Shown: one piece after another, positions 1 through 64,000 of the stretch
Position numbering within the stretch: position 1 is the stretch's first letter
Layout of the letters: every line of letters begins with the position of its first letter
Origin: an uncultured Piscirickettsiaceae bacterium
GTDB taxonomy: Bacteria; Pseudomonadota; Gammaproteobacteria; GCF-002020875
Assembly: GCA_964344325.1 (NCBI GenBank)
Contig: CAYFMX010000001.1
Span: forward strand, 202,233 to 266,232
Reading direction: 5' to 3'
Length of the DNA: 64,000 nucleotides
Notes under the pieces: generated by a model
What the model was told of the DNA's origin: nothing
Database searches by the model: none
What the model saw: only the letters and a program-made list of their open reading frames with translations
Translations under genes and position numbers: made by a program

Positions 1-81
1 CTATCCAATTAGCGGAACGCATTCTAAAGAGAAGCCCCCTACAAAACAAGGGAAATCTTGACCGATTTTTGAACACATCCC

Positions 82-1008
82 TTACTGGACATGCGCCAAA
101 ATCCCGTCCAGTTCATCTAACGAATTGTATTGAATTGTAATTTTCCCTTTCCCTTTCGCGCCTTGACGAATCGTTACCGCCGCGCCCAATTGTTCTGAAA
201 GCCGGTTTTGCAGCGCTTCTACATCTGGATCGACTATTCGCGCCGGTTTTTCCTGCACCGGATTGAGCAATCGTTGGACCAGTTTTTCGGTCTCCCGCAC
301 AGAAAGCCCACTGTGCACAACTTGTTCCGCCGCTTCCAGTTGCTGCCCACCTTCTAACGCCAGCAACGTCCGCGCATGCCCCATCTCCAGCTGACCTTGC
401 TCGACCATCGCACGCACTTTTTCGTGCAAATTGAGCAAGCGCAACAAATTGGTCACTGCCACCCGCGAACGCCCAACCGCCTCCGCCGCTGCTTGCTGGG
501 TCAAACCAAATTCCTGCACCAACCGCTGCAACGCCAATGCTTCATCAATCGGATTCAAATCTTCGCGCTGGATATTTTCAATCAGCGCAAACGCCATTGC
601 ATCGCGATCAGAGACTTCGCGCACAATGACAGGAACTTGTTGCAACTGCGCCAGTTGCGCCGCACGCCAGCGTCGTTCCCCGGCGATAATTTCGTATTGG
701 CTATCCGAGATTGGACGCACCACAATCGGTTGGATAATGCCCTGTGCACGAATTGATTCCGCCAGCTCTTCCAGCGTTTCCTGCTTAATCTCCCGGCGCG
801 GCTGATATTGCCCGCGTTGTAGCTGCTCAATCGGCAAGGTATCCGGGTATTTTTCCGAATGCTGCTGCGCGTTCTGCGCATCCGAACGATTTACCGCCTC
901 ATGATCACTCACAAGATTATCTGCTGAATTACCAACTTGCTTCTTTTGGCTAGCCACACCCAACAAAGAATCCAGTCCGCGCCCTAATCCGCCTTTCCGA
1001 CCTGACAT
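82..1008 (-). CDS. parB: chromosome partitioning protein ParB (Spo0J)
   Basis: 308-aa ORF with ParB-type HTH and the arginine-rich GERRWRAA motif; immediately downstream of parA. Confidence 0.9.
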   Translation of the reverse strand: MSGRKGGLGRGLDSLLGVASQKKQVGNSADNLVSDHEAVNRSDAQNAQQHSEKYPDTLPIEQLQRGQYQPRREIKQETLEELAESIRAQGIIQPIVVRPISDSQYEIIAGERRWRAAQLAQLQQVPVIVREVSDRDAMAFALIENIQREDLNPIDEALALQRLVQEFGLTQQAAAEAVGRSRVAVTNLLRLLNLHEKVRAMVEQGQLEMGHARTLLALEGGQQLEAAEQVVHSGLSVRETEKLVQRLLNPVQEKPARIVDPDVEALQNRLSEQLGAAVTIRQGAKGKGKITIQYNSLDELDGILAHVQ

Positions 1009-1010
1009 CG

Positions 1011-1805
1011 CTACGCCGCCTCTGCCTGTGTCTGATTTTGTGATTCATTGCGCTCCAGTACCTCCGCTGCCAAATCCATATAGGCGTATGCGCCGCGTGA
1101 TGTGGGTGCATGGTAAATCACGGAACGCCCGAAACTTGGCGCTTCTGCCAGTTTCACATTGCGCGGAATCACCGTTTCATATACTTGTTTGCCAAAATGG
1201 GAAATGAGTTGCTCGGAAACTTCCACCGCCAAACGGTTCCGTCCGTCATACATCGTGCGCACAATGCCTTGCAGATGCAGTTTCTGATTTTCCGTCTCGC
1301 TGACCCGCTCAATCGTCTGCATCAGCGCAGTCAATCCTTCCAACGCATAATACTCGCACTGCAATGGCACAATCACTGCTTCTGCCGCCACCAGTGCATT
1401 CAACGTCAACACATTCAGCGAGGGCGGACAATCAATAAAAATATAGTCGTAATTTCCAGTAAGTGGCTCCAGCACCTCCTGCAAACGGTGAAAGCGATCT
1501 TGCTCCAACAGCAAATCGACTTCCGCTGCTGTCAGGTCGCCATTCGCTGCCAACAAATCGTAGCCTGCCTCTTCAGTTTGCTGAATCGCTTCTTCGATTG
1601 TCGCTTCACGCAACAACACATCGACCCCACCATGCGCAATTTCATCTTTGTCTACACCGCTGCCCGTAGTTGCATTGCCTTGCGGGTCAAGATCAATCAG
1701 CAGAACCTTTTTCTCAAAATAGGCGAGCGCAGCCGCAAGATTGACGGAAGTCGTCGTTTTGCCGACTCCACCCTTCTGGTTCGCGATTGCGTAAATTTTT
1801 CCCAC
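1011..1805 (-). CDS. parA: chromosome partitioning ATPase ParA (Soj)
   Basis: 264 aa, deviant Walker A KGGVGKTT, adjacent to parB. Confidence 0.9.
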   Translation of the reverse strand: MGKIYAIANQKGGVGKTTTSVNLAAALAYFEKKVLLIDLDPQGNATTGSGVDKDEIAHGGVDVLLREATIEEAIQQTEEAGYDLLAANGDLTAAEVDLLLEQDRFHRLQEVLEPLTGNYDYIFIDCPPSLNVLTLNALVAAEAVIVPLQCEYYALEGLTALMQTIERVSETENQKLHLQGIVRTMYDGRNRLAVEVSEQLISHFGKQVYETVIPRNVKLAEAPSFGRSVIYHAPTSRGAYAYMDLAAEVLERNESQNQTQAEAA

Positions 1806-1820
1806 CGTCTTTAAATCTCT

Positions 1821-2477
1821 CTAACTTGTTCGCTGACAAACCACCATATGCCGTTCCGCGTTCAAATCTGGAACTGAAACCGACTCTACCCGTTCAATTT
1901 TGAATTCTGTACCCGACACGCAACCATTTTTATCCAATTGAAGATTTGCTTCTGGCTCCGGCCATTTCCCTTTCATTGCAAGAATTTGTCCTTCTGGCAA
2001 CAAAAACAATCCCACCTGCGCTAAAAATTGCGGCAACGAAGTAAACGCCCGGGAAGTAATTTGCTGGAATAGTTTCACATCCTGAAAATTTTCGATGCGT
2101 GAGTGTACAACAGTTGCGTTGCGCAAACCCAATTCAACAATCACCTGCTGGATAAATTTACACTTTTTGCCATTGCTGTCGAGCATTACGACTTGTAAAT
2201 CCGACTGCGCAATTGCAACTGGGATCCCCGGCAATCCTGCACCGCTGCCGACATCCAGCAACCATCCTGACTGCAAAAACGGCAAGACTGTAAAACTATC
2301 TAAAATATGGTGAATAAATTGCTGCTCTTGCCCTTTGATTGCGGTTAGATTGATGGTGCGATTCCATTTCTCTAACAACGCCAGATAGTGCAAGATTTGC
2401 TCGCCCTGCGTTTCAGACAATGCAACTGCCATCTCCGTTGAACGACGACAAATTTCTGTGACTGTTAAATTCCCCAT
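1821..2477 (-). CDS. rsmG: 16S rRNA (guanine527-N7)-methyltransferase RsmG (GidB)
   Basis: 218 aa with SAM-MTase motif DVGSGAGLPG; classic mnmG-rsmG-parAB arrangement. Confidence 0.9.
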   Translation of the reverse strand: MGNLTVTEICRRSTEMAVALSETQGEQILHYLALLEKWNRTINLTAIKGQEQQFIHHILDSFTVLPFLQSGWLLDVGSGAGLPGIPVAIAQSDLQVVMLDSNGKKCKFIQQVIVELGLRNATVVHSRIENFQDVKLFQQITSRAFTSLPQFLAQVGLFLLPEGQILAMKGKWPEPEANLQLDKNGCVSGTEFKIERVESVSVPDLNAERHMVVCQRTS

Positions 2478-2491
2478 AACAACGAAATTCT

Positions 2492-4375
2492 CTACGATTT
2501 TTGCATTGACCGTTTTTTCAAATAAATCCGCAACAACGAAATCGCTGCCGGTGTCACGCCCGGAATCCGCCCTGCCTGCCCCAAGGTTGCCGGTTGTTGC
2601 GCCTGCAATTTCTCCCGCACTTCCGTTGACAAGCCATCGACCTGCCCATAATCAAGTTTTTCCGGTAGCCTACTCTCTTCATCGCGGCGGTTTTTCTCAA
2701 TTTCGACTTTCTGGCGCTCAATATATCCGGCGTATTTCGCCTGAATTTCCACCTGTTCTAACGCCAATTCGTGCGTCTCGGGAGAAGCCATTCCCGGCAA
2801 ACCCATCAATTCTGCATAAACCACTTGTGGACGCGAAAGCAAATCCATTAGCGAGTGTTCGCGTGAAATAGGCTCGCCCAACACCCGTTCCAACTCCGCA
2901 TCGGCAATTTTTCCCGGTTGAATCCATGTAGACCGCAATCGCTCTTGCTCACGCGCAATCGCTTCGCGCTTTTCGCTGAAGGCTTGCCAACGCCCATCAT
3001 CCACTAAATCCAATTCGCGCCCTTTTTCCGTCAAACGCAAATCAGCATTATCTTCACGCAACAAAAGCCGGTACTCGGCGCGGCTAGTGAACATCCGATA
3101 AGGCTCATTGGTTCCACGTGTAATCAGATCATCCACCATCACGCCAATATAGCTTTCATCCCGACGCGGATGCCATGGCTCTTTTTCCTGCACCTGCCGC
3201 GCTGCATTGCAACCAGCAACCAATCCTTGCGCCGCCGCCTCTTCATAACCCGTCGTACCGTTGATTTGCCCAGCAAAAAAGAGGCCAGAAATCGCTTTTG
3301 TCTCCAACGACGGGCGCAAATCACGCGGATCGAAAAAGTCATATTCAATCGCGTAACCGGGACGGGTGATGTGCGCGTTTTCAAATCCTTGGATTGAGCG
3401 CACAAACTGGAGCTGCACATCAAACGGCAGACTGGTAGAGATGCCATTGGGGTAAATTTCGTGGGTATCCAATCCTTCTGGCTCGACAAAGATTTGATGT
3501 GAATCACGCTCCGCAAAACGCACAATTTTGTCCTCCACTGATGGACAATAGCGCGGTCCTACACCCTCAATCACGCCGCTGTACATCGGTGAACGATCCA
3601 GCCCTTCCCGAATCACATCATGTGTTTTTTCATTCGTATAGGTGATCCAGCACGAGCACTGTTCAGGATGATCTTCGCGCTTACCCAAAAACGAGAAAAC
3701 TGGCAGTGGTTCATCGCCCTTCTGCTCAGAAAGTTGGCTGTAATCAATCGTCTTGCCGTCGATGCGCGGCGGCGTGCCGGTTTTTAACCGTTCGACGCGA
3801 AACGGTAATTCACGCAGCCGTTCTGCCAGCCGAATGGAAGGCGGATCACCTATCCGTCCGCCCGACATATTGGATAATCCGACATGAATCACGCCATTGA
3901 GAAATGTTCCTGCCGTCAACACCACAGCGCGTGCGGAAAAATGGATACCGGATTGCGTCACTACACCCGCAACCTGCCCGTTTTCCACAATCAGGTCATC
4001 CACCGCTTGCTGAAACAATGTGAGATTCGGCTGGTTTTCCAACTTGTGACGAATCGCTTGCCGATAAAGCTGCCGGTCAGCCTGTGCGCGGGTCGCCCGC
4101 ACAGCCGCCCCTTTACTACGGTTGAGGATGCGGAACTGGATGCCCGCACGATCTGCTGCCCATGCCATCACACCACCCAGCGCATCGACTTCTTTAACCA
4201 GATGCCCCTTGCCAATCCCGCCAATCGCCGGATTGCAACTCATCTGCCCCAAGGTTTCGAGATTGTGCGTCAGCAATAGCGTTTTTGCGCCGATTCGCGC
4301 AGCTGCGAGAGCAGCTTCTGTGCCCGCATGACCGCCGCCGACAATAATGACATCAAATGTTTCCAGATAATTCAT
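2492..4375 (-). CDS. mnmG: tRNA uridine-5-carboxymethylaminomethyl synthesis enzyme MnmG (GidA)
   Basis: 627 aa, N-terminal FAD-binding [14 protein letters not shown], conserved GidA length and synteny. Confidence 0.95.
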
Positions 4376-4682
4376 CGGCGGATTATAGCGGAAACATTCA
4401 AACTGGATATGAAGTCATATACTTCCGCAACACATGGTTCATACGCGCTTGCCAATCCTGACCCGTTGTTCGGAGGTACTCCAGCACTTCCTGATCGAAC
4501 CGAAACACCCGCAGACCAACGGTATATGTAGAGCGGCTCAACGGACGGATCAGCGATATAAGGTTCATAAACACGCGAGACCTGACAACTACCACTTATT
4601 CTACAGAGGATATTTTGCGATTATGTACTGCTATACTGTGACTTTTTCGACTCCTTGTATAAAAATTTATGCGAAGTAACTT

Positions 4683-6434
4683 ATGCTCCCAAAGTTAAAA
4701 CTCCATAATAGTTTTGTTGCATTGTTTTTGTTGGTAGCTGGATGTTCCAGCGTTCCAGGAACATCCATGCAGGCGCAACCATTGGCACATGAACCAGATG
4801 ATTCTCTTTTCTTCAACGTATTGGCTGGGGAGATGGCCAGCCATCTAGGCGATTATCAAACTGCATATAACTATTACCATCGTGCATCCATCCAAACGGA
4901 TCTGAAATTTGTAGCAGAGCGCCATGCACAGCTTGCGATCCACCATCCAGATCCACAGAAAGCAATTAAGGCATTTAAATACTGGATTTCCCTGGAGCCA
5001 CATAACCACGATACACATATCATGTTGGCCACATTGTTGATCCGAAACAACCAGATTGATGCAGCAGTAATACAGTTTGCAGAGATGGTCGAAAAAACGG
5101 GAGCTTCCGAGGAAAAACAAGCAAAGAAAAAGCAAAAACCAAAGCTCAAATCTCGTGTTGATCTTTTCGTAGAAATAGCCGAACAGTTACGTTCTACAGC
5201 GGATCATAAAGTTGCACAACAGATCATGCAGACATTGGTTGATCGTTTTCCGAAAATGCCGGAAGCCAAGTTCGGACAGGCATGGCTCGTATCAAAAACA
5301 AATCAACTGGAATTGGCTCTGACAATAGTTGGACAAACATTGCGTTTGCGACCCGGCTGGGAGAAAGCCGTTGCTTTACGCGTGAAATTACTACAAAAAC
5401 TAGGACGCGATGTAGAAGCATTAGCATTTTTGAAGGATCAGGTTAAGCAATTCCCTAAAGAAGCTGATATTTATATGCATTATGGGAGATTTCTCTTCAA
5501 GAGCAGAAAGCTTCCTGAAGCGATTCAGCAATTTGAGACAGCGTTACGACTCCGCCCTGATCATAACAAGACAGAATTACTCCATCTGTTAAGTGCACTC
5601 TATATTGAACAGGGACAGTATGCGCGAGCAGAAGCAATGTTAATACAAATACTGGAGAAAGATGACAAGCCAGATAGTATCCGCTATGTATTGGGCGAAT
5701 TGGCTGAGCTTCAAGATAAGATAGACATAGCGATCAAATACTACTCTGCTATTGGGAAGGGTAAATTTTATTTTCAGGCACGGCTACGGGTTGCTTCGCT
5801 GGAATCAGAACGGGATATTCCAAAAGCACTTTCCATCTTGCACGGACTATCCCCAGACACTAAAAAACAACAATATCAACGTCTTCTGCTAGAAGCCACA
5901 TTTTTGGAAAAAGGGAAGCAGTACGCTGAAGCGGTGCAAATCTACAACCAAGCATTGGCTGAATTTCCGGAAGATGAAGAGTTGCTCTATGCACGAGCGA
6001 TGGCTTCGGACCAGGTGGGTGATCTAGCAACGCTGGAACGCGATCTCCATGCGATCCTGAAGAAAAATCCGAAGCACTACCATGCGTGGAATGCGCTCGG
6101 TTACACACTGGTGCTGCGTACAACCCGCTACGTGGAAGCGAAAAAATATCTGGAGAAAGCATTAGCGTTGCGTCCGGATGATTATTACACACTCGATAGT
6201 ATGGGTTGGCTGCTCTACAAAACCGGAAAACTGGATGAGGCATTGGATTACCTACAACGCGCATGGGAGGCCAGCCAACAGGAAGATGTCGAAATTGCAG
6301 CCCATTTCGGTGAAGTACGCTGGATGCAAGGCAACAAGGCTGGCGCGGAAGCAATCTGGAAAACTGCAAAAGAATTAGATGCGAAACATCCAGTATTGAT
6401 CGAAACGCTACGCCGTTTGAAAAACAAGCGATAG
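4683..6434 (+). CDS. TPR-repeat lipoprotein
   Basis: 583 aa, signal peptide with lipobox LLVAGCSS, multiple TPR-like helical repeats; a TPR protein precedes lolB in Pseudomonas-type synteny. Confidence 0.6.
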   Translation: MLPKLKLHNSFVALFLLVAGCSSVPGTSMQAQPLAHEPDDSLFFNVLAGEMASHLGDYQTAYNYYHRASIQTDLKFVAERHAQLAIHHPDPQKAIKAFKYWISLEPHNHDTHIMLATLLIRNNQIDAAVIQFAEMVEKTGASEEKQAKKKQKPKLKSRVDLFVEIAEQLRSTADHKVAQQIMQTLVDRFPKMPEAKFGQAWLVSKTNQLELALTIVGQTLRLRPGWEKAVALRVKLLQKLGRDVEALAFLKDQVKQFPKEADIYMHYGRFLFKSRKLPEAIQQFETALRLRPDHNKTELLHLLSALYIEQGQYARAEAMLIQILEKDDKPDSIRYVLGELAELQDKIDIAIKYYSAIGKGKFYFQARLRVASLESERDIPKALSILHGLSPDTKKQQYQRLLLEATFLEKGKQYAEAVQIYNQALAEFPEDEELLYARAMASDQVGDLATLERDLHAILKKNPKHYHAWNALGYTLVLRTTRYVEAKKYLEKALALRPDDYYTLDSMGWLLYKTGKLDEALDYLQRAWEASQQEDVEIAAHFGEVRWMQGNKAGAEAIWKTAKELDAKHPVLIETLRRLKNKR

Positions 6435-6441
6435 AAAAATC

Positions 6442-7116
6442 ATGATACGCCGATTCGTATATCCATTCGCAATTCTTCTATTCGGAAGCATGGTTTTATT
6501 GGGCAGCGGATGCTCGCTACAGCCAAAACCAGTCACAACTTCACAACAAGCAGAGCAAACCATTCTCAGTTGGGCAGAACGACAAGCATTATTGCGCGAA
6601 ATTAAAACATGGGAAATCCGCGGACGGGTTTCCGTGCAAGTTGCCGGACAAGCTTGGCAGAGTACATTTCTGTGGAAAAAAGAACCGGAAAGTGAGCATT
6701 TGCGACTGTTTGGCCTGTTGGGTGCGGGCGGTGCATCACTCCGACGGCACGGGGATAGCGTAGAAGCGATCTGGTCTGGCAAAAAATATCGTTGGGTTGG
6801 CAGTATTACGGAGCGTCTGGAAGAAGAGCTGGGCGAACCGGTTCCAGTCGATGCGTTCCATGCCTGGATGGTCGGCGTTCCTGCATGGAGCACACCATCT
6901 CAGTATAATCTGGACAAGAAAAATCGCATTCAGTCGCTTACGCAGCAAGGCTGGACAGTCGAAATTCCGCGTTACGATGAATCGCATCCAGTACATCTGC
7001 CAAAACGGCTGGAACTCCAGAAAGGCACGATCGAAGTGCGCATCTGGATTTCATCTTGGAAGATCAATAGCGACACGGAGAAACGAACAACCAGAAGAGA
7101 AATGAACGGAATATAA
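6442..7116 (+). CDS. lolB: outer-membrane lipoprotein LolB
   Basis: 224 aa, lipoprotein signal (LLGSGC), sits immediately upstream of ispE as in the lolB-ispE-prs operon. Confidence 0.65.
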   Translation: MIRRFVYPFAILLFGSMVLLGSGCSLQPKPVTTSQQAEQTILSWAERQALLREIKTWEIRGRVSVQVAGQAWQSTFLWKKEPESEHLRLFGLLGAGGASLRRHGDSVEAIWSGKKYRWVGSITERLEEELGEPVPVDAFHAWMVGVPAWSTPSQYNLDKKNRIQSLTQQGWTVEIPRYDESHPVHLPKRLELQKGTIEVRIWISSWKINSDTEKRTTRREMNGI

Positions 7117-7120
7117 CCAG

Positions 7121-7945
7121 ATGCGTTTTCCTGCACCTGCAAAACTCAATCTATTTCTGCACATCACAGGTCGCCGCGAAGATGGCTATCATGAATTACA
7201 GACCGTTTTTCAGTTCATTGATTTGGTCGACGAACTGGAAATTTCCGTGCGCGAAGATGGAAAAATTCTTCGTCCAACGGGTTTAACCGATGTGGAACCA
7301 GAAGCGGATCTGGTTGTCCGTGCCGCAAAATTACTGCAAAAAGAAACGAATTGCACATTAGGTGCGGAAATTTCCGTGCAAAAAAAGATTCCAGCAGGCG
7401 GAGGGTTGGGCGGCGGCAGTTCCGATGCTGCAACAACGTTGGTTGCGCTTAATCAACTTTGGAAAACTGGATTGTCCCGCGATCAATTGGCACAAATCGG
7501 ACTAAAACTGGGCGCAGATGTGCCGGTTTTTATCCATGGCGAAGCGGTCTGGGCCGAAGGGGTCGGTGAGCAATTTTTTCCGATTGAGTTGCCAGAATCG
7601 TGGTATTTGGTGATCGATCCACATATTTCTGTCTCTACTGCCGCAATTTTTGGCGCAGAGGAATTGACACGCGATACCCCAAAGAAGAGAATACGCAGCT
7701 TTCCTTCGGATGGGGGAAGAAATGACTGTGAGCCGGTTGTTACGGCACGCTATCCGGAAATTGGAGCAGCGTTGCAATGGCTTTCCCAATTTGGGGAAGC
7801 GAAATTGACTGGAACCGGTGGCTGTCTATTTGCGGCGTTTCAGGAACGTGCGCAGGCAGAACAGGAACAATCACAGTTGCCCTCGCAATGGGATGGGTTT
7901 GTGGTCAAAGGAATGAACCACTCGCCGCTTCATCAAAGGGCATAA
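7121..7945 (+). CDS. ispE: 4-diphosphocytidyl-2-C-methyl-D-erythritol kinase IspE
   Basis: 274 aa GHMP kinase, motif PAGGGLGGGSSDAA. Confidence 0.9.
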   Translation: MRFPAPAKLNLFLHITGRREDGYHELQTVFQFIDLVDELEISVREDGKILRPTGLTDVEPEADLVVRAAKLLQKETNCTLGAEISVQKKIPAGGGLGGGSSDAATTLVALNQLWKTGLSRDQLAQIGLKLGADVPVFIHGEAVWAEGVGEQFFPIELPESWYLVIDPHISVSTAAIFGAEELTRDTPKKRIRSFPSDGGRNDCEPVVTARYPEIGAALQWLSQFGEAKLTGTGGCLFAAFQERAQAEQEQSQLPSQWDGFVVKGMNHSPLHQRA

Positions 7946-7981
7946 GAAATAAGCGATAAAAGATACTGAGTAAAAGTTTAT

Positions 7982-8055
7982 TCGGGCGTCGTCTAACGGC
8001 AGGACAACAGGTTTTGATCCTGTGAATCGTGGTTCGAATCCATGCGCCCGAGCCA
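7982..8055 (+). tRNA. tRNA-Gln (anticodon UUG)
   Basis: 74 nt; 7-bp acceptor stem TCGGGCG/CGCCCGA, anticodon stem ACAGG/CCTGT with loop TTTTGAT, T-loop TTCGAAT, 3' CCA encoded; lies between ispE and prs. Confidence 0.8.
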
Positions 8056-8147
8056 TTTTTTGTACGACCGGTTTCCGGTCGTACTTGCGTTATAGCCGGG
8101 GAGGCACTGAAAAAATCGTGGATGACAAGCGATGTGCGGAAGAGCGA

Positions 8148-9086
8148 ATGATGGTCTTCTCCGGAAATGCAAATCCGGAACTGGCCAAAAAAGTCGCTGA
8201 TTATCTCAATTTGCAATTGGGTCAATCAAAAATCCGCCGTTTCAGCGATGGTGAAATCCGCGTCGAGATTGGTGAGAACGTGCGTGGACGTGAAGTGTTT
8301 ATCGTCCAACCCACCTGTGCACCAACCAATGACAACTTGATGGAGTTGCTGATCATGGTTGATGCGCTCCGTCGTTCCTCCGCAAAAAAAATTACGGCTG
8401 TGATCCCCTATTTCGGATATGCGCGGCAAGATCGCCGCCCGCGCTCTGAACGTGTGCCGATTACTGCGCGCCTAGTAGCAGACATGATTGGTCACTCCGG
8501 GATTGCACATGTGCTAACCATTGATTTGCATGCGGATCAGATCCAGGGATTTTTCCGCATTCCGGTGGACAATATTTATGCATCCAAATTACTGATGGGT
8601 GATGTGCAGCGGCATGAATATCCAAATTTGATCGTGGTTTCACCGGATGTAGGCGGTGTTGTCCGTGCACGTGCGATGGCAAAATTGTTGGGTGATACTG
8701 AATTGGCGATCATCGACAAACGCCGTCCAACCGCCAATGTAGCACAAGTGATGAACATTATTGGCGATGTGGAAGGCCGTTCCTGTATTTTGGTAGATGA
8801 TCTGGTCGATACAGCTGGGACACTCTGCAAAGCAGCATCGGCGTTGAAAGAGCATGGCGCGGCGCGGGTGAATGCATATTGTACCCATGCAGTGCTATCC
8901 GGTTTGGCTGTGGAAAATATCACCCGTTCCGAGCTAGACGAAGTGGTCGTTTCAGACACGATCCCGTTGCAGCAACCAGCAGAAGCATGCAGCAAAATCC
9001 GTCAAGTGAGCGTGGCGGAATTATTGGGCGAGACGATGTTGCGGATGAGCACCGGCGAATCGGTGAGTTCGCTCTATGCCGTGTAG
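8148..9086 (+). CDS. prs: ribose-phosphate pyrophosphokinase Prs
   Basis: Strong identity to Prs ([22 protein letters not shown]). Start set at the first ATG after the tRNA rather than the ORF-track start, which overlaps the tRNA. Confidence 0.9.
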
Positions 9087-9204
9087 CGTAGTAGATGTAG
9101 CGCAGATTTTTTGATTTGAATTGATTTAGACAGTTTTAATTTAGGCGATATTGAGTTTTAGGAAAAGGTTTGGTTGTGCAGACCGTGGTTTTGGAGAGTA
9201 GAAG

Positions 9205-9882
9205 ATGAGCATGAGTTTTGAACTGAGTGCGAAAGCACGGAACGATTTGGGCAAGGCGGCTTCCCGCCGTTTACGGAAGACAGGTCAAGTGCCAGCAGTC
9301 TTGTATGGCGGCGGTGGTGACAGTACGCCAACTTCTGTTTCTCTGCGCCACGACGATTTGCTGCACAGCCTAGAGCACGAAGAGTTCTACACACATCTGC
9401 TGACACTGGATATTGATGGTAAAAAAGAGAGTGTGGTACTGAAAGATTTGCATCGCCATCCGGCAAAACGGGTAGTTTTACATGCCGATTTCCTGCGCAT
9501 CGACAAGTCCAAGAAGATCAAGATGCTGGTTCCGCTGCACTTCCTGAACGAAGAAAGTTCACATGGTGTGAAGATGGAAGGTGGGGCAGTGAACCACTTG
9601 ATGAATGCTGTCGAAATCAGCTGCTTGCCAGATCAGCTTCCAGAAAGCATTGAAATTGATTTGCAGGAGATGAAGCTGGGCGACTCCATCAAGCTTTCTG
9701 AAATGACACTGCCGGAAGGCGTAAGTATTGCCTTGCTGGATCGTGGTGAAGAGTACGATCAAGCAATTGTAACGATCCAGAAAACACGCGGTTCTTCTGC
9801 TTCTGCTGACGATGAAGCTGAAGAAGCAGGCAGCGAAAAAGGCGGTGAAGGCGAAGCAGCTGCGGAAGAATCCAACGAATAA
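9205..9882 (+). CDS. rplY: 50S ribosomal protein L25 / general stress protein Ctc
   Basis: 225 aa, L25/Ctc fold with acidic C-terminal tail; prs-rplY-pth-ychF synteny. Confidence 0.85.
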   Translation: MSMSFELSAKARNDLGKAASRRLRKTGQVPAVLYGGGGDSTPTSVSLRHDDLLHSLEHEEFYTHLLTLDIDGKKESVVLKDLHRHPAKRVVLHADFLRIDKSKKIKMLVPLHFLNEESSHGVKMEGGAVNHLMNAVEISCLPDQLPESIEIDLQEMKLGDSIKLSEMTLPEGVSIALLDRGEEYDQAIVTIQKTRGSSASADDEAEEAGSEKGGEGEAAAEESNE

Positions 9883-9935
9883 TTTTATTCTGCTGTACTT
9901 TTGTTTATTTTGGACAATCTTGATCCGGGAGCAAC

Positions 9936-10511
9936 ATGAGCGGCAAAATTAAGCTAATTGTTGGACTGGGGAATCCCGGATCAAAATACGCAGAAACCCG
10001 GCACAATGCCGGGTTTTGGTTTGTTGAGGCTCTTGCTGAAAAGTATTCGGTTACTTTTCGGGAGGAGCCTAAATTTTTTGGGGAAGTGGCAAAAATCTCG
10101 TTGGAAGGTGAGTCGATTTGGTTGTTGAAGCCAACCACTTTTATGAACCGAAGCGGGCAAGCGGTTGCGGCGTTGGCCAATTATTACAAAATTCCGGTAC
10201 AGTCGATTCTGGCTGTGCATGATGAATTGGATCTACCATCGGGTCAGGTGCGCTTGAAATCAGGTGGCGGTCATGCGGGACACAACGGTTTACGCGACAT
10301 CACTGCACATTTGAGTGCAGATTTTCACCGCGTACGCGTTGGCATTGGACGACCTACTCAATCTGGCGCGGTGTCCGATTATGTGTTGGATTCGCCAAGC
10401 AAAGCGAAGCGGATTGAAATTGATGTGGCGCTGGATGCAGTTTTGAAGCATTTGCCGGAAATTGTGCGTGGTGAATTCCAGAAAGCGATGAATTCACTGC
10501 ACCAGAAATAG
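9936..10511 (+). CDS. pth: peptidyl-tRNA hydrolase Pth
   Basis: 191 aa, motif GLGNPG and the HNG catalytic region. Confidence 0.9.
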   Translation: MSGKIKLIVGLGNPGSKYAETRHNAGFWFVEALAEKYSVTFREEPKFFGEVAKISLEGESIWLLKPTTFMNRSGQAVAALANYYKIPVQSILAVHDELDLPSGQVRLKSGGGHAGHNGLRDITAHLSADFHRVRVGIGRPTQSGAVSDYVLDSPSKAKRIEIDVALDAVLKHLPEIVRGEFQKAMNSLHQK

Positions 10512-10513
10512 CA

Positions 10514-10588
10514 AAGACCACCCCGTCACTTCGTGTTACACCTCCAAGGGAGAGAAATGCCCTTTGAAGGGGGGCAAGCGCAGCCTGA
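10514..10588. repeat. about 75-bp structured intergenic repeat, copy A
   Basis: Shares the blocks aagaccaccccg, cctcca-agg-ag and tttgaagggg-gc-agcct with a second copy at 38920-38999; contains short hairpins. Confidence 0.45.
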
Positions 10589-10659
10589 CAGAGTAGTATT
10601 TTGGATTGAATAGCAGCGCTATGCAGGGAACGGACAAAAAATAGAAGAGGAACAAAGAG

Positions 10660-11751
10660 ATGGGCTTTAAATGCGGAATTGTCGGGTTGCCAAACGTAGG
10701 GAAATCAACGCTCTTCAACGCGTTGACTCAATCCGGAATTGATGCGGAAAACTACCCATTCTGTACCATCGACCCCAATGTTGGCATTGTTGAGGTGCCC
10801 GATGCGCGAATCAACAAGCTGGCAGAGATCGTCAGTCCACAAAAAATCGTTCCAGCGACGATGGAATTTGTCGATATTGCAGGCCTCGTGGCAGGCGCGT
10901 CCAAAGGGGAAGGACTAGGCAATAAATTCCTCGCCAATATCCGTGAAACCGATGCGATTGCACATGTTGTGCGCTGCTTTAAGGATGAAAACATCGTCCA
11001 TGTCGCGGGCACGATCAACCCGGCAGAAGATATTGAAATTATTAATACTGAATTGGCACTGGCTGATTTGGATACTGTGGAAAAAGCATTGATACGCGTC
11101 GGGAAAAGCACCAAATCGGGCAACAAAGAGGCATTAGCACGCCAAGCCGCGCTGGAAAAAGTGCGCGAGCATCTCGACAACGGTGCGCCGGTACGTGCGA
11201 TGGAGCGCGATGAATTCACCGAAGAGACGCTGACGGAATTACACTTGCTCACTATCAAACCAACGATGTACATTGCCAATGTAACGGAAGATGGTTTTGA
11301 GGGGAATCCATATCTGGATCAGGTACGCGAAATCGCCGAAAAAGAAGGTTCAGAAGTGGTTCCAGTTTGTGCGGCGATTGAATCGGAACTCGCCGATCTT
11401 GATGACACAGAAAAAGTCGATTTCTTGCAGGAGATGGGATTGGAAGAGCCGGGGCTGAACCGTGTTATCCGCGCGGGTTATCGTCTGCTAGGGCTGCAAA
11501 CCTACTTCACCGCTGGAGTGCAGGAAGTACGTGCGTGGACAGTTCCAGTCGGCGCGACCGCGCCACAGGCAGCCGGAAAAATCCACACCGATTTTGAGCG
11601 CGGTTTTATTCGTGCCGAAGTGACCGCCTACGATGATTTTGTTGCCTGCAATGGCGAGCATGGCGCAAAAGAGGCTGGGAAGTTACGGCTAGAGGGGAAA
11701 GAATACCTTGTAAAAGATGGAGATATTGTTCATTTCCGTTTCAACGTGTAA
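10660..11751 (+). CDS. ychF: ribosome-binding ATPase YchF (Obg family)
   Basis: 363 aa, G1 motif [12 protein letters not shown] domain C-terminus. Confidence 0.9.
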
Positions 11752-11823
11752 ATTTAACCGCCTTTTTGTAAAAAAAATTGTTGCACACATAAGTCTGCTT
11801 TATTACAATGCGCAGCACTTTAA

Positions 11824-11900
<77 letters not shown>

Positions 11901-11911
11901 TTTATGAAAAA

Positions 11912-11942
11912 AGCCAGTCTATTGTTGACTGGCTTTTTTTTT
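11912..11942 (+). terminator. rho-independent terminator after tRNA-Met
   Basis: Hairpin agccagtc-tattgtt-gactggct followed by T9. Confidence 0.6.
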
Positions 11943-12067
11943 CGAGATAAGAAAATTACATAGTTATATGTAAATGTTATTGATTTTTTCTTCTATAAAA
12001 AATGGTATAGCTGTTAATAGTTCACTATCACCTATACCATATTTTTATTTTCAATCTATTCTTTAAT

Positions 12068-13426
12068 CTACTGCGTTATTCGGCTTCGTTTGCCTTTTTC
12101 TGGCATTTTCTGAATAACCTGCTCCTTCATTCTTTCTGCTGCCTCTTTGGTTGGATACGGGCCGACCCGCACTCGATATAATTTCTTGGCACCTGTTGTG
12201 CTTGTTTTCACAAACGCCTCAACCCCTGCTTGGCGTGCTTCTGTTAGCAATCTATATGCTTTTACTTTCTCTGCTTCAGAAAAAGTATGTAGTTGTACCA
12301 CCCAGTCAGAGTTATTTTTTGGATCGGCTTTTTCTGCTTTCTCCTCAATTTTTGTTTTTGCGAATTGAGTGGATTCTCTTACCTGTTGTTTTTTCTTCGC
12401 TAGTTTACGTAGTGTGCTTATTCCTTCTAATGCAGTTGTATTGTCTGGTTGTAATTTCAATACTTCACGGTAACGCGGCTGCGATCCGCTTATATTTTCT
12501 TTTGAAATCAATTCCTTTTCTTCTACTAAATTTTGTTCTAAATCTTGTTCAGCTTGCTGGGACTGCGTTGCATCTTTCATCATGGATTGTATATTTTTCA
12601 TCCATGCGCGTATCCCTTCATAGCGTTTTCGATCTACAATCGGTGCTCCAGAATCGTACAAACTATTTAGAATATCCGCTGCTTCCTGTAGATTACCTTG
12701 ATACAAATATGCTTCTGCACGCAACAACCACTTTTTCTGGATTCCAGGATCAGAGAAGTGACGGGGTGCTGCTTCTAAGACAGCACTTTTCGTATTCTGT
12801 GGTTCCGTAGCTGTAGAAGCAACGTTTAGAGGGATATCCTCAGCCTTTATTGTTGATACCACAACAGTGTTTCTATCTGTTGTCAATTTCGCTTTTTTTG
12901 CCGCGTTTTTTACTGGTTTTTTTGATACTGCATAATCAGTAGCAGCTTTTGATTTCTTCGATTTATTTTTCTGTGCTGACTGAGTTGATGATAGCGAATT
13001 CGTGAAATCACTTTTATCACCCATTAATGAGTGGGAGCTTACACGTTGTGTGGGAACGTAGCGATAGGTCGGTTGTGTTTTCTCTTTTGCCGCTTGTAGA
13101 GCCGCATTAATTGCGCCTTTCCCAATGCCGCTTACGACTACTTTCTTAGGTTGACCCTGATTCTTTATTTTTTGTGTTTCTTGGACAGTCTGTCTCTTGT
13201 TCTCTTTAAATTTTAGTCTGGAAGTAGGTGGTTCGTAGGATTGTCCCAACAATTCCGGTGCTACAGCGGCAACGACACCTTCAGCTTTTTCCTGCACCTC
13301 CAAAACATTTCGGTTGAATTCATTAAAATGTTTTTCTACCACCTGTTCTGGACCGCCCACACAACCACTAATAAATGTGATGGAAGCCAATGTAATACTG
13401 ACCGGAAGTTTCTGTTTACTCATCAA
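12068..13426 (-). CDS. SPOR-domain lipoprotein (peptidoglycan-binding, TPR-like middle region)
   Basis: 452 aa, lipobox ISGC, lysine-rich low-complexity linker, C-terminal SPOR-like segment (WVVQLHTFSEAEKVKAY...YRVRVGPY). Confidence 0.55.
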   Translation of the reverse strand: MMSKQKLPVSITLASITFISGCVGGPEQVVEKHFNEFNRNVLEVQEKAEGVVAAVAPELLGQSYEPPTSRLKFKENKRQTVQETQKIKNQGQPKKVVVSGIGKGAINAALQAAKEKTQPTYRYVPTQRVSSHSLMGDKSDFTNSLSSTQSAQKNKSKKSKAATDYAVSKKPVKNAAKKAKLTTDRNTVVVSTIKAEDIPLNVASTATEPQNTKSAVLEAAPRHFSDPGIQKKWLLRAEAYLYQGNLQEAADILNSLYDSGAPIVDRKRYEGIRAWMKNIQSMMKDATQSQQAEQDLEQNLVEEKELISKENISGSQPRYREVLKLQPDNTTALEGISTLRKLAKKKQQVRESTQFAKTKIEEKAEKADPKNNSDWVVQLHTFSEAEKVKAYRLLTEARQAGVEAFVKTSTTGAKKLYRVRVGPYPTKEAAERMKEQVIQKMPEKGKRSRITQ

Positions 13427-13515
13427 TCTATACCTCCTTCAACTATCTCAAATCAAAAAACTATTATTCTGTGGGAACAGTAAACGCCTTGGAGGTCAAA
13501 TTCAAACTCTCTTCC

Positions 13516-13557
13516 CAAAAACACAAAAAAATTGCCGGACGCTCTCGCCCGGCAATT
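13516..13557 (-). terminator. rho-independent terminator of the glnK-amtB operon
   Basis: On the minus strand: hairpin TTGCCGG-N10-CCGGCAA followed by a T-run, directly after the amtB stop. Confidence 0.55.
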
Positions 13558-13609
13558 CCACACCACTAACAAAACAACCTGTTGTTACAGGAAAAAAGAC
13601 AACTTAGAG

Positions 13610-14905
13610 CTACAGATAATCATACCCACGTTCCTCATGGGAAACGATATCCAAACCCTGAGTCTCCTCTTCCTGCGTCACCCGCAGACCAACCATCAAG
13701 TCCACAACTTTCAGGATGACCCAAGTCACCACTGCTGTGTAGACAAAGGTAGAGACCACACCAATCGCCTGTACACCAATCTGGCTGGAGATGGTCATCC
13801 CTTCATTCAAACCTTGACCACTAAAGACACCGAGACCACCCGCTGCGAAGAAGCCTGCCATCAACGTACCAATCATGCCGCCGACACCATGCACCGGGAA
13901 TACGTCGAGTGAATCATCGATCTTCCAGACACGCTTAACCAGTTGCACTGCGCTGAAGCAGACAATACCTGCCACGATACCGATCACCAATGCGCCACCC
14001 GGGCCAACAAAACCGGAAGCTGGGGTAATCGTACCCAAACCAGCGACCATACCGGTCACCGTACCCAACGCCGTTGGACGCTTGAACTTCATCCACTCAA
14101 TGAACATCCAGGTCATTGCACCTGCTGCTGCGGAGATATGTGTCACCAACATCGCCATCGCAGCATCGCCATTCGCTGCCAAAGCACTACCGCCGTTGAA
14201 GCCAAACCAACCAACCCACAGCATCCCAGCACCAATGACTGTGATCACCAAATTGTGTGGAGGCATCGCCGTTTTCGGGAAGCCCTTACGTGGGCCAATC
14301 ACAATCGCCGCCACCAACGCTGCAACACCGGCTGTAATGTGAACCACAGTACCGCCTGCGAAATCAAGCAAGCCCATTTCGCCTAACCAGCCACCGCCCC
14401 AGACCCAATGGGTAATCGGTGCGTAGACCGCCAGCAACCAGATCGCAGAAAACAGTACCACTGCAGAAAATTTTGTGCGCTCTGCAAAACCACCCACAAT
14501 CAAAGCTGGGGTAATGATTGCAAAGGTCATCTGGAACAGTGCAAACAGCGACTCTGGCAGATTACCGCTCAACGTCTCTTCCAGCACGCCTGCGAACATA
14601 AAGTTGGAAAGCCCGCCAATAAACGCGTTACCTTCCGAAAACGCCAAGCTGTAGCCAATCACCAGCCACAGCACGGAGGCAATTCCTGCAATGGCAAAAC
14701 ATTGCATCAATACCGACAGCACGTTTTTAGAACGCACCAAACCACCATAAAACAGTGCCAATCCTGGCAATGTCATAAACAGCACCAATGCAGTGGAGGT
14801 TAAAATCCACGCAGTATTGGCCGAATCCAGTTCCTCCGCAAACGCGAATGCCGGGAATAACGCCAGCATCGTCAGGAGGGCAAATTTTGATCTTGTCTGA
14901 ATCAT
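13610..14905 (-). CDS. amtB: ammonium transporter AmtB
   Basis: 431 aa, signal peptide, 11 TM Amt/Rh family, paired with glnK. Confidence 0.9.
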   Translation of the reverse strand: MIQTRSKFALLTMLALFPAFAFAEELDSANTAWILTSTALVLFMTLPGLALFYGGLVRSKNVLSVLMQCFAIAGIASVLWLVIGYSLAFSEGNAFIGGLSNFMFAGVLEETLSGNLPESLFALFQMTFAIITPALIVGGFAERTKFSAVVLFSAIWLLAVYAPITHWVWGGGWLGEMGLLDFAGGTVVHITAGVAALVAAIVIGPRKGFPKTAMPPHNLVITVIGAGMLWVGWFGFNGGSALAANGDAAMAMLVTHISAAAGAMTWMFIEWMKFKRPTALGTVTGMVAGLGTITPASGFVGPGGALVIGIVAGIVCFSAVQLVKRVWKIDDSLDVFPVHGVGGMIGTLMAGFFAAGGLGVFSGQGLNEGMTISSQIGVQAIGVVSTFVYTAVVTWVILKVVDLMVGLRVTQEEETQGLDIVSHEERGYDYL

Positions 14906-14936
14906 TCTTTTACTCCTAAAGTCTCCTCAAATTCCC

Positions 14937-15302
<366 letters not shown>

Positions 15303-15868
15303 TCAAAATTGATACAAATAAACAGTTAAAACAATGAATTAAATAGAAATTGATTTGAAATCAACTTGAAATTAAGTTGAGATTTATTGACTCAAACAAA
15401 TCCAGATTTGTTTGGAATCATCAAAACCAATGGTTGAAGTAGAACTTTTGCTTCAGTACGCAATCGCTAATAAAGCAACATCCATACCGTTTTTTACAAA
15501 ACCGGAATTTTTGTTCGTCCAACTGCGTGTTTCAGCACTTTTCAAACAAGATTTAGACAAGATCATGAACACACAATTGCATCCATACGGATGCAACAGC
15601 GGAATCACGCACCAATATAATGCAATCAAAATCTTCAAGAACCAAATTTGTGCAGCGCAAGATTGCAGAAAAACAGTACATCAGATAACAACCGCACCAT
15701 AACTGCGCAAAAACTGAGAAAAATTGTGGTGTTGCAGCTATTTGTGCTTGCTCCCACCAATGTGCCGATTTTTGACATAACCGCGTCCTTTCTCCATCAT
15801 CAAGCAATTCAATAGATTCATTGAATCAATGAGCGACCTATATTTGTGCATTTGGGGGATTTCAGCAC

Positions 15869-16735
15869 ATGAATTGGCATAACTGGATTCTGGTAAATGA
15901 ATTGCCGATCCGCCTCGGATTTTTCTTCGGAATTTTCGCCCTGATGGCGGTATGGGAAATTTTTGCGCCGCGACGCACACTCACCGTTCCCAAAACTGTC
16001 CGCTGGACGAACAATCTGGGACTGGTTGTTTTCAACAGCTTGATTCTGCGTTTGCTATTTCCTGTCGCAGCCGTAGGCGTTGCGCTGTTCGCCGAACAAC
16101 ACGGCTGGGGGTTGCTCAATTATTACGAGACACTATTTCCGCTCGCAATTCTGATTGCTGTGGTAGCGATGGATTTTGTGATCTGGCTACAACATGTGAT
16201 GGTGCATGCGATTCCGTTGCTATGGCGTTTGCACCGTGTGCACCACGCCGATCTTGATTTTGATGTCACTACCGGCGTGCGTTTCCATACACTGGAAATC
16301 ATCCTTTCGATGTTGATCAAATTCGCCACGATTTTGCTGCTCGGCCCACCAGTTGTAGCCGTAGTGATTTTTGAAGTGCTGCTTAATGCCACGGCGATGT
16401 TCAACCACGGCAATATCCGTTTGCCGCTCCAAGTCGACCGAATCTTACGCTGGATTATTATCACGCCAGATATGCATCGTGTGCACCATTCGGTGGAAGA
16501 TGACGAAACGAATAGCAATTTTGGCTTCAATCTGCCGTGGTGGGATCGGCTTTTTGGCACGTATCGGGATCAGCCGAGAGAAACGCACGAAAAGATGACA
16601 ATTGGCATCCACAAATACCGCGATCCCAAACAGGTCAACCGATTGCCGGAAATGCTACTATTGCCGTTTGTTGGGAAAATTTCAGGCTATACGCTCAACC
16701 GCCGTCAATGGGAGAACACAGACGAAAAACAGTAA
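15869..16735 (+). CDS. sterol desaturase / fatty acid hydroxylase family membrane protein
   Basis: 288 aa, TM helices, histidine boxes HRVHHAD and HRVHHS. Confidence 0.7.
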   Translation: MNWHNWILVNELPIRLGFFFGIFALMAVWEIFAPRRTLTVPKTVRWTNNLGLVVFNSLILRLLFPVAAVGVALFAEQHGWGLLNYYETLFPLAILIAVVAMDFVIWLQHVMVHAIPLLWRLHRVHHADLDFDVTTGVRFHTLEIILSMLIKFATILLLGPPVVAVVIFEVLLNATAMFNHGNIRLPLQVDRILRWIIITPDMHRVHHSVEDDETNSNFGFNLPWWDRLFGTYRDQPRETHEKMTIGIHKYRDPKQVNRLPEMLLLPFVGKISGYTLNRRQWENTDEKQ

Positions 16736-16910
16736 ACGCTGAGAAGCTGTTTGGAAATTCCCGAGATTAGTGCAAATCTGGGATTTTGCCGATTAAAGAG
16801 GTAACTGTCAGGTCTCGAAAGATAATATTTCAGAAAAAAGCTACTCACTCTTCCGCGCCCGGGGGAGCATGGAACATGCTTGTCAACGATCTACAACAAG
16901 GCCAGAAACG

Positions 16911-17132
16911 ATGAACATCCATCCAAAAGCCAGGATCACCTCAGCAATCCGTGCTGAAATCCAATCCTCCCACCTGTCCCAACGGAAACTGGCGGAAAAG
17001 TATAACGTGACCCGCACCACAATCCAAAAATGGCAGGGCCGTGACAGCACCGGAAATTATAGCCACCACCCACACAAGCTGAACACCACTCTGTCAGAAG
17101 CGCAGGAGGAAATGGTAGTGGAAATTCGGTAG
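16911..17132 (+). pseudogene. IS481-family transposase, N-terminal HTH fragment (truncated)
   Basis: MNIHPKARIT... resembles the IS481 transposase N-terminus; the reading frame ends at a TAG created by the first bases of the IS1-like inverted repeat. Confidence 0.5.
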
Positions 17133-17153
17133 TTTAAAACTGTTAAATGATTT

Positions 17154-17598
17154 TAAATTTCCAGTTCCTGATTATAACAGTGTATAAAAAGTCGCAAACA
17201 AACCTCGTGCATATATTCCGATTTTGAAAAAGAGAGTGTCTTGCGAACAAAACGTGCCAGACGTTGGCGGAGGGTGTTGTTCCAACGTTCAATGAAATTG
17301 GTTTCTCCACTGCCTTTTTGAGTTGTCAGATGCTAGACCCAAGGGATCGCTTCTTTGTAAGTATCCCAGCCATCAGTAATGCAGATGGCTTTCTGGTAAA
17401 CCTCCGGCATCCGTGCCTATAGCTGTTTACAGGTTTCACCGTCGCAATCGCCTAATGCCCAGGAAATGATCTACCGGGTTTCACGGCAGATAGCCAGCCA
17501 GACCCACACCTTGTTGTTTTTGCTGCCAACAAATGACCAAAGTTCATCCATTTCAACCGCCGGGTTTTTGAATGATGGGGAAAATTTCAGACTCTTTT
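17154..17598 (-). pseudogene. insB: IS1 insB-like transposase ORF, interrupted by three in-frame TAG codons
   Basis: Manual translation gives contiguous InsB-like sequence with DDE-region motifs (TDGW, IERxNxTLRQ) and three amber stops but no frameshift. Confidence 0.55.
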
Positions 17599-17910
17599 TC
17601 ACTTCCGGGAGTTCGCTGTGCTTTTTTTTAACCGTTTCGACAAAGTGGGAATACTAACCCCATAAGTCCGCTGGATACCGCTCATACTGGAGCGTTCCTG
17701 ACAGGCGCGGATGATCTCTTCCTTGCGCTCTTCTACATACTTCACTTGTGGCTCCAGAACACCGCTTGAGCCACATTCCTTGCACCGGTATTGTTGGTTC
17801 CCACAAACATTTTTCCCATTTTTGACGATCTTTTCGCTGCCACATTTCCGGTAGGTATAATTTTTGGTAATCATGAGATTGAAAATTACTGGAAATTCTA
17901 TTTTTATCAT
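17599..17910 (-). CDS. insA: IS1 InsA-like protein (zinc-finger / HTH)
   Basis: 103 aa with C-x2-C...C-x2-C and a C-terminal HTH; resembles E. coli IS1 InsA. Confidence 0.6.
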   Translation of the reverse strand: MIKIEFPVIFNLMITKNYTYRKCGSEKIVKNGKNVCGNQQYRCKECGSSGVLEPQVKYVEERKEEIIRACQERSSMSGIQRTYGVSIPTLSKRLKKSTANSRK

Positions 17911-18074
17911 TTAATAAATTCAAACTACCTAATTATGATTTGAAATATTTTTTCAAGCGATTGCCCTGTCAAAATTAGTTAAATTATAGCGATTCTCCGA
18001 TGAACAACCTATAATTATGCCGTTTGTTTTTTCAGTTTTTCTATACCTTCCAGACGAGATTTCACCTTTTGGCT

Positions 18075-19082
18075 ATGAAGATTCTAGTTGTCCGTGTAGG
18101 ACGCCTCGGCGATGTAGTGATGATCACACCAGCATTGGTAGCGATTTTTGAAGTATTTCCTAACGCAGAAGTAACTGTTTTAACCGGCCCAGACGGTGTT
18201 CCTGTATTACGTAATTTCCATCCAAATTTGAAGCAAATTTGGGTACATGACCGCAAGAAACTGTTCTCTTTTATAGACCGACACAAACAAGCTCGTAATA
18301 TTCGTCACGAGCAGTTTGACCGCATCTACAATTTCGAGATGCATCCTGACTACCGTAGAATGTTCGAAAAAAGCAGTGGACAAGTTTTTCAATTAGGTGC
18401 GCGTGCACCAGATTTACACTATTCACAGCACTGCCTCAATTTAGTGAATGCTTCCGTTGAAACAGTCATTCCACAAAAATGGGAATATCTGCCTGTCACC
18501 GAATCAGGGCGAAACAAAGCACAAACGATGCTTATGGAAGCTGGAATTTCAAGCGATGATTTTGTACTTGGCCTGCATCCCTCATTCAGTGGTCTGAACA
18601 AGGCAAAATGGCGAAACCGGCAAGACCGAATTTGGCGTCATTGGCCTCCAAAACATTTTGGAAAGCTAGCAGCTTTACTCGCCACATATGCCAAGCAGCA
18701 AAATATTCCCTTGAAAATAGTGATGTCTTTGCTTCCCCATGAACGCCCGTTGGGAGAAGAAATCCAGAATCTCTCTGGAAACCATATCAATATTTTCACG
18801 CCACCGCCCGATTTCGACTATTACAAAGCAATGATTCAACGCATGGACTTACTAGTTACCGCAAATACTGGACCGATGCATATCGCCTCTGCAATCAATA
18901 CGCCTATCATCGCACTATATGCTGGTGCTATACCAGAAGATGGTGGTCCATTTACGTCACCAGAACAATACACTGTACTGCATGCGGAGGATACAGAATA
19001 TCCAGAATTGGGAATTACGGCCATTACGCCGGAAGTAGTCTTAGAAGCAGTGATTCCTTATTTCAAAAAAACTAAAAAATAG
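18075..19082 (+). CDS. GT9 family LPS heptosyltransferase
   Basis: N-terminal KILVVRVGRLGDVVMITPAL motif typical of ADP-heptose:LPS heptosyltransferases; start moved to the internal ATG. Confidence 0.7.
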   Translation: MKILVVRVGRLGDVVMITPALVAIFEVFPNAEVTVLTGPDGVPVLRNFHPNLKQIWVHDRKKLFSFIDRHKQARNIRHEQFDRIYNFEMHPDYRRMFEKSSGQVFQLGARAPDLHYSQHCLNLVNASVETVIPQKWEYLPVTESGRNKAQTMLMEAGISSDDFVLGLHPSFSGLNKAKWRNRQDRIWRHWPPKHFGKLAALLATYAKQQNIPLKIVMSLLPHERPLGEEIQNLSGNHINIFTPPPDFDYYKAMIQRMDLLVTANTGPMHIASAINTPIIALYAGAIPEDGGPFTSPEQYTVLHAEDTEYPELGITAITPEVVLEAVIPYFKKTKK

Positions 19083-19146
19083 ATGTTTTTTAACAAATAT
19101 TCAAGCAGCAGAAAAAATCAACCGAATTAAAACCGGGTTTCTAACT

Positions 19147-19536
19147 ATGAAAATCTCAGCACCAATTTCCATTGGAGAATTAATGGATAAAATAACGATT
19201 CTTGAGATCAAACTAGAACAATTCCAGGAACGATCCAAACTGGAAAATGTAAACAAAGAGATGACTGCGCTCAAGGAAAAACTATTCAAGAAGAATGTGG
19301 ATATTGAACAAATTGAAGAAGAAGTACATAAACTCAAACAGATCAATATTCAATTGTGGGAAATTGAAGATGCAATTCGTCTAAAGGAATCAAAAAAAGA
19401 ATTTGATGAAGAATTTATTGAATTAGCACGCTCTGTCTATTTCACAAATGATGAACGTGCGGAAGTAAAAAAAGAAATCAACTTAAAACTTGATTCTGAG
19501 TTAGTAGAGGAAAAATCCTACGCAGACTACGCATAA
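19147..19536 (+). CDS. hypothetical coiled-coil protein
   Basis: 129 aa, highly charged (E/K-rich) with heptad character, no recognisable catalytic motif; wedged between two GT9 genes. Confidence 0.4.
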   Translation: MKISAPISIGELMDKITILEIKLEQFQERSKLENVNKEMTALKEKLFKKNVDIEQIEEEVHKLKQINIQLWEIEDAIRLKESKKEFDEEFIELARSVYFTNDERAEVKKEINLKLDSELVEEKSYADYA

Positions 19537-19548
19537 ACTCAAATCAAT

Positions 19549-20592
19549 ATGCGTGATTCATCAGAAAAACGGATACTGATTATCCGCAATGATAAACTGG
19601 GCGATTTCATGCTAGCGTGGCCTAGTTTTGCGATGATCAAAAAAAATTGCCCAAATTGGAAAACTTATGCGCTAGTTCCAGAATATACACGGGAAATTGC
19701 AGAAATCTGTCCCCATATTGATGAAGTGTTGATTGATCCTGCTAGCGGAAAAAACTGGAAAGATATTTTTTATCTTTCGAATTTAATCAAACATCATCAA
19801 ATTGACGTAATCATTACCCTGTTTTCAACTACAAAAATCGGCATTACCGGGCTGCTTTCTGGTGTAAAAACAAGAGTTGCACCTGCCACAAAAATCGCGC
19901 AGATTTTTTATCCACAAACACTCAAACAACGACGTTCACGTTCTGAAAAACCGGAATATGAATACAATCTAGAACTAATTCGCATATTTTTAAAAACAAG
20001 TCAAACTAACGAAATTTTAGAACCAGAAGCACCTTATCTCTCTTTTCCAGAACAAGAGCTGAAGCAAATCCGAGATTCTTTAATTCAGGAAATTATATCT
20101 AAGAAATCAATAAATTATGCAAATAAAGAGCAGCAAGACCAAGCAGATAATGAAAAAATAATTTTGATCCACCCAGGAAGTGGTGGTTCTGCAAAAAACC
20201 TCTCCTTACAGCAATATTTTTCCCTTGCAGAAAAAATTTCAGCGCGTACAAAAACAACAGTTATTTTCACTGGAGGTCCTGGAGAAAAAAATCTGCTTCA
20301 GGAAGCTGAAGAATATTTTCCTACTTTTCAATCAAAAAGTGGAATTGTGTATTTTGCAAAAGTGATTGCGTGTGCAGATTTATTTATCAGCGGATCAACG
20401 GGGACACTCCATATTGCTGGTGCACTTAACCAAAAAACAGTTGGATTTTATCCATTACGCCGCTCTGCAACAGCACTACGCTGGCAAACAATCAACCAAA
20501 AAGAAAACCGGCTTTCTTTCTCTTTGCCAGATCAAAAAGAAGATATAAATTTAGAAGAGATTTCTGAAAAAATTATTCGTTATTTTTTCTAA
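19549..20592 (+). CDS. GT9 family LPS heptosyltransferase
   Basis: 347 aa, ILIIRNDKLGDFMLAWP N-terminal motif. Confidence 0.7.
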   Translation: MRDSSEKRILIIRNDKLGDFMLAWPSFAMIKKNCPNWKTYALVPEYTREIAEICPHIDEVLIDPASGKNWKDIFYLSNLIKHHQIDVIITLFSTTKIGITGLLSGVKTRVAPATKIAQIFYPQTLKQRRSRSEKPEYEYNLELIRIFLKTSQTNEILEPEAPYLSFPEQELKQIRDSLIQEIISKKSINYANKEQQDQADNEKIILIHPGSGGSAKNLSLQQYFSLAEKISARTKTTVIFTGGPGEKNLLQEAEEYFPTFQSKSGIVYFAKVIACADLFISGSTGTLHIAGALNQKTVGFYPLRRSATALRWQTINQKENRLSFSLPDQKEDINLEEISEKIIRYFF

Positions 20593-21380
20593 GAATTTTC
20601 GTTCTTATCACGATCATTCCAACGCACCCATAGTGCCGCATATTTTGCAAAGACAGAATGCGCAGAAAGCAACGCTAATAATAAGCCTTGTTTTCCGTCC
20701 AAAAAACCTAATTTCAGAATATACATCCGAAAAAAATACCAACTCCCGTGTGAGATAGCTTGTAATAGTGATGCTTTTTTCCCTTTTTGGAACCGCTGTT
20801 CCGACCACTCTGCGGCATATTTTGCAGATTTTTCTAAATAGTGTTGTAAATCCCGATAAGTATAGTGGAGCAAATCCCCTTTTAATCGCTTGATCTGAAT
20901 ATTTTCTTTCAGGAAATAGAGCTTTTCGTGGACCCGTTCATCGCCATATTTCGCGGCATAGCAAGAATAAAACCGTATTTTAGGCGCAGGATACCACCCA
21001 CTGTGTCGGATAAAACAACCAAATACCCAAGGAAGAATATCAATTTTATATACGATATTTTGGTTGTTTTCTGAAACAATTTTTTCAATGGATTGACGAA
21101 GTTCAGGAGTGACGCGCTCATCTGCGTCAATCATTAAAATCCAATCATTTGAAGCGTAAGATTGCGCCCGTTGACGCTGTATTCCAAAACCTTTCCAGTC
21201 CGTATTTTGAAAAATTTTATCTGTGAATTCCGATGCAATCTCTAATGTACGATCTGTACTACCATTATCTAAAATAACAATTTCATCTACCCATTGCACA
21301 GATTCTAATGAAGATCGTATAGAACCTTCCTCATTTTTTACAATCAAAACAACAGATAATTTACTTTGACTGTATTTCAC
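20589..21380 (-). CDS. GT2 family glycosyltransferase (LPS core, WaaE/KdtX-like)
   Basis: 263 aa, LSVVLIVKNEE...ILDNGSTD motif and DAD (DxD). Confidence 0.7.
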   Translation of the reverse strand: MKYSQSKLSVVLIVKNEEGSIRSSLESVQWVDEIVILDNGSTDRTLEIASEFTDKIFQNTDWKGFGIQRQRAQSYASNDWILMIDADERVTPELRQSIEKIVSENNQNIVYKIDILPWVFGCFIRHSGWYPAPKIRFYSCYAAKYGDERVHEKLYFLKENIQIKRLKGDLLHYTYRDLQHYLEKSAKYAAEWSEQRFQKGKKASLLQAISHGSWYFFRMYILKLGFLDGKQGLLLALLSAHSVFAKYAALWVRWNDRDKNENS

Positions 21381-22605
21381 GTTTTCTCGACATCATCGTT
21401 GCAATTGGAATCAATAAAAAAAGTAGAAAAACTCCCGGTGGCGATGAACGTGATAACCAATTTTGACTTAAACCAAATACTGCAAAAGAGACCAATGCCA
21501 TCATACCTATCATAATCCAAACATGATCTTGCTCTTCTGTATCCTGATTTATTTTTCTCCAAAGATAGAAAAAAGGAATTCCAAAAACACCTATCATGAT
21601 ACTTAGAAAACCTAATATGCCGGTTGTTGCTAAGAATTCTATGTATAAGTTATGCGCTTCTCCATAATTAGATATTTGTGCGTAACGTATATTATATTCT
21701 GCTAGTATTTTTTTATCTATATAATAGTCACCTAAGCCAGTACCAATCCACGGATTATCTTTCCAAATCTCAATTGCTGCTTCGGACATTAAAAGTCTTT
21801 GACCTACAGAACCTTCAATTTTTCCTTCCAGATAATTGGAAGATTCAACTTGTGCCTGATCCCAACGGTTTTTTACAGAATCCGGAAAAGCAAATATCAT
21901 TATTGTCAATGTTGTAAAAAATGTGAATAACAATATTATTGTATTTTTTCTCCACATTTTAAATTTCAATATACCCCAAATCATCAATAAAACTGCTGGG
22001 GGTAATGCAATCCATGCGCCACGCGTTCCTGAATAAAATGCCGCTGCAATTGCAAACAGTGAGGAAATTAAAGCCAATCCTCGGAACCAAAAAGTTTGTT
22101 GAGAAAAAAGAGCAACTGCTAGAGCCGAAAGCCCTATCACCATTGCGTAATCTCCATATAAAATAGAATTATACGATCCAACAGCAGTCTTTCCTGTACT
22201 CCATAAAAGATAAAATAAAATAGGCCCTGCTAGTAATATACCAATAGAAAAAAATCGACCTATTTGACCGCCAACTTTCCGTAGCATCAAATATGCTGGA
22301 ATCACAAACAAGAAACGCGCAACCCTTTCAAAACGTTTCATACTATTATGCATATCATCTACATTAATATAGCTGATGATTGATGCAATACATATCCCTA
22401 AAAAACCTAATAACAGCCATTTTTCCCATGAATCTAAATATTTCCATTCTGACCATGAAAAAAACAGGCCAAACAATGCAATTAATAAAACTGCTCCACT
22501 ACCTATACCTTTTACTATTGTCATCGCGACTGGAAAAATAACCACCAAACTAAACAGTATTATTTTTAAAAACTGCATACTATTTTTTTCGAACAGATAA
22601 TTCAC
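21361..22605 (-). CDS. O-antigen ligase family membrane protein (WaaL-like)
   Basis: 414 aa, about 10-12 TM helices, periplasmic loop with conserved Arg/His (GTRGAWIA...H), within the core-LPS cluster. Confidence 0.65.
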   Translation of the reverse strand: MNYLFEKNSMQFLKIILFSLVVIFPVAMTIVKGIGSGAVLLIALFGLFFSWSEWKYLDSWEKWLLLGFLGICIASIISYINVDDMHNSMKRFERVARFLFVIPAYLMLRKVGGQIGRFFSIGILLAGPILFYLLWSTGKTAVGSYNSILYGDYAMVIGLSALAVALFSQQTFWFRGLALISSLFAIAAAFYSGTRGAWIALPPAVLLMIWGILKFKMWRKNTIILLFTFFTTLTIMIFAFPDSVKNRWDQAQVESSNYLEGKIEGSVGQRLLMSEAAIEIWKDNPWIGTGLGDYYIDKKILAEYNIRYAQISNYGEAHNLYIEFLATTGILGFLSIMIGVFGIPFFYLWRKINQDTEEQDHVWIMIGMMALVSFAVFGLSQNWLSRSSPPGVFLLFLLIPIATMMSRKREIQSK

Positions 22606-23690
22606 TCTAAAATCTCTAAATACTCTTGAACTTCTCTTTCTTTCCTAAATAATTTTCTTGCTAGACCAATGTTTTCTATAGACTTTTCTTTTTCATACTT
22701 TATTTTAGAACAGACATCATAAAGAGTCTTATGTAACTCTATTTCATTTCTATTTTCCACAGCATGCCCATAAAAACCAAGGGAAAATATTTCTGGAATT
22801 GTAGTATTATCATAAGCAATGCAAACTAATCCACATCCTAATGATTCTGCTAAAACATTACCAAAGCCTTCACCGGAAGTTGGATATAAAAATACATCAT
22901 AATCTTGTAATTTACTAATAATATTCTCCACATGACCTAAAAATTTTATTCTATCTTTATAGTTAGTTAAAAGAGAAGTGTTTTTTAATTCTCGAAGATA
23001 TTCTTCTTCATCAAAATTTCCAATCAAATATAAATTGAATGGAATATTGTTTTCATAAAGTATCTGACATGCTTGAATAGCATCATCCTGTCCTTTACCT
23101 CTTGCAATTCTACCAACATGAACAACTTTAATTATCTTGTTAGTCTTTTCATGAGAAATTTCTGTTTTTTCTGAATATTGAAAAGAAGGATAAATTAATT
23201 TTATTTTCGAACTAGAGGAAATAGGAAATATATTGCGCACATTCCTTTTTAAATGATTGCTAATCACCACATGCCAATTAACACAGCTATACATCCATGT
23301 ATGAAACCAATCTTTCTTGCTATGCGACATAGTTGTGCCATGTCGAATGATGACATTCACACCTTTACCAATCAATCCAAAATAAATAGATTTTATTTCT
23401 GAAGTTCCAAAAAATATTATATTTTTTATATTTTCTGTAAAAACAAGGTCTCTTATAAAAAAAATCAATCTAAAACTAAAGTGTGACCGAAAATCACACG
23501 ACTTTACGCTAATTAAAGAAGAAATTTTTTTATCTTTTAGAATACGTTCTCTTATGTAGCTTTTATTTTTACATCCGACATATAACTTTCCGTATGGACT
23601 TAATTTTTCTGCCAAACGAACTGAATCAATCTCCATTCCTCCTTTTCCCATAGAAAAACAAAGGATTGCGGTATTGCCTATCTTATCCAT
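22602..23690 (-). CDS. GT4 family glycosyltransferase
   Basis: 362 aa, C-terminal EGFGNVLAESLGCGLVCIA motif of GT-B GT4 enzymes. Confidence 0.75.
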   Translation of the reverse strand: MDKIGNTAILCFSMGKGGMEIDSVRLAEKLSPYGKLYVGCKNKSYIRERILKDKKISSLISVKSCDFRSHFSFRLIFFIRDLVFTENIKNIIFFGTSEIKSIYFGLIGKGVNVIIRHGTTMSHSKKDWFHTWMYSCVNWHVVISNHLKRNVRNIFPISSSSKIKLIYPSFQYSEKTEISHEKTNKIIKVVHVGRIARGKGQDDAIQACQILYENNIPFNLYLIGNFDEEEYLRELKNTSLLTNYKDRIKFLGHVENIISKLQDYDVFLYPTSGEGFGNVLAESLGCGLVCIAYDNTTIPEIFSLGFYGHAVENRNEIELHKTLYDVCSKIKYEKEKSIENIGLARKLFRKEREVQEYLEILE

Positions 23691-23697
23691 TTTCTAT

Positions 23698-24720
23698 TCA
23701 TATAACATGAGAAGGAGAAATATTATTTAAACATTTCAAATGCTTAAAATAGCATTTTCGATCAAAACAAGGACTACATTCCAAACCCAAATAATATACC
23801 TTTTTTCTCCCCGTTAACGGCGGTGTATATTCTGGCGTAGAAGAACCATAAATCGCAATCACCTCCGTCCCCACTGCCGCTGCAACATGCATCAATCCGG
23901 AATCATTGGTAATCACTTTTTCGCACGCAGAAAGCAAATCAACCGCATCTTCAATGCGCGTCTTTCCACACAAATTAATCAGTGTTCGTTGTGAAATCTC
24001 AAAAATTTTTTCTCCAGCTTGGAAATCTTTTTTTGATCCTAAAATGATGACCTGATTCCCTTGATCAAACAATTTCTGACCCACTTCTGCAAAATACTCT
24101 AATGGCCACTGTTTTGCTGGACCATATTCTGCCCCCGGCAATAGTGCAATAATCTTCTTTTCTGAATAATCAAGATGATACTCTTTCTTTAAATTTTCTC
24201 TATTTTGCAAATCAATTTGTAGTTTTAGGAAAGGTACATTTACCTCTTTTTCAATTTCTTCTATGGTTTCTTTATCTGGAGCCAACGCCACATAGCGTTG
24301 CACGGTCTGTTTTAGACGGATTTTGTCCAATTCACGAATATCATTCAATAATCCATAACGCATTTCACCGCGATACCCCGTGCGTTGTGGAATCTTGGCA
24401 AAAAATGGAACCAATGCCGACTTCCAAGAACGCGGAATCACAATCGAACGATCATATTTTTCTGCACGTAATTTTTTTCCTAACTGCCGACACGCTTGTA
24501 ATCCTAATTTTCCATGTGGAACATCCAACGCAATCGCATTGGTCACTTCAGGCATCCGCTGAACAACGGGTAATGACCACGTCGGCGCAACGACATCAAT
24601 TTGCAGGTCTTCTAGAGTTCTATTTTTCTCTTTTTCTTGCTGTTGCAAAGTGATGCAGAGGCTTTGCATCATCACCATATCTCCAATCCAAGAAGGCCCA
24701 ACAATCAGGATTTTTTTCAT
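23698..24720 (-). CDS. waaF: ADP-heptose:LPS heptosyltransferase II WaaF
   Basis: 340 aa, long collinear similarity to E. coli RfaF (KILIVGPSWIGDMVM, GEMRYGLLND, LLPGAEYGPAK, VITNDSGLMHVAAA). Confidence 0.85.
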   Translation of the reverse strand: MKKILIVGPSWIGDMVMMQSLCITLQQQEKEKNRTLEDLQIDVVAPTWSLPVVQRMPEVTNAIALDVPHGKLGLQACRQLGKKLRAEKYDRSIVIPRSWKSALVPFFAKIPQRTGYRGEMRYGLLNDIRELDKIRLKQTVQRYVALAPDKETIEEIEKEVNVPFLKLQIDLQNRENLKKEYHLDYSEKKIIALLPGAEYGPAKQWPLEYFAEVGQKLFDQGNQVIILGSKKDFQAGEKIFEISQRTLINLCGKTRIEDAVDLLSACEKVITNDSGLMHVAAAVGTEVIAIYGSSTPEYTPPLTGRKKVYYLGLECSPCFDRKCYFKHLKCLNNISPSHVI

Positions 24721-24827
24721 GGTGAATCAGTAGGAACTCAAAAAATCATTTCAGAAAAAACGAAAGAGAAAAAACCAAAGAAAATTGATATAGAAGTTAC
24801 ACGAAAATATAGAGACAGAATGTAAAA

Positions 24828-25793
24828 TCAAGCGTTTAAAATGTCCAGATAATTCTGAACCCCTGCATTCACATCCAGAAATTCTTTCGCATAGCCCACG
24901 TTACGTAACGCAGACATATCTGCTTCTGTGAAACTCTGGTATGCGCCCTTCAAATGATCTGGAAACGGAATGTATTCAATTCTTCCATTCTGTCCCTGCG
25001 CTTGATGCCATGCAACCACTGCATTTGCCATGTCGTTGAAGGATTGTGATTTTCCGGTTCCCAAATTGAAAATCCCGGATTTTTCCGGATGACCCAAAAA
25101 CCAAAGGTTCACATCAACCGCGTCCCCAACGTAGACAAAATCGCGCCGCTGCTCGCCATCTCCATATCCATCACAACCTGCAAACAATTTCGCAACCCCA
25201 TTGTCCAAAATCTGGTTGTTAAAGTGAAACGCTGTGCTCGACATCGTTCCTTTATGCTGCTCCCGCGGCCCATAAACATTGAAATAGCGGAAACCAACTA
25301 CCTGGCTGTTCTGCGCTGCAATTTCCGGCTGCAGTCGACGTACATACTGATCAAACTGAAATTTGGAATAGGCGTACATATTGATCGGCTTTTCGTGCTG
25401 CCGATCTTCCTTGAATACCGCGCCGCTACCATATACCGACGCAGAAGAAGCATACAAATACTGCGCCTTGTTCCTCAGACACCAATGGAGCAACGATTTG
25501 GAATATTCGTAGTTGTTTTCCATGATGAACAACCCATCCCACTCTGTTGTCGCGGAACACGCGCCCTCATGGAAAATCGCCTGTACATTCCCGCCAAATT
25601 TTTCACCCATTTCAACCCGTTCGATGAAATCGTGACGATCCATATAGTCAGCAATATCCAGATCGGAAAGATTGACCATCTTCCGACCATTTTTCAGGTT
25701 ATCGACCACCAAAATGTCGCGCTCGCCGCGCTCGTTCAACGCTTTGACAATATTGCTACCGATAAATCCGGCTCCGCCTGTCACAATAATCAT
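24828..25793 (-). CDS. hldD: ADP-L-glycero-D-manno-heptose-6-epimerase HldD
   Basis: [14 protein letters not shown] Rossmann start, SDR-type epimerase; start taken at the internal Met rather than the MSRCCCK extension. Confidence 0.85.
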
Positions 25794-25809
25794 TTTTTTT
25801 ATCTTTTCC

Positions 25810-28800
25810 TTACAACAGCACCTGCTCAATGCCGTCGTCTGCTTTGATTTTTTTCAGGAATTTCTGCTGCCACTTTTCACCATGCAGGCGACGCGCCAAC
25901 TCCACCACCACATAATCAACACCTAATCCGGTTGACTCTTCATAACGCATCAGCCCTTGCTGGCAAGAAGGGCAACTAGTAAGAATTTTCACCTTGTCGC
26001 GTAAACCAACTTGCTCTTTCCCAATCAATGATTGGATACCTGTCTTTAATTCACGTTCTTTGCGAAATTTCACCTGCGTTGCAATATCAGGGCGGCTGAC
26101 CGCAAATGTTCCTGATTCGCCGCAACAACGGTCTGACAGCAACACGTCCTGCCCCATCAACGTGGAAACGGTTCGGACTGCATTCGTCGCCTTCATTGGC
26201 GTATGGCACGGATCGTGATACAGGTAATTTCCTGCATTATTTTTCTTACCAGCATCATCAGTTTCGAGCGTAACACCCTTCGCACGCAAATATTCGTGAA
26301 TATCCATCAATTTGCAATCGGGGAAAATCTGCTGGAATTCGTATTGCATCAACTGATCCATACAAGTTCCGCAAGAGACCAGCACCGTGCGAATATCCAG
26401 ATAATTCAGCGTATTGGCAATTCGGTGAAACAGTACCCGGTTGCCCATCGAAATTTGATGGCCTTGTTTCTCCTGCCCGGCTGCGCGTTGCGGGTAACCA
26501 CAGCAGAGATAACCCGGCGGCAAAATCGTCTGCACATCCAGCGCATAGAGCATGTTCAAAACTGCCAGCTCGACTTGCCCAAACAAACGCTCCGCGCCAC
26601 AACCCGGGAAAAAGAAAACTGCTTCCGAATCATCGGTTGTCGTTTTTGGATTGCGCAAGATCGGCACATAGCGTGGATCTTCCAAGCCCAGAATCGCACG
26701 TGGCATTTTGCCGCCGATCTTCTCGCCCGGCATCGGATGGCGTAGAAAATGAACCAACTGTTCCTGCAATTTCGGTGGTTCAGTCGTCGCCGTCGGACGC
26801 GGACGGGCGCGAAATTTCAGCAACGAACGCGTCCATTGATGCGCCAACCGCTGCATCCGATAACTAAACTGCACCAACCCCATCCGCATCAGCCGGATTG
26901 ACCCCGGATTGGTCGCATTCAAAAACCGCATCGACATCCAGTGTGCCGGACTTGATTTGCGCTTACCAAGCTTCTTCAGTACGGTGCGCATCTGCATCGT
27001 CACCTTGCCGAAATCAATATTGACCGGACATTTCGCCTCGCATCGGTGGCAAATTGTGCAATGGTCAGCGATATTGTTCATCTCGGTAAAATGGCGGAAT
27101 GAAATCCCCCGGCGCGTTTGTTCTTCGTAGAGTACTGCTTCAATCATCAAACCGGTTGCCAAGATTTTGTTACGCGGTGAATAGAGCAGATTCGCCGCAG
27201 GGACATGTGTCGTACAGACCGGCTTACACTTGCCGCAACGCAGACAATCCTTGATCGACTGGTTCATGTTGCGGAGATCGTTCGCCTCCAGAATCAACGC
27301 CTCTTGCTGAACAAGCTGCAATGATGGCGTATAGGCATTTTCCAGACCGGAATCGCGCATCAATTTGCCGCGATTGAAGTGGCCTTTCGGATCAACCGCT
27401 TGTTTATACTGCGCAAACGCGTCAATTTCCGCATCATCCAGATAACCGATTTTGGTCAATCCGATCCCGTGCTCACCGGAAATGACCCCGCCGAGTGAAC
27501 AGGCCAACTCCATGATCCGGTCAACAACCCGCTCTGCCTCCTGCAACATTCCGTAATCATTGGAGTGCACCGGAATGTTGGTGTGGACGTTGCCATCCCC
27601 GGCGTGCATGTGCGTCGCGACAAACAACCGCCGCGCTTTGACACTGCTGTGAAATTCATTGATTTTATGGCGAATTTCTTCCAGATTTCGCCCGGAAAAG
27701 AGTTCGCGTAACGGTTTTTCAATCTCCTCTTTCCAGGAGACGCGCAACTCTCGTCGTTGCAAGATTTGAAACAGCGTATCTGCGCCCGGATCAAAATCAA
27801 GCAGATGCTGGTGACGTGAAGCAGGCTCGTCCATCTTCTCCAGAAAGAGTGACCAGCGCGTTTGCACCTGTTTGAGATGGTCGGCTGCAAGCTGTTCTTT
27901 ATCCACAACAATTTTGTGGTATTCCTCGCCCTCTTCCGCTTCCAGACGCTCGCTAATCTGGCGCAACTGTTTGGAGAGGAACCCCAGCAATTGATCAATC
28001 CCGTCCAGTTTGTTCTGGATCGATTGCTCAATGTTGATGCGCTCAATTCCTTCCGCGTAATCGGCCAGACGTTCCAGCGGAATCACCACATCTTCGTTGA
28101 TTTTGAACGCATTGGTGTGTGCAGCAATCGCTGCAGTACGTGCCCGCTCTGCCCAGAATTTGCGCCGTGATTCCGGACTTTCTGCAATAAACCCTTCGCC
28201 ATCCCGTGACTGCGCAATCGCGACAACCGCTTTTGCCGCTTCGGACACGTTCTCTTCGTTTTCGCCACCAATATCAGCCAACAATACCATCCGCGGCAAA
28301 GTTGGGCGTGCCGCTTTGGTGGTGTATTTGACTGCCTTGATATAGCGTTCGTCGAGATGCTCCAGACCGATCAACGCCACACCATCCGTCTGTTTCAGTA
28401 GGTCAATCGTCTCGACAATCGCTGGAACCGCATGATGCAAATCCGAGCCAAAAAACTCCAGACAAACCGTCTGCAACACGCTGGATTGGCGATGCAGCAT
28501 AAAACGTGCAGAAGTGATTAAGCCATCACAACCCTCTTTTTGCGCTCCGGGTAATCCTTCCAGAAATTTTCGGGTCACATCCTTACCAAGACCGGGACGG
28601 CGCATTTTCTCGGTTGGGATTTTCAGGACATTGGGTTTGCCCTTGAACTGTTTTCCATCTCGCTCCAATGGCTGGACGCGAAATTCTGCATAGGGCGCAT
28701 CATGGAGTTTGCCGCGATTGTGGTTGAGCCGTTCAATCAGAATCCACTCTGCATCCGGCGTCACCATCTTCCAAGAAATCAGGTTATCAAGCGCCGTTCC

Positions 28801-29670
28801 CCAGCGCACCGCCTTTTTCCCGCCGGCATTCATCGCGATATTGCCGCCGATGGTCGAGGCGTTTTGCGAGGTAGGATCAACCGCAAAAGCCAACCCAGAT
28901 GACTCTGCTACATCGGTCACACGCTGGGTAACGACACCGGCTTCCGCACGAATACTCGCTACCCCACCGCCGCCACCGGGCAGATTGATACGCTCAATCT
29001 CGCTAATTTTTTCCAACCGTTCCAGATTGATGACAGCGGTATCCGCTTCCAGCGGCACTGCACTACCGGTATAACCCGTGCCGCCACCACGCGGGATCAT
29101 CGTCAAACCTAGCTCAATGCAAGCCTCGACAATGCCGCGTACTTCCTGTTCTGTATCGGGCGTAATGACGATAAATGGAAACTCGACGCGCCAATCCGAT
29201 GCATCCGTTGCATGAGAGACGCGTGCCAATCCATCAAAATGAATATTGTCTTTCGCAGTGACACGCGCCAGTTTGCGGAAGGTACGCTGGCGAAGTGGGG
29301 CTTGGCGGTTCAACCACTGTTCAAATTGGTCGACTGCATTTTCTGCGCTCTCCACTAATGCAAGTGTAAGCTGGTTGTTGTTGGCACGTTCCAGCACTTG
29401 CTGTAACCGAAAACGCAATGCATGAACCAACGACTGGCGGCGTTTCGCATTACCGATCAGATCATCCTGAATATAGGGGTTGCGGCGAATAACCCACATA
29501 TCGCCCAACGCTTCAAACATCATCCGCGCAGAACGCCCAGTTTTCCGCTGTCCGCGCAGTTGACTCAGAATCTCCCATGCCTCCTCACCCAGAAAACGGA
29601 TGACGATTTCACGGTCAGAAAACGAGGTGTAGTTATAGGGGATTTCGCGGATTCGGGGTGAAGATGACAT
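25810..29670 (-). CDS. DUF3683-FAD-binding oxidase fused to Fe-S (ferredoxin / CCG) oxidoreductase, YdiJ/GlcD-GlcF-like
   Basis: 1286 aa; FAD PCMH-type region, two CxxCxxCxxxCP 4Fe-4S motifs ([23 protein letters not shown]), C-terminal cysteine-rich CCG domains. Confidence 0.7.
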
Positions 29671-29842
29671 AAATTCGGAGAATTTCAGATCGTGCGCTCT
29701 ACAAAAGGGATATTTCGTAGATTCTTCGTGATATTCCTAATGAAATATTGCTGTTAAGTACTTCATTATACTGGAATGAAGCATAATTTCGCCAATAAAA
29801 CTGCGTTGATCGCGCACGTTTGCCCTGATAGACTCAAAGAGT

Positions 29843-31186
29843 TTGTTTATATTAAACGTTATGAGAATAGTTCAAAAGACAATGATTACAATGCCGACGG
29901 CTATGCGAAACTTTTTTGTGCGTTCTACTGCTCGTGGACGTCTTGTTACGCTAGTTTTGGCAATGTTTTTGCCTGTATTTCTAGTAGGGTGTCTTTCTGG
30001 AATAGAAGAACCGCGCACAGTTCAAGCCGTTGAAATTGATGCGGTTTCTTCTGCTGCACCTATCACGGCAAGCGTGAATCAAACTATGCCTAACGCTTCT
30101 GTAGCTGCATCTACCCCACAATTACAACCGGATCTGGTACAGCAAACAAAAGCTACTACCAAAACAAATCAGGACATTATCCTGCATTCTGCAAAACAGA
30201 CTGGGCTGAAAATAGCACAAACTACCATCAATAAAAAAACCGCAGATCATCACGACCAACCTCAGAAAAAGCCGGAAGCGTTTTCGGAAATTGCCCGGAA
30301 AACGATCGCAAAAAACGCTGTAAAACCTGAGAAAAAAGCAGCTCGAGAGGATAGCCAAAAAAACCGGCCTTGGATTATCCGCACAGGTATCATTACTAAC
30401 TCTTTGGCACAATCAGGCCGACACGCTAATATTCCACCCAACAAGATCGCAGAAATCCAGAAAATCTTCGGTACACAGATTAACTTTCATCGGGATATTC
30501 GCAAAGGCGACCGATTCACGATAATTTTTGAGAAAAAGCCAAACACCCCATTAAAAAAATCCAATATTCTGGCCGTAGAAATTGTTAATCAAGGTAAGGC
30601 AATACAAGCAATCCGTTATGCGAGTAACGGTATGGCTGGATATTATTCACCAGCAGGGCATTCGATGGAAAGCGGTTTTTTACGCAACCCAGTCCAAGGC
30701 AAATCACGAATTAGCTCCCATTTTTCTCATGGTCGAATGCATCCGATCCTAAAAGTCCGTCGTCCGCATCGAGGCACTGATTTTTCGGCAAGAATCGGCA
30801 CACCTGTCATTGCGACAGCGCATGGGGTTGTTGCTAAAAAAGAGAGACAGCGTGGATATGGTAACGTCATCTTTCTAAGGCATCATAGTGGAGAATATAT
30901 GACAGTGTACGCGCATTTATCTCGTTTCGCGCGTGGACTACGGGTTGGTAAACGCGTTACGCAAGGACAAATCATTGGCTATGTCGGCAGTACCGGACTT
31001 TCTTCCGGCCCACACCTTCATTACGAATTCCGCAAGTATGGCAAGCAGCTAAATCCAATGAAAGTGAAGTTGCCTCGTAACCAGCGTCTTTCAACAAATG
31101 AGCGTAAGCAGTTTTTGAAAGTAGCCGCATCTTTGCAAACCCAGCTACAGAACAGCGCCAATGATTTACGCGTAGCATCCAGATAA
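29843..31186 (+). CDS. M23 family metallo-endopeptidase (murein DD-endopeptidase-like)
   Basis: 447 aa, N-terminal TM/lipobox (LVGC), C-terminal M23 motifs HRGTDF and GPHLHYE. Confidence 0.75.
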   Translation: MFILNVMRIVQKTMITMPTAMRNFFVRSTARGRLVTLVLAMFLPVFLVGCLSGIEEPRTVQAVEIDAVSSAAPITASVNQTMPNASVAASTPQLQPDLVQQTKATTKTNQDIILHSAKQTGLKIAQTTINKKTADHHDQPQKKPEAFSEIARKTIAKNAVKPEKKAAREDSQKNRPWIIRTGIITNSLAQSGRHANIPPNKIAEIQKIFGTQINFHRDIRKGDRFTIIFEKKPNTPLKKSNILAVEIVNQGKAIQAIRYASNGMAGYYSPAGHSMESGFLRNPVQGKSRISSHFSHGRMHPILKVRRPHRGTDFSARIGTPVIATAHGVVAKKERQRGYGNVIFLRHHSGEYMTVYAHLSRFARGLRVGKRVTQGQIIGYVGSTGLSSGPHLHYEFRKYGKQLNPMKVKLPRNQRLSTNERKQFLKVAASLQTQLQNSANDLRVASR

Positions 31187-31214
31187 ACTAATAACCAAAC
31201 AGCATTTAGCAATA

Positions 31215-31255
31215 TCCGGAAAGTTGGCCTATTCATTTCCGGTTTTTTTGTTTTT
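31215..31255 (+). terminator. rho-independent terminator after the M23 peptidase gene
   Basis: Hairpin TCCGGAAA-N14-TTTCCGG followed by a T7/T5 run. Confidence 0.5.
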
Positions 31256-31319
31256 GATCATCATCAATATACATATATATAAAAATTACAAGTACAACTA
31301 GAAAACAGAAGCTTCCCTA

Positions 31320-32249
31320 ATGAGTAATTCGGATTTTTTGACTTTTCAGGACCTGATTCTTGCCCTGCAAACCTACTGGGCAGAAAAGGGATGTGTGTTG
31401 AACCAGCCGTATGATATGGAAGTGGGCGCAGGGACATTCCACCCGTCCACCTTCCTGCGGGCGATTGGCCCGGAGCCGTGGAGTGCTGCTTATGTGCAGC
31501 CTTCGCGTCGTCCAACGGATGGACGGTATGGTGAAAACCCGAACCGGTTGCAGCACTACTACCAGTTTCAGGTGGTGATCAAACCCTCACCGCTGGAAAT
31601 TCAGGAGATGTATCTTGACTCGTTGCGGATGCTCGGTATTGACCCACTGATCCACGACATTCGGTTTGTCGAAGACAACTGGGAATCGCCGACGCTTGGT
31701 GCATGGGGGCTGGGCTGGGAAGTGTGGCTCAATGGCATGGAAGTAACACAGTTTACCTATTTCCAACAGGTGGGTGGTCTTGATTGCCGCCCGGTGACAG
31801 GTGAAATTACCTACGGTCTAGAACGTATTGCGATGTACTTGCAAGGCGTCGAAAGTGTTTTTGACTTGGTCTGGACGGATGGTCCGTTGGGACGCGTCAC
31901 TTATGGCGATGTTTTCCATCAGAACGAAGTGGAAATGTCGACCTACAACTTTGAACACGCAAACGTGGAAGAGCTGTTCCACCAGTTCGACAGCTGCGAA
32001 ACGGCGAGCAAAGAGCTGATTGAAGCGAATTTGCCACTACCAGCCTATGAAATGATGCTGAAAACTTCACATCTCTTCAACTTACTGGATGCACGGAACG
32101 CGATTTCTGTCACTGAGCGTGCGCGTTTTATCGGACGCATCCGCAGCCTTGCGCGTGCGGTCGCCAATAGTTATTACGAACGCCGTGAAAACCTGGGCTT
32201 CCCGATGCTGAAAGGACAATCTGACAATCAAGGAGGAGCCAGCGCATGA
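31320..32249 (+). CDS. glyQ: glycine--tRNA ligase alpha subunit
   Basis: 309 aa, highly conserved GlyQ sequence; overlaps glyS start. Confidence 0.95.
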
Positions 32250-34339
32250 GCCAGAAAAATGCAACCCAAGACCTCCTGTTTGAACTCGGCACCGAAGAAT
32301 TGCCACCAAAATCCTTGCGCCGCTTGAGCGAAGCGTTGGGCAAGGAAATTTCCGATGGCTTACAACAGGCAAAACTGAATTTTGGCGAGGTGGCGTTGTA
32401 CGCCGCGCCGCGCCGTTTGGCTGTCTGGATTAAGGCGGTTGAAACACAACAGGCTGACCAGAAAAATCTGCGCAAAGGCCCAGCAGAAAAGGCCGCATTT
32501 GATGCGGATGGCAACCCGACCAAAGCACTGCAAGGATTTGCCAAATCGTGTGGCGTGGAAGTCGACCAGTTGGAAAAGGTCGAAACACCAAAAGGCAACT
32601 GGATGGCCTATCAGGTTGAGAAAAAAGGCGAAAAAACCGCCGATTTATTGCCTGCCATTCTCCAAACTGCGCTTGATCGCTTACCGATTGCGAAGCGGAT
32701 GCGTTGGGGGGCCTCCGATGCAGAGTTTTTGCGTCCGGTGCATTGGGTTGTCGTTCTGTTGGGCAACGAAACGGTTTCTGCGAATTTGTATGGTATCCAG
32801 TCGGGCAATTTCTCCTACGGACATCGGTTCCATCATCCGGAGCAAGTGACGATTGCTGCACCAGACCAGTATGAATCTGCGCTGAAAAATGAAGGCAAAG
32901 TAGTCGCCAGTTTTGAAGAACGCAAAACGACCGTCCGCGCACAAGTGGAGCAAGTTGCTAAAGATTTGGGCGGAAATGCGTTGATTGACGAAGATTTGCT
33001 GGAAGAAGTGGCAGCGTTATCCGAATGGCCGGTCGCGCTCAGTGGTAGCTTTGAAGAGAAATTTCTCACTGTGCCAGCAGAAGCATTGGTTGCATCGATG
33101 CAGGGACATCAAAAATTCTTCCCGGTGGTTGATGGCAACGGCAAGTTGATGGCGCATTTCATCACCATCAGCAACATCGAAAGCAAAAATCCGGAGATGG
33201 TTAAACATGGCAACGAGCGCGTGATCCGTCCGCGTCTTGCTGATGCAACCTTCTTCTGGGAACAGGATCGCAAACAGTCATTGTCTGCGCATCAGGATGG
33301 ACTGAAAAAAGTTGTCTATCAGGACAAACTCGGTTCTGTTTGGGACAAATCGGAACGTGTTGCCAAGCTTGCAGCAGAAATTGCCAAACAGTTGGGCAGC
33401 GATACAGAGATGGCACAACAGGCTGGTTTGCTCGCAAAATGTGACCTGCTGACCAACATGGTCAAGGAATTCCCGGAATTGCAGGGCATCATGGGCGAAT
33501 ACTATGCCAAACATGACAATGCCCCAGAAGCGGTTTCTACTGCAATCCGTGAACAATATCTGCCGCGTTTTGCAGGTGATGAATTGCCGTCCACACCAAC
33601 GGGGGAAGCGGTTGCGTTGGCAGAGCGGATTGACTCACTGGTGGGCATTTTTGGCATTGGCATGATTCCGACCGGCGATAAGGATCCATTTGCGTTGCGC
33701 CGCGCCGCATTGGGTGTGTTGCGTATTTTGGTCGAGAAACAACGTGATCTGAATTTGAAGTCGTTGGTTGATGCTGCTGTTGCAATTTATGGCAGCTTGC
33801 TGGAAGCAGGAACGGCAGAAAAAGTATTCGATTTTGTGCTGGAACGTCTCCGTGCTTACTACCAAGATCAAAACATCTCAGCGGATCTGTTCGAGTCTGT
33901 TTATGCGTGCCGTCCACAGCGTCCACTTGATTTTGATTTGCGGATTGCGGCAGTCAGCCAGTTTGTGAAATCCGACGCGGCGGAACCACTCAGTGCAGCA
34001 AACAAACGTATCCATAATTTGTTGAAGAAGAGCGCGGAAAGTTCTGAAGCGATTCCAGAGCAAATCAACGAAAGTTTGTTTGAAGAAGAAGCGGAGAAAA
34101 ATCTGGCGCAAAAACTGGCAGAAATTCGCCAGCAGGTTGACCAGCAAATTGAGGCTGGAAATTACGCCGATGCGCTCAACCAGCTTTCTACCTTACGCCA
34201 ACCGGTCGATGATTTCTTCGAGGCTGTGATGGTGATGAGCGACAACGCCGATTTACGCAAAAACCGTTTGGCATTGTTGACGCAGCTGCGCGACCAATTC
34301 TTGCGGATTGCCGATATTTCAGTGTTGCAATCGGCATAA
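32246..34339 (+). CDS. glyS: glycine--tRNA ligase beta subunit
   Basis: 697 aa, conserved GlyS. Confidence 0.95.
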
Positions 34340-34402
34340 AATGCTTTTGGCTCGTCTTTGACTCGCTTTTGATTCTTAAATCTGATCGTACGGGATTTTC
34401 TG

Positions 34403-34747
34403 ATGGAAGAAAAACTGGATTCGTATCAAGCGATGCTGGCAGCAGTGCAAGCGTTTCACGACAAGCACCAGTTCCGCGAAAAAGGCGGCGAAGAGATGAC
34501 CTACCGTATCTCGTTGATGGCGGAGGAACTGGGGGAAATCTCTTCCTGCGTCACAAAAGGGAAAAAGAAGGAAGAGTTGGCGGAAGAGTGTGCGGATTTG
34601 TTCATTTTGCTCGTCGGTACTGCCATTGCAGCAGAATTTGACCTGAAACAGGCGTTTTGGGACAAAATGGAAAAACTGGACAAGCGCAAATCACGGATTG
34701 TCGATGGACGCATCCGCGTTTCCGAATTTCGTGGCGTGGAAGGCTAA
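34403..34747 (+). CDS. MazG-like nucleotide pyrophosphohydrolase (small all-alpha NTP-PPase)
   Basis: 114 aa, EELGEI...EExADLFILL motif pattern of the MazG/HisE superfamily. Confidence 0.5.
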   Translation: MEEKLDSYQAMLAAVQAFHDKHQFREKGGEEMTYRISLMAEELGEISSCVTKGKKKEELAEECADLFILLVGTAIAAEFDLKQAFWDKMEKLDKRKSRIVDGRIRVSEFRGVEG

Positions 34748-34834
34748 TACTTTGATGTACAAGTTTGATGTGCAACACAGGTGGTAGTTTAATGTGTGGA
34801 TTGATACGCAAATATCAGTCCGTAAATCGGTAGG

Positions 34835-35401
34835 GTGAAACCAATGGATTTAATCATTCTGGATCGGGATGGAGTCATCAACGAAGATTCTGACGATTTC
34901 ATCAAATCGCCAGAAGAGTGGATTCCGATTCCCGGTAGTCCGGAGGCGATCGCACGTCTCAATCAAGCAGGGTATCACGTAGTCGTCTCTACGAATCAGT
35001 CAGGAATTGGTCGTCAGTTGTTTCCGGTAGAGACGCTGGCACAAATCCACAAAAAAATGCACCAGACTTTGCAACAGACTGGTGCATCGGTTGATGCAAT
35101 CTTTTTCTGCCCACATTTGCCGACTGATGAATGTGAGTGTCGCAAGCCCAAATCTGGCATGTTGCACGACATCCGCGAACGCCTCGGACAAGATTTGGAA
35201 AAACGCTATGTCGTGGGCGATTCGCTCCGCGATTTGCAATCAGCACAACAGGTCGATGCGCAGCCGATTCTGGTTAAAACCGGAAAAGGCCAAAAAACGC
35301 AGGAAGAGCATAAAGAAGTGCGAAATATTCCAACATTTGATGACCTTTCCAGCTTTGTAGATGCCCTACTGGATGATAAGCTTTCTGCAGAAACATCATG
35401 A
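34835..35401 (+). CDS. gmhB: D-glycero-beta-D-manno-heptose-1,7-bisphosphate 7-phosphatase GmhB
   Basis: 188 aa HAD, DRDGVIN motif plus the Zn-binding CxHxxxxxCxC (CPHLPTDECEC) and RKP. Confidence 0.85.
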   Translation: MKPMDLIILDRDGVINEDSDDFIKSPEEWIPIPGSPEAIARLNQAGYHVVVSTNQSGIGRQLFPVETLAQIHKKMHQTLQQTGASVDAIFFCPHLPTDECECRKPKSGMLHDIRERLGQDLEKRYVVGDSLRDLQSAQQVDAQPILVKTGKGQKTQEEHKEVRNIPTFDDLSSFVDALLDDKLSAETS

Positions 35402-35474
35402 AACAGCAATCATGAAAACCTGAAATCACTCAAAAAAACGACTCATAAACCTGTCACGAACCTGATCCTCCCCT

Positions 35475-36209
35475 ATGTTTTTCATACGGAAATCTCTCTA
35501 TTTTCTTGGTATTGCACTGACTTCAATCGTTTTTTCACCCTTTGGTTTTCTACTGTTTCTGGTTCCATTTCCGCTCCGCTATAAAATCATTACGTTTTGG
35601 TCTACATTTTCCATCTGGTGGCTATGGATTACGTGTGGCATTTCTGTGCAGCTGGAAGGAAAAGAGCATCTTGATGGTTCGATTCCTACAGTGGTGCTAG
35701 CGAACCATCAATCAGCCTGGGAGACAATGGCATTCCAGACCCTGTTTCCGCCACTCTCCTGGATTCTGAAGAAGGAGCTACTCTATATTCCATTCTTTGG
35801 CTGGGGGTTGGCGATGGTACGACCGATTGCGATCAACCGTTCTGCACGTCACTCCGCATTGAAATCAATCCTGCGCCAAGGTATCGCACGACTGCAAAAA
35901 GGGATTTGGGTCGTTATTTTCCCGGAAGGGACTCGCACTGCACCGGGAAAAAAACAATCTTTCTCATTAGGTGGCGCGATGCTGGCGGTCAAAGCCGGTT
36001 GTCGCGTGTTGCCGGTCGCCCACAATGCTGGAAAAGTTTGGCCTGCAAAACGGTTTCCAAAAAAACCGGGCATCGTTACGTTACGCATTGGCGCACCGAT
36101 TGAAACGCAGGGACGTTCTGTTGCAGAAGTAAACCAGCTTGCAGAAACATGGATACGCCAGCAACTGGAACAGCTGAATCAACCAGATCAACTAGACAAG
36201 ACTTCGTAA
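35475..36209 (+). CDS. plsC: 1-acyl-sn-glycerol-3-phosphate acyltransferase PlsC
   Basis: 244 aa, NHQSAWE and FPEGTR acyltransferase motifs. Confidence 0.8.
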   Translation: MFFIRKSLYFLGIALTSIVFSPFGFLLFLVPFPLRYKIITFWSTFSIWWLWITCGISVQLEGKEHLDGSIPTVVLANHQSAWETMAFQTLFPPLSWILKKELLYIPFFGWGLAMVRPIAINRSARHSALKSILRQGIARLQKGIWVVIFPEGTRTAPGKKQSFSLGGAMLAVKAGCRVLPVAHNAGKVWPAKRFPKKPGIVTLRIGAPIETQGRSVAEVNQLAETWIRQQLEQLNQPDQLDKTS

Positions 36210-36226
36210 CTAGAAAAGGCTTGGTC

Positions 36227-36862
36227 ATGAATACGAACGTAAAACAGATGAGCGCCATGAGTGCCGTACAACAACCCGTTCCAGAATCTGTACGGGAAAA
36301 AGCGCGACAAATTCGTCTGGTGATTTTTGATGTAGATGGCGTGTTGACTACCGGCGCGCTCTTTTTTGGCGATGACGGCCAGGAATATAAGGCATTCCAC
36401 TCTCGTGATGGTCTCGGGATGACAATGCTACTACGGAGTGGTGTTGAAATTGCGCTGATTACAGGGCGTACTTCTGATGTAGTGGAACACAGGGCGCATA
36501 ACCTCAAAATTCGGCATGTTTATCAAGGGCGAATGGAGAAAATTCCAGCGTTTGAGGAAATTTGTGCAAAACTCCAGCTTGCGTCCGAGCAGGTCGCCTA
36601 TGTTGGTGATGACGTAGTCGATCTACCGGTAATGTTGCGGGTTGGCATGCCGATTGCGGTTGGCAATGCACATCCATTGGTAAGGCAACATGCGGAATGG
36701 ACAACGGTTGCACACGGAGGGCAAGGTGCTGCACGGGAAGTGTGTGAATTGCTGATGGACGCACAAGGCACACTGGAAGCGCAATTTGCGTATTATGTAA
36801 ACGGTAAATCAGATAGCGCGAATCATCCGGACAATGTTGCGGACGGAACACTGGTTCAATGA
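36227..36862 (+). CDS. kdsC: 3-deoxy-D-manno-octulosonate 8-phosphate phosphatase KdsC
   Basis: HAD motif IFDVDGVLTTG, kdsC-lptC-lptA-lptB synteny; about 25-aa C-terminal extension relative to E. coli. Confidence 0.75.
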   Translation: MNTNVKQMSAMSAVQQPVPESVREKARQIRLVIFDVDGVLTTGALFFGDDGQEYKAFHSRDGLGMTMLLRSGVEIALITGRTSDVVEHRAHNLKIRHVYQGRMEKIPAFEEICAKLQLASEQVAYVGDDVVDLPVMLRVGMPIAVGNAHPLVRQHAEWTTVAHGGQGAAREVCELLMDAQGTLEAQFAYYVNGKSDSANHPDNVADGTLVQ

Positions 36863-37494
36863 AACTGAAGTTGCCTGTAAGACTACAGGAAAGATTACCT
36901 GCAAAATTGCACAGAATACTGCCGGCAATCCGCACACAGACGGTTTTGCTCACTTTACTGGTACTCGCCGTAGGGATTACTTGGGTATTGCGCGTTGAGA
37001 AAGAGAGCCGCATCACCTACTCCGAACCGAACCAGCCCGATTACCTCATCACCCAATTCGTCCAATACGCAACGAACGAATCTGGACAACTCGCCCACCG
37101 CGTACATGCCGATCAAGTCACCCATTTTCCGCACGAAGCATACCTTGTTTTCACGCAGCCCCGGGCAACCTTGTTTGAAATGGGCAATCCCCGCTGGAAT
37201 TTTCGTGCCAATCACGGTAAAAAGTGGGACAAAGAGAAAAAAACATTACTGACCGGTCAGGTCGAAGTCAACAAAGCGGTGCAACAGGCCGCAGAAAAGA
37301 CAACCATTACAACGGAAAAAATCGTGCTGTTCTCCAATACGGAATATGTGGAAACCGACGCGCCGATCCAGTTCAACACGGCGCAAATTGAGATGTCCGC
37401 GACCGGTGCAAATGCGTGGCTAGAAGAGGGGAAAATCCATCTGCTCTCCAACGTAGAGACCATTTATTGGCCGCAATTGCGCAAAGCCAAATAA
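36859..37494 (+). CDS. lptC: LPS export system protein LptC
   Basis: 211 aa, single N-terminal TM, position between kdsC and lptA, ATGA overlap with kdsC. Confidence 0.7.
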   Translation: MKLKLPVRLQERLPAKLHRILPAIRTQTVLLTLLVLAVGITWVLRVEKESRITYSEPNQPDYLITQFVQYATNESGQLAHRVHADQVTHFPHEAYLVFTQPRATLFEMGNPRWNFRANHGKKWDKEKKTLLTGQVEVNKAVQQAAEKTTITTEKIVLFSNTEYVETDAPIQFNTAQIEMSATGANAWLEEGKIHLLSNVETIYWPQLRKAK

Positions 37495-37513
37495 TCAGGC
37501 CGTTGAAAATCTG

Positions 37514-38110
37514 GTGATCCCTATGTACACGTGTAAAACATTTCTTCTTCCGTTTTCTCTACCTTCTTTTTTGTCCATTTTCACTTTTCTTTTGCCACTC
37601 TGTGGCATGTTATTTTCCAGCACGGCATCTGCGCTGCCTTCCGACCGCAAACAACCAGTGCGCATTTCCGCGCAATATGCGGAAATCAAGGAGAAAGAGG
37701 GCTACAGCTATTACAAGGGTAATGTACGTTTGCGACAGGGTTCCTTGCTGGTGGAAGCGGAAAAACTGGAGCTGTTCCATCCCAATAAGCAGCTGAAAAA
37801 AGTGGTGGCAAGCGGAACCAAAAAACAGCCGGTTTACTTCGAGCATCAACCGAAAAAAGGGGATGAAATCGCCAAAGGGATCGCAAAAACGCTAACCCGC
37901 CAACTCAAACCGGATCAGTTAATCCTCAAAGGCGATGCGCGGGTCTGTCAGAAAGGCAACGAGCAGCGCGGCGAGACCATCACCTACGAAATCCAGAAGC
38001 ACATCATGGAAGCGAAAAAGCGCACGTTGACGATCTTCACGCCGAAAGGGGTTACGCGCGACTGTTCCGAGATTGAAAAATACGCCTCTGCGAGCCGGAA
38101 GAAGAAATGA
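37514..38110 (+). CDS. lptA: LPS transport periplasmic protein LptA
   Basis: 198 aa, signal peptide, OstA-like beta-jellyroll. Confidence 0.8.
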
Positions 38111-38874
38111 CAGCACCCTCTCATTCACCAGGTCAGGCGGGTCAACCGAGCCAACTCTCCGCACATCATCTCCAGAAAAGCTTTGGCAAAAAGCAGGTGG
38201 TGCATGATGTCTCTATCCATGTCCGTAGCGGAGAGGCAGTGGGACTGTTGGGGCCAAATGGTGCTGGGAAAACCACCTCTTTCTACATGATGGTCGGCTT
38301 AGTCGCCGCTGATGATGGCAAAATTGAACTAGATGGCAAAGATTTGACTGACGTTCCGATGTATCAGCGTGCACAGCGCGGGCTAGGCTATTTGCCGCAG
38401 GAACCCTCCATTTTCCGAAAATTGACTGTAGAAGAAAATCTGTTGGCCATTCTGGAGTCGCGCCCTGAACTGGAACGCCATCAGCAACTCAGCGAAGCAC
38501 AAAATTTGATGGATGAATTTCATCTTTCTGATTTACGCGATTCGCTGGGAATGAGCCTCTCGGGCGGGGAACGTCGCCGCGTTGAGATTGCGCGTGCGCT
38601 GGCTGCCAATCCGCGTTTTATCTTGCTGGATGAGCCATTTGCGGGCGTTGACCCAATCTCCGTTTCCGATATCCAGTTGGTGATCCGCTACCTTTCTACC
38701 CACCGTAATATTGGCATTATTGTCACCGACCATAACGTGCGCGAGACGCTCAAGGTGTGCCAACGCGCTTACATCATCAGCGAGGGAACGGTGATTGCCG
38801 AAGGCGCACCGGATCAAATTCTGGAAAACCCCAAAGTGCGCGAGGCGTATTTGGGGCATGAATTTGAGATGTAA
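38107..38874 (+). CDS. lptB: LPS export ABC transporter ATPase LptB
   Basis: 255 aa, Walker [10 protein letters not shown], signature LSGGERRR, Walker B LLDEP. Confidence 0.9.
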
Positions 38875-38919
38875 TCAATTAAGGACCGTCATTGCGAAAA
38901 TTTTGGAAATTGTAGAAGA

Positions 38920-38999
38920 AAGACCACCCCGCCGCTACGCGTCACCCCTCCATAGGAGGGGAATTCTCCTTCTTTGAAGGGGTGGCAGGCAAAGCCTAA
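38920..38999. repeat. about 75-bp structured intergenic repeat, copy B
   Basis: Same sequence blocks as copy A; contains perfect hairpins CCCCTCC-ATA-GGAGGGG and CCTTC-TTT-GAAGG. Confidence 0.45.
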
Positions 39000-39073
39000 T
39001 GGGGTAGTTCTTTTCAAAATAACCCCGAACTTAATCATCACGTACTCAATATTAAATCAACCAAAACCAATTT

Positions 39074-40522
39074 ATGCTGAACCAATCCCTTCAAGTCCGC
39101 CTCGGGCAACAACTGAAAATGACTGCGCAATTGCAACACGCAATCCGCCTGTTGCAACTCTCCTCGCAAGAGTTACAGCAGGAAATTCAGGAAGTATTGC
39201 TCAACAACCCAATGTTGGAGGTCGATGAGGAGGAGATCAACACTGCAGATACGCCGTTGGAACAGCAGCGGCTGGAGTCGGAAATTGACCGCTCGATGGA
39301 GAACCAGGAAACACTCCCGGATGAACTGCCGGTCGATAGTCATTGGGAAGACACCTACGATATGCCTGTCTCTTCGACGGCTGCGCCAGATGACCAGACT
39401 GAATTTCAGGAAACCAACACCGCAGAACTGTCATTACGGGATCATTTGCTGGAACAACTCAATCTTGCTCCGGTTTCCGAGCGCGATTTCTCTATCACAC
39501 TGGCGTTGATTGATGCGATTGACCCAAAAGGCTATCTGGAAAGTTCGCTGGAAACGGTACAACAGGCATTGGAACTGGAACCGCCCGTCGAGCTGGATGA
39601 ACTAACCACCCAACTTCACCTGTTGCAACGATTTGATCCAACCGGCGTTGGCGCACGAGATTTACAAGAGTGCCTGTTGTTGCAATTGCAGCAACTTGAT
39701 CCGAACAAAAAAGAAGAACCCACCTATACGCTTGCACAACAGGTGCTGGAAGACCATTTTGATCTGCTCTCGGCGAAACAACAGACAAAACTCTGCAAAA
39801 AGCTGAAAACAACGCCAGAAAAGCTGGAAGCAACGATGGAGTTGATCCGTACCTTCAATCCGCATCCGGGCGAGGAAATCCAGTCGATCCAGACCGAATA
39901 CATCACACCGGATTTAATTATCCATCGCGGTGAAAAAGGGTGGATTGTCGAACTCGCGCCAGAAACGCGTACCAAATTGCGTGTCAGTCCTTACTACCAA
40001 TCGCTGAAACAGCAGCAAAAAACGGGCGAAGATGCACAATATATCCGCAAAAATGTGCAAGATGCGCGTTGGTTTTTGAAAAGCCTCAGCAACCGTAATG
40101 AGACGTTGCTGAAAGTGACAACCCATATTTTTCAGGTGCAATCAGCATTTCTGGATGGCGGTGCGTCTAAAATGAAAGCGTTAACTCTGAAAGCAATTGC
40201 CGGAGCAGTGGAAATGCACGAATCGACCATCTCGCGCGTCACCACCAACAAATATGTGCAAACCCCGCAGGGATTGTTTGAACTGAAATATTTCTTCTCT
40301 AGCCAGCTTGGCACGGCAGACGGAGATGGCACTTCATCAGTGGCAGTGCGTTCGCTGATCCAGAAAATTGTCGATGACGAAGATCAGAAAAAACCGGTCA
40401 GCGACCAGAAAATTTCCCAATTACTGGCAGAAGAAGGGATCAAAATTGCGCGGCGCACAGTGGCGAAATATCGGGATATATTAGCGATCCCGCCTTCCAA
40501 TGAGCGGAAACAACCCAAGTAA
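39074..40522 (+). CDS. rpoN: RNA polymerase sigma-54 factor RpoN
   Basis: 482 aa, N-terminal Gln/Leu-rich region I, C-terminal RpoN box ARRTVAKYR. Confidence 0.95.
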   Translation: MLNQSLQVRLGQQLKMTAQLQHAIRLLQLSSQELQQEIQEVLLNNPMLEVDEEEINTADTPLEQQRLESEIDRSMENQETLPDELPVDSHWEDTYDMPVSSTAAPDDQTEFQETNTAELSLRDHLLEQLNLAPVSERDFSITLALIDAIDPKGYLESSLETVQQALELEPPVELDELTTQLHLLQRFDPTGVGARDLQECLLLQLQQLDPNKKEEPTYTLAQQVLEDHFDLLSAKQQTKLCKKLKTTPEKLEATMELIRTFNPHPGEEIQSIQTEYITPDLIIHRGEKGWIVELAPETRTKLRVSPYYQSLKQQQKTGEDAQYIRKNVQDARWFLKSLSNRNETLLKVTTHIFQVQSAFLDGGASKMKALTLKAIAGAVEMHESTISRVTTNKYVQTPQGLFELKYFFSSQLGTADGDGTSSVAVRSLIQKIVDDEDQKKPVSDQKISQLLAEEGIKIARRTVAKYRDILAIPPSNERKQPK

Positions 40523-40821
40523 ATAAGATTAGTAATACAATTAAACAAGTGTCACTCCCGCGAAAGCGGGATTCTGGAAAAGAAAACGTTAGTAGATTCC
40601 CGATTACAGCATTCGGGAATGACGGATATTTAACGTAAAGAACTTCAAAACAAAGTCTTGCAAAACTGGAAATCTCCCCCAAATAAGTTCGTAAACACAT
40701 TTATAACCATTCATAAAATAACGCATAAGAATAAGAAAAAACCTCTATTTCCCCCGGCAAACGCGTTGGATCACAATCAGCGGGGGCACACCCTACATTG
40801 AGTCAGACAAAGGAGAACTGT

Positions 40822-41115
40822 ATGCAACTCAATATCACAGGCCACCACATGGACATCACTGAAGCACTCCATGACTACGTCACCGAAAAGATGAAAAAGC
40901 TGGAACGCCATTTTGACCATGTGACCAACGTCCACGTTGTGCTTAGCGTGGAGAAATTGCAGCAGAAGGCAGAAGCTACTTTCCACATCAGCGGCGCGGA
41001 AATTTTCGCTGAAAGTACGGAAGAGGATATGTACGCGGCAATTGATGGCCTGACCCACAAGCTGGATCGCCAGATCATCAAGCACAAGGAAAAGATCAGC
41101 AGCCACCGCAAATAA
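40822..41115 (+). CDS. hpf: ribosome hibernation promoting factor Hpf (sigma-54 modulation protein)
   Basis: Short RaiA/Hpf family protein, AGGAGA Shine-Dalgarno upstream, rpoN-hpf synteny. Confidence 0.85.
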   Translation: MQLNITGHHMDITEALHDYVTEKMKKLERHFDHVTNVHVVLSVEKLQQKAEATFHISGAEIFAESTEEDMYAAIDGLTHKLDRQIIKHKEKISSHRK

Positions 41116-41149
41116 TTTTCTGCGATAGAGAAAACAAAAAACACAACAA

Positions 41150-41216
41150 GAAAAGAGCTGTGTGTGCGGGAAATGCCATCATTGGTGATCCCTGTACATA
41201 CAGCTCTTTTTTATGC
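41150..41216 (+). terminator. putative terminator-like stem-loop after hpf
   Basis: AGAGCTGT...ACAGCTCT stem enclosing an internal palindrome, followed by TTTTTTAT. Confidence 0.35.
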
Positions 41217-41274
41217 GCGTATAATTTGCACAAATGCGTTATAGACTCCAAAACCAGTTACAGGGACAAACAGC

Positions 41275-43026
41275 ATGAGTTTGATGCTTCACGGCATTGG
41301 CGTTGCCGACGGGATTGCGATTGGCCGGGCGTACATCATGGAACGTGGTCAGCCCGACATCGCCGAGTACACCATCCCCGACTACCTGATTGATGCGGAA
41401 ATCGAGCGGTACAACTCGGCTGTTGCTGCCGCACGCGAGGAGCTGATCCAGGCACGGGAAAATATCCCGGAAACTTTGCCAGGCGAAGTGACCGAATTCA
41501 TTGATGCGCACCTGTTGATGTTGGAAGACAGCGCGTTGAGCCGCACGCCAGTCAAAACGATCCGCCACGAAAAATGCAATGCAGAGTGGGCGTTGAAGCA
41601 GCAACGCGCCGCGTTGGCGCAAGCGTTTCAGGAGATGGATGACGAATATCTACGCACCCGAAAAGATGATATTGATCATGTGATCAACCGCATACTCCGC
41701 ATTCTGCTCCAGCAGGAGAGCGATACACAGGAGTTGATCGACCCGGAAGAGGAAGAACATGCGCCACGAATTATCATTGCTGAACGTCTGAGTCCATCAG
41801 ATATTATTTTGTTGCACCATCAGGACATTAGCGGTGTGGTCACTGAACACGGTACACCCAACTCCCACACTGCAATTCTGTTACGCAGCCTCCATTTACC
41901 AACCGTAATGGGCGTTGCGCATGTGCAGCGGTATTTGAAGGAGGGTGAATCGGTCGTTATTGATGGTAAGGAAGGGATGGTACTGGCGACTGATGAGCCA
42001 ACGTTGCTCAACCGTTACCTGCACCTCCAAACGCAAGCTGCGCATGATGAAAATCAATTATCCAAGCTGCGCTCCGAAACTGCTATAACACGAGACGGCA
42101 CGGCGATCCATTTGCAGGCCAATATTGATCTGCCTGCAGAATCAGAAGAGATGGAGGCAGTCGGTATCACCGATGTAGGGCTCTACCGCACCGAATTTCT
42201 CTACCTCAACCGCACCGATTTTCCGAGTGAAGAGGAGCAGTTTGAACAATACCGTGCTGTGGCGGAACGGCTCCCCAACGGCACACTGACGATCCGCACA
42301 CTCGATATTGGTATGGATAAGACGGTTGCCATGCTCTCCAACGCAGTGTGTAGCGATAACCCTGCATTGGGGTTGCGTTCCATTCGTCTTAGTCTGAGGC
42401 ATACTGAACTACTAATTCCGCAAATCCGCGCTATTTTACGCGCCTCTGCGTTCGGAAAAATTCGTATGATGTTGCCGATGGTGAGTAATTTGCAGGAAGT
42501 CCGGCAGGTACAGGCACATATCGAACAGGAAAAACAGAATTTGCAAGAGGCAAGTATCGAATTTGACCCAGATATCCAGATCGGCGCAATGGTGGAGACT
42601 CCGGCAGCAGCACTCTCGGCAGATGGATTGGCGCAGTGTTCTGACTTCCTCTCTATCGGTACCAATGACCTGATCCAGTACACCTTGGCAATTGACCGTG
42701 CAGATGATCAGGTCAATTATCTGTTTGATCCATTTCATCCTTCCGTGTTGCGGCTGATTCATCAAGTGATTCAAGCCGGTCAACAAGCTGGAAAATCCGT
42801 CGAGATGTGCGGCGAGATGGCCGGTGATGAACGGTTCACCCAAATTTTGCTTGGGATCGGGTTGCGCTCGTTCAGCATGAGTCCTGCGGTGTTGCCGAAA
42901 GTGAAACGGCGCATTCGTGAGGTGAATCTGAAACAAATCGAACCCATCGCGCAAAAAATCATCGCCTCGCCGTTCCCGGAAGAGACATTGCAACTGATGT
43001 CACAGCTCAACAGCAACGCAAACTAG
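41275..43026 (+). CDS. phosphoenolpyruvate-protein phosphotransferase (PTS Enzyme I family, no GAF domain)
   Basis: 583 aa, PtsI/PtsP-type PEP-utilising enzyme with the phospho-histidine region (GTPNSHTAILLRSL) and C-terminal PEP-binding TIM barrel. Confidence 0.8.
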   Translation: MSLMLHGIGVADGIAIGRAYIMERGQPDIAEYTIPDYLIDAEIERYNSAVAAAREELIQARENIPETLPGEVTEFIDAHLLMLEDSALSRTPVKTIRHEKCNAEWALKQQRAALAQAFQEMDDEYLRTRKDDIDHVINRILRILLQQESDTQELIDPEEEEHAPRIIIAERLSPSDIILLHHQDISGVVTEHGTPNSHTAILLRSLHLPTVMGVAHVQRYLKEGESVVIDGKEGMVLATDEPTLLNRYLHLQTQAAHDENQLSKLRSETAITRDGTAIHLQANIDLPAESEEMEAVGITDVGLYRTEFLYLNRTDFPSEEEQFEQYRAVAERLPNGTLTIRTLDIGMDKTVAMLSNAVCSDNPALGLRSIRLSLRHTELLIPQIRAILRASAFGKIRMMLPMVSNLQEVRQVQAHIEQEKQNLQEASIEFDPDIQIGAMVETPAAALSADGLAQCSDFLSIGTNDLIQYTLAIDRADDQVNYLFDPFHPSVLRLIHQVIQAGQQAGKSVEMCGEMAGDERFTQILLGIGLRSFSMSPAVLPKVKRRIREVNLKQIEPIAQKIIASPFPEETLQLMSQLNSNAN

Positions 43027-43061
43027 CACAAAATTGGCTCAAAACTGATTGAACGACTGAC

Positions 43062-44420
43062 ATGGCAGAAAGCGGCGGACAGGAGAAAAAAACCCAGTGG
43101 CTGACCACGGTCGTCAGTGCGCTGGAAAATGATGATCCGCATGCTGTCCAGCCATTGGTGGAGAATCTCCACTGCTCCGATTCCGCCCATCTGGTCGAAT
43201 CACTGCCGCCCAAAGAGCGACAGGCATTCTGGGAGACACTAACCCCCGAACAACGCGCAGAAATCCTCCCGTGCCTGCACGATGAAGTCCGCGCCGGGTT
43301 GCTGGAGGCGATGGAGACGGAAGAGCTAACCGCCGTCGCCCACCAGATTGAAACGGATGACATGGCCGACCTGTTGCAGGACATGTCGTTCCAGCAGACG
43401 CAGGATGTGCTTCGTTCACTGGACGAGCAAAACCGCGAGCGTTTGGAGGAAGTGCTCTCCTACCCGGAAGATACGGCAGGCGGCTTGATGAATACCGACT
43501 GTATTCGTATCCGCCCCGATATTTCGATTGATGTGGTACTGCGTTACTTGCGGATGCGCGGCGAATTGCCGGAGATGACCAACAAACTGATGGTGGTTGA
43601 TCGGCACAATACCTTCCTTGGCGAACTACCTATCTCCATCATATTGACCACACCGCCGGAAGTAGAAGTTGGCGAAGTGATGCTCAAGGAGTGCGAATTC
43701 ATCCCGGCGATGACCTCAGATCATGAAGTTGCTGACTTGTTTGAAGATCACAATCTTGTCTCTGCGCCGGTGTTGGATGAACGTGGACGATTATTAGGGC
43801 GTATCACAATCGATGATGCGGTGGAGATTATTCGCGAAGAGGCGGAACGCACTCTCTTGAGTCGCGCCGGCATGAAGGAAGAGGAAGACACCTTCGCGCC
43901 GATCCGTACGAGCATGAAACGCCGCACCGTCTGGTTGGCGATCAACCTCGCAACGGCGTTTTTGGCAGCATGGGTGATCGGCCTGTTTGAACACACCTTG
44001 CAGCAAGTCATTGCGCTAGCCGTGCTGATGCCGATTGTTGCCAGCATGGGCGGCATCGCTGGCGGACAAACACTGACACTAGTGATCCGCGGCATGGCGA
44101 TGGATCAGATCAACGAAGCTAATACACGTTGGCTGATCCTGAAAGAACTAGCAGTCGGCGTGATGAATGGCGGGTTCTGGGCTGTGATTGTCGCAGCTAT
44201 TGCGGCACTTTGGTTCGGCGATCTAATGCTTGGTTTGGTAATTGCAGCAGCGATGCTGCTCAATTTGTCGATTGCCGCGCTGTCGGGCGTGGTAATCCCG
44301 ATGGTGCAGAAAAAAATGGGGATTGATCCAGCATTAGCGGGGTATGTAGTGTTGACGACCGTAACCGATGTGGTCGGTTTCTTTTCGTTTTTGGGGTTGG
44401 CAACGTTGATTTTATTGTAA
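43062..44420 (+). CDS. mgtE: magnesium transporter MgtE
   Basis: 452 aa, N-domain, tandem CBS, C-terminal 5-TM MgtE channel domain. Confidence 0.85.
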   Translation: MAESGGQEKKTQWLTTVVSALENDDPHAVQPLVENLHCSDSAHLVESLPPKERQAFWETLTPEQRAEILPCLHDEVRAGLLEAMETEELTAVAHQIETDDMADLLQDMSFQQTQDVLRSLDEQNRERLEEVLSYPEDTAGGLMNTDCIRIRPDISIDVVLRYLRMRGELPEMTNKLMVVDRHNTFLGELPISIILTTPPEVEVGEVMLKECEFIPAMTSDHEVADLFEDHNLVSAPVLDERGRLLGRITIDDAVEIIREEAERTLLSRAGMKEEEDTFAPIRTSMKRRTVWLAINLATAFLAAWVIGLFEHTLQQVIALAVLMPIVASMGGIAGGQTLTLVIRGMAMDQINEANTRWLILKELAVGVMNGGFWAVIVAAIAALWFGDLMLGLVIAAAMLLNLSIAALSGVVIPMVQKKMGIDPALAGYVVLTTVTDVVGFFSFLGLATLILL

Positions 44421-44454
44421 ATAGTGCTTGCGCGATATTCTATCTGTAGCCTTC

Positions 44455-44550
44455 CTATTTTTTATTCGCGTGCCTTACTGATTCCCAAACTACAATTCCC
44501 ATACCAATCAGAAAAATTGCCGTGATTAAAACAACCATCAAAAACTTCAT
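44455..44550 (-). CDS. 31-aa single-TM peptide (translationally coupled to the upstream ORF)
   Basis: Manual translation MKFLMVVLITAIFLIGMGIVVWESVRHANKK; its ATG overlaps the TAA of the 85-aa ORF (TAATG). Confidence 0.35.
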   Translation of the reverse strand: MKFLMVVLITAIFLIGMGIVVWESVRHANKK

Positions 44551-44807
44551 TACAACTCCTCCAATTGATCAATTTTCTTGTAAGCAAAATGGTTGATTCC
44601 TACGATGGACAACGTCACCAAAAAAGAAATACCGCCAATCAGAAACAGAAGCTTCCATGTAATTTGCTCCCAATTTTGAAACAACCAACCAATCAACGAC
44701 ACATCTATCGCAACCAGCAAGATATATGTCGCTTTCAACCAGCCAATCTCCTCTTTGATTTTCTCTGATCTCGACACGCTTTTCTCCATAAACTTCAAAA
44801 TCAGCAT
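44550..44807 (-). CDS. 85-aa two-TM small membrane protein
   Basis: ORF with two hydrophobic helices and a charged N-terminus; AT-rich accessory context. Confidence 0.4.
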   Translation of the reverse strand: MLILKFMEKSVSRSEKIKEEIGWLKATYILLVAIDVSLIGWLFQNWEQITWKLLFLIGGISFLVTLSIVGINHFAYKKIDQLEEL

Positions 44808-44881
44808 TGTACCTCAAACGTAAAAGAGCAAGCCCGCAGACCTGCCCTTCAATGGTAAATTTCGCAATCAATCACCAAATA

Positions 44882-45472
44882 TCAGAGCACTACAATCACC
44901 TGATTGCTCGGCAATGAACTGCCCACACTATTTTGCGCCACAACCTGATAGGCGACCTCTTCCCGTACTGGCTGATCCTGCAAGATGATTTCGCGGTCAA
45001 TCGCAACCTCTTCCGATCTCCCATCACGCACAATTCGGTAGTGAACCACTTTTCCACCATCGTTTGGCTCTTTCCAGCGCAGTGCAACCACGCCGGATAA
45101 AATCCGCTCTGCGGTCAATGTTCTGGGCTGTCCGGGAACCTTCGGCGCAGCACGCAAGTTGCGTCCGCCCCAACCGATCAAATTCAACTTAATATCATCA
45201 TTGCCGACCGTATTTTCTGCATAATTGATCGCGCTTCGCGCCATTGCTGCCAACTGCTCCAGATCGCCATTCTTTTTGGCAACCATCGCCTTTGCCAAGG
45301 CCTGCTGTGCAATCGTAGTCTCACGGGATGCATCAAATTCTGCAATGAGATCTTCAATTTCTTCCGGCGTGTTGGGCGGGGAAGGATACAAATCCACATT
45401 GTTCCGCAGCCCTTCTGCAAGGGAAGCAGCCAGTGCCCGTATTTCCAGCTCTTTTTTCGGGAAAACCGCCAT
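44882..45472 (-). CDS. hypothetical protein with C-terminal fibronectin type III-like domain
   Basis: 196 aa; helical N-half, C-terminal beta-rich FN3-like segment (PGQPRTLTAERILSGVVALRWKEP...). Confidence 0.45.
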   Translation of the reverse strand: MAVFPKKELEIRALAASLAEGLRNNVDLYPSPPNTPEEIEDLIAEFDASRETTIAQQALAKAMVAKKNGDLEQLAAMARSAINYAENTVGNDDIKLNLIGWGGRNLRAAPKVPGQPRTLTAERILSGVVALRWKEPNDGGKVVHYRIVRDGRSEEVAIDREIILQDQPVREEVAYQVVAQNSVGSSLPSNQVIVVL

Positions 45473-45693
45473 AATGACCTCCTAGTGACTCATCTATCTG
45501 ATACGCAGATCGTATTGGATAGAGATCATAAAGAGACGGAAAACCTTTTTAAAACAGAATGTTTTTATGGACGGAGAATATTTTCTTGTTGGTGGATGAA
45601 GTTGCAAAACAGTAGAATTCCCAGCTTTTTTAAGAAACAAACTCCTGCCAATAAACAAACGAAATTCTCTTGAAATTAAAGGGTATTGAACGA

Positions 45694-46773
45694 CTAAGGT
45701 ACTGCATTATGGCTGCATGGACGACATCGAGGACCTAACTCAACTCCCTGATATTTATATACTATCTCTTTTGCTTTAGTAACAACATCTCTCAACATTC
45801 CTTCATCGGGCGGACATCGACTACGAAGAGGAGTTGCTGGATCAGGACGAAATGGACTAAGAACTGGATCACAACCCCTTTCAGCCAAAGCTCTAATACC
45901 TTCCAGAGTCGATTCAATGCTTTCTAGTCCGACAAGTAGAGATGAACGAACACGCCCTACACCAAAAACTTCCACTGCCTGCTCAATAAATTCAAGATAG
46001 CACTCCCTAGATAATCCATACTTACGAGGAGTTATCTTTCTGGCTATTTGCTCATCAAAAACTTCAATATTTATTGATAAACCATAAATTCCTATGCGTT
46101 TAAGAAAATTTAAGTCAAGTAAGTCAGGATAAGGAACCATCATCACATCAATTTCAAGGTCAGGATAATAATTGCAGGTTGTCTCATAAACTTGTTGTAG
46201 ATACGAATAGTCTTCAACTTTAGGTGTTCCACCTGAGATCAACACATGACGTGGTGACAATTGTGGATCTTCTATCGCGACTCGGAGCGCATCCATCATT
46301 CGATCAATTGGATTTAGACGATATTTAGATGTGTAAGGTAAATCACAAAACGTACAGGTAATTGCGCATCCGTCCACCGGAGAGATACGCGCCCTATCTG
46401 CGTGTGTGTTTACATACTGAGTAAATGGCTCGCCCCATTGATTCAGTTTCCCATGATACGCAGGAACAGGAATTGGTGAAGCCATAATATTAGTATTAGG
46501 CCCAACCACGAAAAAACTACCACTGTTTGTCACAAGTTGATAAATTGGTTTTGTAACAAAGTTGTAATTATAATCGATGAAAGGTGTATTGACCCACACT
46601 TCTTGATTACGCATTGGATCAAATAGCTTTAGTGTAATTCCGTTTGTAGTAGCATAGTCTCCAGTAGTTAATTGATCAGTTCCCCAAATTTTGAAAAGCT
46701 CTGTGCGTGCATCTTGAGTAATCTCAATCCCTTTCGAATACAACGATAGTTTTAGAAATTCAATATTATTCAT
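45694..46773 (-). CDS. radical SAM enzyme
   Basis: 359 aa, CxxxCxxC cluster (CAITCTFC) after an N-terminal domain of about 130 aa, glycine-rich SAM-binding segment (ISGGTP); start overlaps the stop of the upstream NTPase gene. Confidence 0.75.
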   Translation of the reverse strand: MNNIEFLKLSLYSKGIEITQDARTELFKIWGTDQLTTGDYATTNGITLKLFDPMRNQEVWVNTPFIDYNYNFVTKPIYQLVTNSGSFFVVGPNTNIMASPIPVPAYHGKLNQWGEPFTQYVNTHADRARISPVDGCAITCTFCDLPYTSKYRLNPIDRMMDALRVAIEDPQLSPRHVLISGGTPKVEDYSYLQQVYETTCNYYPDLEIDVMMVPYPDLLDLNFLKRIGIYGLSINIEVFDEQIARKITPRKYGLSRECYLEFIEQAVEVFGVGRVRSSLLVGLESIESTLEGIRALAERGCDPVLSPFRPDPATPLRSRCPPDEGMLRDVVTKAKEIVYKYQGVELGPRCRPCSHNAVP

Positions 46774-48917
46774 TATTGTTCAGATTTAGTTTGCGAACCA
46801 CACGATATAATTTGATGCGCACTTGCATTAAGTAGTTTGGCACTACTTTGATCCCACATGCAATATTCAAACTTCGTTTCTTTGTTTGCAGAAATCACGC
46901 AACCATCAATGCTAACCAGTTGCTCCAAGCGAGCAAGCTGCACAGTAATATTATTAGACTTACCAAATGCAATAGCTGCTTTATCACTCTTATCGTGCTT
47001 CTGCTTAACCAACTCAGTAGGTCGTCCAACTTCTGAATCATAGTAAAAACTAACCTGGCATAATGTGGTTTCACCATCAAATGTTACATTTTCAAATCGA
47101 CAGCCCCTGAAATCAACTTGAGACTTTTCTTTAGCAATATCTATAAAGTCTGAGTCTTTGAATACACAGCACCAAAAAAGAACCCCTTGAAGATCGACAT
47201 TTCTAAATGTGCAATTGTCAAAGCTGATCCCTTTAAATATTGTTCCTTTGAAAGTCCATCCTGAAAAATCTATACCTGAAAACTCTGATAAATTCTGAAG
47301 TGATTTGAGATCTACATTTCCAATATCCGTAATGAAGGAACAACCCTGATAGAATTTAGCAGGTTGGAAATATGAGCTACTTAAATCTACTGACCCGCTC
47401 TGAAGCATAACATCTACTCCTACATTTTCTACAGGAGATGAGATACTATCTTCGAGCGTACCAAATATCTTTGACGCCCAATTACTTAATGCTGAACCTA
47501 AAAGATCATGAACTAGTTCAACACGCTTTCCTAAGCTATCTTCGCTATTATCATTATATGTCTTAAGAATATTCGCATTCTTAAGCACAGAAATGGTGTC
47601 ATTAAAATAAGATTCGATAGCCGATTGAGCATCTTCGTATATACCATATTTATTCATTAACTTCCGAGTATTGATCTCTTCATTTTCTATTAGCTTGTCG
47701 AGTAACTCCTTAGTGCGTATGGAAATCTTATAGTCACCAGCTGAAAGAAACGACGATATGCGTGCTGCTATCCAGCGAATATAGCCAACTCTACAAGACA
47801 TTTCAGTGTGATCACTATCACTGTTAAAGTCATTCAGCGACATTGTGATCCAACGTTCAAGTGCTTCAGAATAGACGAAAAGATAATCCTCTTCTTCCTG
47901 AGAATCTATGATGACTGATTGTTCATACCCCAATAGGTCTTCAATTAATACTCTTTTTTTCCCCTGTTTTTTAAGATACGAGAAAAACTCATAAGAAACA
48001 ACTTGTAAGGTGAGTAAGTTATTACTTCTGAAATCTAGTTTTTCTTCTATTCCTTTTTTCACCATAGAACAGTTCAGAATCAAACGATCTCTTGTATCTC
48101 TATCTAAGAATATATCTTCGCTCTCAAATGATTTTTCAATAATTAAGCCAACCTGCTTTGTGACACCATTCTGATCCGTAGAAGGTATAGCCTTGAGGAA
48201 ATATGCTCTGCGCATGATACTTCCTACCTCATGATCAAGGAAACGAAGTGCATGTAAATACTCTTCACGCAGAGAGATAAGAATACGAACTTGTTTGTTT
48301 AAATAATATAAATCCTTGATTAATTCTATTATTTCATTGCTTTCTTGCAACCTAGACCTAAATAGCTCCTCTAATTGGTCAAAAATTAATATTACTCCAC
48401 CATATTGCCTAACCAGTGACATAACGCTGGCGACAAACAGTTCGTTCTGGGCTCTGCTCCTAGCTTCATCTATCAATTGAGCTTTCTCCAGTATTCCACT
48501 TGCGATTTGGTAATCATTATGGTTCTTGAAGTCGGCTTCTTCCGGTGTTTTTTCAGGGTTAAGTCGTTCTATTGCTTCTGCCAAACTCATCCAGAGGTAT
48601 GTACGTAAATCAGCACTATTTGCGACTCCACCCCAGTCTCGAAATACAAGCACAGGGAAGGGATAGATAATTTTTTCAGAAGAATTTTCCAGAGATGCAT
48701 TTCGACGTTTTCCGAGTTCAGGTATTAAGCCAGCTCTCAGAAGCGATGTTTTACCAGCAGCACTTTCACCTGCTAAAACGTTAAGCTGCCAAAGCACCAT
48801 ATTCTGTATAAGTTCACCAATTTCTTTCTCACGGCCAAAAAAACGGGAATGGTGTCTCTCCTCATATGGAGTAGCACCCACAAATGGATTTGTACTTAGA
48901 TCGTTAATTGTATTCAT
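46773..48917 (-). CDS. STAND-type NTPase with C-terminal pentapeptide repeats
   Basis: 714 aa; FFGREKE-x-Walker A (GESAAGKTSLLRAGL), Walker B ILIFDQLEELF, large helical middle region, C-terminal pentapeptide-repeat beta-helix (DFSGWTFKGTIFKGISFDNCTFRNVDLQGVLF...). Confidence 0.7.
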   Translation of the reverse strand: MNTINDLSTNPFVGATPYEERHHSRFFGREKEIGELIQNMVLWQLNVLAGESAAGKTSLLRAGLIPELGKRRNASLENSSEKIIYPFPVLVFRDWGGVANSADLRTYLWMSLAEAIERLNPEKTPEEADFKNHNDYQIASGILEKAQLIDEARSRAQNELFVASVMSLVRQYGGVILIFDQLEELFRSRLQESNEIIELIKDLYYLNKQVRILISLREEYLHALRFLDHEVGSIMRRAYFLKAIPSTDQNGVTKQVGLIIEKSFESEDIFLDRDTRDRLILNCSMVKKGIEEKLDFRSNNLLTLQVVSYEFFSYLKKQGKKRVLIEDLLGYEQSVIIDSQEEEDYLFVYSEALERWITMSLNDFNSDSDHTEMSCRVGYIRWIAARISSFLSAGDYKISIRTKELLDKLIENEEINTRKLMNKYGIYEDAQSAIESYFNDTISVLKNANILKTYNDNSEDSLGKRVELVHDLLGSALSNWASKIFGTLEDSISSPVENVGVDVMLQSGSVDLSSSYFQPAKFYQGCSFITDIGNVDLKSLQNLSEFSGIDFSGWTFKGTIFKGISFDNCTFRNVDLQGVLFWCCVFKDSDFIDIAKEKSQVDFRGCRFENVTFDGETTLCQVSFYYDSEVGRPTELVKQKHDKSDKAAIAFGKSNNITVQLARLEQLVSIDGCVISANKETKFEYCMWDQSSAKLLNASAHQIISCGSQTKSEQ

Positions 48918-48962
48918 TTTATTAAAACCTGTGCAAACTAGAACAGTACTATATACACGATG

Positions 48963-50897
48963 TTAACGGCGTGTGAGATAAGATAGCGATCTGAAAAACA
49001 TATATAAATCGTCAGTTAGTGCAGGTTTAATATTGAGATTCTCACAATAAGCATGCTTTACCTCATCTTTAGACTGCATCACAGCGTATCGATGCCCATT
49101 TCTTTTATCATTCTGGCCTAGTGAAGGAGTCTCATTCTTACCTGTAGCCACTTGAAAATACAATTGTGAGCGTATATTCCAATCAGAAAGAGAATAGCCT
49201 AAAAACCAAAGACCGAATCTAGATCGTACAGTTTGTAGTGCAGCAAGAGGCATTTCGCGGCTAGTAGCTTCTGAAAGAACTTGGACATACCCACTTTCAG
49301 TGATGAGTGTCATATGGTTCCACCTAACTGAAGAAAATGGGCTCTGCTGCGGAATCTGTTCAGAAATGGAAGCAATATCAACGCTCGGTGCACCGTGTAA
49401 TTTCAATATAATTGGTCCTGGAATAGATTTATCATTGAGAATATTTTTTAAGCAATGACTCTGTGATTGTCCGCCTGACTGTGTATCACTATTTTCCGAC
49501 CGATCTTTACATATAATACTTGGTTCTAAACGGTGCACGCTATTTATTATAGTCTGTCGTACCCACGCAGTTTCTATCCCAGATGCACTATCTTGACTAC
49601 TATATTGACTAGAAGTGGAAATTTTTCCATCTAAATCTTGTGCCTTAGAAGAACTATCACCATCAAAGTGTATTTCCCGGTAAACTGGAAATAAAATATG
49701 AATAGCCCCCCATGGGGGATTTTCTACATTCATAAGAGCTATCTCAAGTGACTCATCATAGTTTGTTGTAAATAATAATGGAGGAATTTTTGGCTCGCAT
49801 GGATTATCCTTAATGCGTCGCTCGTTAGCTTGATACATCGCTTTTGTAACAGAAGCCAACGATTTATAGCCTGAACTTACAGGGAACAAATCTTTGGTTA
49901 TCCGGTGACAGTATGATATCCAGTTATCTATAACTTCAGAAACATGCTGTGGAAACATCTCTTGTTCACCATCCACGACAGCTAATGCCTCGGCAACCTG
50001 AGATAGTTCACCAACCACTCTGATTGGCTTTCCAGTTTTACGAAGAGTAAGTCGTAATGTTAATTCACGAGACGATGGTAGCAATGGATCGTCGAATCTG
50101 AACAAATGCCACAGAAAAGAAAATAACCATTGAATTTCATCGCCGAGAAAACTTAATTGCGAATCAGAGTATGCTCGCTTATTAACCGAATCAAATATTT
50201 CGACATGCTCGGGCGAAAAAAGATCAATCTCACCTCTTACTATTTTTGAAGCAAGATCTCTTAAAGCAGTTTCTATGCTTTCTGGGCACAATAAGAAGCA
50301 AATTTCGACATTTGTATCTTTTAAGAACTTCCTTATCTTAGTTGCATTCGATAGGCAATCATTTAATATCGAAACAGCTTCTCCTATACTTCGTTCGGGA
50401 ATAAGCAGTCTTGTATTAGGAAGCCAAGCAGTTAACGTGTTGCTATTTCTCGTTTGATCAGCAGCAACAGTATCTAAATAAACTAAGAATTTAAGAATAT
50501 TTTTTTGTAGTTGTATTAGTAACACTTCAAGTGGGCTTTCATCGAAAGCAATAGCCTCTGAACTATTAGCCCAGTTAGTATAAATCCCACACCAAGATAC
50601 CGTTTCTCTTCTTGCTTCAGAAAGGTAATTGATATCGGCAATGATATCGAGCAAGTGCTTTTCACTATCAGATGCAGAATATGATTTCAATCTGCCAAAT
50701 CGATATGCGCTAAGAGCTCCAGGTGCAGCCCGTAACATTTCGAAATCTTTATTATCAGATGATAATAGATTACTTATTACTTCAGGATCACGAAATGCTG
50801 AAACACCCGCACCTATGAAAGGAACAAAGCGCCCTGCTTCAACATCACGTCCTAAAAAACTGATCCATTCCTCCGTTTGCACTTTTGACACTCCCAT
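48963..50897 (-). CDS. SIR2-family (DHS-like NAD-binding) protein with large inserted middle region
   Basis: 644 aa; N-terminal FVPFIGAGVS (GAGxS) and C-terminal LWFLGYSLSDWNIR (GYSxxD) are the two hallmark motifs of the SIR2_2 family. Confidence 0.55.
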   Translation of the reverse strand: MGVSKVQTEEWISFLGRDVEAGRFVPFIGAGVSAFRDPEVISNLLSSDNKDFEMLRAAPGALSAYRFGRLKSYSASDSEKHLLDIIADINYLSEARRETVSWCGIYTNWANSSEAIAFDESPLEVLLIQLQKNILKFLVYLDTVAADQTRNSNTLTAWLPNTRLLIPERSIGEAVSILNDCLSNATKIRKFLKDTNVEICFLLCPESIETALRDLASKIVRGEIDLFSPEHVEIFDSVNKRAYSDSQLSFLGDEIQWLFSFLWHLFRFDDPLLPSSRELTLRLTLRKTGKPIRVVGELSQVAEALAVVDGEQEMFPQHVSEVIDNWISYCHRITKDLFPVSSGYKSLASVTKAMYQANERRIKDNPCEPKIPPLLFTTNYDESLEIALMNVENPPWGAIHILFPVYREIHFDGDSSSKAQDLDGKISTSSQYSSQDSASGIETAWVRQTIINSVHRLEPSIICKDRSENSDTQSGGQSQSHCLKNILNDKSIPGPIILKLHGAPSVDIASISEQIPQQSPFSSVRWNHMTLITESGYVQVLSEATSREMPLAALQTVRSRFGLWFLGYSLSDWNIRSQLYFQVATGKNETPSLGQNDKRNGHRYAVMQSKDEVKHAYCENLNIKPALTDDLYMFFRSLSYLTRR

Positions 50898-50913
50898 TGA
50901 ATTGGTATTTTAT

Positions 50914-52290
50914 TTAGAAAATAGATTTTATTTTTTGTATTTTATCTTGATATTCAAGAGTCAATTTACCATCAAGCTTGCTGACACTTTCATTCGTTTG
51001 AAAACGACATATTATTGCATTTGGATCCACTTTAATTCCAGATGGAGGTAGTACAGACAAAATACCATTAAATTCTCGTCCAACCTCTAGATTAATCTTT
51101 GGCTCAACCGGATTTTTCTCAAGATTACGAATCACTACATGACTCATCTCAGGCTGTTCTTCAACTAATTGACAAACATGCCTATCAGGAGGTGGACATA
51201 ACCCTAGATAAGCAGAAATATGTTCAATATACAAATCAGGCTGCCCGATTTGTTGATCAAGCAATGCTGCGACTGATGAAGAACCTTGAAAACGTGGATT
51301 AACCTCAACTAAATAGAGCTTATTTTCATAGATTAATGCATCAATACCGAATGCGCCTATATACCTTTCCTTATATAACCAATTGCCTACAAATCGCCCG
51401 AGTAAATCCAGTTCTCCTAAAAGTTCTGGCTCAATTCTTTTTATCAATCCAAAATCATTGCCACAATAGGAAAACGGATTTCTCGTAAGTGCAGGATCAC
51501 CTACAATTTGTATCGAAGGCCCATGGAGACGTACTTCCGATGTATTTGATGACTGCCCAGAAAATACACACCCATTTATACTTATAGGTATACTATCATG
51601 AATATATGGAGCAACCGAGCAGTATCCATCTCTATTATTTTCCAGTTTATCCCATATTTTATTTAAGCCATTTTCATTTTCTACTAGAAAAAGACCATTA
51701 CCACCGGTAGATCTATTTAACCTAACTACTAAAGAACCATTATTCAGCATCTCTTCAAGCATAGGTCTCGAAGAATCTGTTATTAGAAAATATTTCCAAT
51801 CAATAAAATTGATAGGAACTTGAATCTTATCTCGTTCTTTTTTTAACTCCGTCTCAACCCAAACTTTATGCTCAAATGCATTCTGACGTTCTTGAAAAAG
51901 ACCGGCGAATTGCGCATGATTTTCTCTTGGAAAAATTACTGAAGTTAAAACATTATATGGTCGATACGGAACAAGCACACAGCGTTGATCGACAGCTTTC
52001 GAAAGTAACTGCCATAATTCACAAACAGCTTTTTTTTCTACACTGTTAGAAGGCTTATCATCGACAGAATATGCATCAAGGTCAACTCTCCGCCCTGTTA
52101 ATGTCTCTAAGCATTGTCCTCCGATTCCAGGCCAATCATTAAGAGGCGAAATAATCGAAAACACATCTCCGAATTGCGGCAATTCCATCAGAGGCTTAGC
52201 ATCGCAACCTCGGGTGCCAAACCAAATGATCCGTTGCCCTTCAAGGGCAGACGAAAGAGTTTGGAGATAGTTGTGCCTAACATGCTCCAC
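50914..52290 (-). CDS. ATP-grasp family ligase
   Basis: 458 aa; glycine-rich loop GGNGLFLV, C-terminal LYLVEVNPRFQGSS (ATP-grasp E-x-N-x-R Mg-binding motif). Confidence 0.6.
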   Translation of the reverse strand: MEHVRHNYLQTLSSALEGQRIIWFGTRGCDAKPLMELPQFGDVFSIISPLNDWPGIGGQCLETLTGRRVDLDAYSVDDKPSNSVEKKAVCELWQLLSKAVDQRCVLVPYRPYNVLTSVIFPRENHAQFAGLFQERQNAFEHKVWVETELKKERDKIQVPINFIDWKYFLITDSSRPMLEEMLNNGSLVVRLNRSTGGNGLFLVENENGLNKIWDKLENNRDGYCSVAPYIHDSIPISINGCVFSGQSSNTSEVRLHGPSIQIVGDPALTRNPFSYCGNDFGLIKRIEPELLGELDLLGRFVGNWLYKERYIGAFGIDALIYENKLYLVEVNPRFQGSSSVAALLDQQIGQPDLYIEHISAYLGLCPPPDRHVCQLVEEQPEMSHVVIRNLEKNPVEPKINLEVGREFNGILSVLPPSGIKVDPNAIICRFQTNESVSKLDGKLTLEYQDKIQKIKSIF

Positions 52291-52385
52291 AGTAGTATTT
52301 ACCCCTTTAATATCTAAAATCTGTTAGTCTTTGATAAAGCTATTTCACGCACGATTCTTAAAAAAACCCAAGGAATCTAATGTAA

Positions 52386-53615
52386 ATGAACAACCCCAAA
52401 CAACTAGGCCCACATCCCACGGGGGGATGGATTTCAGAAGATGAAGCACTTATTTTTGAATTCCATAAAAAATTACCTGAATGGCTACTAGATATAACAC
52501 CACCTTGCTTTATTTATGACCTCGAAAAATTTCGAGAAGAAATCAAAACCATATTAGATACATTCCCACAGTACCGTTACCCATTGAAGTGTAATCCTCA
52601 TCCATCATTACTCGCTACTGTGTTGTCATTAGGTGCAGGGGTAGATGTTTGTTCTGTTGGAGAATTAGAAAAAGCCTTGATGGAAGATGCACCCGGTCAC
52701 TTAATTAATTACTGTAGCGTTTCTTATACTACTGCGCTCATCGACCATTTAGTGAGTATAGAAGCAACTGTCACACTAAACAACCTTGATGATCTACAAT
52801 TGATGTTAGCACGCCATCCTGCTCAGACACCAAGTTTACGTATAGAAGCAATTGATCCAAATACTCCTTATGGCGACAAATTCGGTTTTTCGATGAACCA
52901 ATGGAGCCATGTTGAGAAAATTTTGAATCAATATCAGACTTACTTGAGTGGTTTGCATATTCACACTTCTCATTCTCCTGATATAAACCAACTTACTCAA
53001 CGTTTATCCCCATTACTAGTAGCATTAGAAAGGTTAAAAGATTGGGTTCCAAAAATGCATTTTCTCAATCTAGGTGGAGGATGGCCTATGCTTTATGGTG
53101 CCCAGTTTCATTCTGTAACTGCGAAAGATTTTGAAAAAATTTTAGAAAAAGACTTCCTACCGAAAGCCAAGAAACTCGGCTTTAAGGGCGAAGTGTTAGT
53201 TGAACCTGGGGAATATGTAACTTCATCTATGGGATACTGGGTGGCTGAAGTCACTGGGGTTAAAAAAAACGAAATAAATTTACCAATAGTCTTCGCAAAT
53301 ACTCCAGGAGTAGTTCCATCAGCAGAGATTGCATATCCAACAGCATTATTTCGAAAATGCAAAGCTGGCTGGGAAAGAGTCCAAAATGAATTAGTCACTG
53401 TCAAAATTGTTGCAGCAACAAATTCCCCATTCGATACGATTCGCCCTACAGTAATGCTACCAATGCCTCAAGCTGGTGATCGGCTGGTATTTGGACAAAC
53501 TGGAGCATATCTACCTTGTTTGATGGGAACCTTTAATAGTATTCCGGCTCCCCACACATACATTGTCCACAAAAATACCTCTTCTCCTATTTCCCACCCC
53601 CGATCCTACACTTGA
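52386..53615 (+). CDS. fold-type III PLP-dependent decarboxylase (Orn/DAP/Arg decarboxylase family)
   Basis: 409 aa; YPLKCNPHP (PLP-lysine K-C-N motif), GAGVDVCSVGELE, C-terminal beta-sandwich with the GAY motif; divergent from the ATP-grasp gene. Confidence 0.7.
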   Translation: MNNPKQLGPHPTGGWISEDEALIFEFHKKLPEWLLDITPPCFIYDLEKFREEIKTILDTFPQYRYPLKCNPHPSLLATVLSLGAGVDVCSVGELEKALMEDAPGHLINYCSVSYTTALIDHLVSIEATVTLNNLDDLQLMLARHPAQTPSLRIEAIDPNTPYGDKFGFSMNQWSHVEKILNQYQTYLSGLHIHTSHSPDINQLTQRLSPLLVALERLKDWVPKMHFLNLGGGWPMLYGAQFHSVTAKDFEKILEKDFLPKAKKLGFKGEVLVEPGEYVTSSMGYWVAEVTGVKKNEINLPIVFANTPGVVPSAEIAYPTALFRKCKAGWERVQNELVTVKIVAATNSPFDTIRPTVMLPMPQAGDRLVFGQTGAYLPCLMGTFNSIPAPHTYIVHKNTSSPISHPRSYT

Positions 53616-53829
53616 AAAAATACATCATTTCATACTTGCCCCACATCACATTAAATCCGACATACTTCATCCCATACTTCCATCAACCTAAAACACTCCT
53701 CCCCCAAACCATCCCCTCCCTCACATTACCCAATTCCCCCTTCACCCTTCCCTTTTGAAGTATCACCGATAGAATGTCCGCCTTCACAAGCCGTTGCGCG
53801 GCTCTCCCTTTTCAGGAACCAAATCCCAC

Positions 53830-54192
53830 ATGGAACAAAACGAACTGCAAACCCTCGTCGTCAACGCGCTGGAGGATATGAAAGCCAACGACATCACCGT
53901 CATGGATGTCTCCGCACTGACCAGCATGACCAACACGCTGGTGATCGCCAGCGGAACCTCCGACCGCCACGTCCGCGCCTGCGCCAATGCCGTTTCACAG
54001 GAAGCCAAACAGGCTGGCGTAAAACCGCTGGGCACAGAAGGGGAAGATTCTGGAGAATGGGTACTGGTCGATTTGGGCGATATCATCGTCCATGTAATGA
54101 AACCGGAAGCCCGTGAATATTACGATCTGGAAAAATTCTGGACCGACTTTTCCCGCAATGGCGAAAAAGAATCCGGGTCAGAAAACGCGTGA
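53830..54192 (+). CDS. rsfS: ribosomal silencing factor RsfS (Iojap)
   Basis: About 120 aa, conserved RsfS sequence, followed by rlmH. Confidence 0.85.
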   Translation: MEQNELQTLVVNALEDMKANDITVMDVSALTSMTNTLVIASGTSDRHVRACANAVSQEAKQAGVKPLGTEGEDSGEWVLVDLGDIIVHVMKPEAREYYDLEKFWTDFSRNGEKESGSENA

Positions 54193-54677
54193 AAATCCGT
54201 CTGCTCTCCGTCGGCAAAAAAATGCCGGATTGGGTCAATTCGGGATTTGCCGAATATGCCAAGCGAATGCCGCGTGAATGTGCGCTGGAACTGACCGAAA
54301 TTGAACCGGCGATGCGCGGAAAAAGTGGCAATAAAAGTATCAGTGCAGCACAAGCAAACCAATGGAAAGAAGAAGAAGGGAAAAAAATCCTCTCACATAC
54401 AAATAAGGAGCACATCGTTGCGCTGGATGTGAAAGGAAAACCGTGGTCAACGGAACAACTCGCCAGCCAACTCGAAAACTGGATGCAAATCGGCTCTGAC
54501 CTCGCCCTGCTGATCGGCAGCCCGGAAGGGTTATCCAAAGCCTGCCTGCAACGTGCAAACCAACACTGGTCGCTCTCCCCGCTCACCTTCCCCCATCCGC
54601 TGGTACGCGTCATTGTCGCCGAACAACTCTATCGGGCGTGGACAATCACCCAGAATCATCCGTATCATCGCGCCTAA
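54189..54677 (+). CDS. rlmH: 23S rRNA (pseudouridine1915-N3)-methyltransferase RlmH
   Basis: 162 aa SPOUT family, rsfS-rlmH pair. Confidence 0.85.
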   Translation: MKIRLLSVGKKMPDWVNSGFAEYAKRMPRECALELTEIEPAMRGKSGNKSISAAQANQWKEEEGKKILSHTNKEHIVALDVKGKPWSTEQLASQLENWMQIGSDLALLIGSPEGLSKACLQRANQHWSLSPLTFPHPLVRVIVAEQLYRAWTITQNHPYHRA

Positions 54678-54815
54678 TACTTTACGAAATTCTCCAAAAC
54701 CTCCGGATTTCCAATTTTCTGTTTGAATGATTTCAGAAACCCAGAGAAAGCTTTTCCTTATGGGCGCAAGAAATCATTTGGACAGAAATAAAAATCTGTA
54801 ACAGGACACACCATT

Positions 54816-56294
54816 TTGAGCACCGAAATTCTGGTCAACGTAACCCCCCGCGAAACCCGCACCGCGCTAGTCGAAAGCGGCGTACTGCAAGAAGTCTATA
54901 TTGAACGCAGCAGCCAACTGGGGATGGTCGGCAACATCTACAAAGGCAAAGTGAGCCGCGTACTGCCGGGGATGCAAGCCGCATTCGTCGATGTCGGACT
55001 GGAACGCGCTGCCTTTTTGCATGTCTCCGATATCCGCCCTCGCGCCGCAAAAGAAGAAGTCGTCTGCGAAGAGGGTGAACCTGCGAAAACCATCACTGAA
55101 CTGGTTTCCGAAGGGCAAGAACTGCTGGTTCAAATCATCAAAGAACCGCTCGGCACCAAAGGCGCACGGCTGACGACTCAACTTTCGATCCCATCTCGTT
55201 ATCTCGTCTTTATGCCATCAATTGCCTGCATTGGCGTCTCCCAGCGCATCGAAGAGGAAGAAGAACGCACTCGTTTGCGCAGCACCATGCAGCAAATCGT
55301 CGATGAAAATAGTTCCGGCGGCTTCATCGTGCGCACCGTGGCGGAAGGTGTTTCTGAAGAGGAATTGCGGCGCGAAGCCGGTTTTTTGCACAAGTTGTGG
55401 GACTCCATCATGGAACAGGGCACAGCAGCAAAATCGTGCTCGTTGGTGCATCAGGATTTGCCTCTCGCACTACGCACCATTCGTGATCAGTTGAAAGATT
55501 CGGTCGAGCGGATGCGGATCGACTCTCGCCAAACCTATGAAAAATGTTTGAAATTTGCCTCGCAATTCAATCCGGAACTCGCTTCCCGCGTCGAGCACTA
55601 CATTGAAGAGTCGCCGATTTTTGATTTCTTCTCCATCGACAGCGAAATCCAGAAAGCATTGCAGCGTAAGGTTCCACTCAAGTCAGGAGGCTATCTGATC
55701 ATCGACCAGACCGAAGCGATGACGACGATTGATGTCAATACTGGCTCGTTTGTTGGTCATCATAACTTGGAAGAAACTATCTTCAAAACCAATCTCGAAG
55801 CAACACAGGCAATTGCCCGCCAGGTACGGCTGCGCAATCTGGGTGGCATCATCATCCTTGATTTGATTGATATGGAGCAAGAGGAGCACCGCCAGCAGGT
55901 GATGCGCTCGCTGCAAAAATATCTGGATCATGATCCGGCACGCACCCAAGTCAGCTCTGTTTCTGCACTTGGGCTCGTCGAAATGACCCGCAAACGTACG
56001 CGCGAAAGTCTGGAGTATGTACTCTGTCAAACCTGCCCTACCTGTAGCGGACGCGGCACATTGAAAACGGCAGAAACAGTTTGCTACGAAATCTTCCGCG
56101 AAATCATCCGCGAAGCGCGGCAATATGATGATTCGCGTGAATTTCTGGTACTTGCTGCACAGGAAATTGCCGATCTGTTGCTGGACGAAGAATCAAGCAG
56201 TGTCGCAGAACTGGAAGAATTCATCGGCAAGCCGATCCGGCTGCAGGTCGAGACCCTCTACACCCCGGAGCAGTTCGATGTGGTTCCTGTTTAA
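54816..56294 (+). CDS. rng: ribonuclease G
   Basis: 492 aa, N-terminal S1 domain, near-identical start to E. coli Rng (EILVNVTPRETR), followed by yhdP. Confidence 0.9.
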   Translation: MSTEILVNVTPRETRTALVESGVLQEVYIERSSQLGMVGNIYKGKVSRVLPGMQAAFVDVGLERAAFLHVSDIRPRAAKEEVVCEEGEPAKTITELVSEGQELLVQIIKEPLGTKGARLTTQLSIPSRYLVFMPSIACIGVSQRIEEEEERTRLRSTMQQIVDENSSGGFIVRTVAEGVSEEELRREAGFLHKLWDSIMEQGTAAKSCSLVHQDLPLALRTIRDQLKDSVERMRIDSRQTYEKCLKFASQFNPELASRVEHYIEESPIFDFFSIDSEIQKALQRKVPLKSGGYLIIDQTEAMTTIDVNTGSFVGHHNLEETIFKTNLEATQAIARQVRLRNLGGIIILDLIDMEQEEHRQQVMRSLQKYLDHDPARTQVSSVSALGLVEMTRKRTRESLEYVLCQTCPTCSGRGTLKTAETVCYEIFREIIREARQYDDSREFLVLAAQEIADLLLDEESSSVAELEEFIGKPIRLQVETLYTPEQFDVVPV

Positions 56295-56389
56295 TTTAGT
56301 CTATCTTTACAATGAATTTTAGAGGCTAACCAAACGCTGATGAAATTCGAATTTTGATCAATAATTGGTAGTTTGATGATGAATATGCA

Positions 56390-59300
56390 ATGAATCCACA
56401 AGCTCGGGAAATTCCCGATTTCTTCCGCATGTTCTATTTTTCACGTTTTCCTCATTTCTGGAAAACGGTCAGAGTATTATTTTTCAGTATTATCAGTATG
56501 CTGTTGGTATTGTGGGGCATATTGTGGACGCTTGTGCCCGTTTCCAGCCTTTACCAGCAACAAGTCGAACAATCTATCTCTGATTTTCTGGATGCACCCT
56601 TTACGTTTGAAACGGTTGAAGCCGAGTTAAACGGCACAATACTTTCTCTCTCCCTTCAGGGCGCAAATGCCAAAAACCAAACAGGTGAAAAAATTCTCCT
56701 GTTTGAAGAAATGCATGCAGAGATTAACCTGCTCCAATCCTTACTCGCATGGGAATGGATTACCAATGAACTGATTTTGTGGAAACCGCAGCTTGCAGTC
56801 CACAAACGCACAGATGGTCAAATGACAGTGAACGGTTTTGTGATGATTCCAGCATCTGTCGATGCTCAAACACACACGAAACAGCAACAAACCGGACAAC
56901 ACATTGAGCAAACTGAAATTTCAGAAATCGAATTCTGGCTTGATTCATTAGAGGAATTGGGCTGGTTATGGAAGCAACCCTATCTGCGTCTGGAACAGGC
57001 TACTTTCTCGTGGAAAATAGATCACCCGGCAGGGCAGTTACATTGGGCGCTTCCTGAAATAAATAGTGTAATTCGTAACGGAAAAGCACGACATCAATTG
57101 TCTGGAACAGCTCAAGTTGGTACTGGAGGCCAAGGGACGTTGCAGTTGGAAGCTGACTGGACTGGCGCATGGAATAATCCGCGTAACTGGCAAGGTGTAC
57201 TACATATTCAAGGCGAATCAGTAGAGATGAAAAATCTGCTCGGTGGTTCAGAAAGCCCATGGCCAGAATTAATTCAAGGACAGCGTGATCTCTCTTTTTG
57301 GGGAGTACATGGCGGGACTGGAAATTGGGAAGTCGTTACTGATTTAGCTGTTGCGGAAAATCAAACAACGAATCAGGGATTACTAGATGGTCAAATTGCG
57401 TGGAAACGCTCTGGAGATGGGAACTGGCGACTAGGGCTCAGTAATTTTTTCTGGTCAGGATATCAACCACTGACTGTATTGATAGAACAACAGGTCTCTC
57501 AGAATGGAGAAACTACCTGGCTAGGACAAACTGAACAACTTGACTTATCTGTACTCAATCCATTTTTACACAATCGGGGCATACAATATCTATTTCCACA
57601 ATTACCTGCACAATTTGATATAGGTGGCTCTTTAGAACAAGCTAATTTTCGTCTGCTGGATCATGGAAAAACTTGGATGGATCGACTACGAGTAGAGGCT
57701 ACGCTGAATCAACTTTCTGCTAAACAGATCAATACAGCTACCCAGTTCGCTGGAATCAGTGGAAAAATACAATGGCGGAAAAACGCAGGTGAATTTATTT
57801 ATCCAAAAAACACCATCCAATTAGCACATCATCATATTGCACCAGAACTACTGCATATGGAGCTAACACCTGGCGTTGTATCATGGACTAAACAAAGCCA
57901 AGGTTGGCAAGTTTCAGCAAAAGAAATTCATTTATCGGATGGTAACCTCATATTCAACAGCGATCTCTCTCTTTTCCTGGAAGAAGGAAAATCACCGCTA
58001 ATTGATGCCAATACCGGTTTCTCTGTACATGATACGGCACCATTATTCCGTAATTTGTCGCAGAGCACATTAGGGCAGCAAGAAATCTGGTTACAGTACG
58101 GCATCCGTCAGGCAGAGCTGGTTAATGGCAAGGTCATACTACGTGGATATCTGGATCAGTTCCCTTACCACCAAGAAGAAGGGGAATTTAAAGTCACCTG
58201 TGATATTCACAATGCTGAAGTGAGATTCATGCGGAATTGGCCACTGCTTAAAAATGCAAATGCACAATTCCAGTTTGATCATCATGGAATGAATGTGGCG
58301 ATTCATTCTGGAGAAATTGCTGGAAATCCAGTACAGCAAGCAAATGTGAAAATCCGCTCATTCCAGAAAAAAGAGCTAGAGGTTGATGTACAACTTGCCA
58401 GCGAGAGTAGAAATCTTATTCATCTTCTGGAACGGGGAGTACTCCAGAAACGCTTAGAAAGTCGATCGTTACCACTATATATAACGGGTATTGCAAACTT
58501 GGATGTGAATATGTTTGTGCCATTACACAATCCAAAACAAACCCAGATACAAGGCACATTACAACTCACTGATAATCAGTTACATCTACCTGATCTTGAT
58601 TTACGGGCGGAAAAACTGTCCGGTGCTATCGCATTTACTAAAAGCACGATCACTGCAGAACAGATTAATGGCCAGATGCTGGGAGGACCTATTCGTATTT
58701 CTGCATCCACGCAACAACAATCCCGAATCAATAATCCAACACAATCTGACTCTCATTTTGTAAAGCTTGTGCTGAAAGGAAAATCTAATCTTCATCACTG
58801 GCCGCCTTGGCAGCAATGGATTAACCCAAAAAAGCAAAAAAATTTAGAGCCACAAAAACATTCCATGTGGCATAGCATTGGAATCATTCCGTTGTCAGCA
58901 TTTCAGGAAAATGAAAAACAACCCATTAGATTTTTGTTCCGTTCTGATCTGGAAGGAGTCGCGATTCCATTGCCGAAACCGCTCCAAAAACAGGTTGGTG
59001 AGCGCTGGCCAACTATGTTTAACGCCGAGATCGGTCAAACACTAGATATGCAATTCATGGTCGATCAACGTCTCCAAGCCAGTGTGATACGAGAAAATAG
59101 CGAGACAGAATTAGAATCTAAAAACATATGGCGTGCCAGCGTATCATTAGGTGATTCACTATATGAAACCAAAACACCTCAACCTGCAACAAAAGCAGTT
59201 TCAGTACGAGATGGAATCTCACTACAAGGAGAGTTTAAAACATTATCACTGCAGCCGTGGTTAGAGACAATCCGTGATCTCATGGATAGAAAACAAGACG

Positions 59301-60496
59301 CAAATTCTTCTATTCCATTACAACAGGCGAATCTCAAAATTGGTGAGCTGAATGCGTATAGCAAGCCACTTCAGAAAGTTACATTGCACATTACACCTCA
59401 AAAATCACAAAATCACAAACAAGCAGATTGGCAAGTACAGATTGATAGCAATCAACTGACAGGCAATATTCTGATTCCAGCTGAGAACAAAAAAAGAGGG
59501 AAAAACACTGATCGTCCCATTGTGTTCAATTTAAAACACATTGCATTGCAAACAAATGACACTAATGAGACAGAAAATGACGCAGCAAATGACACAGAAA
59601 AAAAACAGAAAGCTGCGTCACAGAATGACACGGATACATTTTTTGATCTTCGCACAGTTCCAAAGATGAAAATAACCAGTAACCATTTGCTAGTAGATCA
59701 GAAAGACTGGGGAAAACTTCAACTAGACGTAAAACCAACCAAAGCCGGAATTCTGGTACATCCAATTCATCTCTCTTCCGAATTATTAGATGCCGAAGCA
59801 ACACTTTACTGGGATAAGCAACAAAACGAACATCCACAACGTTCCTCAGTGGCACTAAAAATACAAGGCGACGCACTAAGCAAAGTACTTGATCGCCTCT
59901 CTTCACAGCAAGGCATCATGCAGAAGGGAAAATTTGCGCTTGCTGCTGATGTGGCATGGGAAGGATCGCCAATGCAGTTTATGTGGCCCCGTAGTAGCGG
60001 TGTTGTCCAGATTCATGTTGCAGAAGGTAATATGATTGATCTGGATCAGGGGATTGGACGAGTTTTGAGCTTATTGGGCGTGCATACTCTATTGCGCCGT
60101 CTTTCCCTAGATTTTTCCGATGTTTCTGATCAAGGATTTCCGTTTGATTCAATTACAGGCAATCTGACTATCCAGAATGGCATTGCACAAACGAACGATC
60201 TGACCATTGATGGCATGGCTGCAAAAATCCGTATTGTCGGAAACAGTGATCTGGCAGCTCGAACTTATGACCATACTGTGTTCGTAACACCAAAAATTTC
60301 TGAAACATTACCTGTCACTGGCGCATTGGTAGCGGGCCCAACCGGCGTGGCGATCGGCTCAGCATTGTGGCTCACCGAAAAGGTGCTCAAACGAAACAAA
60401 GGAATCGTCTCCAAAGAATATCTATTGACTGGGAGTTGGGACAATCCACAAATTGAAGAAAAACGTGCTGGAGTATTGGGTGCATTGTTTGACTAA
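56390..60496 (+). CDS. yhdP: YhdP family (AsmA-like) inner-membrane/periplasm-spanning protein
   Basis: 1368 aa, N-terminal TM, long beta-rich repetitive body, conserved rng-yhdP synteny. Confidence 0.75.
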   Translation: MNPQAREIPDFFRMFYFSRFPHFWKTVRVLFFSIISMLLVLWGILWTLVPVSSLYQQQVEQSISDFLDAPFTFETVEAELNGTILSLSLQGANAKNQTGEKILLFEEMHAEINLLQSLLAWEWITNELILWKPQLAVHKRTDGQMTVNGFVMIPASVDAQTHTKQQQTGQHIEQTEISEIEFWLDSLEELGWLWKQPYLRLEQATFSWKIDHPAGQLHWALPEINSVIRNGKARHQLSGTAQVGTGGQGTLQLEADWTGAWNNPRNWQGVLHIQGESVEMKNLLGGSESPWPELIQGQRDLSFWGVHGGTGNWEVVTDLAVAENQTTNQGLLDGQIAWKRSGDGNWRLGLSNFFWSGYQPLTVLIEQQVSQNGETTWLGQTEQLDLSVLNPFLHNRGIQYLFPQLPAQFDIGGSLEQANFRLLDHGKTWMDRLRVEATLNQLSAKQINTATQFAGISGKIQWRKNAGEFIYPKNTIQLAHHHIAPELLHMELTPGVVSWTKQSQGWQVSAKEIHLSDGNLIFNSDLSLFLEEGKSPLIDANTGFSVHDTAPLFRNLSQSTLGQQEIWLQYGIRQAELVNGKVILRGYLDQFPYHQEEGEFKVTCDIHNAEVRFMRNWPLLKNANAQFQFDHHGMNVAIHSGEIAGNPVQQANVKIRSFQKKELEVDVQLASESRNLIHLLERGVLQKRLESRSLPLYITGIANLDVNMFVPLHNPKQTQIQGTLQLTDNQLHLPDLDLRAEKLSGAIAFTKSTITAEQINGQMLGGPIRISASTQQQSRINNPTQSDSHFVKLVLKGKSNLHHWPPWQQWINPKKQKNLEPQKHSMWHSIGIIPLSAFQENEKQPIRFLFRSDLEGVAIPLPKPLQKQVGERWPTMFNAEIGQTLDMQFMVDQRLQASVIRENSETELESKNIWRASVSLGDSLYETKTPQPATKAVSVRDGISLQGEFKTLSLQPWLETIRDLMDRKQDANSSIPLQQANLKIGELNAYSKPLQKVTLHITPQKSQNHKQADWQVQIDSNQLTGNILIPAENKKRGKNTDRPIVFNLKHIALQTNDTNETENDAANDTEKKQKAASQNDTDTFFDLRTVPKMKITSNHLLVDQKDWGKLQLDVKPTKAGILVHPIHLSSELLDAEATLYWDKQQNEHPQRSSVALKIQGDALSKVLDRLSSQQGIMQKGKFALAADVAWEGSPMQFMWPRSSGVVQIHVAEGNMIDLDQGIGRVLSLLGVHTLLRRLSLDFSDVSDQGFPFDSITGNLTIQNGIAQTNDLTIDGMAAKIRIVGNSDLAARTYDHTVFVTPKISETLPVTGALVAGPTGVAIGSALWLTEKVLKRNKGIVSKEYLLTGSWDNPQIEEKRAGVLGALFD

Positions 60497-60579
60497 AAAA
60501 CAATAGATCCCTTTTATATCAGTTTCTTAACGATTATTCAGGCGATTTCCCCGACTAAGTTGACCACAACATTTAACTC

Positions 60580-61197
60580 CTACAAACTACCGCCATGAAA
60601 CAACAAACGCGGTAATGTTTCCTCGTCCCCAAAATGGTCAATCTGGATACGTGTGATTTTTGCATTTGATACTTGAATACGGAACATATTTTCCGGCGCA
60701 ACGCCAAGCACATGACAAAGAATCATCCGCATCATCCCGGCATGACCAACCATCAGCAAATGCTCCCCGGCAAATTTTTGTGTAACTTGTTCCCAGCTTT
60801 CTGAAATTCGTTGTTGGAATTCCAGTACTGTCTCCGCACCGGGCGGTGTGTTGTTGAGCGGATCGCTCCAGAAACGGTAGAGAATTTCCGGGTCAGACTC
60901 CATCAACTCTTGCGAAGTTTTCCCTTCCCATTCTCCGAAACCGATCTCCATCAGCCCTGGCTCCGCTTCGACTGGAATGTTATAGCGTTCTCCTACTTCC
61001 TGTGCAAACTCTGCGCAACGACTGAGCGGTGAAGTGACAATTTGTGTCCAAGGATGATGATCGCCGACTGCGTTGCGCATTTGAGACCATCCTTTTTCGC
61101 TAAGTGGATCATCCATTTGCCCACGATAGCGTTTTCCGCCTACTGGCTCACCGTGGCGGATTAGGTCAACGGTAGTGGTGATTATTTGGTCAGACAT
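60580..61197 (-). CDS. histidine phosphatase family protein (phosphoglycerate mutase-like)
   Basis: 205 aa, catalytic RHGE motif near the N-terminus (LIRHGEP), second His in the GHAG region. Confidence 0.7.
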   Translation of the reverse strand: MSDQIITTTVDLIRHGEPVGGKRYRGQMDDPLSEKGWSQMRNAVGDHHPWTQIVTSPLSRCAEFAQEVGERYNIPVEAEPGLMEIGFGEWEGKTSQELMESDPEILYRFWSDPLNNTPPGAETVLEFQQRISESWEQVTQKFAGEHLLMVGHAGMMRMILCHVLGVAPENMFRIQVSNAKITRIQIDHFGDEETLPRLLFHGGSL

Positions 61198-61283
61198 CAG
61201 TTTATCTCTCCGTAGGGACGAATAGCATTCGCCCTAAACATAAAAAATAGGGCGTATTGCAATACGCCCCTACAGAATCCTAT

Positions 61284-61835
61284 CTATAACAATGAACGAA
61301 ACCGTACCCAATCAAACACTGCACCCGGATCAGTTTTCCGCCCCGGCGCAATATCGCAATGCCCGACGATTCGCGCTTGGGTAATTTTCGGATAATGGTT
61401 CTGGATCGCCTGTGCCAGCAGCACAAGTTGTTCATATTGCGCGTCCGTGTAAGGGATCACATCTGTCCCTTCCAACTCAATGCCGATGGAAAAATCATTG
61501 CACTTTTCACGTCCTTGAAAAACAGATTTTCCAGCATGCCATGCACGTTTTTCGAATGGAACATATTGCACGACTTCACCAGTACGGTGAATTAGACAGT
61601 GGCTGGAAACTTGTAATTTCGCTAATTCCAAAAAATCCGGGTATGCATTCACATCCAATGTATTGGTGAACAATTGATCGATATAAGGCGTACCAAACTC
61701 TCCAGCAGGTAAGCTAATCCCGTGAATGACAAGTAAATCAATCGCTGTTTTTTCTGGACGCGTATCGCAGTTTGGGGAAGGAAGATGACGAATATTTGTG
61801 ATCCACCCCTCTTCATCAATCTGGAATGTTTTAAT
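61284..61835 (-). CDS. ampD: 1,6-anhydro-N-acetylmuramyl-L-alanine amidase AmpD
   Basis: Manual translation upstream of the ORF-track start recovers the full AmpD N-terminus (ITNIRHLPSPNCDTRPE...LLVIHGISLPAGEFGTPYIDQLF), giving 183 aa as in E. coli; the only possible initiator is ATT at 61833-61835. Confidence 0.65.
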   Translation of the reverse strand: MKTFQIDEEGWITNIRHLPSPNCDTRPEKTAIDLLVIHGISLPAGEFGTPYIDQLFTNTLDVNAYPDFLELAKLQVSSHCLIHRTGEVVQYVPFEKRAWHAGKSVFQGREKCNDFSIGIELEGTDVIPYTDAQYEQLVLLAQAIQNHYPKITQARIVGHCDIAPGRKTDPGAVFDWVRFRSLL

Positions 61836-62235
61836 CGTGTGGCATCCCTTTCAGTACCAGATCAGTCAAGCTGACAATCCCGATTACCTCACGGTCTTTA
61901 ATGACAGGTGCACGGGAGAGGTGGAATTGGCCAAACAGACGTGCACAGTAGCGGATGTCCATATCCGGATCGACCGTTACCACTGGCTTGGTCATCACTT
62001 CATAAACATTGACTCGCGATGGAGCGCGGTCTTTACCAAGCACCTGGCGGGCGATATCAGAGACCAGTAACATTCCATATTCGTCATCTTCGTGACGCTT
62101 TTTCACAATCATTGCTTTGGTTTCAACATGTTTCATGTGCGCTAACGCATCAGCAATCGTATCCAGGCCATCCGCCAGATCAAATTCCGTTTTCATCACG
62201 TCCCGTACGCGGACGGTTTTCTTCTCTTCGCTCAT
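61831..62235 (-). CDS. CBS-pair domain protein
   Basis: 134 aa, tandem CBS motifs; start at the internal Met (MSEEKK) abutting the stop of the P-II-like gene. Confidence 0.6.
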   Translation of the reverse strand: MSEEKKTVRVRDVMKTEFDLADGLDTIADALAHMKHVETKAMIVKKRHEDDEYGMLLVSDIARQVLGKDRAPSRVNVYEVMTKPVVTVDPDMDIRYCARLFGQFHLSRAPVIKDREVIGIVSLTDLVLKGMPHD

Positions 62236-62576
62236 ATCTGTTCCTCCACCACATCCGTCAGTTTGCGGATATGTCCTTCCAGTCCAATCATATCTTCCAC
62301 ATCCAGCTGGAAAACCACGCCATCGCCATTGTCGAAATTCCCGGCTTCGGCAACCTTCTCCAGAATATTGCGGCTGAGATGCTCTTCCACCAACGTCAAT
62401 ACCATATCGCGCTGGGTATTGATCGCCAGTCCCCAAAACCCTTTCGCCCCTTCCAGGCCTTCACCACGCACCTGATTAAGCACGGTAACCCCCGTTGCGC
62501 CTGCATCTCGCGCTGCTTTGATCACTGCATCGGTTTTCCCGTCATCCACCAACGCCACCAATAATTTGAAATGCAT
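62232..62576 (-). CDS. P-II-like (GlnB superfamily) signalling protein
   Basis: 114 aa, ferredoxin-like fold with a glycine-rich T-loop-like region (RGEGLEGAKG); not canonical GlnB/GlnK. Confidence 0.55.
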   Translation of the reverse strand: MHFKLLVALVDDGKTDAVIKAARDAGATGVTVLNQVRGEGLEGAKGFWGLAINTQRDMVLTLVEEHLSRNILEKVAEAGNFDNGDGVVFQLDVEDMIGLEGHIRKLTDVVEEQI

Positions 62577-62698
62577 CAGGAAATTCTCCTTTGCGCCATA
62601 AAAGTAATTTATAAATTAAATTCTGAAATTAATTTTTTTGAATTTGAAGAGTAAAACGAGAAATTTGGAAAATAGAAGAAAATAAAAATAAGCAGCTA

Positions 62699-63496
62699 CT
62701 ATTTCGCACTCATCTTCTTTGATTTTGATTTCGCAATCCAGCCAGAAATTTGTACGTATCCCATCACTGTCATAATCGGAAAGAGGCAGGTAAATGCGAT
62801 CAGTCCAAATCCATCCAACATGGCGCTTCGTCCTGGCACGGAACTCGCCAGCCCAAGCCCCAACGCCGCGACCAGTGGTACGGTTACTGTTGAAGTGGTC
62901 ACACCACCTGAATCATAGGCTAACGCAGTGATCGTACGGGGAGCATAATAAGTTTGAATCATGACCACAATATAACCAGCGATAATAAAGTAATAGAGTG
63001 GAATACCGACCACAATTCTCCATGAGCCTAATGCAATGCCGGTCGCCGCACCCACTGCCACGGCAATACGTAAGCCCGTCGCAGAAACCGTTCCGCCAGA
63101 AACCTGCTGCGCCTTCAACGCCACTGCTAATAAAGATGGTTCAGCAATCGTGGTCGAAAAACCGAGGGTAAAGGCGAAGATATAAACCCATTTGTAATCC
63201 TGCCATCGCAATGCCGTCGCCACGCTTTCTGCACCATCGGTAATGCCTTTGATAAACGTAGGATCCGAAAGCTGCGTTGCCATCAATTTTCCGATTGGGA
63301 ACAGCGCTTGATCCAAGCCCATCAAAAACAGCGTCAGTCCAAGCAGTACATAGACAAAGCCAACCACCATTTTGGATAAATTCGGAATCGGTTTGCGAAT
63401 CACAAACAATTGGAAACCGATCACAATGACCAAAATGGGCAACAGGTCGCGCATCGTTGCCAGCAAGGTAGAAAGAAAAGTGGTGAGTGTTTCCAT
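62699..63496 (-). CDS. DUF1538 family integral membrane protein
   Basis: 265 aa, multi-TM, conserved [22 protein letters not shown] segment shared with the next gene. Confidence 0.6.
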   Translation of the reverse strand: METLTTFLSTLLATMRDLLPILVIVIGFQLFVIRKPIPNLSKMVVGFVYVLLGLTLFLMGLDQALFPIGKLMATQLSDPTFIKGITDGAESVATALRWQDYKWVYIFAFTLGFSTTIAEPSLLAVALKAQQVSGGTVSATGLRIAVAVGAATGIALGSWRIVVGIPLYYFIIAGYIVVMIQTYYAPRTITALAYDSGGVTTSTVTVPLVAALGLGLASSVPGRSAMLDGFGLIAFTCLFPIMTVMGYVQISGWIAKSKSKKMSAK

Positions 63497-64000
63497 TACA
63501 GCAACATCCCGTATCCCATGACGAAAATCATCGGTGTCAGTGAGGCAAATGCAATCAGACCGAAGCCGTCCGTCATCGGATTGCGTCCTTTGATCGACGT
63601 CGCCAATCCAACACCCAATGCAGTTACCAGTGGCACGGTCACCGTTGAGGTGGTGACGCCACCTGCATCGTAGGCAATCCCAATAATTTCGGTGGGCGCA
63701 AACAAGGTCATTGCCACCACGCCGAGGTAGCCGCCGATAATCAGATAGTGGATCGGCCAGCCTTTCAGAATGCGTAACACACCAATCAAAATTGCAAACC
63801 CGACCGCCAGAGCAACGGTGTAACGCAGGCCGCTGGCGTAAGATTCTTTTGCTTCTTCAGATTGCTCCAGTAAACCACCTGCAGCAGCGATTTCTGCCGC
63901 TTCTTTGGCAACTGCAATCAACGCCGGTTCTGCAACAGTGGTACTAAATCCAAGCAAAAATGCGAAGGTGAGTAACCAGAATAGACTTCCTTTTTTGGCG
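63496..64000 (-). CDS. DUF1538 family integral membrane protein (paralog; 5' end beyond the window)
   Basis: Reading frame continues to the window edge; paralogous to the preceding gene ([22 protein letters not shown]). Confidence 0.55.

Follow-up and report, generated by a model that had tools for sequence, protein, structure and literature searches.

Two related palindromic elements occupy the pth-ychF and lptB-rpoN spacers

We analyzed a window of 64,000 nucleotides from an uncultured Piscirickettsiaceae bacterium, a gammaproteobacterium that occurs in the PRJEB17505 metagenomes. An earlier note had described two look-alike elements in it, one between pth and ychF and the other between lptB and rpoN, and NCBIfam equivalogs confirmed that all four genes were named correctly. 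Every sequence block quoted for the two elements was found, in the same order in both copies: AAGACCACCCCG at 10514-10525 and 38920-38931, CCTCCA at 10540 (copy A) and 38946 (copy B), TTTGAAGGGG at 10563 and 38973, and AGCCT at 10582 and 38993. The coordinates first proposed had the right location but were slightly short, leaving out the 3' outer stem; the full elements span 10513-10601 and 38919-39013.

In each copy, two arms form a convergent doublet. They are listed below with scores from a covariance model (CM) of the arms and from an independent HMM that was built solely from arms of other genomes.

Copy A, 10513-10601, + strand, 89 nt: complete but degenerate convergent doublet, left and right arm, no spacer
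Copy A left arm, 10513-10561, + strand: CM 46.4 bits; independent HMM E = 2.8e-7 (10513-10558)
Copy A right arm, 10553-10601, - strand: CM 31.0 bits (this arm was in the model); the most decayed arm
Copy B, 38919-39013, + strand, 95 nt: convergent doublet, better preserved
Copy B left arm, 38919-38967, + strand: CM 68.4 bits; independent HMM E = 3.5e-14 (38918-38965)
Copy B right arm, 38960-39013, - strand: CM 43.4 bits; independent HMM E = 5.6e-5 (39005-38962)

Copy A begins 2 nt past the pth stop codon (TAG, 10509-10511), and 58 nt separate its end from the ychF ATG (10660); copy B begins 44 nt past the lptB stop codon (38872-38874), with 60 nt between its end and the rpoN ATG (39074). Both lie on the same strand, which is the coding strand of the neighboring genes. 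With nhmmer, each copy matched its own reverse complement and is therefore a palindrome, with outer ends reading AAAGACCACCCC... and ...GGGGTAGTTCTTT.

A repeat search within the window paired 10513-10565 with 38919-38971 (75% identity); aligned with MAFFT over about 120 nt, the two copies were identical in 79% of the columns. The covariance model detected all four window arms at 31-68 bits and nothing above 10 bits in the rest of the window. Because this model included the window arms, the independent HMM is the result that matters here; it detected three of the four, with no detection of the copy A right arm, and rules out a chance resemblance. The similarity between copies A and B is far beyond chance. 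Neither nhmmer, blastn-short nor the covariance model with filters off found a third copy in the 64 kb. A 14-nt match at 12755-12768 and a 10-bit match at 31748 were rejected as extra copies, both being at chance level.

The left arm of copy A is ordered as AAAGACCACCCCG, hairpin 1 (hp1, CAC-TTC-GTG) and a degenerate hairpin 2 (hp2, CTCC-AAG-GGAG), and that of copy B as AAAGACCACCCCG, hp1 (CGC-TAC-GCG) and CACCCCTCC-ATA-GGAGGGGAA. On the + strand, the right arm of copy B reads TTCTCCTTCTTTGAAGGGGTG, GCAGGC-AAA-GCCT and AATGGGGTAGTTCTTT. The right arm of copy A reads GGCAAGCGCAGCCTGACAGAGTAGTATTT where the family form is GGCAGGCGCAGCCTGACGGGGTGGTT; set against the right arm of locus L129, its differences are mostly G-to-A.

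Both copies are insertions into normally short spacers

The gene orders prs-rplY-pth-ychF and lptC-lptA-lptB-rpoN are kept in relatives, of which the nearest in the protein collection are 66-67% identical in Pth and 70% identical in LptB. The pth-ychF spacer of the window measures 148 bp, as does that of a 99%-identical strain, which carries an identical copy A; in the two closest relatives with synteny it measures 14 bp and 27 bp. The lptB-rpoN spacer is 199 bp in the window, against 101 bp and 38 bp in the nearest relatives. The orthologous spacers of the nearest relatives are 100-160 bp shorter and lack the element, a comparison that applies at deep divergence only. Run with filters off, the covariance model found no arms in 39 kb of the relatives' DNA. 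Taken together, these comparisons show that both window copies are insertions into two operon-internal housekeeping spacers that are normally short.

We also inspected the insertion boundaries. The heptamer AATAGCA flanks copy A at 10508-10514 and 10608-10614, offset by 6-7 nt from the palindrome end, and copy B has no flanking direct repeat. There was no convincing target-site duplication at either copy, and relatives at 65-70% protein identity are too diverged for exact junctions. The window copies are very probably inserted members of the arm repeat family described next.

The arms form a dispersed family found in at least seven phyla

We scanned the pattern AAGACCACCCCGN{13,17}CCTCCA over one genome per species and obtained at least 118 loci. 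About half of the pattern matches were chance matches in GC-rich coding sequence; among at least 126 matches in the species-representative genomes, at least 54 were distinct true arms. The covariance model added 109 and 75 further matches, including arms outside the search pattern.

Arms occur in at least seven phyla; among the matches listed, they came from Alpha- and Gammaproteobacteria, Bacteroidota, Fibrobacterota, Actinomycetota, Patescibacteria and Desulfuromonadales MAGs. Alphaproteobacterial carriers included Candidatus Enterousia, Rickettsiales and genomes from gut, rumen and termite samples, and Bacteroidota carriers were found in Sphingobacteriales, Prevotellaceae, Bacteroidales, Flavobacterium and Daejeonella. 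Further carriers were Gammaproteobacteria, Pseudomonadales, Fibrobacter, Desulfuromonadales, Candidatus Ancillula (Actinomycetota) and Candidatus Nomurabacteria. One gut alphaproteobacterial MAG, CAKQSE01, holds at least 11 exact-pattern matches in 654 kb of contigs. With the same arms spread across phyla, the family is not lineage-specific, contrary to the earlier suggestion that the element was specific to this lineage.

The genome-scan loci comprised 16 convergent pairs (gaps of 20-71 nt), 16 divergent pairs (14-41 nt), 5 same-orientation pairs and 34 solo arms, and some loci, such as L057, L024 and L033, contained arm clusters. About three quarters of the arms lay outside long ORFs, and 33 of 99 were within 150 nt of an ORF 3' end. 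Family members occurred in both orientations and also inside ORFs. The hp1 variants differed lineage by lineage, a pattern that transfer followed by local amplification would produce.

The family appears to have escaped description, as a full-text literature search found no account of it. At the Rfam gathering score, the 64-kb window yielded solely two tRNAs, and nothing relevant was found at E values up to 10 around copy A or up to 1 in eight arm-rich loci. The miRNA-like Rfam matches in L033 and L057 were discarded, since they merely reflect the hairpins. IMG/VR returned two matches: a type I R-M remnant next to prophage genes, and a solo arm next to an integrase. The consensus doublet had no blastn match in the plasmid and phage collections, a result that the low-complexity filter may affect.

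The arms are under structural constraint

From an alignment of 42 arms we derived a consensus of about 50 nt, consisting of AAAGACCACCCCG, a variable hp1, and then hp2 as CACCCCTCC-NNN-GGAGGGGAA(C/T)T. Hp1 is a hairpin of 4-6 bp whose sequence varies while its pairing is kept. Its base pairs ranged over GC, CG, AU or UA, with pair 16:30 seen as GC, CG and UA and pair 18:28 as CG, GC, AU and UA. Across the 42 arms, 91.7% of the cells were paired, against 47-58% in slid controls, and the observed covariation was reached by none of 500 shuffles. Hp2 is conserved in sequence, with the qualification that its 5' strand was fixed by the search pattern; arms found solely by the covariance model had the same hp2 or a CTCCTCC/GGAGGAG variant. 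These results show that the arms are under structural constraint.

At the level of the window copies, the claim that both fold into hairpins held for copy B but not for copy A. The minimum free energy of copy B was -48.2 kcal/mol (z = -4.7), with z significant on both strands, and its fold comprised an outer stem, hp1, a long central stem and hp1'. The + strand of copy A reached -25.4 kcal/mol with z = -0.17, no better than shuffles. From this z value and the G-to-A changes in its right arm, copy A looks eroded; the window arms scored 31-68 bits compared with 66-74 for the best family members. The same four-way pattern was present in the predicted folds of 17 doublets from other loci and genomes. 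For a doublet that is single-stranded or extruded as a cruciform, the predicted form is a four-way junction. When the folding energies of the two strands were compared, neither strand was consistently favored (13 vs 6).

One DUF559 subfamily is physically linked to the arms

DUF559 is a very common endonuclease-fold protein whose structure has been solved and whose function is uncharacterised, and we know of no transposition or cleavage activity for it. Blind clustering of 754 ORFs located within 1.5 kb of arms at 53 loci returned one family present in more than three loci, namely DUF559 together with R-M genes, and no recurrent transposase. DUF559 itself was found in only 3 of the approximately 53 arm-bearing genome loci. 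In L053, a 132-aa ORF has its start codon 3 nt past a right arm (...GGGGTGGTCCC-ATG), and its 3' end lies within a left arm, so that the protein tail reads ...KDHPALTGTPPKEGN*; the product is DUF559 (PF04480).

A separate metagenome scan with the window-type right arm TTTGAAGGGGNGGCANGCNNAGCCT gave six loci, and in three of them, L137, L138 and L140, a DUF559 gene was directly abutted by the right-arm variant of copy B (TTCCCCTTCTTTGAAGGGGTGGCAGGCGAAGCCTGACGGGGTAGTT). In L053, L123, L129-135, L137 and L140, the last 16 or so codons of DUF559 are shared with an arm, and in most of these loci a second arm ends 0-3 nt before the DUF559 start. The usual arrangement is right arm-gene-left arm, with the upstream arm found in either orientation (L129 vs L053 and L134). 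A more distant DUF559 (59% identity) at L009 has a full doublet upstream and no 3' arm.

Among the best 120 homologs of the L053 protein, identity across phyla is 64-80%; the sources include Chlorobaculum, Thiomicrospira, Caldilineaceae, Fimbriimonadaceae, Competibacteraceae and Candidatus Endonucleobacter. All 120 carry the arm-encoded tail ..HPALTGTPPEEGN, at times tandemly repeated, a count that overstates universality because the search ranking favors tail-bearing proteins. The L137 tail arm, which the gene reads in a different frame, shows a compensatory change in hp2 (CCCCTCT/AGAGGGG). Further, 3HRL, the one homolog with a solved structure, covers residues 31-115 in the alignment and stops before the tail. 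Both observations imply that it is the nucleic-acid element that is conserved, and not the peptide.

Within the 64-kb window, tblastn detected no DUF559 (the best match, at E = 0.8, was the arm itself), and there was no R-M gene. The DUF559 protein had no tblastn match in the plasmid and phage collections, and PADLOC gave it no meaningful defence-system assignment. Taken together, the junctions show a physical link between the arms and one DUF559 subfamily of about 132 aa, with a Vsr-fold PD-(D/E)XK nuclease domain.

The DUF559 cassette sits mainly in R-M and defence loci

We then compared the surroundings of the cassette. It sits mainly in type I, type ISP and methyltransferase loci of R-M or defence systems, sometimes in frame:

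L129-135: order hsdM-hsdS-DUF559-hsdR
L053: after an hsdS-like 3' end, as read off the sequence
L123: followed by an HsdR N-terminal fragment
L033: arms-DUF559-arms cassette inside a degraded Type ISP R-M gene
L137: in frame in a 946-aa ORF with an N6_N4 methylase domain, adjoining DarT-macro
L138: beside a Fic gene
L009: after uvrB

L134 has further doublets within its hsdS and hsdR gene calls. The annotation 'DUF559 domain-containing protein' has been reported as enriched at predicted inversion loci in R-M contexts (PMC9881135); inverted arms would fit that enrichment, a point that the paper does not discuss.

Several arrangements raise the question of whether the arms are mobile by themselves, or are instead footprints of lost DUF559 cassettes, in the manner of solo LTRs, or portable homology or attachment sites for cassette homing. 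In L129-132, arms in direct orientation stand on both sides of the gene. L129 also contains a right arm, 21 nt of the ORF 3' end and a left arm, a remnant that looks like an internal-deletion derivative of the cassette. The L061 locus has a Type ISP gene homologous to that of L033, with a solo in-frame arm (...TFTNEK-TTPPFGHPSNGGEF-APIDLLDYIYAVLHSP...) at the position where L033 holds the cassette, and L053 has the layout doublet-gene-doublet-gene. However, this reading requires a past cassette at dozens of sites per genome, as the density of arms in CAKQSE01 illustrates, and the cassette is nearly always in R-M or defence loci whereas the window doublets are in housekeeping operons. Moreover, loss of the gene from a right arm-gene-left arm unit should leave a divergent pair and not the convergent doublet of the window. 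We therefore regard footprints or homing sites as an unlikely account of the window copies, for which insertion as members of a repeat family remains the preferred reading.

RNA-based and RAYT-based explanations

We next considered whether the two copies may be functional cis-acting RNA modules after pth and lptB, acting as terminators, attenuators or mRNA-stabilising 3' hairpins and kept by selection. Their placement just 3' of a stop codon on the strand of the genes agrees with this, as do the T-rich ends of the outer stem (TATTTT and TTCTTTT), the very stable copy B hairpin, and the frequent location of arms in other genomes near gene 3' ends or terminators. Transcript side effects of this sort are known for REPs (PMC3733652). 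Nevertheless, a terminator scan found no site in copy A, and in copy B one internal hp2 site with a poor tail, vs 0.4 expected in shuffles. A dedicated RNA function is distinctly unlikely because the element is absent from the orthologous spacers of every relative examined, the + strand of copy A folds no better than shuffles, no promoter is predicted, the terminator signal is at shuffle level, and the family has no strand preference, with arms in both orientations, in clusters and inside ORFs. The same results, together with the lack of an Rfam family, speak against the earlier suggestion of a small RNA or terminator module. The copy B hairpin may still have a passive influence on read-through of lptB-rpoN or on mRNA stability.

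The palindromic doublets also invite comparison with classical REP/REPIN sequences, which would be mobilised by a RAYT (IS200/IS605-type Y1 transposase) encoded elsewhere, the DUF559 association then being incidental. Like REPs, the arms are short imperfect palindromes that occur solo and as inverted doublets; the 16 convergent pairs and both window copies would fold into long hairpins or four-way junctions. They are mostly extragenic, often at gene 3' ends, with many gene-less copies per genome, and they flank a small, single-copy, nuclease-type gene. Parallel REPIN/RAYT biology, with palindromes, doublets and a flanked nuclease gene, is described in PMC3116915 and PMC3337134. The differences are nevertheless considerable. 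Neither strand has a GTAG/CGTC head by the hairpin, the box there being GACCACCCCG, and the arm is about 50 nt with two hairpins, compared with 20-40 nt for a REP. The linked gene encodes a Vsr-fold PD-(D/E)XK DUF559 rather than a Y1 transposase, in line with the ORF clustering, which gave DUF559 and R-M genes. One arm lies inside the coding sequence of the partner gene, and copies also occur in frame within other genes. Finally, REPIN-RAYT systems are reported to be mostly inherited vertically within lineages, in the same group of papers (PMC3116915, PMC3337134 and PMC3733652), whereas the arm family is nearly unchanged across phyla and not inherited by lineage. Mobilisation by a RAYT is accordingly highly improbable.

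An independent RNA gene such as a small trans-acting RNA is barely credible: the copies are structured, GC-rich and intergenic, with copy B folding significantly on both strands, but they lack a promoter-like site and any Rfam match, copy A is not stably folded, and the family is palindromic, without strand bias and present inside coding sequences.

Relation to MITEs, homing endonucleases and attC sites

Reading the window copies as inserted repeats, we compared them with other mobile elements. The REP- or MITE-like character proposed in the earlier note is borne out by the palindromic doublets, their absence from the orthologous spacers of relatives, and the large dispersed repeat family. MITE-like elements such as RPE and Correia/NEMIS are likewise non-autonomous palindromic inserts of about 90-150 bp with terminal inverted repeats in intergenic spacers. 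In our elements the left and right arms are inverted, and the covariance model matches both strands. Both spacers lack the element in the nearest relatives, at deep divergence only. As for an autonomous partner, the DUF559 cassette shares the arms; it is no known transposase and has no copy in the window. Rickettsia palindromic elements insert in frame into ORFs without introducing stop codons (PMC10969869), and by this description they resemble the arms in L061, L134 and L137, though not the window copies. The family differs from MITEs in having no target-site duplication that we could find, no DDE transposase partner, and a cross-phylum spread. In addition, its arms are separable modules (solo, convergent or divergent), and its association with R-M and defence genes is strong.

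Homing endonucleases with a Vsr fold, such as the I-Bth0305I family and the VSR-type endonucleases that replace MobA/MobE in T4-like phages (PMC3239194; bioRxiv 10.1101/2022.08.31.505936), offer a second comparison. Shared features are the fold clan, a small nuclease in a selfish cassette within or between conserved genes, horizontal transfer, and short sequences that keep the interrupted host gene readable. In contrast to them, the DUF559 protein has no NUMOD/HTH DNA-binding extension, intron or intein, and it is flanked by repeated hairpin arms with many gene-less copies; any homing by DUF559 would be putative.

Integron attC sites are also imperfect palindromes (60-140 bp) that stand at the 3' end of a promoterless ORF, fold as single strands, and vary in sequence over part of the site while keeping its structure, and the site-ORF-site-ORF order of L053 recalls them. 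The arms, however, have neither a GTTRRRY/RYYYAAC core nor an IntI integrase or array, share long sequence-conserved boxes across phyla, and occur as dispersed solo copies in housekeeping operons. An attC assignment for the window copies was rejected, as neither 3' end has a GTTRRRY core and the neighbors are pth/ychF and lptB/rpoN. DNA uptake sequences, tRNA-derived sequences and CRISPR repeats were likewise rejected, their core motifs being absent and the context wrong.

A possible DUF559-based origin of the window copies

On balance, we think it probable that the window copies are non-autonomous, decaying REPIN/MITE-like repeats belonging to an undescribed DUF559-linked family. In the mechanism that we envisage, the DUF559 cassette would be the autonomous partner, and its nuclease might nick or cut at arms or at junction structures. 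Arms would then be copied elsewhere through host repair or recombination, or would stay behind where the gene is lost. The window copies would be old relics eroding by GC-to-AT change, and their present effect would be at most a stable copy B hairpin in the lptB-rpoN transcript, which could attenuate read-through or stabilise the upstream mRNA.

That DUF559 mobilises the arms is a tentative part of this scheme. The idea has precedent, because Vsr-fold nucleases are established mobile-element (homing) endonucleases (PMC3239194; bioRxiv 10.1101/2022.08.31.505936), and it is weakened because most arm loci lack DUF559 and the orientation of the upstream arm is not fixed. Alternatively, the arms could merely have been captured by one successful horizontally transferred gene. 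In its widest form, the proposal would make the arms and DUF559 an undescribed selfish system, a minimal Vsr-fold nuclease cassette with hairpin arms as its recognition or recombination substrate, which colonises R-M and defence genes, often in frame, crosses phyla, and seeds genomes with gene-less arms and with doublets able to form four-way junctions, like the two in the window. We put this forward as a speculation that is rather unlikely to hold as a whole.

Taken by themselves, the window copies are ordinary: they are old inserts in the course of eroding, and any influence on operon transcripts would be a by-product at most. The family is of greater interest, as a hairpin module of about 50 nt that is nearly unchanged in at least seven phyla, absent from Rfam, and tied to DUF559 and R-M loci. 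A practical consequence for MAG annotation is that predicted ORFs can be lengthened or joined by arms, some of whose reading frames lack a stop codon. If the nuclease does act on the arms, DUF559 would gain a testable substrate and a first function, and there would be an explanation for the pseudo-peptides 'HPALTGTPPEEGN' and 'GGVAGVA' that recur in gene calls. The arms and DUF559 would then represent a second nuclease-plus-hairpin repeat system beside REPIN/RAYT, built on a different nuclease.

Arms and a DUF559 cassette lying in frame within R-M and methylase ORFs

In the Chlorobaculum MAG contig DOMF01000018.1 (locus L134), which carries the gene order hsdM-hsdS-DUF559-hsdR, whole arm doublets, each made of two inverted copies of the palindromic module, were found at 1657-1835 and 3441-3563, within the called hsdS and hsdR genes. 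Both ORFs remain unbroken despite the doublets inside them, and the doublet-bearing HsdS is 474 aa long, compared with 439 aa in L129, a locus of the same gene order. The L134 doublets are palindromic inserts carried in frame in type I R-M subunits. At a further locus (L137, 1245-5262), the cassette encoding the Vsr-fold endonuclease DUF559 and both of its arms are open in frame inside a 946-aa stop-to-stop ORF, which runs on into an N6_N4 DNA methylase domain; a DarT-macro (DarTG-like) gene comes next.

Copy-number variation and mosaics of arm fragments

Downstream (3') of DUF559 in L129-L132 (e.g., L129 2900-3150), we observed tandem units of about 42 nt (TTGATTGAAGCCGCTGGCG..CCCCTCCAGAGGAGGGGAA) containing hp2, the sequence-conserved hairpin of the arm. 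The number of these units varies among the near-identical loci, which shows that arm fragments are unstable in local copy number there. In gut alphaproteobacterial loci (e.g., L014, L066, L109, and L046/L047), the arms sit in larger mosaic repeats that combine them with another hairpin module to which they are unrelated, CTTGTCATTCCTGCGCAGGCAGGAATAGGG; the arrangement resembles the BIME-like mosaics that REPs form in E. coli. A Candidatus Nomurabacteria MAG locus (L074, 1465-1502) also gave a clear match to the DUF805b RNA motif (RF02914, 52 bits, E = 4.8e-12), which has no relation to the arms.

Other features of the window

The following features were located in the window:

7982-8055, tRNA-Gln(TTG)
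11824-11900, tRNA-Met(CAT), immediately after ychF
15346-15386 and 19474-19503, short AT-rich sequence repeated in direct orientation (GAAATCAACTTGAAATTAAGTTGAGATTTA), intergenic, close to the LPS island
62755-62932 and 63510-63687, 178-nt direct repeat, 70% identity, 755 nt spacing

The 178-nt repeat, the largest repeat family of the window, may stem from tandem paralogous genes or domains. The GAAATCAACTTGAAATTAAGTTGAGATTTA repeats comprise two overlapping copies offset by 11 nt, with a third copy 4.1 kb distant.

Two low-GC islands were also found. The first (18000-25000; GC 0.33-0.39 versus about 0.48 in its surroundings) carries genes for two heptosyltransferases of family 9, for an O-antigen ligase (Wzy_C), and for a glycosyltransferase of family GT4; on this gene content it is probably an LPS core/O-antigen cluster gained by horizontal transfer. 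The second (46000-52300, GC 0.37-0.39) contains an ORF of 457 aa that matches no Pfam family, a 713-aa nSTAND1 NTPase that bears pentapeptide repeats, and a 643-aa protein carrying a SIR2-like domain, and looks like an anti-phage defence island.

Follow-up and report, generated by a model that had tools for sequence, protein, structure and literature searches.

The locus and its products

Within the window, by which is meant the whole stretch of 64,000 nucleotides analysed here from an uncultured Piscirickettsiaceae bacterium (GCA_964344325.1 CAYFMX010000001.1:202233-266232), five genes at positions 45694-53615 form a cassette in which an ATP-grasp enzyme, a SIR2-like protein, a STAND NTPase ending in pentapeptide repeats (STAND-PPR) and a radical SAM (rSAM) enzyme are encoded in that order, together with a divergently oriented PLP-dependent decarboxylase. 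The GC content of these genes is 0.37-0.40, versus 0.54 in mgtE and rsfS, which flank them, and the cassette is taken to be a horizontally acquired foreign island. It sits amid housekeeping genes with no recognisable defence island; its boundaries show only short repeats at chance level, and no tRNA lies nearby. A small hydrophobic protein of 85 aa, probably a membrane protein, is encoded at 44550-44807 (minus strand; GC 0.39 versus about 0.54 in the flanks). It has no family matches and was not seen beside the cassette in the related loci examined, and its membership of the island is uncertain. Promoter and terminator scans gave counts comparable to those from shuffled sequence, and an Rfam scan of 44.0-54.5 kb at E <= 1 found no riboswitch or other RNA.

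The STAND-PPR gene (46773-48917, minus strand) is an open reading frame for a protein of 714 aa, in which an nSTAND1 P-loop NTPase domain (aa 11-243; 48189-48887, minus strand) scores 82.1 bits against PF20703 (E 7.8e-23), far over the Pfam gathering threshold of 27.1. Both halves of the STAND-type signature claimed in an earlier note on this DNA are present on the minus strand, Walker A as G50-ESAAGKT-S58 (48744-48770) and Walker B as LIFD180-Q-L-E183-E184 (48366-48392), and residues S52, G55, K56, S58, D180, Q181, E183 and E184 are kept in at least 85% of 21 aligned homologues. The NTPase is followed by a helical/winged-helix arm and then by the C-terminal repeats, and the protein is without an N-terminal effector domain. 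A conserved pair in the arm, H470-D471, resembles the MHD motif of NLR proteins and could be its counterpart.

The pentapeptide repeats, which the earlier note had put forward as a possible sensor, are real: at aa ~521-625 (47043-47357, minus strand) about 20 five-residue units are legible in register, and the region scores 29.6 bits against PF00805 (cut-off 20.2; E 5.1e-7) and 38.0 bits against PF13576 (cut-off 27; E 1.9e-9). Among homologues the conserved residues are F551, G558, F561, F571, C574 and G578. The region presumably folds as a β-helix and could plausibly act as the sensor. In fold family, the right-handed pentapeptide β-helix, it resembles Qnr, MfpA, McbG and AlbG as well as HalA of the Hailong system, which, according to the title of PDB entry 9nyi, binds an oligonucleotide signal. 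The window protein nevertheless falls far under the cut-offs of these families (14.5-17.5 bits against the NCBIfam Qnr/MfpA models, with cut-offs of 240-490; 16 bits against 240 for Qnr; 27 bits against 250 for HalA), and in it the repeats form the C-terminal arm of a STAND protein, neither a free dimer nor a channel. A topoisomerase-protecting protein of the Qnr/MfpA/McbG type, which would be a free protein of ~200 aa, was rejected on these grounds. The STAND-PPR family is small: at E <= 1e-10, a set of 1.84 billion representatives contains 184 clusters of it at 50% identity.

The rSAM gene (45694-46773, minus strand) encodes 359 aa. PF04055 scores above threshold, the TIM-barrel core is complete, and the CX3CX2C motif for the [4Fe-4S] cluster (C136, C140, C143; 46345-46368, minus strand) is invariant in 27 homologues, which together place the protein in the radical SAM superfamily. 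Ahead of the core lies a family-specific domain of ~125 aa, conserved family-wide and made up of two helices and five strands (46399-46773, minus strand), for which no known relative was found, and behind it a C-terminal GPRCxPCxHN tail. The earlier note had proposed such an extra N-terminal domain (~130 aa) and a layout unlike that of viperin or anSME, and both points are borne out: neither a specific model nor the closest structure identifies the enzyme as a viperin or prokaryotic viperin, and the C-terminal SPASM/twitch auxiliary-cluster domain of the anSME-type maturases is absent. A borderline match to NF045502 (variant_rSAM; 126.9 bits versus 125) spans model positions 6-357 of 357, N-terminal domain included, and that model is annotated merely as 'radical SAM protein', with no further function. 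TIGR04043, the MSMEG_0568 family, is matched in part (70 bits versus 303.7). The rSAM has ~940 homologues. A scan of viral contigs in IMG/VR found no relatives of the rSAM family, a result we regard as neutral.

The three remaining products complete the cassette. The SIR2-like protein (644 aa; 48963-50897, minus strand) belongs to the SIR2_2 family of defence-type sirtuins, with 45.8 bits against PF13289 (cut-off 24.5; E 8.4e-12), and retains intact GAGVS, TTNYD and KLHG motifs (G29-AGVS, T377-TNYD381, K499-LHG502) alongside a large helical insert, conserved with the motif WLxxLLWHxxRF; it is a putative NADase effector. The ATP-grasp enzyme (458 aa; 50914-52290, minus strand) is a near-universal partner of the rSAM. 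The decarboxylase (409 aa; 52386-53615, plus strand) is a fold-III enzyme of the Orn/DAP/Arg type (PF02784, E 9e-23) that falls under the cut-off of TIGR01048 lysA (111.7 bits, cut-off 297.9), and it adjoins the cassette also in L002, L003 and L073.

Gene order and linkage across genomes

The STAND-PPR and rSAM genes meet at a TAATG stop/start overlap (46771-46775), as the earlier note had claimed. Read on the minus strand, the sequence there is GAA CAA TAA TG A, and a single base is common to the TAA (46775-46773) and the ATG (46773-46771). Such an overlap implies that the two proteins would be co-translated in the window, and it had led to the proposal that they form a stoichiometric two-protein unit by translational coupling, in which the STAND would act directly on the rSAM as its regulator or sensor. 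Both genes do co-occur in many genomes, and L002 has a 4-nt overlap of its own. The overlap is not kept, however: L003 has a 20-nt gap, and adjacency itself is confined to the clade of the window and L021, the two genes elsewhere being separated by 2-4 genes or lying on opposite strands. A fixed stoichiometry is therefore no property of the family. The tight junctions that are conserved join SIR2 to STAND, two genes that lie 6 nt apart in L007 and overlap by 8 nt in L068, by 26 nt in L069 and by 4 nt in L071 and L073, and we consider the two-protein unit improbable. What stands of the earlier reading is the STAND-PPR protein, the unusual rSAM and the linkage between them; besides the stoichiometry, it went astray in overlooking the SIR2-like, ATP-grasp and decarboxylase genes that make this a cassette of five.

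The wider linkage was examined in 70 related loci, 59 of which were clustered. Two modules recur, a metabolic one of rSAM and ATP-grasp (module A) and a switch of SIR2-like protein and STAND-PPR (module B). The same cassette is found at 37-60% identity in L002 and L003-6, and distant versions with other gene orders occur in Thermoanaerobaculia, an archaeon, Syntrophales, Magnetococcus, Actinomycetota, Chloroflexota and the cultured Fundidesulfovibrio agrisoli. The range takes in Pseudomonadota, Acidobacteriota, Actinomycetota, Chloroflexota, Desulfobacterota and archaea. Within this set the constant neighbours are ATP-grasp for the rSAM and the SIR2-like protein for the STAND. A large ATP-grasp is present in 44 of 58 rSAM loci, and an ATP-grasp-containing cluster, which through a fusion protein also takes in carbamoyltransferases, in 51 of the 59; the SIR2-like gene lies directly upstream of STAND in 20 of the 21 STAND loci among the same 59.

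Viewed from the STAND side, 8 of the 9 STAND-PPR homologues looked up have rSAM and ATP-grasp in the same cluster. Viewed from the rSAM side, among the 26 rSAM loci flanked by 6 kb or more on each side, STAND is present in 12 and either STAND or a PPR-TIR protein in 16, and the association is scattered across the rSAM tree. The pair co-occurs in other genomes in a way that indicates functional linkage, and neither result that the earlier note had named as refuting it, a lack of co-occurrence or a failing score against PF00805, was seen. The possibility that a two-gene SIR2-STAND defence system has simply landed beside an unrelated rSAM/ATP-grasp operon on one mobile island draws on the facts that either module can occur without the other and that defence genes often cluster with unrelated cargo. 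Against such chance juxtaposition, the linkage is seen in at least 8 phylum-level lineages and at least 4 gene orders, module B often interrupts the genes of module A, and a family of such small size is nonetheless present in nearly half of the fully flanked rSAM loci. We regard chance as a very remote explanation.

The metabolic module and the exchangeable effector

The core of module A is the rSAM and a PurK/PylC-like ATP-grasp ligase/carboxylase, to which one or more interchangeable tailoring enzymes are added. In the window this is the DAP/Orn-type PLP decarboxylase; other loci have enzymes resembling aspartate carbamoyltransferase, the amidotransferase NadE, RaSEA (as a second rSAM) or the nitroreductase BluB, or else a flavin monooxygenase or methyltransferase. 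All of these putatively act at the amine or carboxylate group of a molecule resembling an amino acid. The rSAM and ATP-grasp models belong to small-molecule fold classes, not to RiPP classes, and the product of the module would be a small amino-acid-derived metabolite. A RiPP biosynthetic cluster, which would call for a conserved precursor peptide gene, an RRE domain and a RiPP-type ATP-grasp fold, was considered and set aside: 375 intergenic small ORFs near the cassettes yielded no cross-locus family and no conserved small ORF. The likeness to PylB/PylC, like that to rSAMs of the LipA/BioB/HydE/ThiH type and ATP-grasps of the PurK type, amounts to 12-16% sequence identity only. Identity with the pyrrolysine enzymes was rejected, with no equivalog or NCBIfam PylB/PylC match and no PylD, and the cassette rSAM differs from PylB in its extra N-terminal domain and C-terminal CxxCxH tail. 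A lead from sinefungin, which likewise involves rSAM and ATP-grasp-like enzymes, was dropped, SinC being a B12-dependent rSAM of a different pathway.

In most loci from CPR bacteria and DPANN archaea module A is found without the switch, in one case amid exosome, proteasome and ribosomal genes, and it must therefore have a function independent of the switch. Genes for a Liv-type amino-acid ABC importer are present in 6 of 21 STAND loci, and in L009 the operon runs on past STAND into them, an arrangement that looks metabolic. These observations feed a rival account, in which the whole is a biosynthetic cluster for a secondary metabolite or cofactor with no immune function, the SIR2-like and STAND-PPR proteins serving as regulator, scaffold, ADP-ribosylating tailoring step or self-resistance in the style of McbG/AlbG. 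Module A is the universal part of these loci, its tailoring enzymes show the variability familiar from natural-product clusters, and antibiotic gene clusters are known to employ pentapeptide proteins for self-immunity. The same account gains from a PADLOC-DB v2.0.0 scan (Avs, Thoeris and DSR included) of seven island proteins, which matched no system and returned only a 12.6-bit LeoA match for the STAND.

Against this account stands the slot upstream of STAND, which holds SIR2, TIR or CHAT, domains typical of cell-suicide and immune effectors, so that tailoring or self-resistance becomes hard to invoke. The clade of the window has intact GAGxS/TTNYD/KLHG motifs. Elsewhere TIR is fused to SIR2-like proteins with a degenerate GAG motif, the catalytic His being lost in L030, L038, L068 and both L069 copies and kept in L031 and L032. 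A CHAT fusion is found in L072, a separate Pycsar-type TIR follows STAND in L060, and the SIR2-STAND pair of L073 is a tandem duplicate. Loss of the catalytic His of SIR2 is often accompanied by fusion to TIR or CHAT, a natural experiment in effector exchange, and the swapping of effectors is a hallmark of immune STAND systems. The pentapeptide region, moreover, is fused to STAND or TIR, unlike the free ~200-aa Qnr/McbG-type dimer that self-resistance would call for, and in L007 a SIR2-STAND pair accompanies a KAP-NTPase/FGE protein with no module A. A purely biosynthetic role is a less probable alternative. Several Actinomycetota loci have lost the SIR2 catalytic His with no obvious substitute effector. 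A HEPN identity for the ~300-aa N-terminal extension of some degenerate SIR2-like proteins (L013, L066, L023), suggested by an RNx3-4H motif seen by eye, was rejected with no Pfam support at E <= 10. Conflict-type genes neighbour the cassette at a few loci, namely an ADP-ribosylglycohydrolase and HNH in L021, an integrase fragment and LSDAT/8xMP in L071, and a stand-alone TIR and RelA/SpoT in L068.

A proposed switch tied to a radical SAM product

We favour, at a probability of roughly 55%, an NTP-gated system of conflict or abortive infection whose output is an NADase. It would be linked in function to an amino-acid-derived small molecule made by the rSAM pathway, which would serve either as sensed ligand or as second effector. 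Module B would comprise an effector-less nSTAND1 protein with a pentapeptide sensor and the SIR2-like protein as its docked effector or adaptor. Binding of a cue by the pentapeptide region would lead to nucleotide exchange and oligomerisation of the STAND; the SIR2 partner, once activated, would consume NAD+ (or ADP-ribosylate a target) and bring about cell arrest or death, as in abortive infection. The product of module A or an intermediate is the favoured cue because the repeat sensor is tied to the cassette and is as well conserved as the NTPase domain; the result would be metabolite-gated immunity, to be compared with the activation of KomBC by dITP. By analogy with viperin, the small molecule might instead act as a parallel chemical effector, which is a close alternative.

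In its most direct form, which is put forward tentatively and carries a minority of our confidence, the STAND switch would be metabolite-gated outright: the rSAM/ATP-grasp product, whether constitutive or made on infection, would be read by the pentapeptide region itself, and its appearance or disappearance would trigger SIR2, TIR or CHAT. Counted against an immune reading in general are the empty PADLOC result, the housekeeping-gene setting, the loci with module A alone, the Liv-type importers and the SIR2 proteins with neither catalytic His nor substitute.

The conflict-system reading has several known counterparts. STAND NTPases whose effectors destroy NAD are an established type of prokaryotic immunity, Avs5 being a SIR2-STAND fusion among the Avs/AVAST systems, and rSAM enzymes such as viperins are recognised makers of antiviral small molecules. 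With Avs/AVAST and the nSTAND1 conflict systems (Kaur et al. 2021, PMC8195603) the cassette shares a STAND NTPase, a C-terminal repeat sensor and a lineage-swapped effector of the NAD-targeting, TIR or caspase-like kind. It differs in that its effector, built on a SIR2-like scaffold, is encoded upstream as a protein of its own, its sensor consists of pentapeptide repeats, and the module is embedded in an rSAM/ATP-grasp operon; none of the Avs models in PADLOC matched.

In Kongming (KomABC), a complex with a SIR2 NADase is activated by dITP, a small molecule of enzymatic origin (PMC13454610; 10.1101/2024.12.20.629578), and the anti-phage NADase KomC is the closest solved relative of the cassette SIR2 (E 2e-14), the similarity covering only its C-terminal half (profile positions 478-571). 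Identity with Kongming was rejected, the cassette having neither KomA deaminase-like nor KomB pyrophosphatase-like genes; the putative signal makers here are the rSAM and ATP-grasp, and a STAND NTPase is interposed. Viperins and the rSAM-containing systems Ophion (10.1101/2025.09.30.679545) and HXS (PMC13128918) offer a further likeness, that of an rSAM encoded among putative anti-invader genes, where it may produce an antiviral small molecule. Ophion and HXS have other partners and no specific homology to the cassette, and neither identity was retained.

A full-text search of the literature library at hand found no paper describing a cassette of nSTAND1/STAND-pentapeptide protein, SIR2, rSAM and ATP-grasp, and as far as these tools show, a conserved cassette joining a STAND/NADase switch with an rSAM pathway is undescribed. 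If its metabolite is a signal or a guarded quantity, immune small-molecule signalling would reach past messengers derived from nucleotides and take in radical chemistry on amino-acid-like scaffolds. Should the metabolite-gated form be true, the immune second messengers (or guarded metabolites) of bacteria and archaea would gain a new chemical class, and a STAND with a pentapeptide-repeat sensor would for the first time have a ligand assigned to that sensor. Were the metabolite to be an effector instead, the cassettes would be a source of a candidate new family of antiviral or antimicrobial compounds, diversified through swappable tailoring enzymes. The stand-alone module A of CPR bacteria and DPANN archaea, for its part, represents an uncharacterised pathway in organisms whose biosynthetic genes are very few.

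The cassette and its setting

The earlier note described a STAND NTPase with pentapeptide repeats, translationally coupled to a radical SAM (rSAM) enzyme and hence produced with it at a fixed stoichiometry. Both open reading frames are present on the minus strand, encoding proteins of 714 aa (46773-48917) and 359 aa (45694-46773), and at their junction (...GAA CAA TAA TG A AAT...) the TAA stop and the ATG of the next gene share one base. The 714-aa protein contains an nSTAND1 domain at aa 11-243 (PF20703; 82.1 bits, gathering score 27.1), with a GREKE motif, the Walker A sequence GESAAGKTS (aa 50-58) and the Walker B sequence LIFDQLEEL (D180, E183, E184). About 20 five-residue units can be read at aa ~521-625, and the pentapeptide assignment survives a Pfam search, in which aa 544-581 match PF13576 (38.0 bits against 27) and PF00805 (29.6 bits against a gathering score of 20.2). 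No effector domain is built into the protein itself.

The actual unit is a cassette of five genes rather than a pair. Upstream of the STAND gene on the same strand lie genes for a 644-aa SIR2_2 protein (48963-50897; PF13289, E 8e-12) and a 458-aa ATP-grasp protein (50914-52290; PF02655), and with successive spacings of 16, 45 and -1 nt the four genes form one operon. Divergent from it, on the plus strand, is the gene for a 409-aa fold-III PLP decarboxylase (52386-53615; PF02784, E 9e-23), lysA-like, though far under the equivalog cut-off. Catalytic motifs are intact in all five window enzymes, and at the superfamily level the cassette includes members of the STAND, pentapeptide, rSAM and SIR2 groups. 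The five genes have a GC content of 0.37-0.40, as against 0.54 for both flanking genes, mgtE and rsfS. Searches of the cassette and the island boundaries turned up neither a tRNA nor boundary repeats, no Rfam element and no informative promoter or terminator signal.

Neither of the two genes downstream of rSAM (44550-45472) was seen beside the cassette in the related loci that were inspected; one encodes a 196-aa protein with a weak fn3 match (E 1.4e-3) and a host-like GC of 0.52, the other an 85-aa hydrophobic, probably membrane, protein with an island-like GC of 0.39. Elsewhere in the window, a second low-GC block (18024-25829; 0.33-0.39) is an ordinary LPS-core/O-antigen cluster with three family-9 heptosyltransferases, GT2 and GT4 glycosyltransferases, a Wzy_C O-antigen ligase and an NAD-dependent epimerase. 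A 1286-aa multidomain protein (25810-29670; DUF3683, FAD-linked oxidase, 4Fe-4S dicluster, CCG and DUF3400 domains) resembles a fusion enzyme of the glycolate/lactate-oxidase type and has no connection with the cassette.

The rSAM family and its companion enzymes

In the 359-aa protein the PF04055 match starts at aa 130, and C136-x3-C140-x2-C143 is present. Its family comprises 939 matches, and most of the best 120 of these share about 50% identity along their whole length, N-terminal domain included. That domain (two helices, five strands) gave no match and has no conserved cysteine. An invariant GPRCxPCxHN lies at the C-terminus; this motif and the near-invariant C301 may together hold an auxiliary cluster. 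Scanning one genome per species gave 56 loci, every one of them in a metagenome-assembled genome (MAG); they come from Acidobacteriota, Patescibacteria, DPANN archaea, Actinomycetota, Chloroflexota, Desulfobacterota, Gemmatimonadota, Gammaproteobacteria and Rhodospirillales.

Gene content was counted after calling and clustering open reading frames in 59 non-redundant loci. The near-universal partner of rSAM is an ATP-grasp protein of ~445 aa, whose cluster occurs in 51 of 59 loci but also takes in carbamoyltransferases by way of a fusion protein; a large ATP-grasp is present in 44 of 58 rSAM loci. Several enzyme types are frequent, interchangeable companions: an aspartate-carbamoyltransferase (ATCase)-like enzyme (210 bits against a cut-off of 237), at times fused to ATP-grasp (P0319); a BluB/FbiB-like nitroreductase; a RaSEA-like second rSAM (174 bits against a cut-off of 212); a NadE-like PP-loop enzyme; an FAD monooxygenase; a methyltransferase; and the PLP decarboxylase, which is the window's version. 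Taken with the features of rSAM, these amine- and carboxylate-directed tailoring enzymes point to a small, amino-acid-derived and variably decorated product.

A stand-alone version without STAND occurs in a Woesearchaeota MAG (L070:9001-14235), where rSAM, the ATCase-like enzyme, the RaSEA-like rSAM, the nitroreductase and ATP-grasp are surrounded by exosome, proteasome, enolase and ribosomal protein genes. The pathway is uncharacterised, and the genome that carries it is a reduced one.

Two linked modules and an exchangeable effector

The pentapeptide-bearing STAND protein is found in 21 of the 59 clustered loci and, where the flanks reach at least 6 kb on each side, in 12 of 26 loci; its occurrences are spread over the rSAM tree. 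Viewed from the STAND side, the association recurs in other genomes: eight of nine homologues looked up share a cluster with rSAM and ATP-grasp, and the ninth (L007) is a SIR2-STAND pair beside a KAP-NTPase/FGE protein. The metabolic module of rSAM, ATP-grasp and companions and the switch module of SIR2-like protein and STAND can each exist alone, and are linked repeatedly and specifically.

Gene order varies. ATP-grasp, SIR2, STAND, rSAM is the order in the window, L002, L003 and L021; rSAM, (ATCase-like), ATP-grasp, SIR2, STAND in L009, L011 and L071; and rSAM, ATCase-like, TIR/SIR2, STAND and lastly ATP-grasp in inverted orientation in L013, L030, L032, L068 and L069. Only in the first does rSAM adjoin STAND, so fixed stoichiometry is not supported; the gene pair itself is confirmed. 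The conserved tight junction is instead that from the SIR2-like gene to STAND (-26 to +45 nt; 20 of 21 STAND loci).

The effector function of the SIR2-like protein that precedes STAND can be exchanged. In the window GAGVS, TTNYD and KLHG are all intact, and the closest solved relative is KomC, an anti-phage NADase (E 2e-14). Other lineages show a degenerate GAG loop and, in many, the catalytic His replaced by N, R, S or F, often with an N-terminal effector domain carried by that very protein. TIR is fused to the SIR2-like protein in L030, L031, L032, L038 and L068 and twice in L069, in tandem paralogues (L069:11056-15467); in L031 and L032 the His is kept and the GAG loop is degenerate. CHAT is fused to the scaffold in L072 (4146-6455), a separate Pycsar-type TIR protein follows STAND in L060, and the whole SIR2-STAND pair is doubled in tandem around the decarboxylase gene in L073 (2105-11256). 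Such exchange on a constant NTPase is characteristic of STAND immune or conflict systems, Avs among them.

In six Acidobacteriota loci (L017, L024, L028, L030, L032, L052) the gene beside rSAM, upstream of and divergent from it and often next to an ISAZ013-type transposase, encodes a protein of ~350 aa that has pentapeptide repeats at its N-terminus (E 1e-24) and a TIR domain at its C-terminus (E 2e-17). Four of these loci lack STAND, and L030 and L032 have both.

Several side features accompany the switch module. Degenerate SIR2-like proteins in L013 (12084-14711), L066 (12756-15473) and L023 (13202-15712) carry a ~300-aa N-terminal extension with, by eye, an RNx3-4H motif reminiscent of HEPN RNases; Pfam gave no match to these extensions even at E<=10. 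In L009 (12236-16775) the operon continues, 3 nt beyond STAND, with genes for a Liv-type ABC amino-acid importer (two permeases, two ATPases, a Peripla_BP_6 binding protein), and such importers also follow STAND in L013, L030, L031, L032, L035 and L069. In L021, which shares the window's gene order, the genes immediately downstream of rSAM (11144-13831) encode an HNH_2 endonuclease and an ADP-ribosylglycohydrolase, in keeping with ADP-ribose chemistry around SIR2.

What the cassette may sense

The pentapeptide region would sense a cue, upon which STAND would switch and oligomerise and the SIR2 partner would deplete NAD+ or ADP-ribosylate a target. The putative sensor is bound to the cassette, appearing either with STAND or with TIR, and its core shows much the same conservation as the NTPase (block identity 0.31 against 0.31-0.39), which sets it apart from sensors following variable invader proteins. 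For these two reasons our preferred candidate for the cue is the metabolite or pathway of the cassette itself, by analogy with Kongming, where dITP and KomBC offer a parallel for metabolite sensing (PMC13454610). A near alternative is that the chemistry would serve as a viperin-like effector arm. Tested for membership, the cassette fell outside viperin, SPASM/anSME and PylB/PylC, and outside Qnr-type, Kongming, Avs (by PADLOC) and RiPP systems.

Several observations count against an immune role. A PADLOC v2 search of the island proteins gave no match, the context is housekeeping in both the window and L070, importer genes extend the operon in L009 and occur in 6 of the 21 clustered loci with STAND and 1 of the 38 without it, and several Actinomycetota loci have a dead SIR2 with no evident substitute. 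On the other side stands effector exchange on a constant NTPase, a signature of STAND immune and conflict systems (Kaur et al. 2021, PMC8195603). That paper names nSTAND1 and mentions neither rSAM nor ATP-grasp, and a full-text literature search did not find the STAND/SIR2/rSAM/ATP-grasp combination described. We classify the cassette as a STAND/NADase conflict system into which a radical-SAM metabolic module is integrated.

Follow-up and report, generated by a model that had tools for sequence, protein, structure and literature searches.

The window (the whole 64,000-nucleotide stretch of DNA analysed here) carries, on its minus strand, a gene for a long SIR2-type protein that sits within a tight co-directional block of four genes, encoding an ATP-grasp ligase, the SIR2 protein, an nSTAND1 NTPase and a radical SAM enzyme; a fifth gene, for a decarboxylase, is divergent. 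The ATP-grasp gene lies 16 nt upstream of the SIR2 gene, the gap between the SIR2 and STAND genes is 45 nt, and the radical SAM gene overlaps the STAND stop codon by 1 nt. The genes, and the features of the SIR2 protein (in its own residue numbering), are as follows:

52386..53615, plus strand: fold-type III PLP decarboxylase (Orn/Lys/DAP type), 409 aa; Orn_Arg_deC_N, E 9e-23
50914..52290, minus strand: ATP-grasp ligase, 458 aa; Pfam ATP-grasp_3, E329xNxR motif
48963..50897, minus strand: long SIR2_2-type protein, 644 aa; open reading frame call
50799..50828, minus strand: FVPFIGAGVS, residues 24-33, strand β1 and the GAG NAD-binding loop; aligned with the GAG motif of KomC
49779..50795, minus strand: insertion 1, residues 35-373, helical throughout; about 258 aa more than in KomC
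50043..50129, minus strand: family-signature block WLFSFLWHLFRFDDPLLPSSRELTLRLTL within insertion 1, residues 257-285; recognized by its conservation
49755..49769, minus strand: catalytic TTNYD motif, residues 377-381; aligned with TTNYD of KomC
49413..49685, minus strand: insertion 2, residues ~405-495, β-hairpins and low-confidence loops; about 105 aa more than in KomC
49389..49403, minus strand: KLHGA motif with the putative catalytic His501, residues 499-503; position verified
49170..49211, minus strand: LWFLGYSLSDWNIR motif, residues 563-576; aligned with FIGYSFSDTNIR of KomC
46773..48917, minus strand: nSTAND1 P-loop NTPase with C-terminal pentapeptide repeats, 714 aa; PF20703
45694..46773, minus strand: radical SAM enzyme, 359 aa; Pfam Radical_SAM, NCBIfam NF045502 at 126.9 bits

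The SIR2 assignment is supported at several levels. Pfam SIR2_2 (PF13289) matches the 644-residue protein with an E-value of 8.4e-12 and a score of 45.8 bits (gathering threshold 24.5), the match being confined to residues 487-625 and to profile positions 33-140 of 141. The first ~32 positions, which hold the GAG loop, find no local counterpart, and the loop must therefore lie far off in the sequence; such partial coverage is what a split domain would give. A weak PDB match is to 9v0g_E (KomC, a 278-residue SIR2 protein) and comprises three collinear pieces, namely residues 12-34 (GAG), 374-389 (TTNYD) and 531-580 (GYSxSD); a profile built from 42 family members also matches KomC in three collinear pieces, with an E-value of 7.5e-16. 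In the predicted model, the 644-residue protein adopts one Rossmann-type fold that can be superposed on the solved structures of SIR2 NADases; its core is made up of residues ~1-34, ~250-400 and ~496-644 and is broken by two expansions. In the 42-member alignment, the GAG loop, the Asn and Asp of TTNYD and the catalytic His are all conserved: residues G29, W263, L298, T378, D381, E385, P404, W445, K499, H501, G502, E534, Y537, G567 and D572 are invariant, and T377 and N379 are at least 90% conserved. We are thus highly confident that the protein is a SIR2_2, or defence-type, SIR2 with the DHS-like NAD-binding fold, and its domain is predicted to be catalytically competent from the complete fold and the retention of the catalytic residues.

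Much of this was anticipated by an earlier note on this DNA, which had placed FVPFIGAGVS near the N-terminus (residues 24-33) and a second diagnostic motif near the C-terminus; the latter is LWFLGYSLSDWNIR, at residues 563-576, and the pair is far more than chance would give. It had also proposed a split SIR2 core, as borne out by the partial Pfam match together with the three KomC pieces, and had suggested a structural check of whether the N- and C-terminal segments share one Rossmann fold, which they do in the predicted model. Several hundred residues do part the two motifs (529), but the claim that all of these are unassigned does not hold, as both TTNYD and KLHGA lie between them; similarly, the single insertion of ~450 residues is replaced by two, of about +258 and +105 residues relative to KomC. 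The description of an unusual SIR2 variant and possible NAD+-depleting effector is supported, subject to four corrections: the two insertions, the partial conservation of the insert, the wider family and the multi-gene cassette.

The sizes of the insertions were counted from the alignments relative to the compact KomC (278 aa). From the GAG loop to the Asn of TTNYD there are 350 residues, as against 92 in KomC (+258), and from this Asn to the glycine of the GYS motif there are 188, as against 83 (+105). Across the family, the GAG-to-Asn spacing ranges from 280 to 396 residues and the Asn-to-His spacing from 69 to 123 (122 in the window protein). The N-terminal two-thirds of insertion 1 is variable, whereas the helical subdomain of an ordinary SIR2 protein probably has its equivalent within the C-terminal part of this insertion. 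Within the signature block (residues 257-285), W263 is accompanied by W257, L261, R267, P274, E278 and L279, each at least 90% conserved in the 42 members; residues 261-280 (LLWHxxRFDxPxxPxxxEL) average 2.99 bits per position, where the GAG and GYS blocks score 2.62 and 3.31, respectively. Conservation is low, or the alignment gapped, at residues 41-60, 101-120, 221-240, 421-440 and 461-480. In the predicted model, insertion 2 contributes strands at 398-410, 442-451 and 460-464, with pLDDT values below 50 at 420-438 and 468-478, and contains the invariant W445. A Pfam search of the 42 members gave no domain besides SIR2_2, save for one match at chance level. The EACC1 domain (Kaur 2020) was considered for the conserved insert and rejected, as it is a single transmembrane helix; a match of residues 280-337 to xenorhabdolysin subunit B (NCBIfam), at 16.7 bits against a cut-off of 40, was taken as chance.

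The protein is not a one-off, being a member of a family with a mostly shared layout. A word-indexed protein search returned the identical protein and one relative of 35% identity only, whether queried with the single sequence or with the 42-member profile, and a scan of genome contigs returned just the contig that carries this relative, from a Rhodospirillales metagenome-assembled genome (MAG). The family, missed by the word index, was revealed by an exhaustive profile search (hmmsearch), which gave 289 cluster representatives with E < 1e-3, including 90 with E < 1e-10. Most are 550-650 residues long and match both the insert (profile positions ~250-420) and the C-terminal SIR2 part; the 42 that were aligned share ~22% identity with the window protein and all match PF13289. 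A search of viral proteins in BFVD produced no match (best E-value 0.2), and a scan of viral contigs produced one weak, generic SIR2 match, and hence there is no sign of a phage origin.

The immediate partner of the SIR2 protein is a clear nSTAND1 protein: PF20703 scores 82.1 bits against a cut-off of 27.1, pentapeptide families are also matched, and both the Walker A (GESAAGKT) and Walker B (VILIFDQLE) motifs are intact. Pfam detects no DNA-binding domain in it, nor is there a detectable effector-associated adaptor domain; the nSTAND1 match begins at residue 11. For the ATP-grasp and radical SAM proteins, single-sequence searches of the PDB were empty, and family profiles gave relatives. The ATP-grasp profile is nearest PurT, biotin carboxylase and the amino-acid ligases BesA and PGM1, and that of the radical SAM enzyme is nearest ThiH, HydG and MqnE; the latter enzyme has the cysteines C136xxxC140xxC143 and an extra invariant pair, C350xxC353. 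A viperin-like or RiPP-maturase identity was considered for the radical SAM enzyme and discarded, given these relatives and the lack of a PADLOC match. On the basis of their sequence relatives, both proteins are predicted to be small-molecule enzymes, and not viperins or RiPP maturases. The PDB relatives of the decarboxylase are Lys, Orn and DAP decarboxylases.

The arrangement recurs elsewhere. In the Rhodospirillales MAG, all five genes occur in the same order and orientation, with identities to the window proteins of 60% (radical SAM), 49% (ATP-grasp), 44% (STAND), 43% (decarboxylase) and 35% (SIR2). Neighbours were counted at 36 non-redundant metagenome loci of the long family and at 38 loci of shorter SIR2_2 relatives. 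A STAND gene lies directly downstream of the SIR2 gene at 33/33 testable long-family loci, an ATP-grasp gene directly upstream at 22/30, and a radical SAM gene is present at 20-22 of 36-39; decarboxylase homologues occur in 6-7 other cassettes. With the shorter relatives, STAND is again downstream (28/31), an ATP-grasp gene is never upstream (0/24) and no radical SAM gene adjoins. SIR2 and STAND are separate genes at 39/39 loci, and additional loci looked up individually show the same arrangement. The nSTAND1 domain was also found in the partners at nine further loci; all of the long-family STAND partners that were checked combine it with pentapeptide repeats, one of them having an added FGE-sulfatase domain, and the one short-family partner checked (L048) has WD40 repeats in place of the pentapeptides.

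Unbiased clustering of all open reading frames, with the clusters named by Pfam, brought out further recurrent neighbours. A GNAT acetyltransferase replaces the ATP-grasp ligase at five loci (L020, L023, L025, L027 and L030), an Asp/Orn carbamoyltransferase-like gene is found at five, and a hexapeptide acyltransferase at one (L040). At 11 loci, the STAND gene is directly adjoined by the full gene set of a Liv-type ABC importer, comprising permeases, ATPases and a Peripla_BP_6 binding protein; a decarboxylase homologue brackets this importer on its far side at two of them (L027 and L030). The SIR2 proteins linked to importers belong to at least three subclades that are only 25-28% identical to one another, which argues that the linkage is functional and not merely inherited synteny. 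Overall, the linkage of the SIR2 gene to one for an nSTAND1-pentapeptide NTPase is obligatory, and its linkage to amide-forming, radical SAM, decarboxylase and importer genes is frequent.

In the window, the cassette is a low-GC accessory island, patchy in its distribution and absent from relatives. Its GC content is 0.36-0.40, as against ~0.50 on both sides. The host is an uncultured gammaproteobacterium, as the nearest MgtE orthologues (69% identical) are from Gammaproteobacteria MAGs, and these relatives were used for comparison. In three of them, the cassette is lacking and the genes pmbA-tldD-yhdP-rng-(maf)-rlmH-rsfS, on the other strand, begin 10-57 bp after mgtE. The window differs in that its rsfS-rlmH-rng-yhdP block is inverted, with an island of ~9 kb at the junction. 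The island edges were searched for a tRNA, an integrase and flanking repeats, and none was found; promoter-like sites are no commoner than in shuffled sequence. Elsewhere, the surroundings are mixed. Some loci border genes that can be recognized as defence or mobile ones: one locus (L003) is flanked by DarT, ADP-ribosylglycohydrolase, HNH, UvrD, patatin and an IS110 transposase, a second (L008) by a UvrD-type helicase, and a third (L027) by a Ser/Thr kinase-TPR protein; others adjoin housekeeping genes, such as those for cytochromes (L025 and L030) and efflux pumps. Amongst 67 flank proteins from 15 loci, Macro (3), UvrD/GajB-like (2) and transposase (2) proteins stand beside many housekeeping ones, these counts having no background control; PADLOC matches in the pooled flank proteins, which are not assigned to individual loci, are GajB-, NERD+UvrD-, PD-T4-6- and MADS-like.

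The SIR2-STAND cassette is described in no PADLOC or Pfam model, nor in the literature searched. PADLOC-DB 2.0 has no match for the SIR2 protein of the window or for the accessory proteins, and for the STAND protein gives only a marginal match to LeoA (E = 0.013; nothing else at E ≤ 0.1). Of the family members, a minority give weak generic SIR2 matches, and 5/42 give weak matches to ThsA through the SIR2 part. A full-text literature search found nothing that joins SIR2, STAND, ATP-grasp and radical SAM. Kaur et al. 2021 (PMC8195603) introduced nSTAND1 as a clade of STAND proteins that belong to counter-invader systems; the passages of that paper on nSTAND1, SIR2 and pentapeptides contain nothing on this SIR2 family or on an association with ATP-grasp, radical SAM, decarboxylase or Liv genes, and neither do the passages searched in its companion of 2020, where SIR2 goes unmentioned. 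The likeness to such nSTAND1-centred systems is that the partner gene here is a clear nSTAND1, and that the shorter SIR2_2 relatives also precede an nSTAND1 gene (28/31).

The closest characterized systems are Avs5 and Kongming. Avs5 is a SIR2-STAND fusion that acts as an anti-phage NADase activated by filamentation (PMC11897194, PMC12931631). In Avs5 (AVAST type 5; EfAvs5, PDB codes: 9jap and 9nc9) the two parts are fused, whereas here they are separate genes; moreover, the STAND protein here is of the nSTAND1 clade with a pentapeptide-repeat C-terminus, the SIR2 protein has ~360 extra residues and is not recognized by PADLOC, and ATP-grasp, radical SAM, decarboxylase and importer genes accompany the pair. 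Kongming has a SIR2 NADase effector, KomBC, activated by dITP, as described in the abstract of PMC13454610; KomC (PDB codes: 9v0g and 8zsf) is a compact protein of 264-278 residues, whose partners are KomA (a deaminase) and KomB (HAM1-like), whereas neither lies next to the SIR2 gene here, where the partner is a STAND NTPase. In contrast to Thoeris ThsA, there is no SLOG/STALD domain in the protein and no ThsB TIR partner among its neighbours, and in contrast to SIR2-HerA (Nezha) and DSR2, there is neither a HerA helicase nor a DSR2-type C-terminal sensor; relative to all three, the protein has far larger insertions, located elsewhere in the sequence. As for classical sirtuin deacylases, the Zn-binding Cys4 module between the His and GxS is missing here, as is any CxxC, the similarity to them and to SirTM is much lower than to the immune NADases, and the helical module here is four times larger.

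We consider it fairly probable that the SIR2 protein is an NAD+-consuming enzyme controlled by its STAND partner. The SIR2 protein would be the effector half, and the nSTAND1-pentapeptide NTPase the other half, of an Avs5-like system encoded as two polypeptides. A trigger would bind to the pentapeptide repeats, as the sensor of the STAND protein, and ATP-dependent oligomerization would then recruit and cluster SIR2, probably via the conserved helical insert (block 257-285); this insert would stand in for the covalent link present in Avs5 and may, in addition, keep the enzyme auto-inhibited at rest. Once clustered, SIR2 would hydrolyse NAD+ and so arrest the cell. The ATP-grasp ligase or GNAT, the ThiH-like radical SAM enzyme and the decarboxylase (with the Liv importer at other loci) may make or process an amino-acid-derived small molecule that either gates the SIR2-STAND module or is coupled to NAD+ cleavage; this is the least certain step. 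Taken as a whole chain, a STAND-controlled SIR2 NADase with small-molecule accessory enzymes has roughly an even chance of being right. A more novel reading, of low but credible probability, is a metabolite-coupled, NLR-like system, in which an amino-acid-derived amine or amide, imported by the Liv-type transporter or made by the decarboxylase, radical SAM and ATP-grasp or GNAT enzymes, would arm STAND-SIR2 or accept ADP-ribose, and in which the helical insert would bind this molecule or the enzyme that makes it.

Alternatively, the cassette could encode a small-molecule pathway and have no role in immunity, which we regard as a serious rival, though less likely than the immune reading. An amino acid, either imported or endogenous, would be decarboxylated, carbamoylated, cleaved and amide-ligated by the PLP decarboxylase, the OTCase-like enzyme, the ThiH-like radical SAM enzyme and the ATP-grasp ligase or GNAT; SIR2 would use NAD+ catalytically on this metabolite or on one of the enzymes (through ADP-ribosyl transfer or base exchange onto an amine, or through NAD-dependent deacylation of the amide), and the STAND NTPase would be a ligand-sensing regulator or an assembly factor. 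Such a pathway explains the importer and the enzyme set better than does the immune reading: the accessory genes are all for small-molecule amino-acid enzymes, and a Liv importer complete with its periplasmic binding protein abuts STAND at 11 loci. To our knowledge, no defence system described so far has this last arrangement. The plain housekeeping flanks at several loci, including the cytochromes of L025 and L030, and the lack of a model for SIR2, STAND or the accessory genes in PADLOC 2023 also weigh against immunity. However, an immune-type SIR2 and a STAND protein are poorly explained by a metabolic role: the nearest relatives, by structure and by sequence, are all immune NADases and not deacylases or SirTM, and there is no Zn-ribbon or CxxC pair in the SIR2 protein. 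Moreover, its invariable partner is of the nSTAND1 clade, described only in conflict systems, and has no Pfam DNA-binding domain. The shorter relatives, too, keep the SIR2-nSTAND1 pair without an adjoining ATP-grasp or radical SAM gene; some long-family loci (L036) lack ATP-grasp, GNAT and radical SAM in the sequence available; and the cassette is a patchy, low-GC island.

It is much less likely, and indeed improbable, that the SIR2 domain has lost catalysis and serves as a scaffold or ligand sensor, binding NAD+ or a nucleotide without cleaving it, with the insertions carrying the function, for instance as an adaptor for the STAND protein or the enzymes. Non-SIR2 sequence makes up over half of the protein (~360 aa), block 257-285 is conserved like the catalytic motifs, and SIR2/DHS-like folds can act as binding modules; nevertheless, 42 members at ~22% identity share G29, D381 and H501 without exception, and N379 in at least 90% of cases, which argues for selection on catalysis, as pseudoenzymes usually lose such residues. 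That the motifs are coincidental, lie in unrelated domains or belong to a mis-assembled or fused reading frame with no split SIR2, a suspicion invited by the Pfam alignment of only the C-terminal 140 residues and by an uninformative AF2 model from two sequences (pLDDT 37), is refuted for practical purposes by the collinear match of the family profile to KomC and by the single SIR2 fold.

SIR2 NADases under the control of STAND, or NLR-like, ATPases are an established theme in bacterial immunity, as exemplified by Avs5; in the solved examples considered here, the SIR2 domains are compact and none is tied to biosynthetic enzymes or importers. The present family illustrates that a SIR2 core tolerates ~360 inserted residues, which have long been retained and contain a block that matches the active site in conservation. 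The cassette is an undescribed one that may represent a new immune system acting by NAD depletion or else a new pathway that uses NAD and, with only four to five genes, it is small enough for direct testing. If the acceptor of ADP-ribose envisaged above were real, the product would be a new signal or toxin of the ADP-ribosyl-amino-acid type. If the cassette serves in defence, it would be a new system, probably one that involves a small molecule at some step; a metabolic cassette, by contrast, would be the first case of an nSTAND1-SIR2 pair recruited into a pathway. Either outcome would widen the known roles of SIR2 enzymes and of bacterial NLR-like proteins.

The SIR2-STAND cassette lies exactly at a rearrangement junction between the window and the loci of three related Gammaproteobacteria MAGs that do not carry it (L084, L085 and L086). 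Relative to all three, the rsfS–rlmH–rng–yhdP block is inverted in window 43062–60496, and mgtE is no longer adjoined by pmbA and tldD, as it is in the relatives. The window also lacks maf between rlmH and rng, as does L086. Beside the cassette, two ORFs in window 44421–45693, where the GC content is intermediate (0.46), fall within the stretch that the relatives do not have:

44550–44807, minus strand, predicted membrane protein of 85 aa
44882–45472, minus strand, 196-aa protein with a weak match (E 0.0014) to a fibronectin-III-like domain at its C-terminus

Because ORF clustering found no counterpart of either at the other cassette loci, both are probably cargo unrelated to the cassette.

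A second region of low GC content (0.32–0.39) in the window, at about 18000–25900, holds LPS-core and O-antigen genes and is an ordinary variable surface-polysaccharide locus. A further gene encodes a protein that is probably a large Fe-S flavoprotein resembling glycolate and lactate oxidases:

about 18000–25900, three family-9 heptosyltransferases, GT2 and GT4 glycosyltransferases, a Wzy_C O-antigen ligase and an NAD-dependent epimerase
25810–29670, minus strand, multidomain protein of 1286 aa with DUF3683, FAD-linked oxidase, 4Fe-4S dicluster, CCG cysteine-rich and DUF3400 domains

Within the cassette, it is uncertain whether the ATG giving a SIR2 protein of 644 aa is the true start: one database copy has 639 aa and begins five codons downstream, a second deposited copy has the same length as ours, and upstream of the ATG there is no clear Shine-Dalgarno sequence (start region, window 50883–50897). 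In the radical SAM (rSAM) family, a C-terminal GPRCxPCxHN motif is invariant besides CxxxCxxC in the family alignment (A5; window 45694–46773), with residues Cys350, Cys353 and Asn356, and His355 conserved in at least 90%. The motif points to an auxiliary site that would hold a metal or a cluster; this putative site is not seen, by sequence, in the nearest solved relatives.

Elsewhere, the cassette of locus L003 is adjoined (15026–21430) by genes for an HNH protein, an ADP-ribosylglycohydrolase and DarT, the last two forming a DarTG-like pair, a UvrD helicase and a patatin phospholipase. Farther upstream of the cassette lies a gene for an IS110 transposase; these surroundings look like a defence island. 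The ATP-grasp gene of L003 (8645–9981) and the decarboxylase gene of L001 (3–1057; coverage 2.6×) are each broken into two ORFs, reflecting either sequencing frameshifts in low-coverage assemblies or decay of the accessory genes there.

The STAND partner in L040 (9116–12250) carries an added C-terminal FGE-sulfatase (formylglycine-generating-enzyme-like) domain beyond its pentapeptide repeats; in conflict proteins, this domain often serves as a sensor or as a module that binds ligands. Tandem duplication within the cassette is seen at four loci: L025 (2780–11333) has two consecutive SIR2-STAND pairs, the SIR2s of which are only about 40% identical, L016 (3905–8988) has the STAND gene twice, and L007 (7278–8588) and L039 (5119–6525) have a second SIR2 gene after the STAND or PLP decarboxylase gene. 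Paralogue arrays of this kind are typical of diversifying immune loci.

Follow-up and report, generated by a model that had tools for sequence, protein, structure and literature searches.

Kongming provides a precedent for a SIR2 NADase that responds to a small-molecule signal made by accompanying enzymes (PMC13454610; bioRxiv 10.1101/2024.12.20.629578). The enzymes of Kongming (KomABC) and of Thoeris, a defence system in which a SIR2 NADase is likewise activated by such a signal, are a deaminase, an ITPase or a TIR cyclase. Avs/AVAST-type systems are built around an intact-Walker STAND ATPase with C-terminal repeats and a variable TPR-like sensor, next to a SIR2, TIR, CHAT or phosphoesterase component, and their partner genes evolve fast. 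Two biosynthetic pathways also bear on the enzymes considered here: the pyrrolysine pathway, with a radical SAM enzyme (PylB), an ATP-grasp enzyme (PylC) and PylD, and the butirosin pathway, where an ATP-grasp gene is linked to one for a PLP decarboxylase-family enzyme of fold-type III, with a carrier protein, in the established BtrJ/BtrI/BtrK logic (PMC11350588).

The window, i.e., the whole 64,000-nucleotide stretch of DNA analyzed here, carries a cassette of five genes that can be compared with each of these systems (Table 1). On the minus strand, the ATP-grasp gene is followed by genes for a SIR2-like protein, an nSTAND1 ATPase with pentapeptide repeats and a radical SAM enzyme, and a decarboxylase-like gene is divergently transcribed; catalytic motifs are intact in 5/5 of the encoded proteins. 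The cassette is a horizontally acquired, five-gene unit. Its position as a low-GC insertion amid housekeeping genes was counted toward a conflict-type signature. No direct or inverted repeats were detected flanking the island, no tRNA was found at it, and no other defence genes stand beside the cassette in the 64-kb window. The original prediction concerned the ATP-grasp and PLP enzymes alone, as a BtrJ/BtrK-like pair. Both of its ORFs are exact, and genes of identical lengths have been called in public assemblies. Since the conserved partners (radical SAM, SIR2-like, STAND) lie outside positions 50914-53615, however, the pair makes up roughly one quarter of the full unit. That unit is best read as a putative conflict or defence system in which three enzymes would make or modify a small amine metabolite, and we put at about even the chance that the ATP-grasp and decarboxylase proteins form half of an enzymatic arm in a horizontally acquired five-gene cassette with a conflict/anti-phage architecture.

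Table 1 Features of the low-GC insertion and its neighbours (positions within the window).
Feature	Position	Strand	Size	Remarks
mgtE	43062-44420	+		left neighbour of the insertion (Pfam)
Low-GC insertion	44421..53793	.		36-40% G+C vs ~45-55% in flanks
fn3-like ORF	44882-45472	-		in insertion besides the five cassette genes; non-conserved
Cassette, five genes	45694-53615			low GC
Radical SAM enzyme	45694..46773	-	359 aa	start overlaps STAND stop by 1 nt
STAND NTPase, nSTAND1 clade	46773..48917	-	714 aa	Pfam nSTAND1 82 bits, plus pentapeptide families
SIR2-like protein	48963..50897	-	644 aa	starts 16 nt past ATP-grasp stop; Pfam SIR2_2 45.8 bits
ATP-grasp enzyme	50914..52290	-	458 aa	GTG start; first gene of minus-strand operon
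Spacer between divergent starts	52291..52385	.	95 bp	28 G+C, ~70.5% A+T
Decarboxylase-like PLP enzyme	52386..53615	+	409 aa	ATG start; divergent member of fold-type III (Orn/DAP/Arg)
rsfS-rlmH-rng	53794 onward	+		right neighbours of the insertion (Pfam)

The ATP-grasp protein has a three-domain fold of the small-molecule ligase or carboxylase type, with both the superfamily fold and its E-x-N signature present (Mg/ATP motif E329-V-N331-P-R333, encoded at ~51292-51306). The folds nearest to its predicted structure are PurK, biotin carboxylase and PylC, and the nearest small-molecule ligases include PylC, L-amino-acid ligases, BesA and PGM1. Likeness to PylC is one of fold class only; PurK scores equally well. 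The pyrrolysine pathway differs further in that no PylD-like gene is present here and that the window radical SAM enzyme is not PylB-like: it matches the NCBIfam models variant_rSAM (126.9 bits vs a cutoff of 125) and MSMEG_0568, with no match to PylB. Upstream of the ATP-grasp gene, the AT-rich spacer had been taken as a shared divergent promoter region. Its length and composition stand, and ribosome-binding motifs (AGGGG and AAGGA) precede the two starts by 11-16 nt, but a consensus scan found no sigma-70 site within the 95 bp, and the spacer is not conserved, with no common motif between the divergent spacers of the window and of two related loci, L001 and L007. It is a plausible candidate site of both promoters.

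The decarboxylase-like protein matches Pfam Orn_Arg_deC_N at 81.3 bits (cutoff 23.4), and its C-terminal Orn_DAP_Arg_deC domain scores 17 bits, below the cutoff of 23. Fold and PLP-binding residues are those of ODC, LODC and LysA: the PLP lysine K68 (codon 52587-52589), D87, E93, R152, H193, a GGGWP loop, E273 and Y375 are kept, and K68, G230-G232, H193 and E273, which map to K69, G235-237, H197 and E274 of T. brucei ODC, are invariant in the clade alignment. The remainder of the active site differs from these enzymes. N346-S347 (53421-53426) occupy the position of the catalytic Cys-Asp (Cys360/Asp361 in T. brucei ODC), P307 that of the substrate-binding Asp332 and E276 that of the phosphate-binding Arg277, and Asn stands at the Cys position in at least 90% of the clade. 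In canonical enzymes this Cys is the proton donor and is contributed, with an adjacent acidic specificity residue, by the second subunit (C-E in DAPDC). A PLP enzyme lacking it might carry out chemistry other than simple decarboxylation, e.g., decarboxylation-dependent transamination to an aldehyde. An exhaustive HMMER search of 1.84 billion proteins recovered 17 representatives of the clade at E<1e-30 and was needed to reach its wider membership, a word-indexed protein search having given just 3 relatives; no close relatives appeared in a JGI metagenome scan. Members share 28-46% identity with one another and at most 26% with LysA-like proteins. Judged from these comparisons of sequence, the enzyme and its few relatives form a clade of their own among Orn/DAP-fold PLP proteins, one whose active site is altered.

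These results bear on two readings of the pair as it was first described. Both proteins fall in large housekeeping superfamilies and could in principle be chance neighbours, i.e., a LysA/SpeC-type decarboxylase beside an unrelated ATP-grasp enzyme, a reading to which we give almost no credence. The lysA equivalog (NCBIfam) reaches 111.7 bits, far under its cutoff of 297.9, the enzyme neither clusters with LysA or SpeC nor keeps their specificity residues, and the two genes sit in a low-GC island. The outcome that the original prediction had named as its own refutation, firm clustering with LysA or SpeC, thus does not occur. The lysA score, the residue changes, the rarity of the clade and the recurrent linkage described below effectively refute it.

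The second reading, that of the original prediction, has the ATP-grasp enzyme load an acidic amino acid via its side chain onto a carrier and the PLP enzyme decarboxylate the tethered residue, as for the AHBA group of butirosin. The two enzyme superfamilies are indeed present and tightly linked, loss of the distal-amine (Orn/Lys) binding residues would be compatible with a bulky tethered substrate, and ligation followed by alpha-decarboxylation keeps a reasonable chemical logic. Tethering to a carrier is not supported: as had been noted, there is no carrier gene nearby, with no PP-binding match in the small ORFs of 44.4-54.7 kb and neither a carrier nor a RiPP precursor among the island small ORFs by Pfam scan and by clustering of 30-110-aa ORFs over ~60 loci. 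That clustering, which very short or hypervariable peptides could escape, yielded no conserved small ORF, just antisense shadow ORFs of conserved genes. Likeness to BtrK itself is also lost. Its structures 7ru7 and 2j66 (14.6 and 14.4 bits, E 0.11-0.12) come last of the 46 group-IV decarboxylase sequences in the PDB list, with the Lys/Orn decarboxylase 2plj far nearer at 54.5 bits, and Asn-Ser replaces the canonical Cys-Asp. The neighbours are SIR2_2, nSTAND1-pentapeptide, radical SAM, MgtE, RsfS and RlmH proteins, with no btr-type monooxygenase, acyltransferase or cyclotransferase and no aminoglycoside core gene among them. In related loci, moreover, the ATP-grasp family is partnered by a carbamoyltransferase more often than by a decarboxylase. 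A BtrJ/BtrK-like pair is therefore highly improbable.

Next, we considered how the genes are linked in related loci. The cassette recurs in many bacterial phyla. Across 62 non-redundant ATP-grasp loci, a radical SAM gene was found in 50, a STAND gene in 40 and a SIR2-like gene in 38, followed by carbamoyltransferase (29), nitroreductase (23), CHAT (9) and decarboxylase (7) genes; among the 34 loci whose flanks extend 6 kb or more in both directions, the first three counts were 32, 29 and 27. Decarboxylase and carbamoyltransferase are mutually exclusive, none of the 62 loci having both. The seven loci with ATP-grasp and decarboxylase genes fall into three gene arrangements, and the decarboxylase is found with three ATP-grasp lineages, being divergent, at the opposite end of the operon, or overlapping by 4-25 nt. 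L007 and L002/L003 have the same five genes as the window, with the decarboxylase at the operon 3' end in L002/L003, and L001 has a decarboxylase gene divergent from ATP-grasp and SIR2-like genes on a 5.2-kb contig that ends inside the latter. A different partner module, a pentapeptide/ATPase protein and an AAA-Metallophos protein, accompanies the order radical SAM, ATP-grasp, decarboxylase elsewhere, and the ATP-grasp and decarboxylase ORFs overlap there. From the overlapping ORFs of L093-L095, a complex of the two proteins is predicted. We regard the ATP-grasp and decarboxylase genes as a predicted functional pair, linked beyond chance.

Partners in other loci include TIR-SIR2 fusions, calcineurin-like phosphoesterases and CHAT proteases, the last located upstream in Actinomycetota loci. 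The SIR2-like and STAND partners diverge faster than the enzymes, with median pairwise identities of 0.20 and 0.25, respectively, vs 0.37 for the ATP-grasp and 0.46 for the radical SAM proteins. The ATP-grasp enzymes and these partners nonetheless co-diversify (r = 0.91-0.93, Mantel p 0.001), which could be due in part to shared host phylogeny. Like gene content, motif integrity and conserved linkage, this co-diversification is a direct observation. Copies of the ATP-grasp family were found neither on PLSDB plasmids nor on IMG/VR viral contigs.

The SIR2-like protein has a SIR2 domain split by a large insert and carries the motifs GAGxS (residues 29-33), TTNYD (N379, codon 49761-49763) and KLHG (H501, codon 49395-49397). 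Its family was assembled from the loci because a word-indexed search returned just 2 homologues. The leading PDB matches of the family profile are the defence NADases KomC, SIR2-HerA and DSR2, with the Kongming NADase KomC at the top (E 4e-9). In the family alignment, the catalytic Asn and His are missing in the Actinomycetota clade, so that NAD cleavage cannot be the universal output. The Actinomycetota variant combines this SIR2-like protein with a CHAT protease, a carbamoyltransferase and a nitroreductase. Orthologues in five loci bear a fused N-terminal TIR_2 domain, and the TIR of these fusions matches Thoeris ThsB at 6.7e-12. The cassette thus resembles Kongming and Thoeris in its SIR2 protein, in the TIR fusions of related loci and in having metabolic-type enzymes in the same operon. 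It differs from them in its chemistry (radical SAM, ATP-grasp and PLP decarboxylase or carbamoyltransferase), in the STAND NTPase of the window cassette and in matching no PADLOC model.

The STAND protein combines an intact Walker A (GESAAGKT, residues 50-57, 48747-48770) and an intact Walker B (ILIFDQLEE) with a C-terminal pentapeptide-repeat beta-helix at ~residues 540-630, an architecture also seen in L012 and L037. With both Walker motifs intact and the catalytic Asn (TTN379YD) and His (KLH501G) of the SIR2-like protein in place, the window proteins share these motifs with STAND+SIR2 anti-phage proteins. As in Avs/AVAST-type systems, the cassette has a STAND ATPase with C-terminal repeats, an adjacent SIR2 (or TIR, CHAT or phosphoesterase) gene and fast-evolving partner genes. 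In place of the variable sensor there is a pentapeptide beta-helix, kept throughout the family; the effector is encoded separately, and a three-enzyme arm is obligatory. No window protein matched a PADLOC-DB v2.0.0 model, and related loci gave domain-level matches only, to the ThsB TIR and, weakly, to SAVED_CHAT. The radical SAM enzyme has a conserved N-terminal domain of ~125 aa, a canonical C136-x3-C140-x2-C143 motif (46345-46368) and a C-terminal GPRCxPCxHN motif. Its profile's best PDB matches, both weak, are MqnE and ThiH, two enzymes with small-molecule substrates.

Not all genomic contexts point to immunity. The enzyme arm of Mycobacterium szulgai and M. angelicum adjoins an amidase and a 2230-aa NRPS (A-T-C-A-T-R) rather than SIR2 and STAND genes, and several Acidobacteriota loci have an amino-acid ABC importer of the Liv type next to the cassette. 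Either context is in keeping with ordinary secondary metabolism. The cassette might be a stand-alone biosynthetic cluster whose product, a natural product or antimetabolite, derives from an amino acid, and in which the radical SAM, ATP-grasp and decarboxylase proteins (or carbamoyltransferase and nitroreductase) would make an unusual amino acid or amine, and the STAND-pentapeptide and SIR2-like proteins would serve as regulator and/or self-resistance. The small-molecule ligases near the ATP-grasp fold and the MqnE- and ThiH-like radical SAM profile are in line with this possibility, as is the constant pentapeptide domain of the partner NTPase: the pentapeptide proteins McbG, AlbG and Qnr shield DNA gyrase. 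Against it, the window cassette has no exporter, tailoring or scaffold genes, Pfam detected no HTH output domain in the STAND protein, and TIR-SIR2 fusions, CHAT proteases and AAA-Metallophos proteins are atypical as regulators or resistance genes of biosynthetic clusters. The rapid divergence of the partners is that of immune sensors and effectors. Overall, we consider a biosynthetic cluster a tentative alternative, unlikely yet deserving serious attention.

Under the preferred reading, a conflict- or defence-type system, the cassette would comprise two arms. The first (radical SAM, ATP-grasp and PLP decarboxylase-like enzymes) would build or modify a small amine-bearing metabolite: the ATP-grasp enzyme may form an amide on a small-molecule substrate or carboxylate an amine of one, a free alpha-amino-acid head group would be the target of the PLP enzyme, and the radical SAM enzyme may carry out a C-H or C-C transformation. 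The second (the nSTAND1 ATPase, with its putatively DNA-mimicking pentapeptide-repeat domain, and the SIR2-like protein) would sense an invader and mount an NAD+-directed response. We infer this chemistry and the defence phenotype, and likewise the flow of information between the arms, in which the metabolite may be a signal, a co-substrate or a toxin. Counted for defence were the recurrent linkage, TIR-SIR2 fusions, CHAT proteases, defence-NADase profile matches, fast partner evolution, co-diversification, low-GC insertion, intact catalytic motifs and the Kongming precedent. Counted against it were the lack of a PADLOC model match, of flanking defence genes and of plasmid or viral copies, the NRPS and Liv importer contexts, the lost SIR2 catalytic residues of the Actinomycetota clade and the part that host phylogeny could play in the co-diversification. 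A more specific and rather doubtful proposal is a new class of immune pathway, in which the radical SAM/ATP-grasp/PLP (or carbamoyltransferase-nitroreductase) set would make, from an amino acid, a small molecule other than a nucleotide. Its product would be a second messenger, a co-substrate (e.g., for a conjugate of the amino-acid-ADP-ribose type, formed together with the SIR2/TIR protein) or an antiviral antimetabolite, with the STAND protein as gate and the pentapeptide domain as bait for phage DNA-binding proteins.

We found no description of this gene combination in full-text searches of papers available without subscription, nor in the papers on conflict systems from the Aravind lab and a 2025 preprint on modularity networks. 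Nor did we find one for three of its families: the Orn/DAP-fold clade with an altered active site, the ATP-grasp family (>300 members) and the conserved radical SAM partner. Since the enzyme arm stands next to an NRPS in mycobacteria, what it makes may also serve as a building block for natural products. The chemistry that bacteria are so far known to use in immunity consists mainly of signals derived from nucleotides and the cleavage of NAD. Should the cassette be a defence system, enzymology of the amino-acid type (radical SAM, ATP-grasp, and PLP or carbamoyl transfer) would join that chemistry, and the five genes would offer a tractable model, with clear targets for point mutants, of how a metabolite-making arm is connected to a STAND/SIR2 arm.

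ORF calling recovered the two ORFs that the original prediction had placed back to back (see table), and gene calls of equal length exist for both in public assemblies (P0001 and P0121), with purine-rich ribosome-binding motifs 11–16 nt 5′ of both starts. The spacer between them is AT-rich, as described (28 G+C counted, ~70% A+T). Its proposed role as a shared divergent promoter is plausible, although a sigma-70 consensus scan returned 0 sites within its 95 bp and the counterpart spacers of two related loci held no motif in common with it.

The pair had also been read as BtrJ/BtrK-like. In butirosin biosynthesis, Glu is attached to the ACP BtrI by an ATP-grasp enzyme and is decarboxylated by BtrK while tethered (PMC11350588). 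This reading was not borne out: BtrK (7ru7, 2j66) was the weakest group-IV decarboxylase in the list of PDB matches to the PLP enzyme (14.6 bits, E = 0.11), behind Lys/Orn decarboxylase (54.5 bits), T. brucei ODC (53 bits), and DAP decarboxylase (49 bits), and the neighboring genes are not btr-like. Whereas the butirosin system includes BtrI, a Pfam scan of ORFs found no PP-binding ORF in the low-GC island and no small ORF was conserved among ~60 related loci, in agreement with the earlier remark that no carrier-protein gene lies nearby. Overall, the observation of both ORFs stands, and their description as a BtrJ/BtrK-like pair holds only in part.

The PLP enzyme matched the Orn/DAP/Arg decarboxylase N-terminal domain (81 bits), with its C-terminal domain under threshold (17 vs. 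23 bits) and the lysA equivalog at 111.7 bits for a cutoff of 297.9. When residues were mapped onto T. brucei ODC, the cofactor-binding set was intact (window = ODC: K68 = K69, D87 = D88, E93 = E94, R152 = R154, H193 = H197, G230-232 = G235-237, E273 = E274, Y375 = Y389). Three further sites, the ODC proton donor (Cys360), distal-amine ligand (Asp332), and phosphate ligand (Arg277), were replaced: Cys360-Asp361 by Asn346-Ser347, Asp332 by Pro307, and Arg277 by Glu276. Among 1.84 billion representatives searched exhaustively with HMMER, only 17 proteins reached E < 1e-30, and in an alignment of the clade Asn346 and Glu276 are near-invariant, as are the cofactor residues. This conservation argues for a small distinct clade with an altered active site under purifying selection and, together with the low lysA score, led us to reject a decayed LysA. 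The nearest outgroup of the clade, P0134 (35% identity), is encoded in loci without ATP-grasp or radical SAM genes (L090 9433–13112; also L091 and L092), directly 3′ of an 8xMP octameric membrane protein gene and near BrnT/BrnA and HepT toxin–antitoxin genes and an AAA_15 + DUF4276 pair, i.e., in a defence-island-like setting.

Since the Pfam match of the ATP-grasp protein was marginal (24.7 bits vs. a cutoff of 23.2), its assignment was settled by family motifs, a structural model, and fold neighbors. The family comprises >300 homologues (33–50% identity) in which the Mg/ATP motif E329-V-N331-P-R333 is invariant, along with several family-specific motifs, and an AlphaFold2 model with 30 homologues as input was confident (pLDDT 92.4, pTM 0.92). 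Foldseek placed biotin carboxylase and PurK nearest to this model, with the protein-modifying/RiPP ATP-grasps RimK/LysX (scores 16–17) and MdnC/PsnB (12–13) clearly more distant, so that the predicted enzyme looks like a small-molecule carboxylate-amine ligase or carboxylase.

The low-GC block that holds the pair (36–40% G+C vs. ~45–55%) is inserted between mgtE and rsfS-rlmH-rng. Within it, ATP-grasp, SIR2-like, nSTAND1, and radical SAM genes form, in this order, a tightly packed minus-strand operon whose products retain their motifs: Walker A GESAAGKT and Walker B ILIFDQLEE in the STAND protein, GAGxS, TTN379YD, and KLH501G in the SIR2-like protein, and CX3CX2C in the radical SAM enzyme. The STAND pentapeptide repeats (residues 542-666) weakly match the model of the Hailong effector HalA (27 bits vs. 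a cutoff of 250) and also match Qnr and MfpA models, in each case probably through repeat-level similarity only. The 196-aa ORF in the island has no counterpart in related loci and is thus probably not part of the cassette. A second low-GC block (18024–24720, 32–39% G+C) is an LPS core/O-antigen cluster.

Coordinates and properties of features in the window
Feature	Position	Strand	Size	Remark
SPOR-domain protein	12068-13426	-		Strong strand asymmetry in this stretch (AT skew -0.34); unrelated to pair
GT9 heptosyltransferases (three)	18024-19082, 19549-20592, 23698-24720
GT2	20589-21380
Wzy_C/O-antigen ligase	21361-22605
GT4	22602-23690
DUF3683/FAD-oxidase/CCG/4Fe-4S fusion	25810-29670	-	1286 aa	Unrelated to pair
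ORF with sub-threshold fibronectin type III match	44882-45472	-	196 aa	19 bits vs. cutoff 25; between radical SAM gene and mgtE, in island
Radical SAM		-	359 aa	1-nt overlap with STAND gene
nSTAND1 NTPase, C-terminal pentapeptide repeats	46773-48917	-	714 aa	45-nt gap after SIR2-like gene
SIR2-like		-	644 aa	16-nt gap after ATP-grasp gene
ATP-grasp	50914-52290	-	458 aa	GTG start
Spacer	52291-52385		95 bp
Decarboxylase-like PLP enzyme	52386-53615	+	409 aa	ATG start

This five-gene set was found again in metagenomic contigs, at 35–60% protein identity. L007 (an uncultured Rhodospirillales MAG) shares the divergent decarboxylase gene of the window, and so does L001, a 5.2-kb contig ending inside the SIR2-like gene, where the decarboxylase gene faces away from ATP-grasp > SIR2-like; in loci L002-L006 it lies at the far operon end, after the radical SAM gene. 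That all five genes are kept despite rearrangement provides strong evidence for a joint function. In L007, the closest related cassette, the decarboxylase gene (3-1057, minus strand) is broken into two ORF fragments, which reflects either a frameshift that made it a pseudogene or misassembly of this 2.6×-coverage contig.

To survey the wider family, we used the ATP-grasp alignment to scan GTDB, with a single genome for each species (78 loci), called and clustered the ORFs, which left 62 non-redundant loci with this ATP-grasp family, and counted partners within 9 kb, both overall and for the 34 loci with ≥6 kb on each side. Radical SAM enzymes were found in 50/62 loci (32/34 of the subset), STAND proteins in 40 (29), SIR2-like proteins in 38 (27), Asp/Orn carbamoyltransferase-like enzymes in 29 (25), nitroreductases in 23 (19), CHAT proteases in 9 (7), and decarboxylases in 7 (1). 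These loci span Pseudomonadota, Acidobacteriota, Actinomycetota, Chloroflexota, Desulfobacterota, and others, and the nSTAND1 + pentapeptide architecture is kept in distant ones. Decarboxylase and carbamoyltransferase co-occurred in 0 of the 62 loci. The latter is at times fused to the ATP-grasp, which argues that the two would act in succession, conceivably through an intermediate of the carboxy- or carbamoyl-phosphate type. P0099 is one such fusion by Pfam domains, and the oversized ATP-grasp ORFs of L022 and L049 (768 and 945 aa) look like others.

Decarboxylase-linked ATP-grasps fell into three lineages in a rough neighbor-joining tree. Two other settings come from decarboxylase clade members found solely through the exhaustive search. 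In L093/L094, genes for a pentapeptide/ATPase protein and for an AAA + calcineurin-like phosphoesterase are followed by radical SAM, ATP-grasp, and decarboxylase genes, with the last two ORFs overlapping; the radical SAM and ATP-grasp proteins are 42% and 33% identical to their window counterparts. In L095, the decarboxylase ORF shares 4 nt with that of an orthologous ATP-grasp (36% identity).

Across the 32 loci having all four core proteins, median pairwise identity was 0.46 for radical SAM, 0.37 for ATP-grasp, 0.25 for STAND, and 0.20 for SIR2-like proteins, i.e., slow enzymes and fast-evolving partners, a pattern that by analogy is that of immune sensors and effectors. Identity matrices were strongly correlated (ATP-grasp/STAND r = 0.93, ATP-grasp/SIR2-like r = 0.91, SIR2-like/STAND r = 0.98; Mantel p = 0.001), and ATP-grasp still correlated with STAND and SIR2-like at r = 0.81–0.84 once near-identical pairs were removed. 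This points to a cassette inherited as a unit, with shared host phylogeny possibly adding to the correlation.

Taken together, the loci combine two arms: a conserved enzymatic one, with radical SAM, ATP-grasp, and PLP enzyme or carbamoyltransferase (± nitroreductase), and a variable NTPase/effector one, with nSTAND1-pentapeptide and SIR2 (± TIR, CHAT, or AAA-phosphoesterase). The SIR2-like family profile is nearest in the PDB to defence NADases, i.e., KomC of Kongming (E = 4e-9), then SIR2-HerA and DSR2, and in five loci the protein carries an N-terminal TIR matching Thoeris ThsB (6.7e-12). A conflict-system reading is, to us, an evenly balanced call. The enzyme arm would make or modify a small amine-bearing metabolite, the ATP-grasp being of small-molecule type and either third enzyme acting on an Orn/Lys/Asp-type amino acid, at its free head group or its side-chain amine, while the STAND/SIR2 arm would sense the invader and act on NAD+. 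In Qnr and MfpA, the pentapeptide beta-helix mimics DNA, and it could therefore serve here to lure DNA-binding proteins of phages. An enzyme-made activator has a precedent in Kongming, where a small molecule produced by enzymes switches on a SIR2 NADase (PMC13454610; bioRxiv 10.1101/2024.12.20.629578).

The main rival, which we consider rather unlikely, is an ordinary biosynthetic cluster with regulatory or protective STAND and SIR2 genes, in favor of which three observations speak. In Mycobacterium szulgai (L030 8250-19619) and M. angelicum (L041), the enzyme arm lies directly 5′ of an amidase and a 2230-aa NRPS, suggesting that the NRPS can use its product as a building block; there the arm comprises ATP-grasp, radical SAM, nitroreductase, and carbamoyltransferase without SIR2/STAND, and the NRPS modules are A-T-C-A-T-reductase. 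A Liv-type amino-acid importer also adjoins the cassette in Acidobacteriota. In the Actinomycetota clade (L029, L032, L035, L037, L044, L049, and others, with a CHAT protease upstream), the SIR2-like protein no longer has its catalytic Asn and His (TSFD and RLSGSP replacing TTNYD and KLHGS), so that NAD cleavage by this predicted protein cannot be the output there. Further points against defence are the lack of a PADLOC system match for window proteins and related loci, of other defence genes flanking the cassette in the 64-kb window, and of plasmid or viral copies.

We found no description of this gene combination in largely open-access full-text literature or in the papers defining nSTAND1 and related conflict systems. 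We rate the cassette as a putative conflict system of the STAND/SIR2 kind with an unprecedented obligatory enzyme arm, and consider the surroundings of the pair more interesting than the pair itself.
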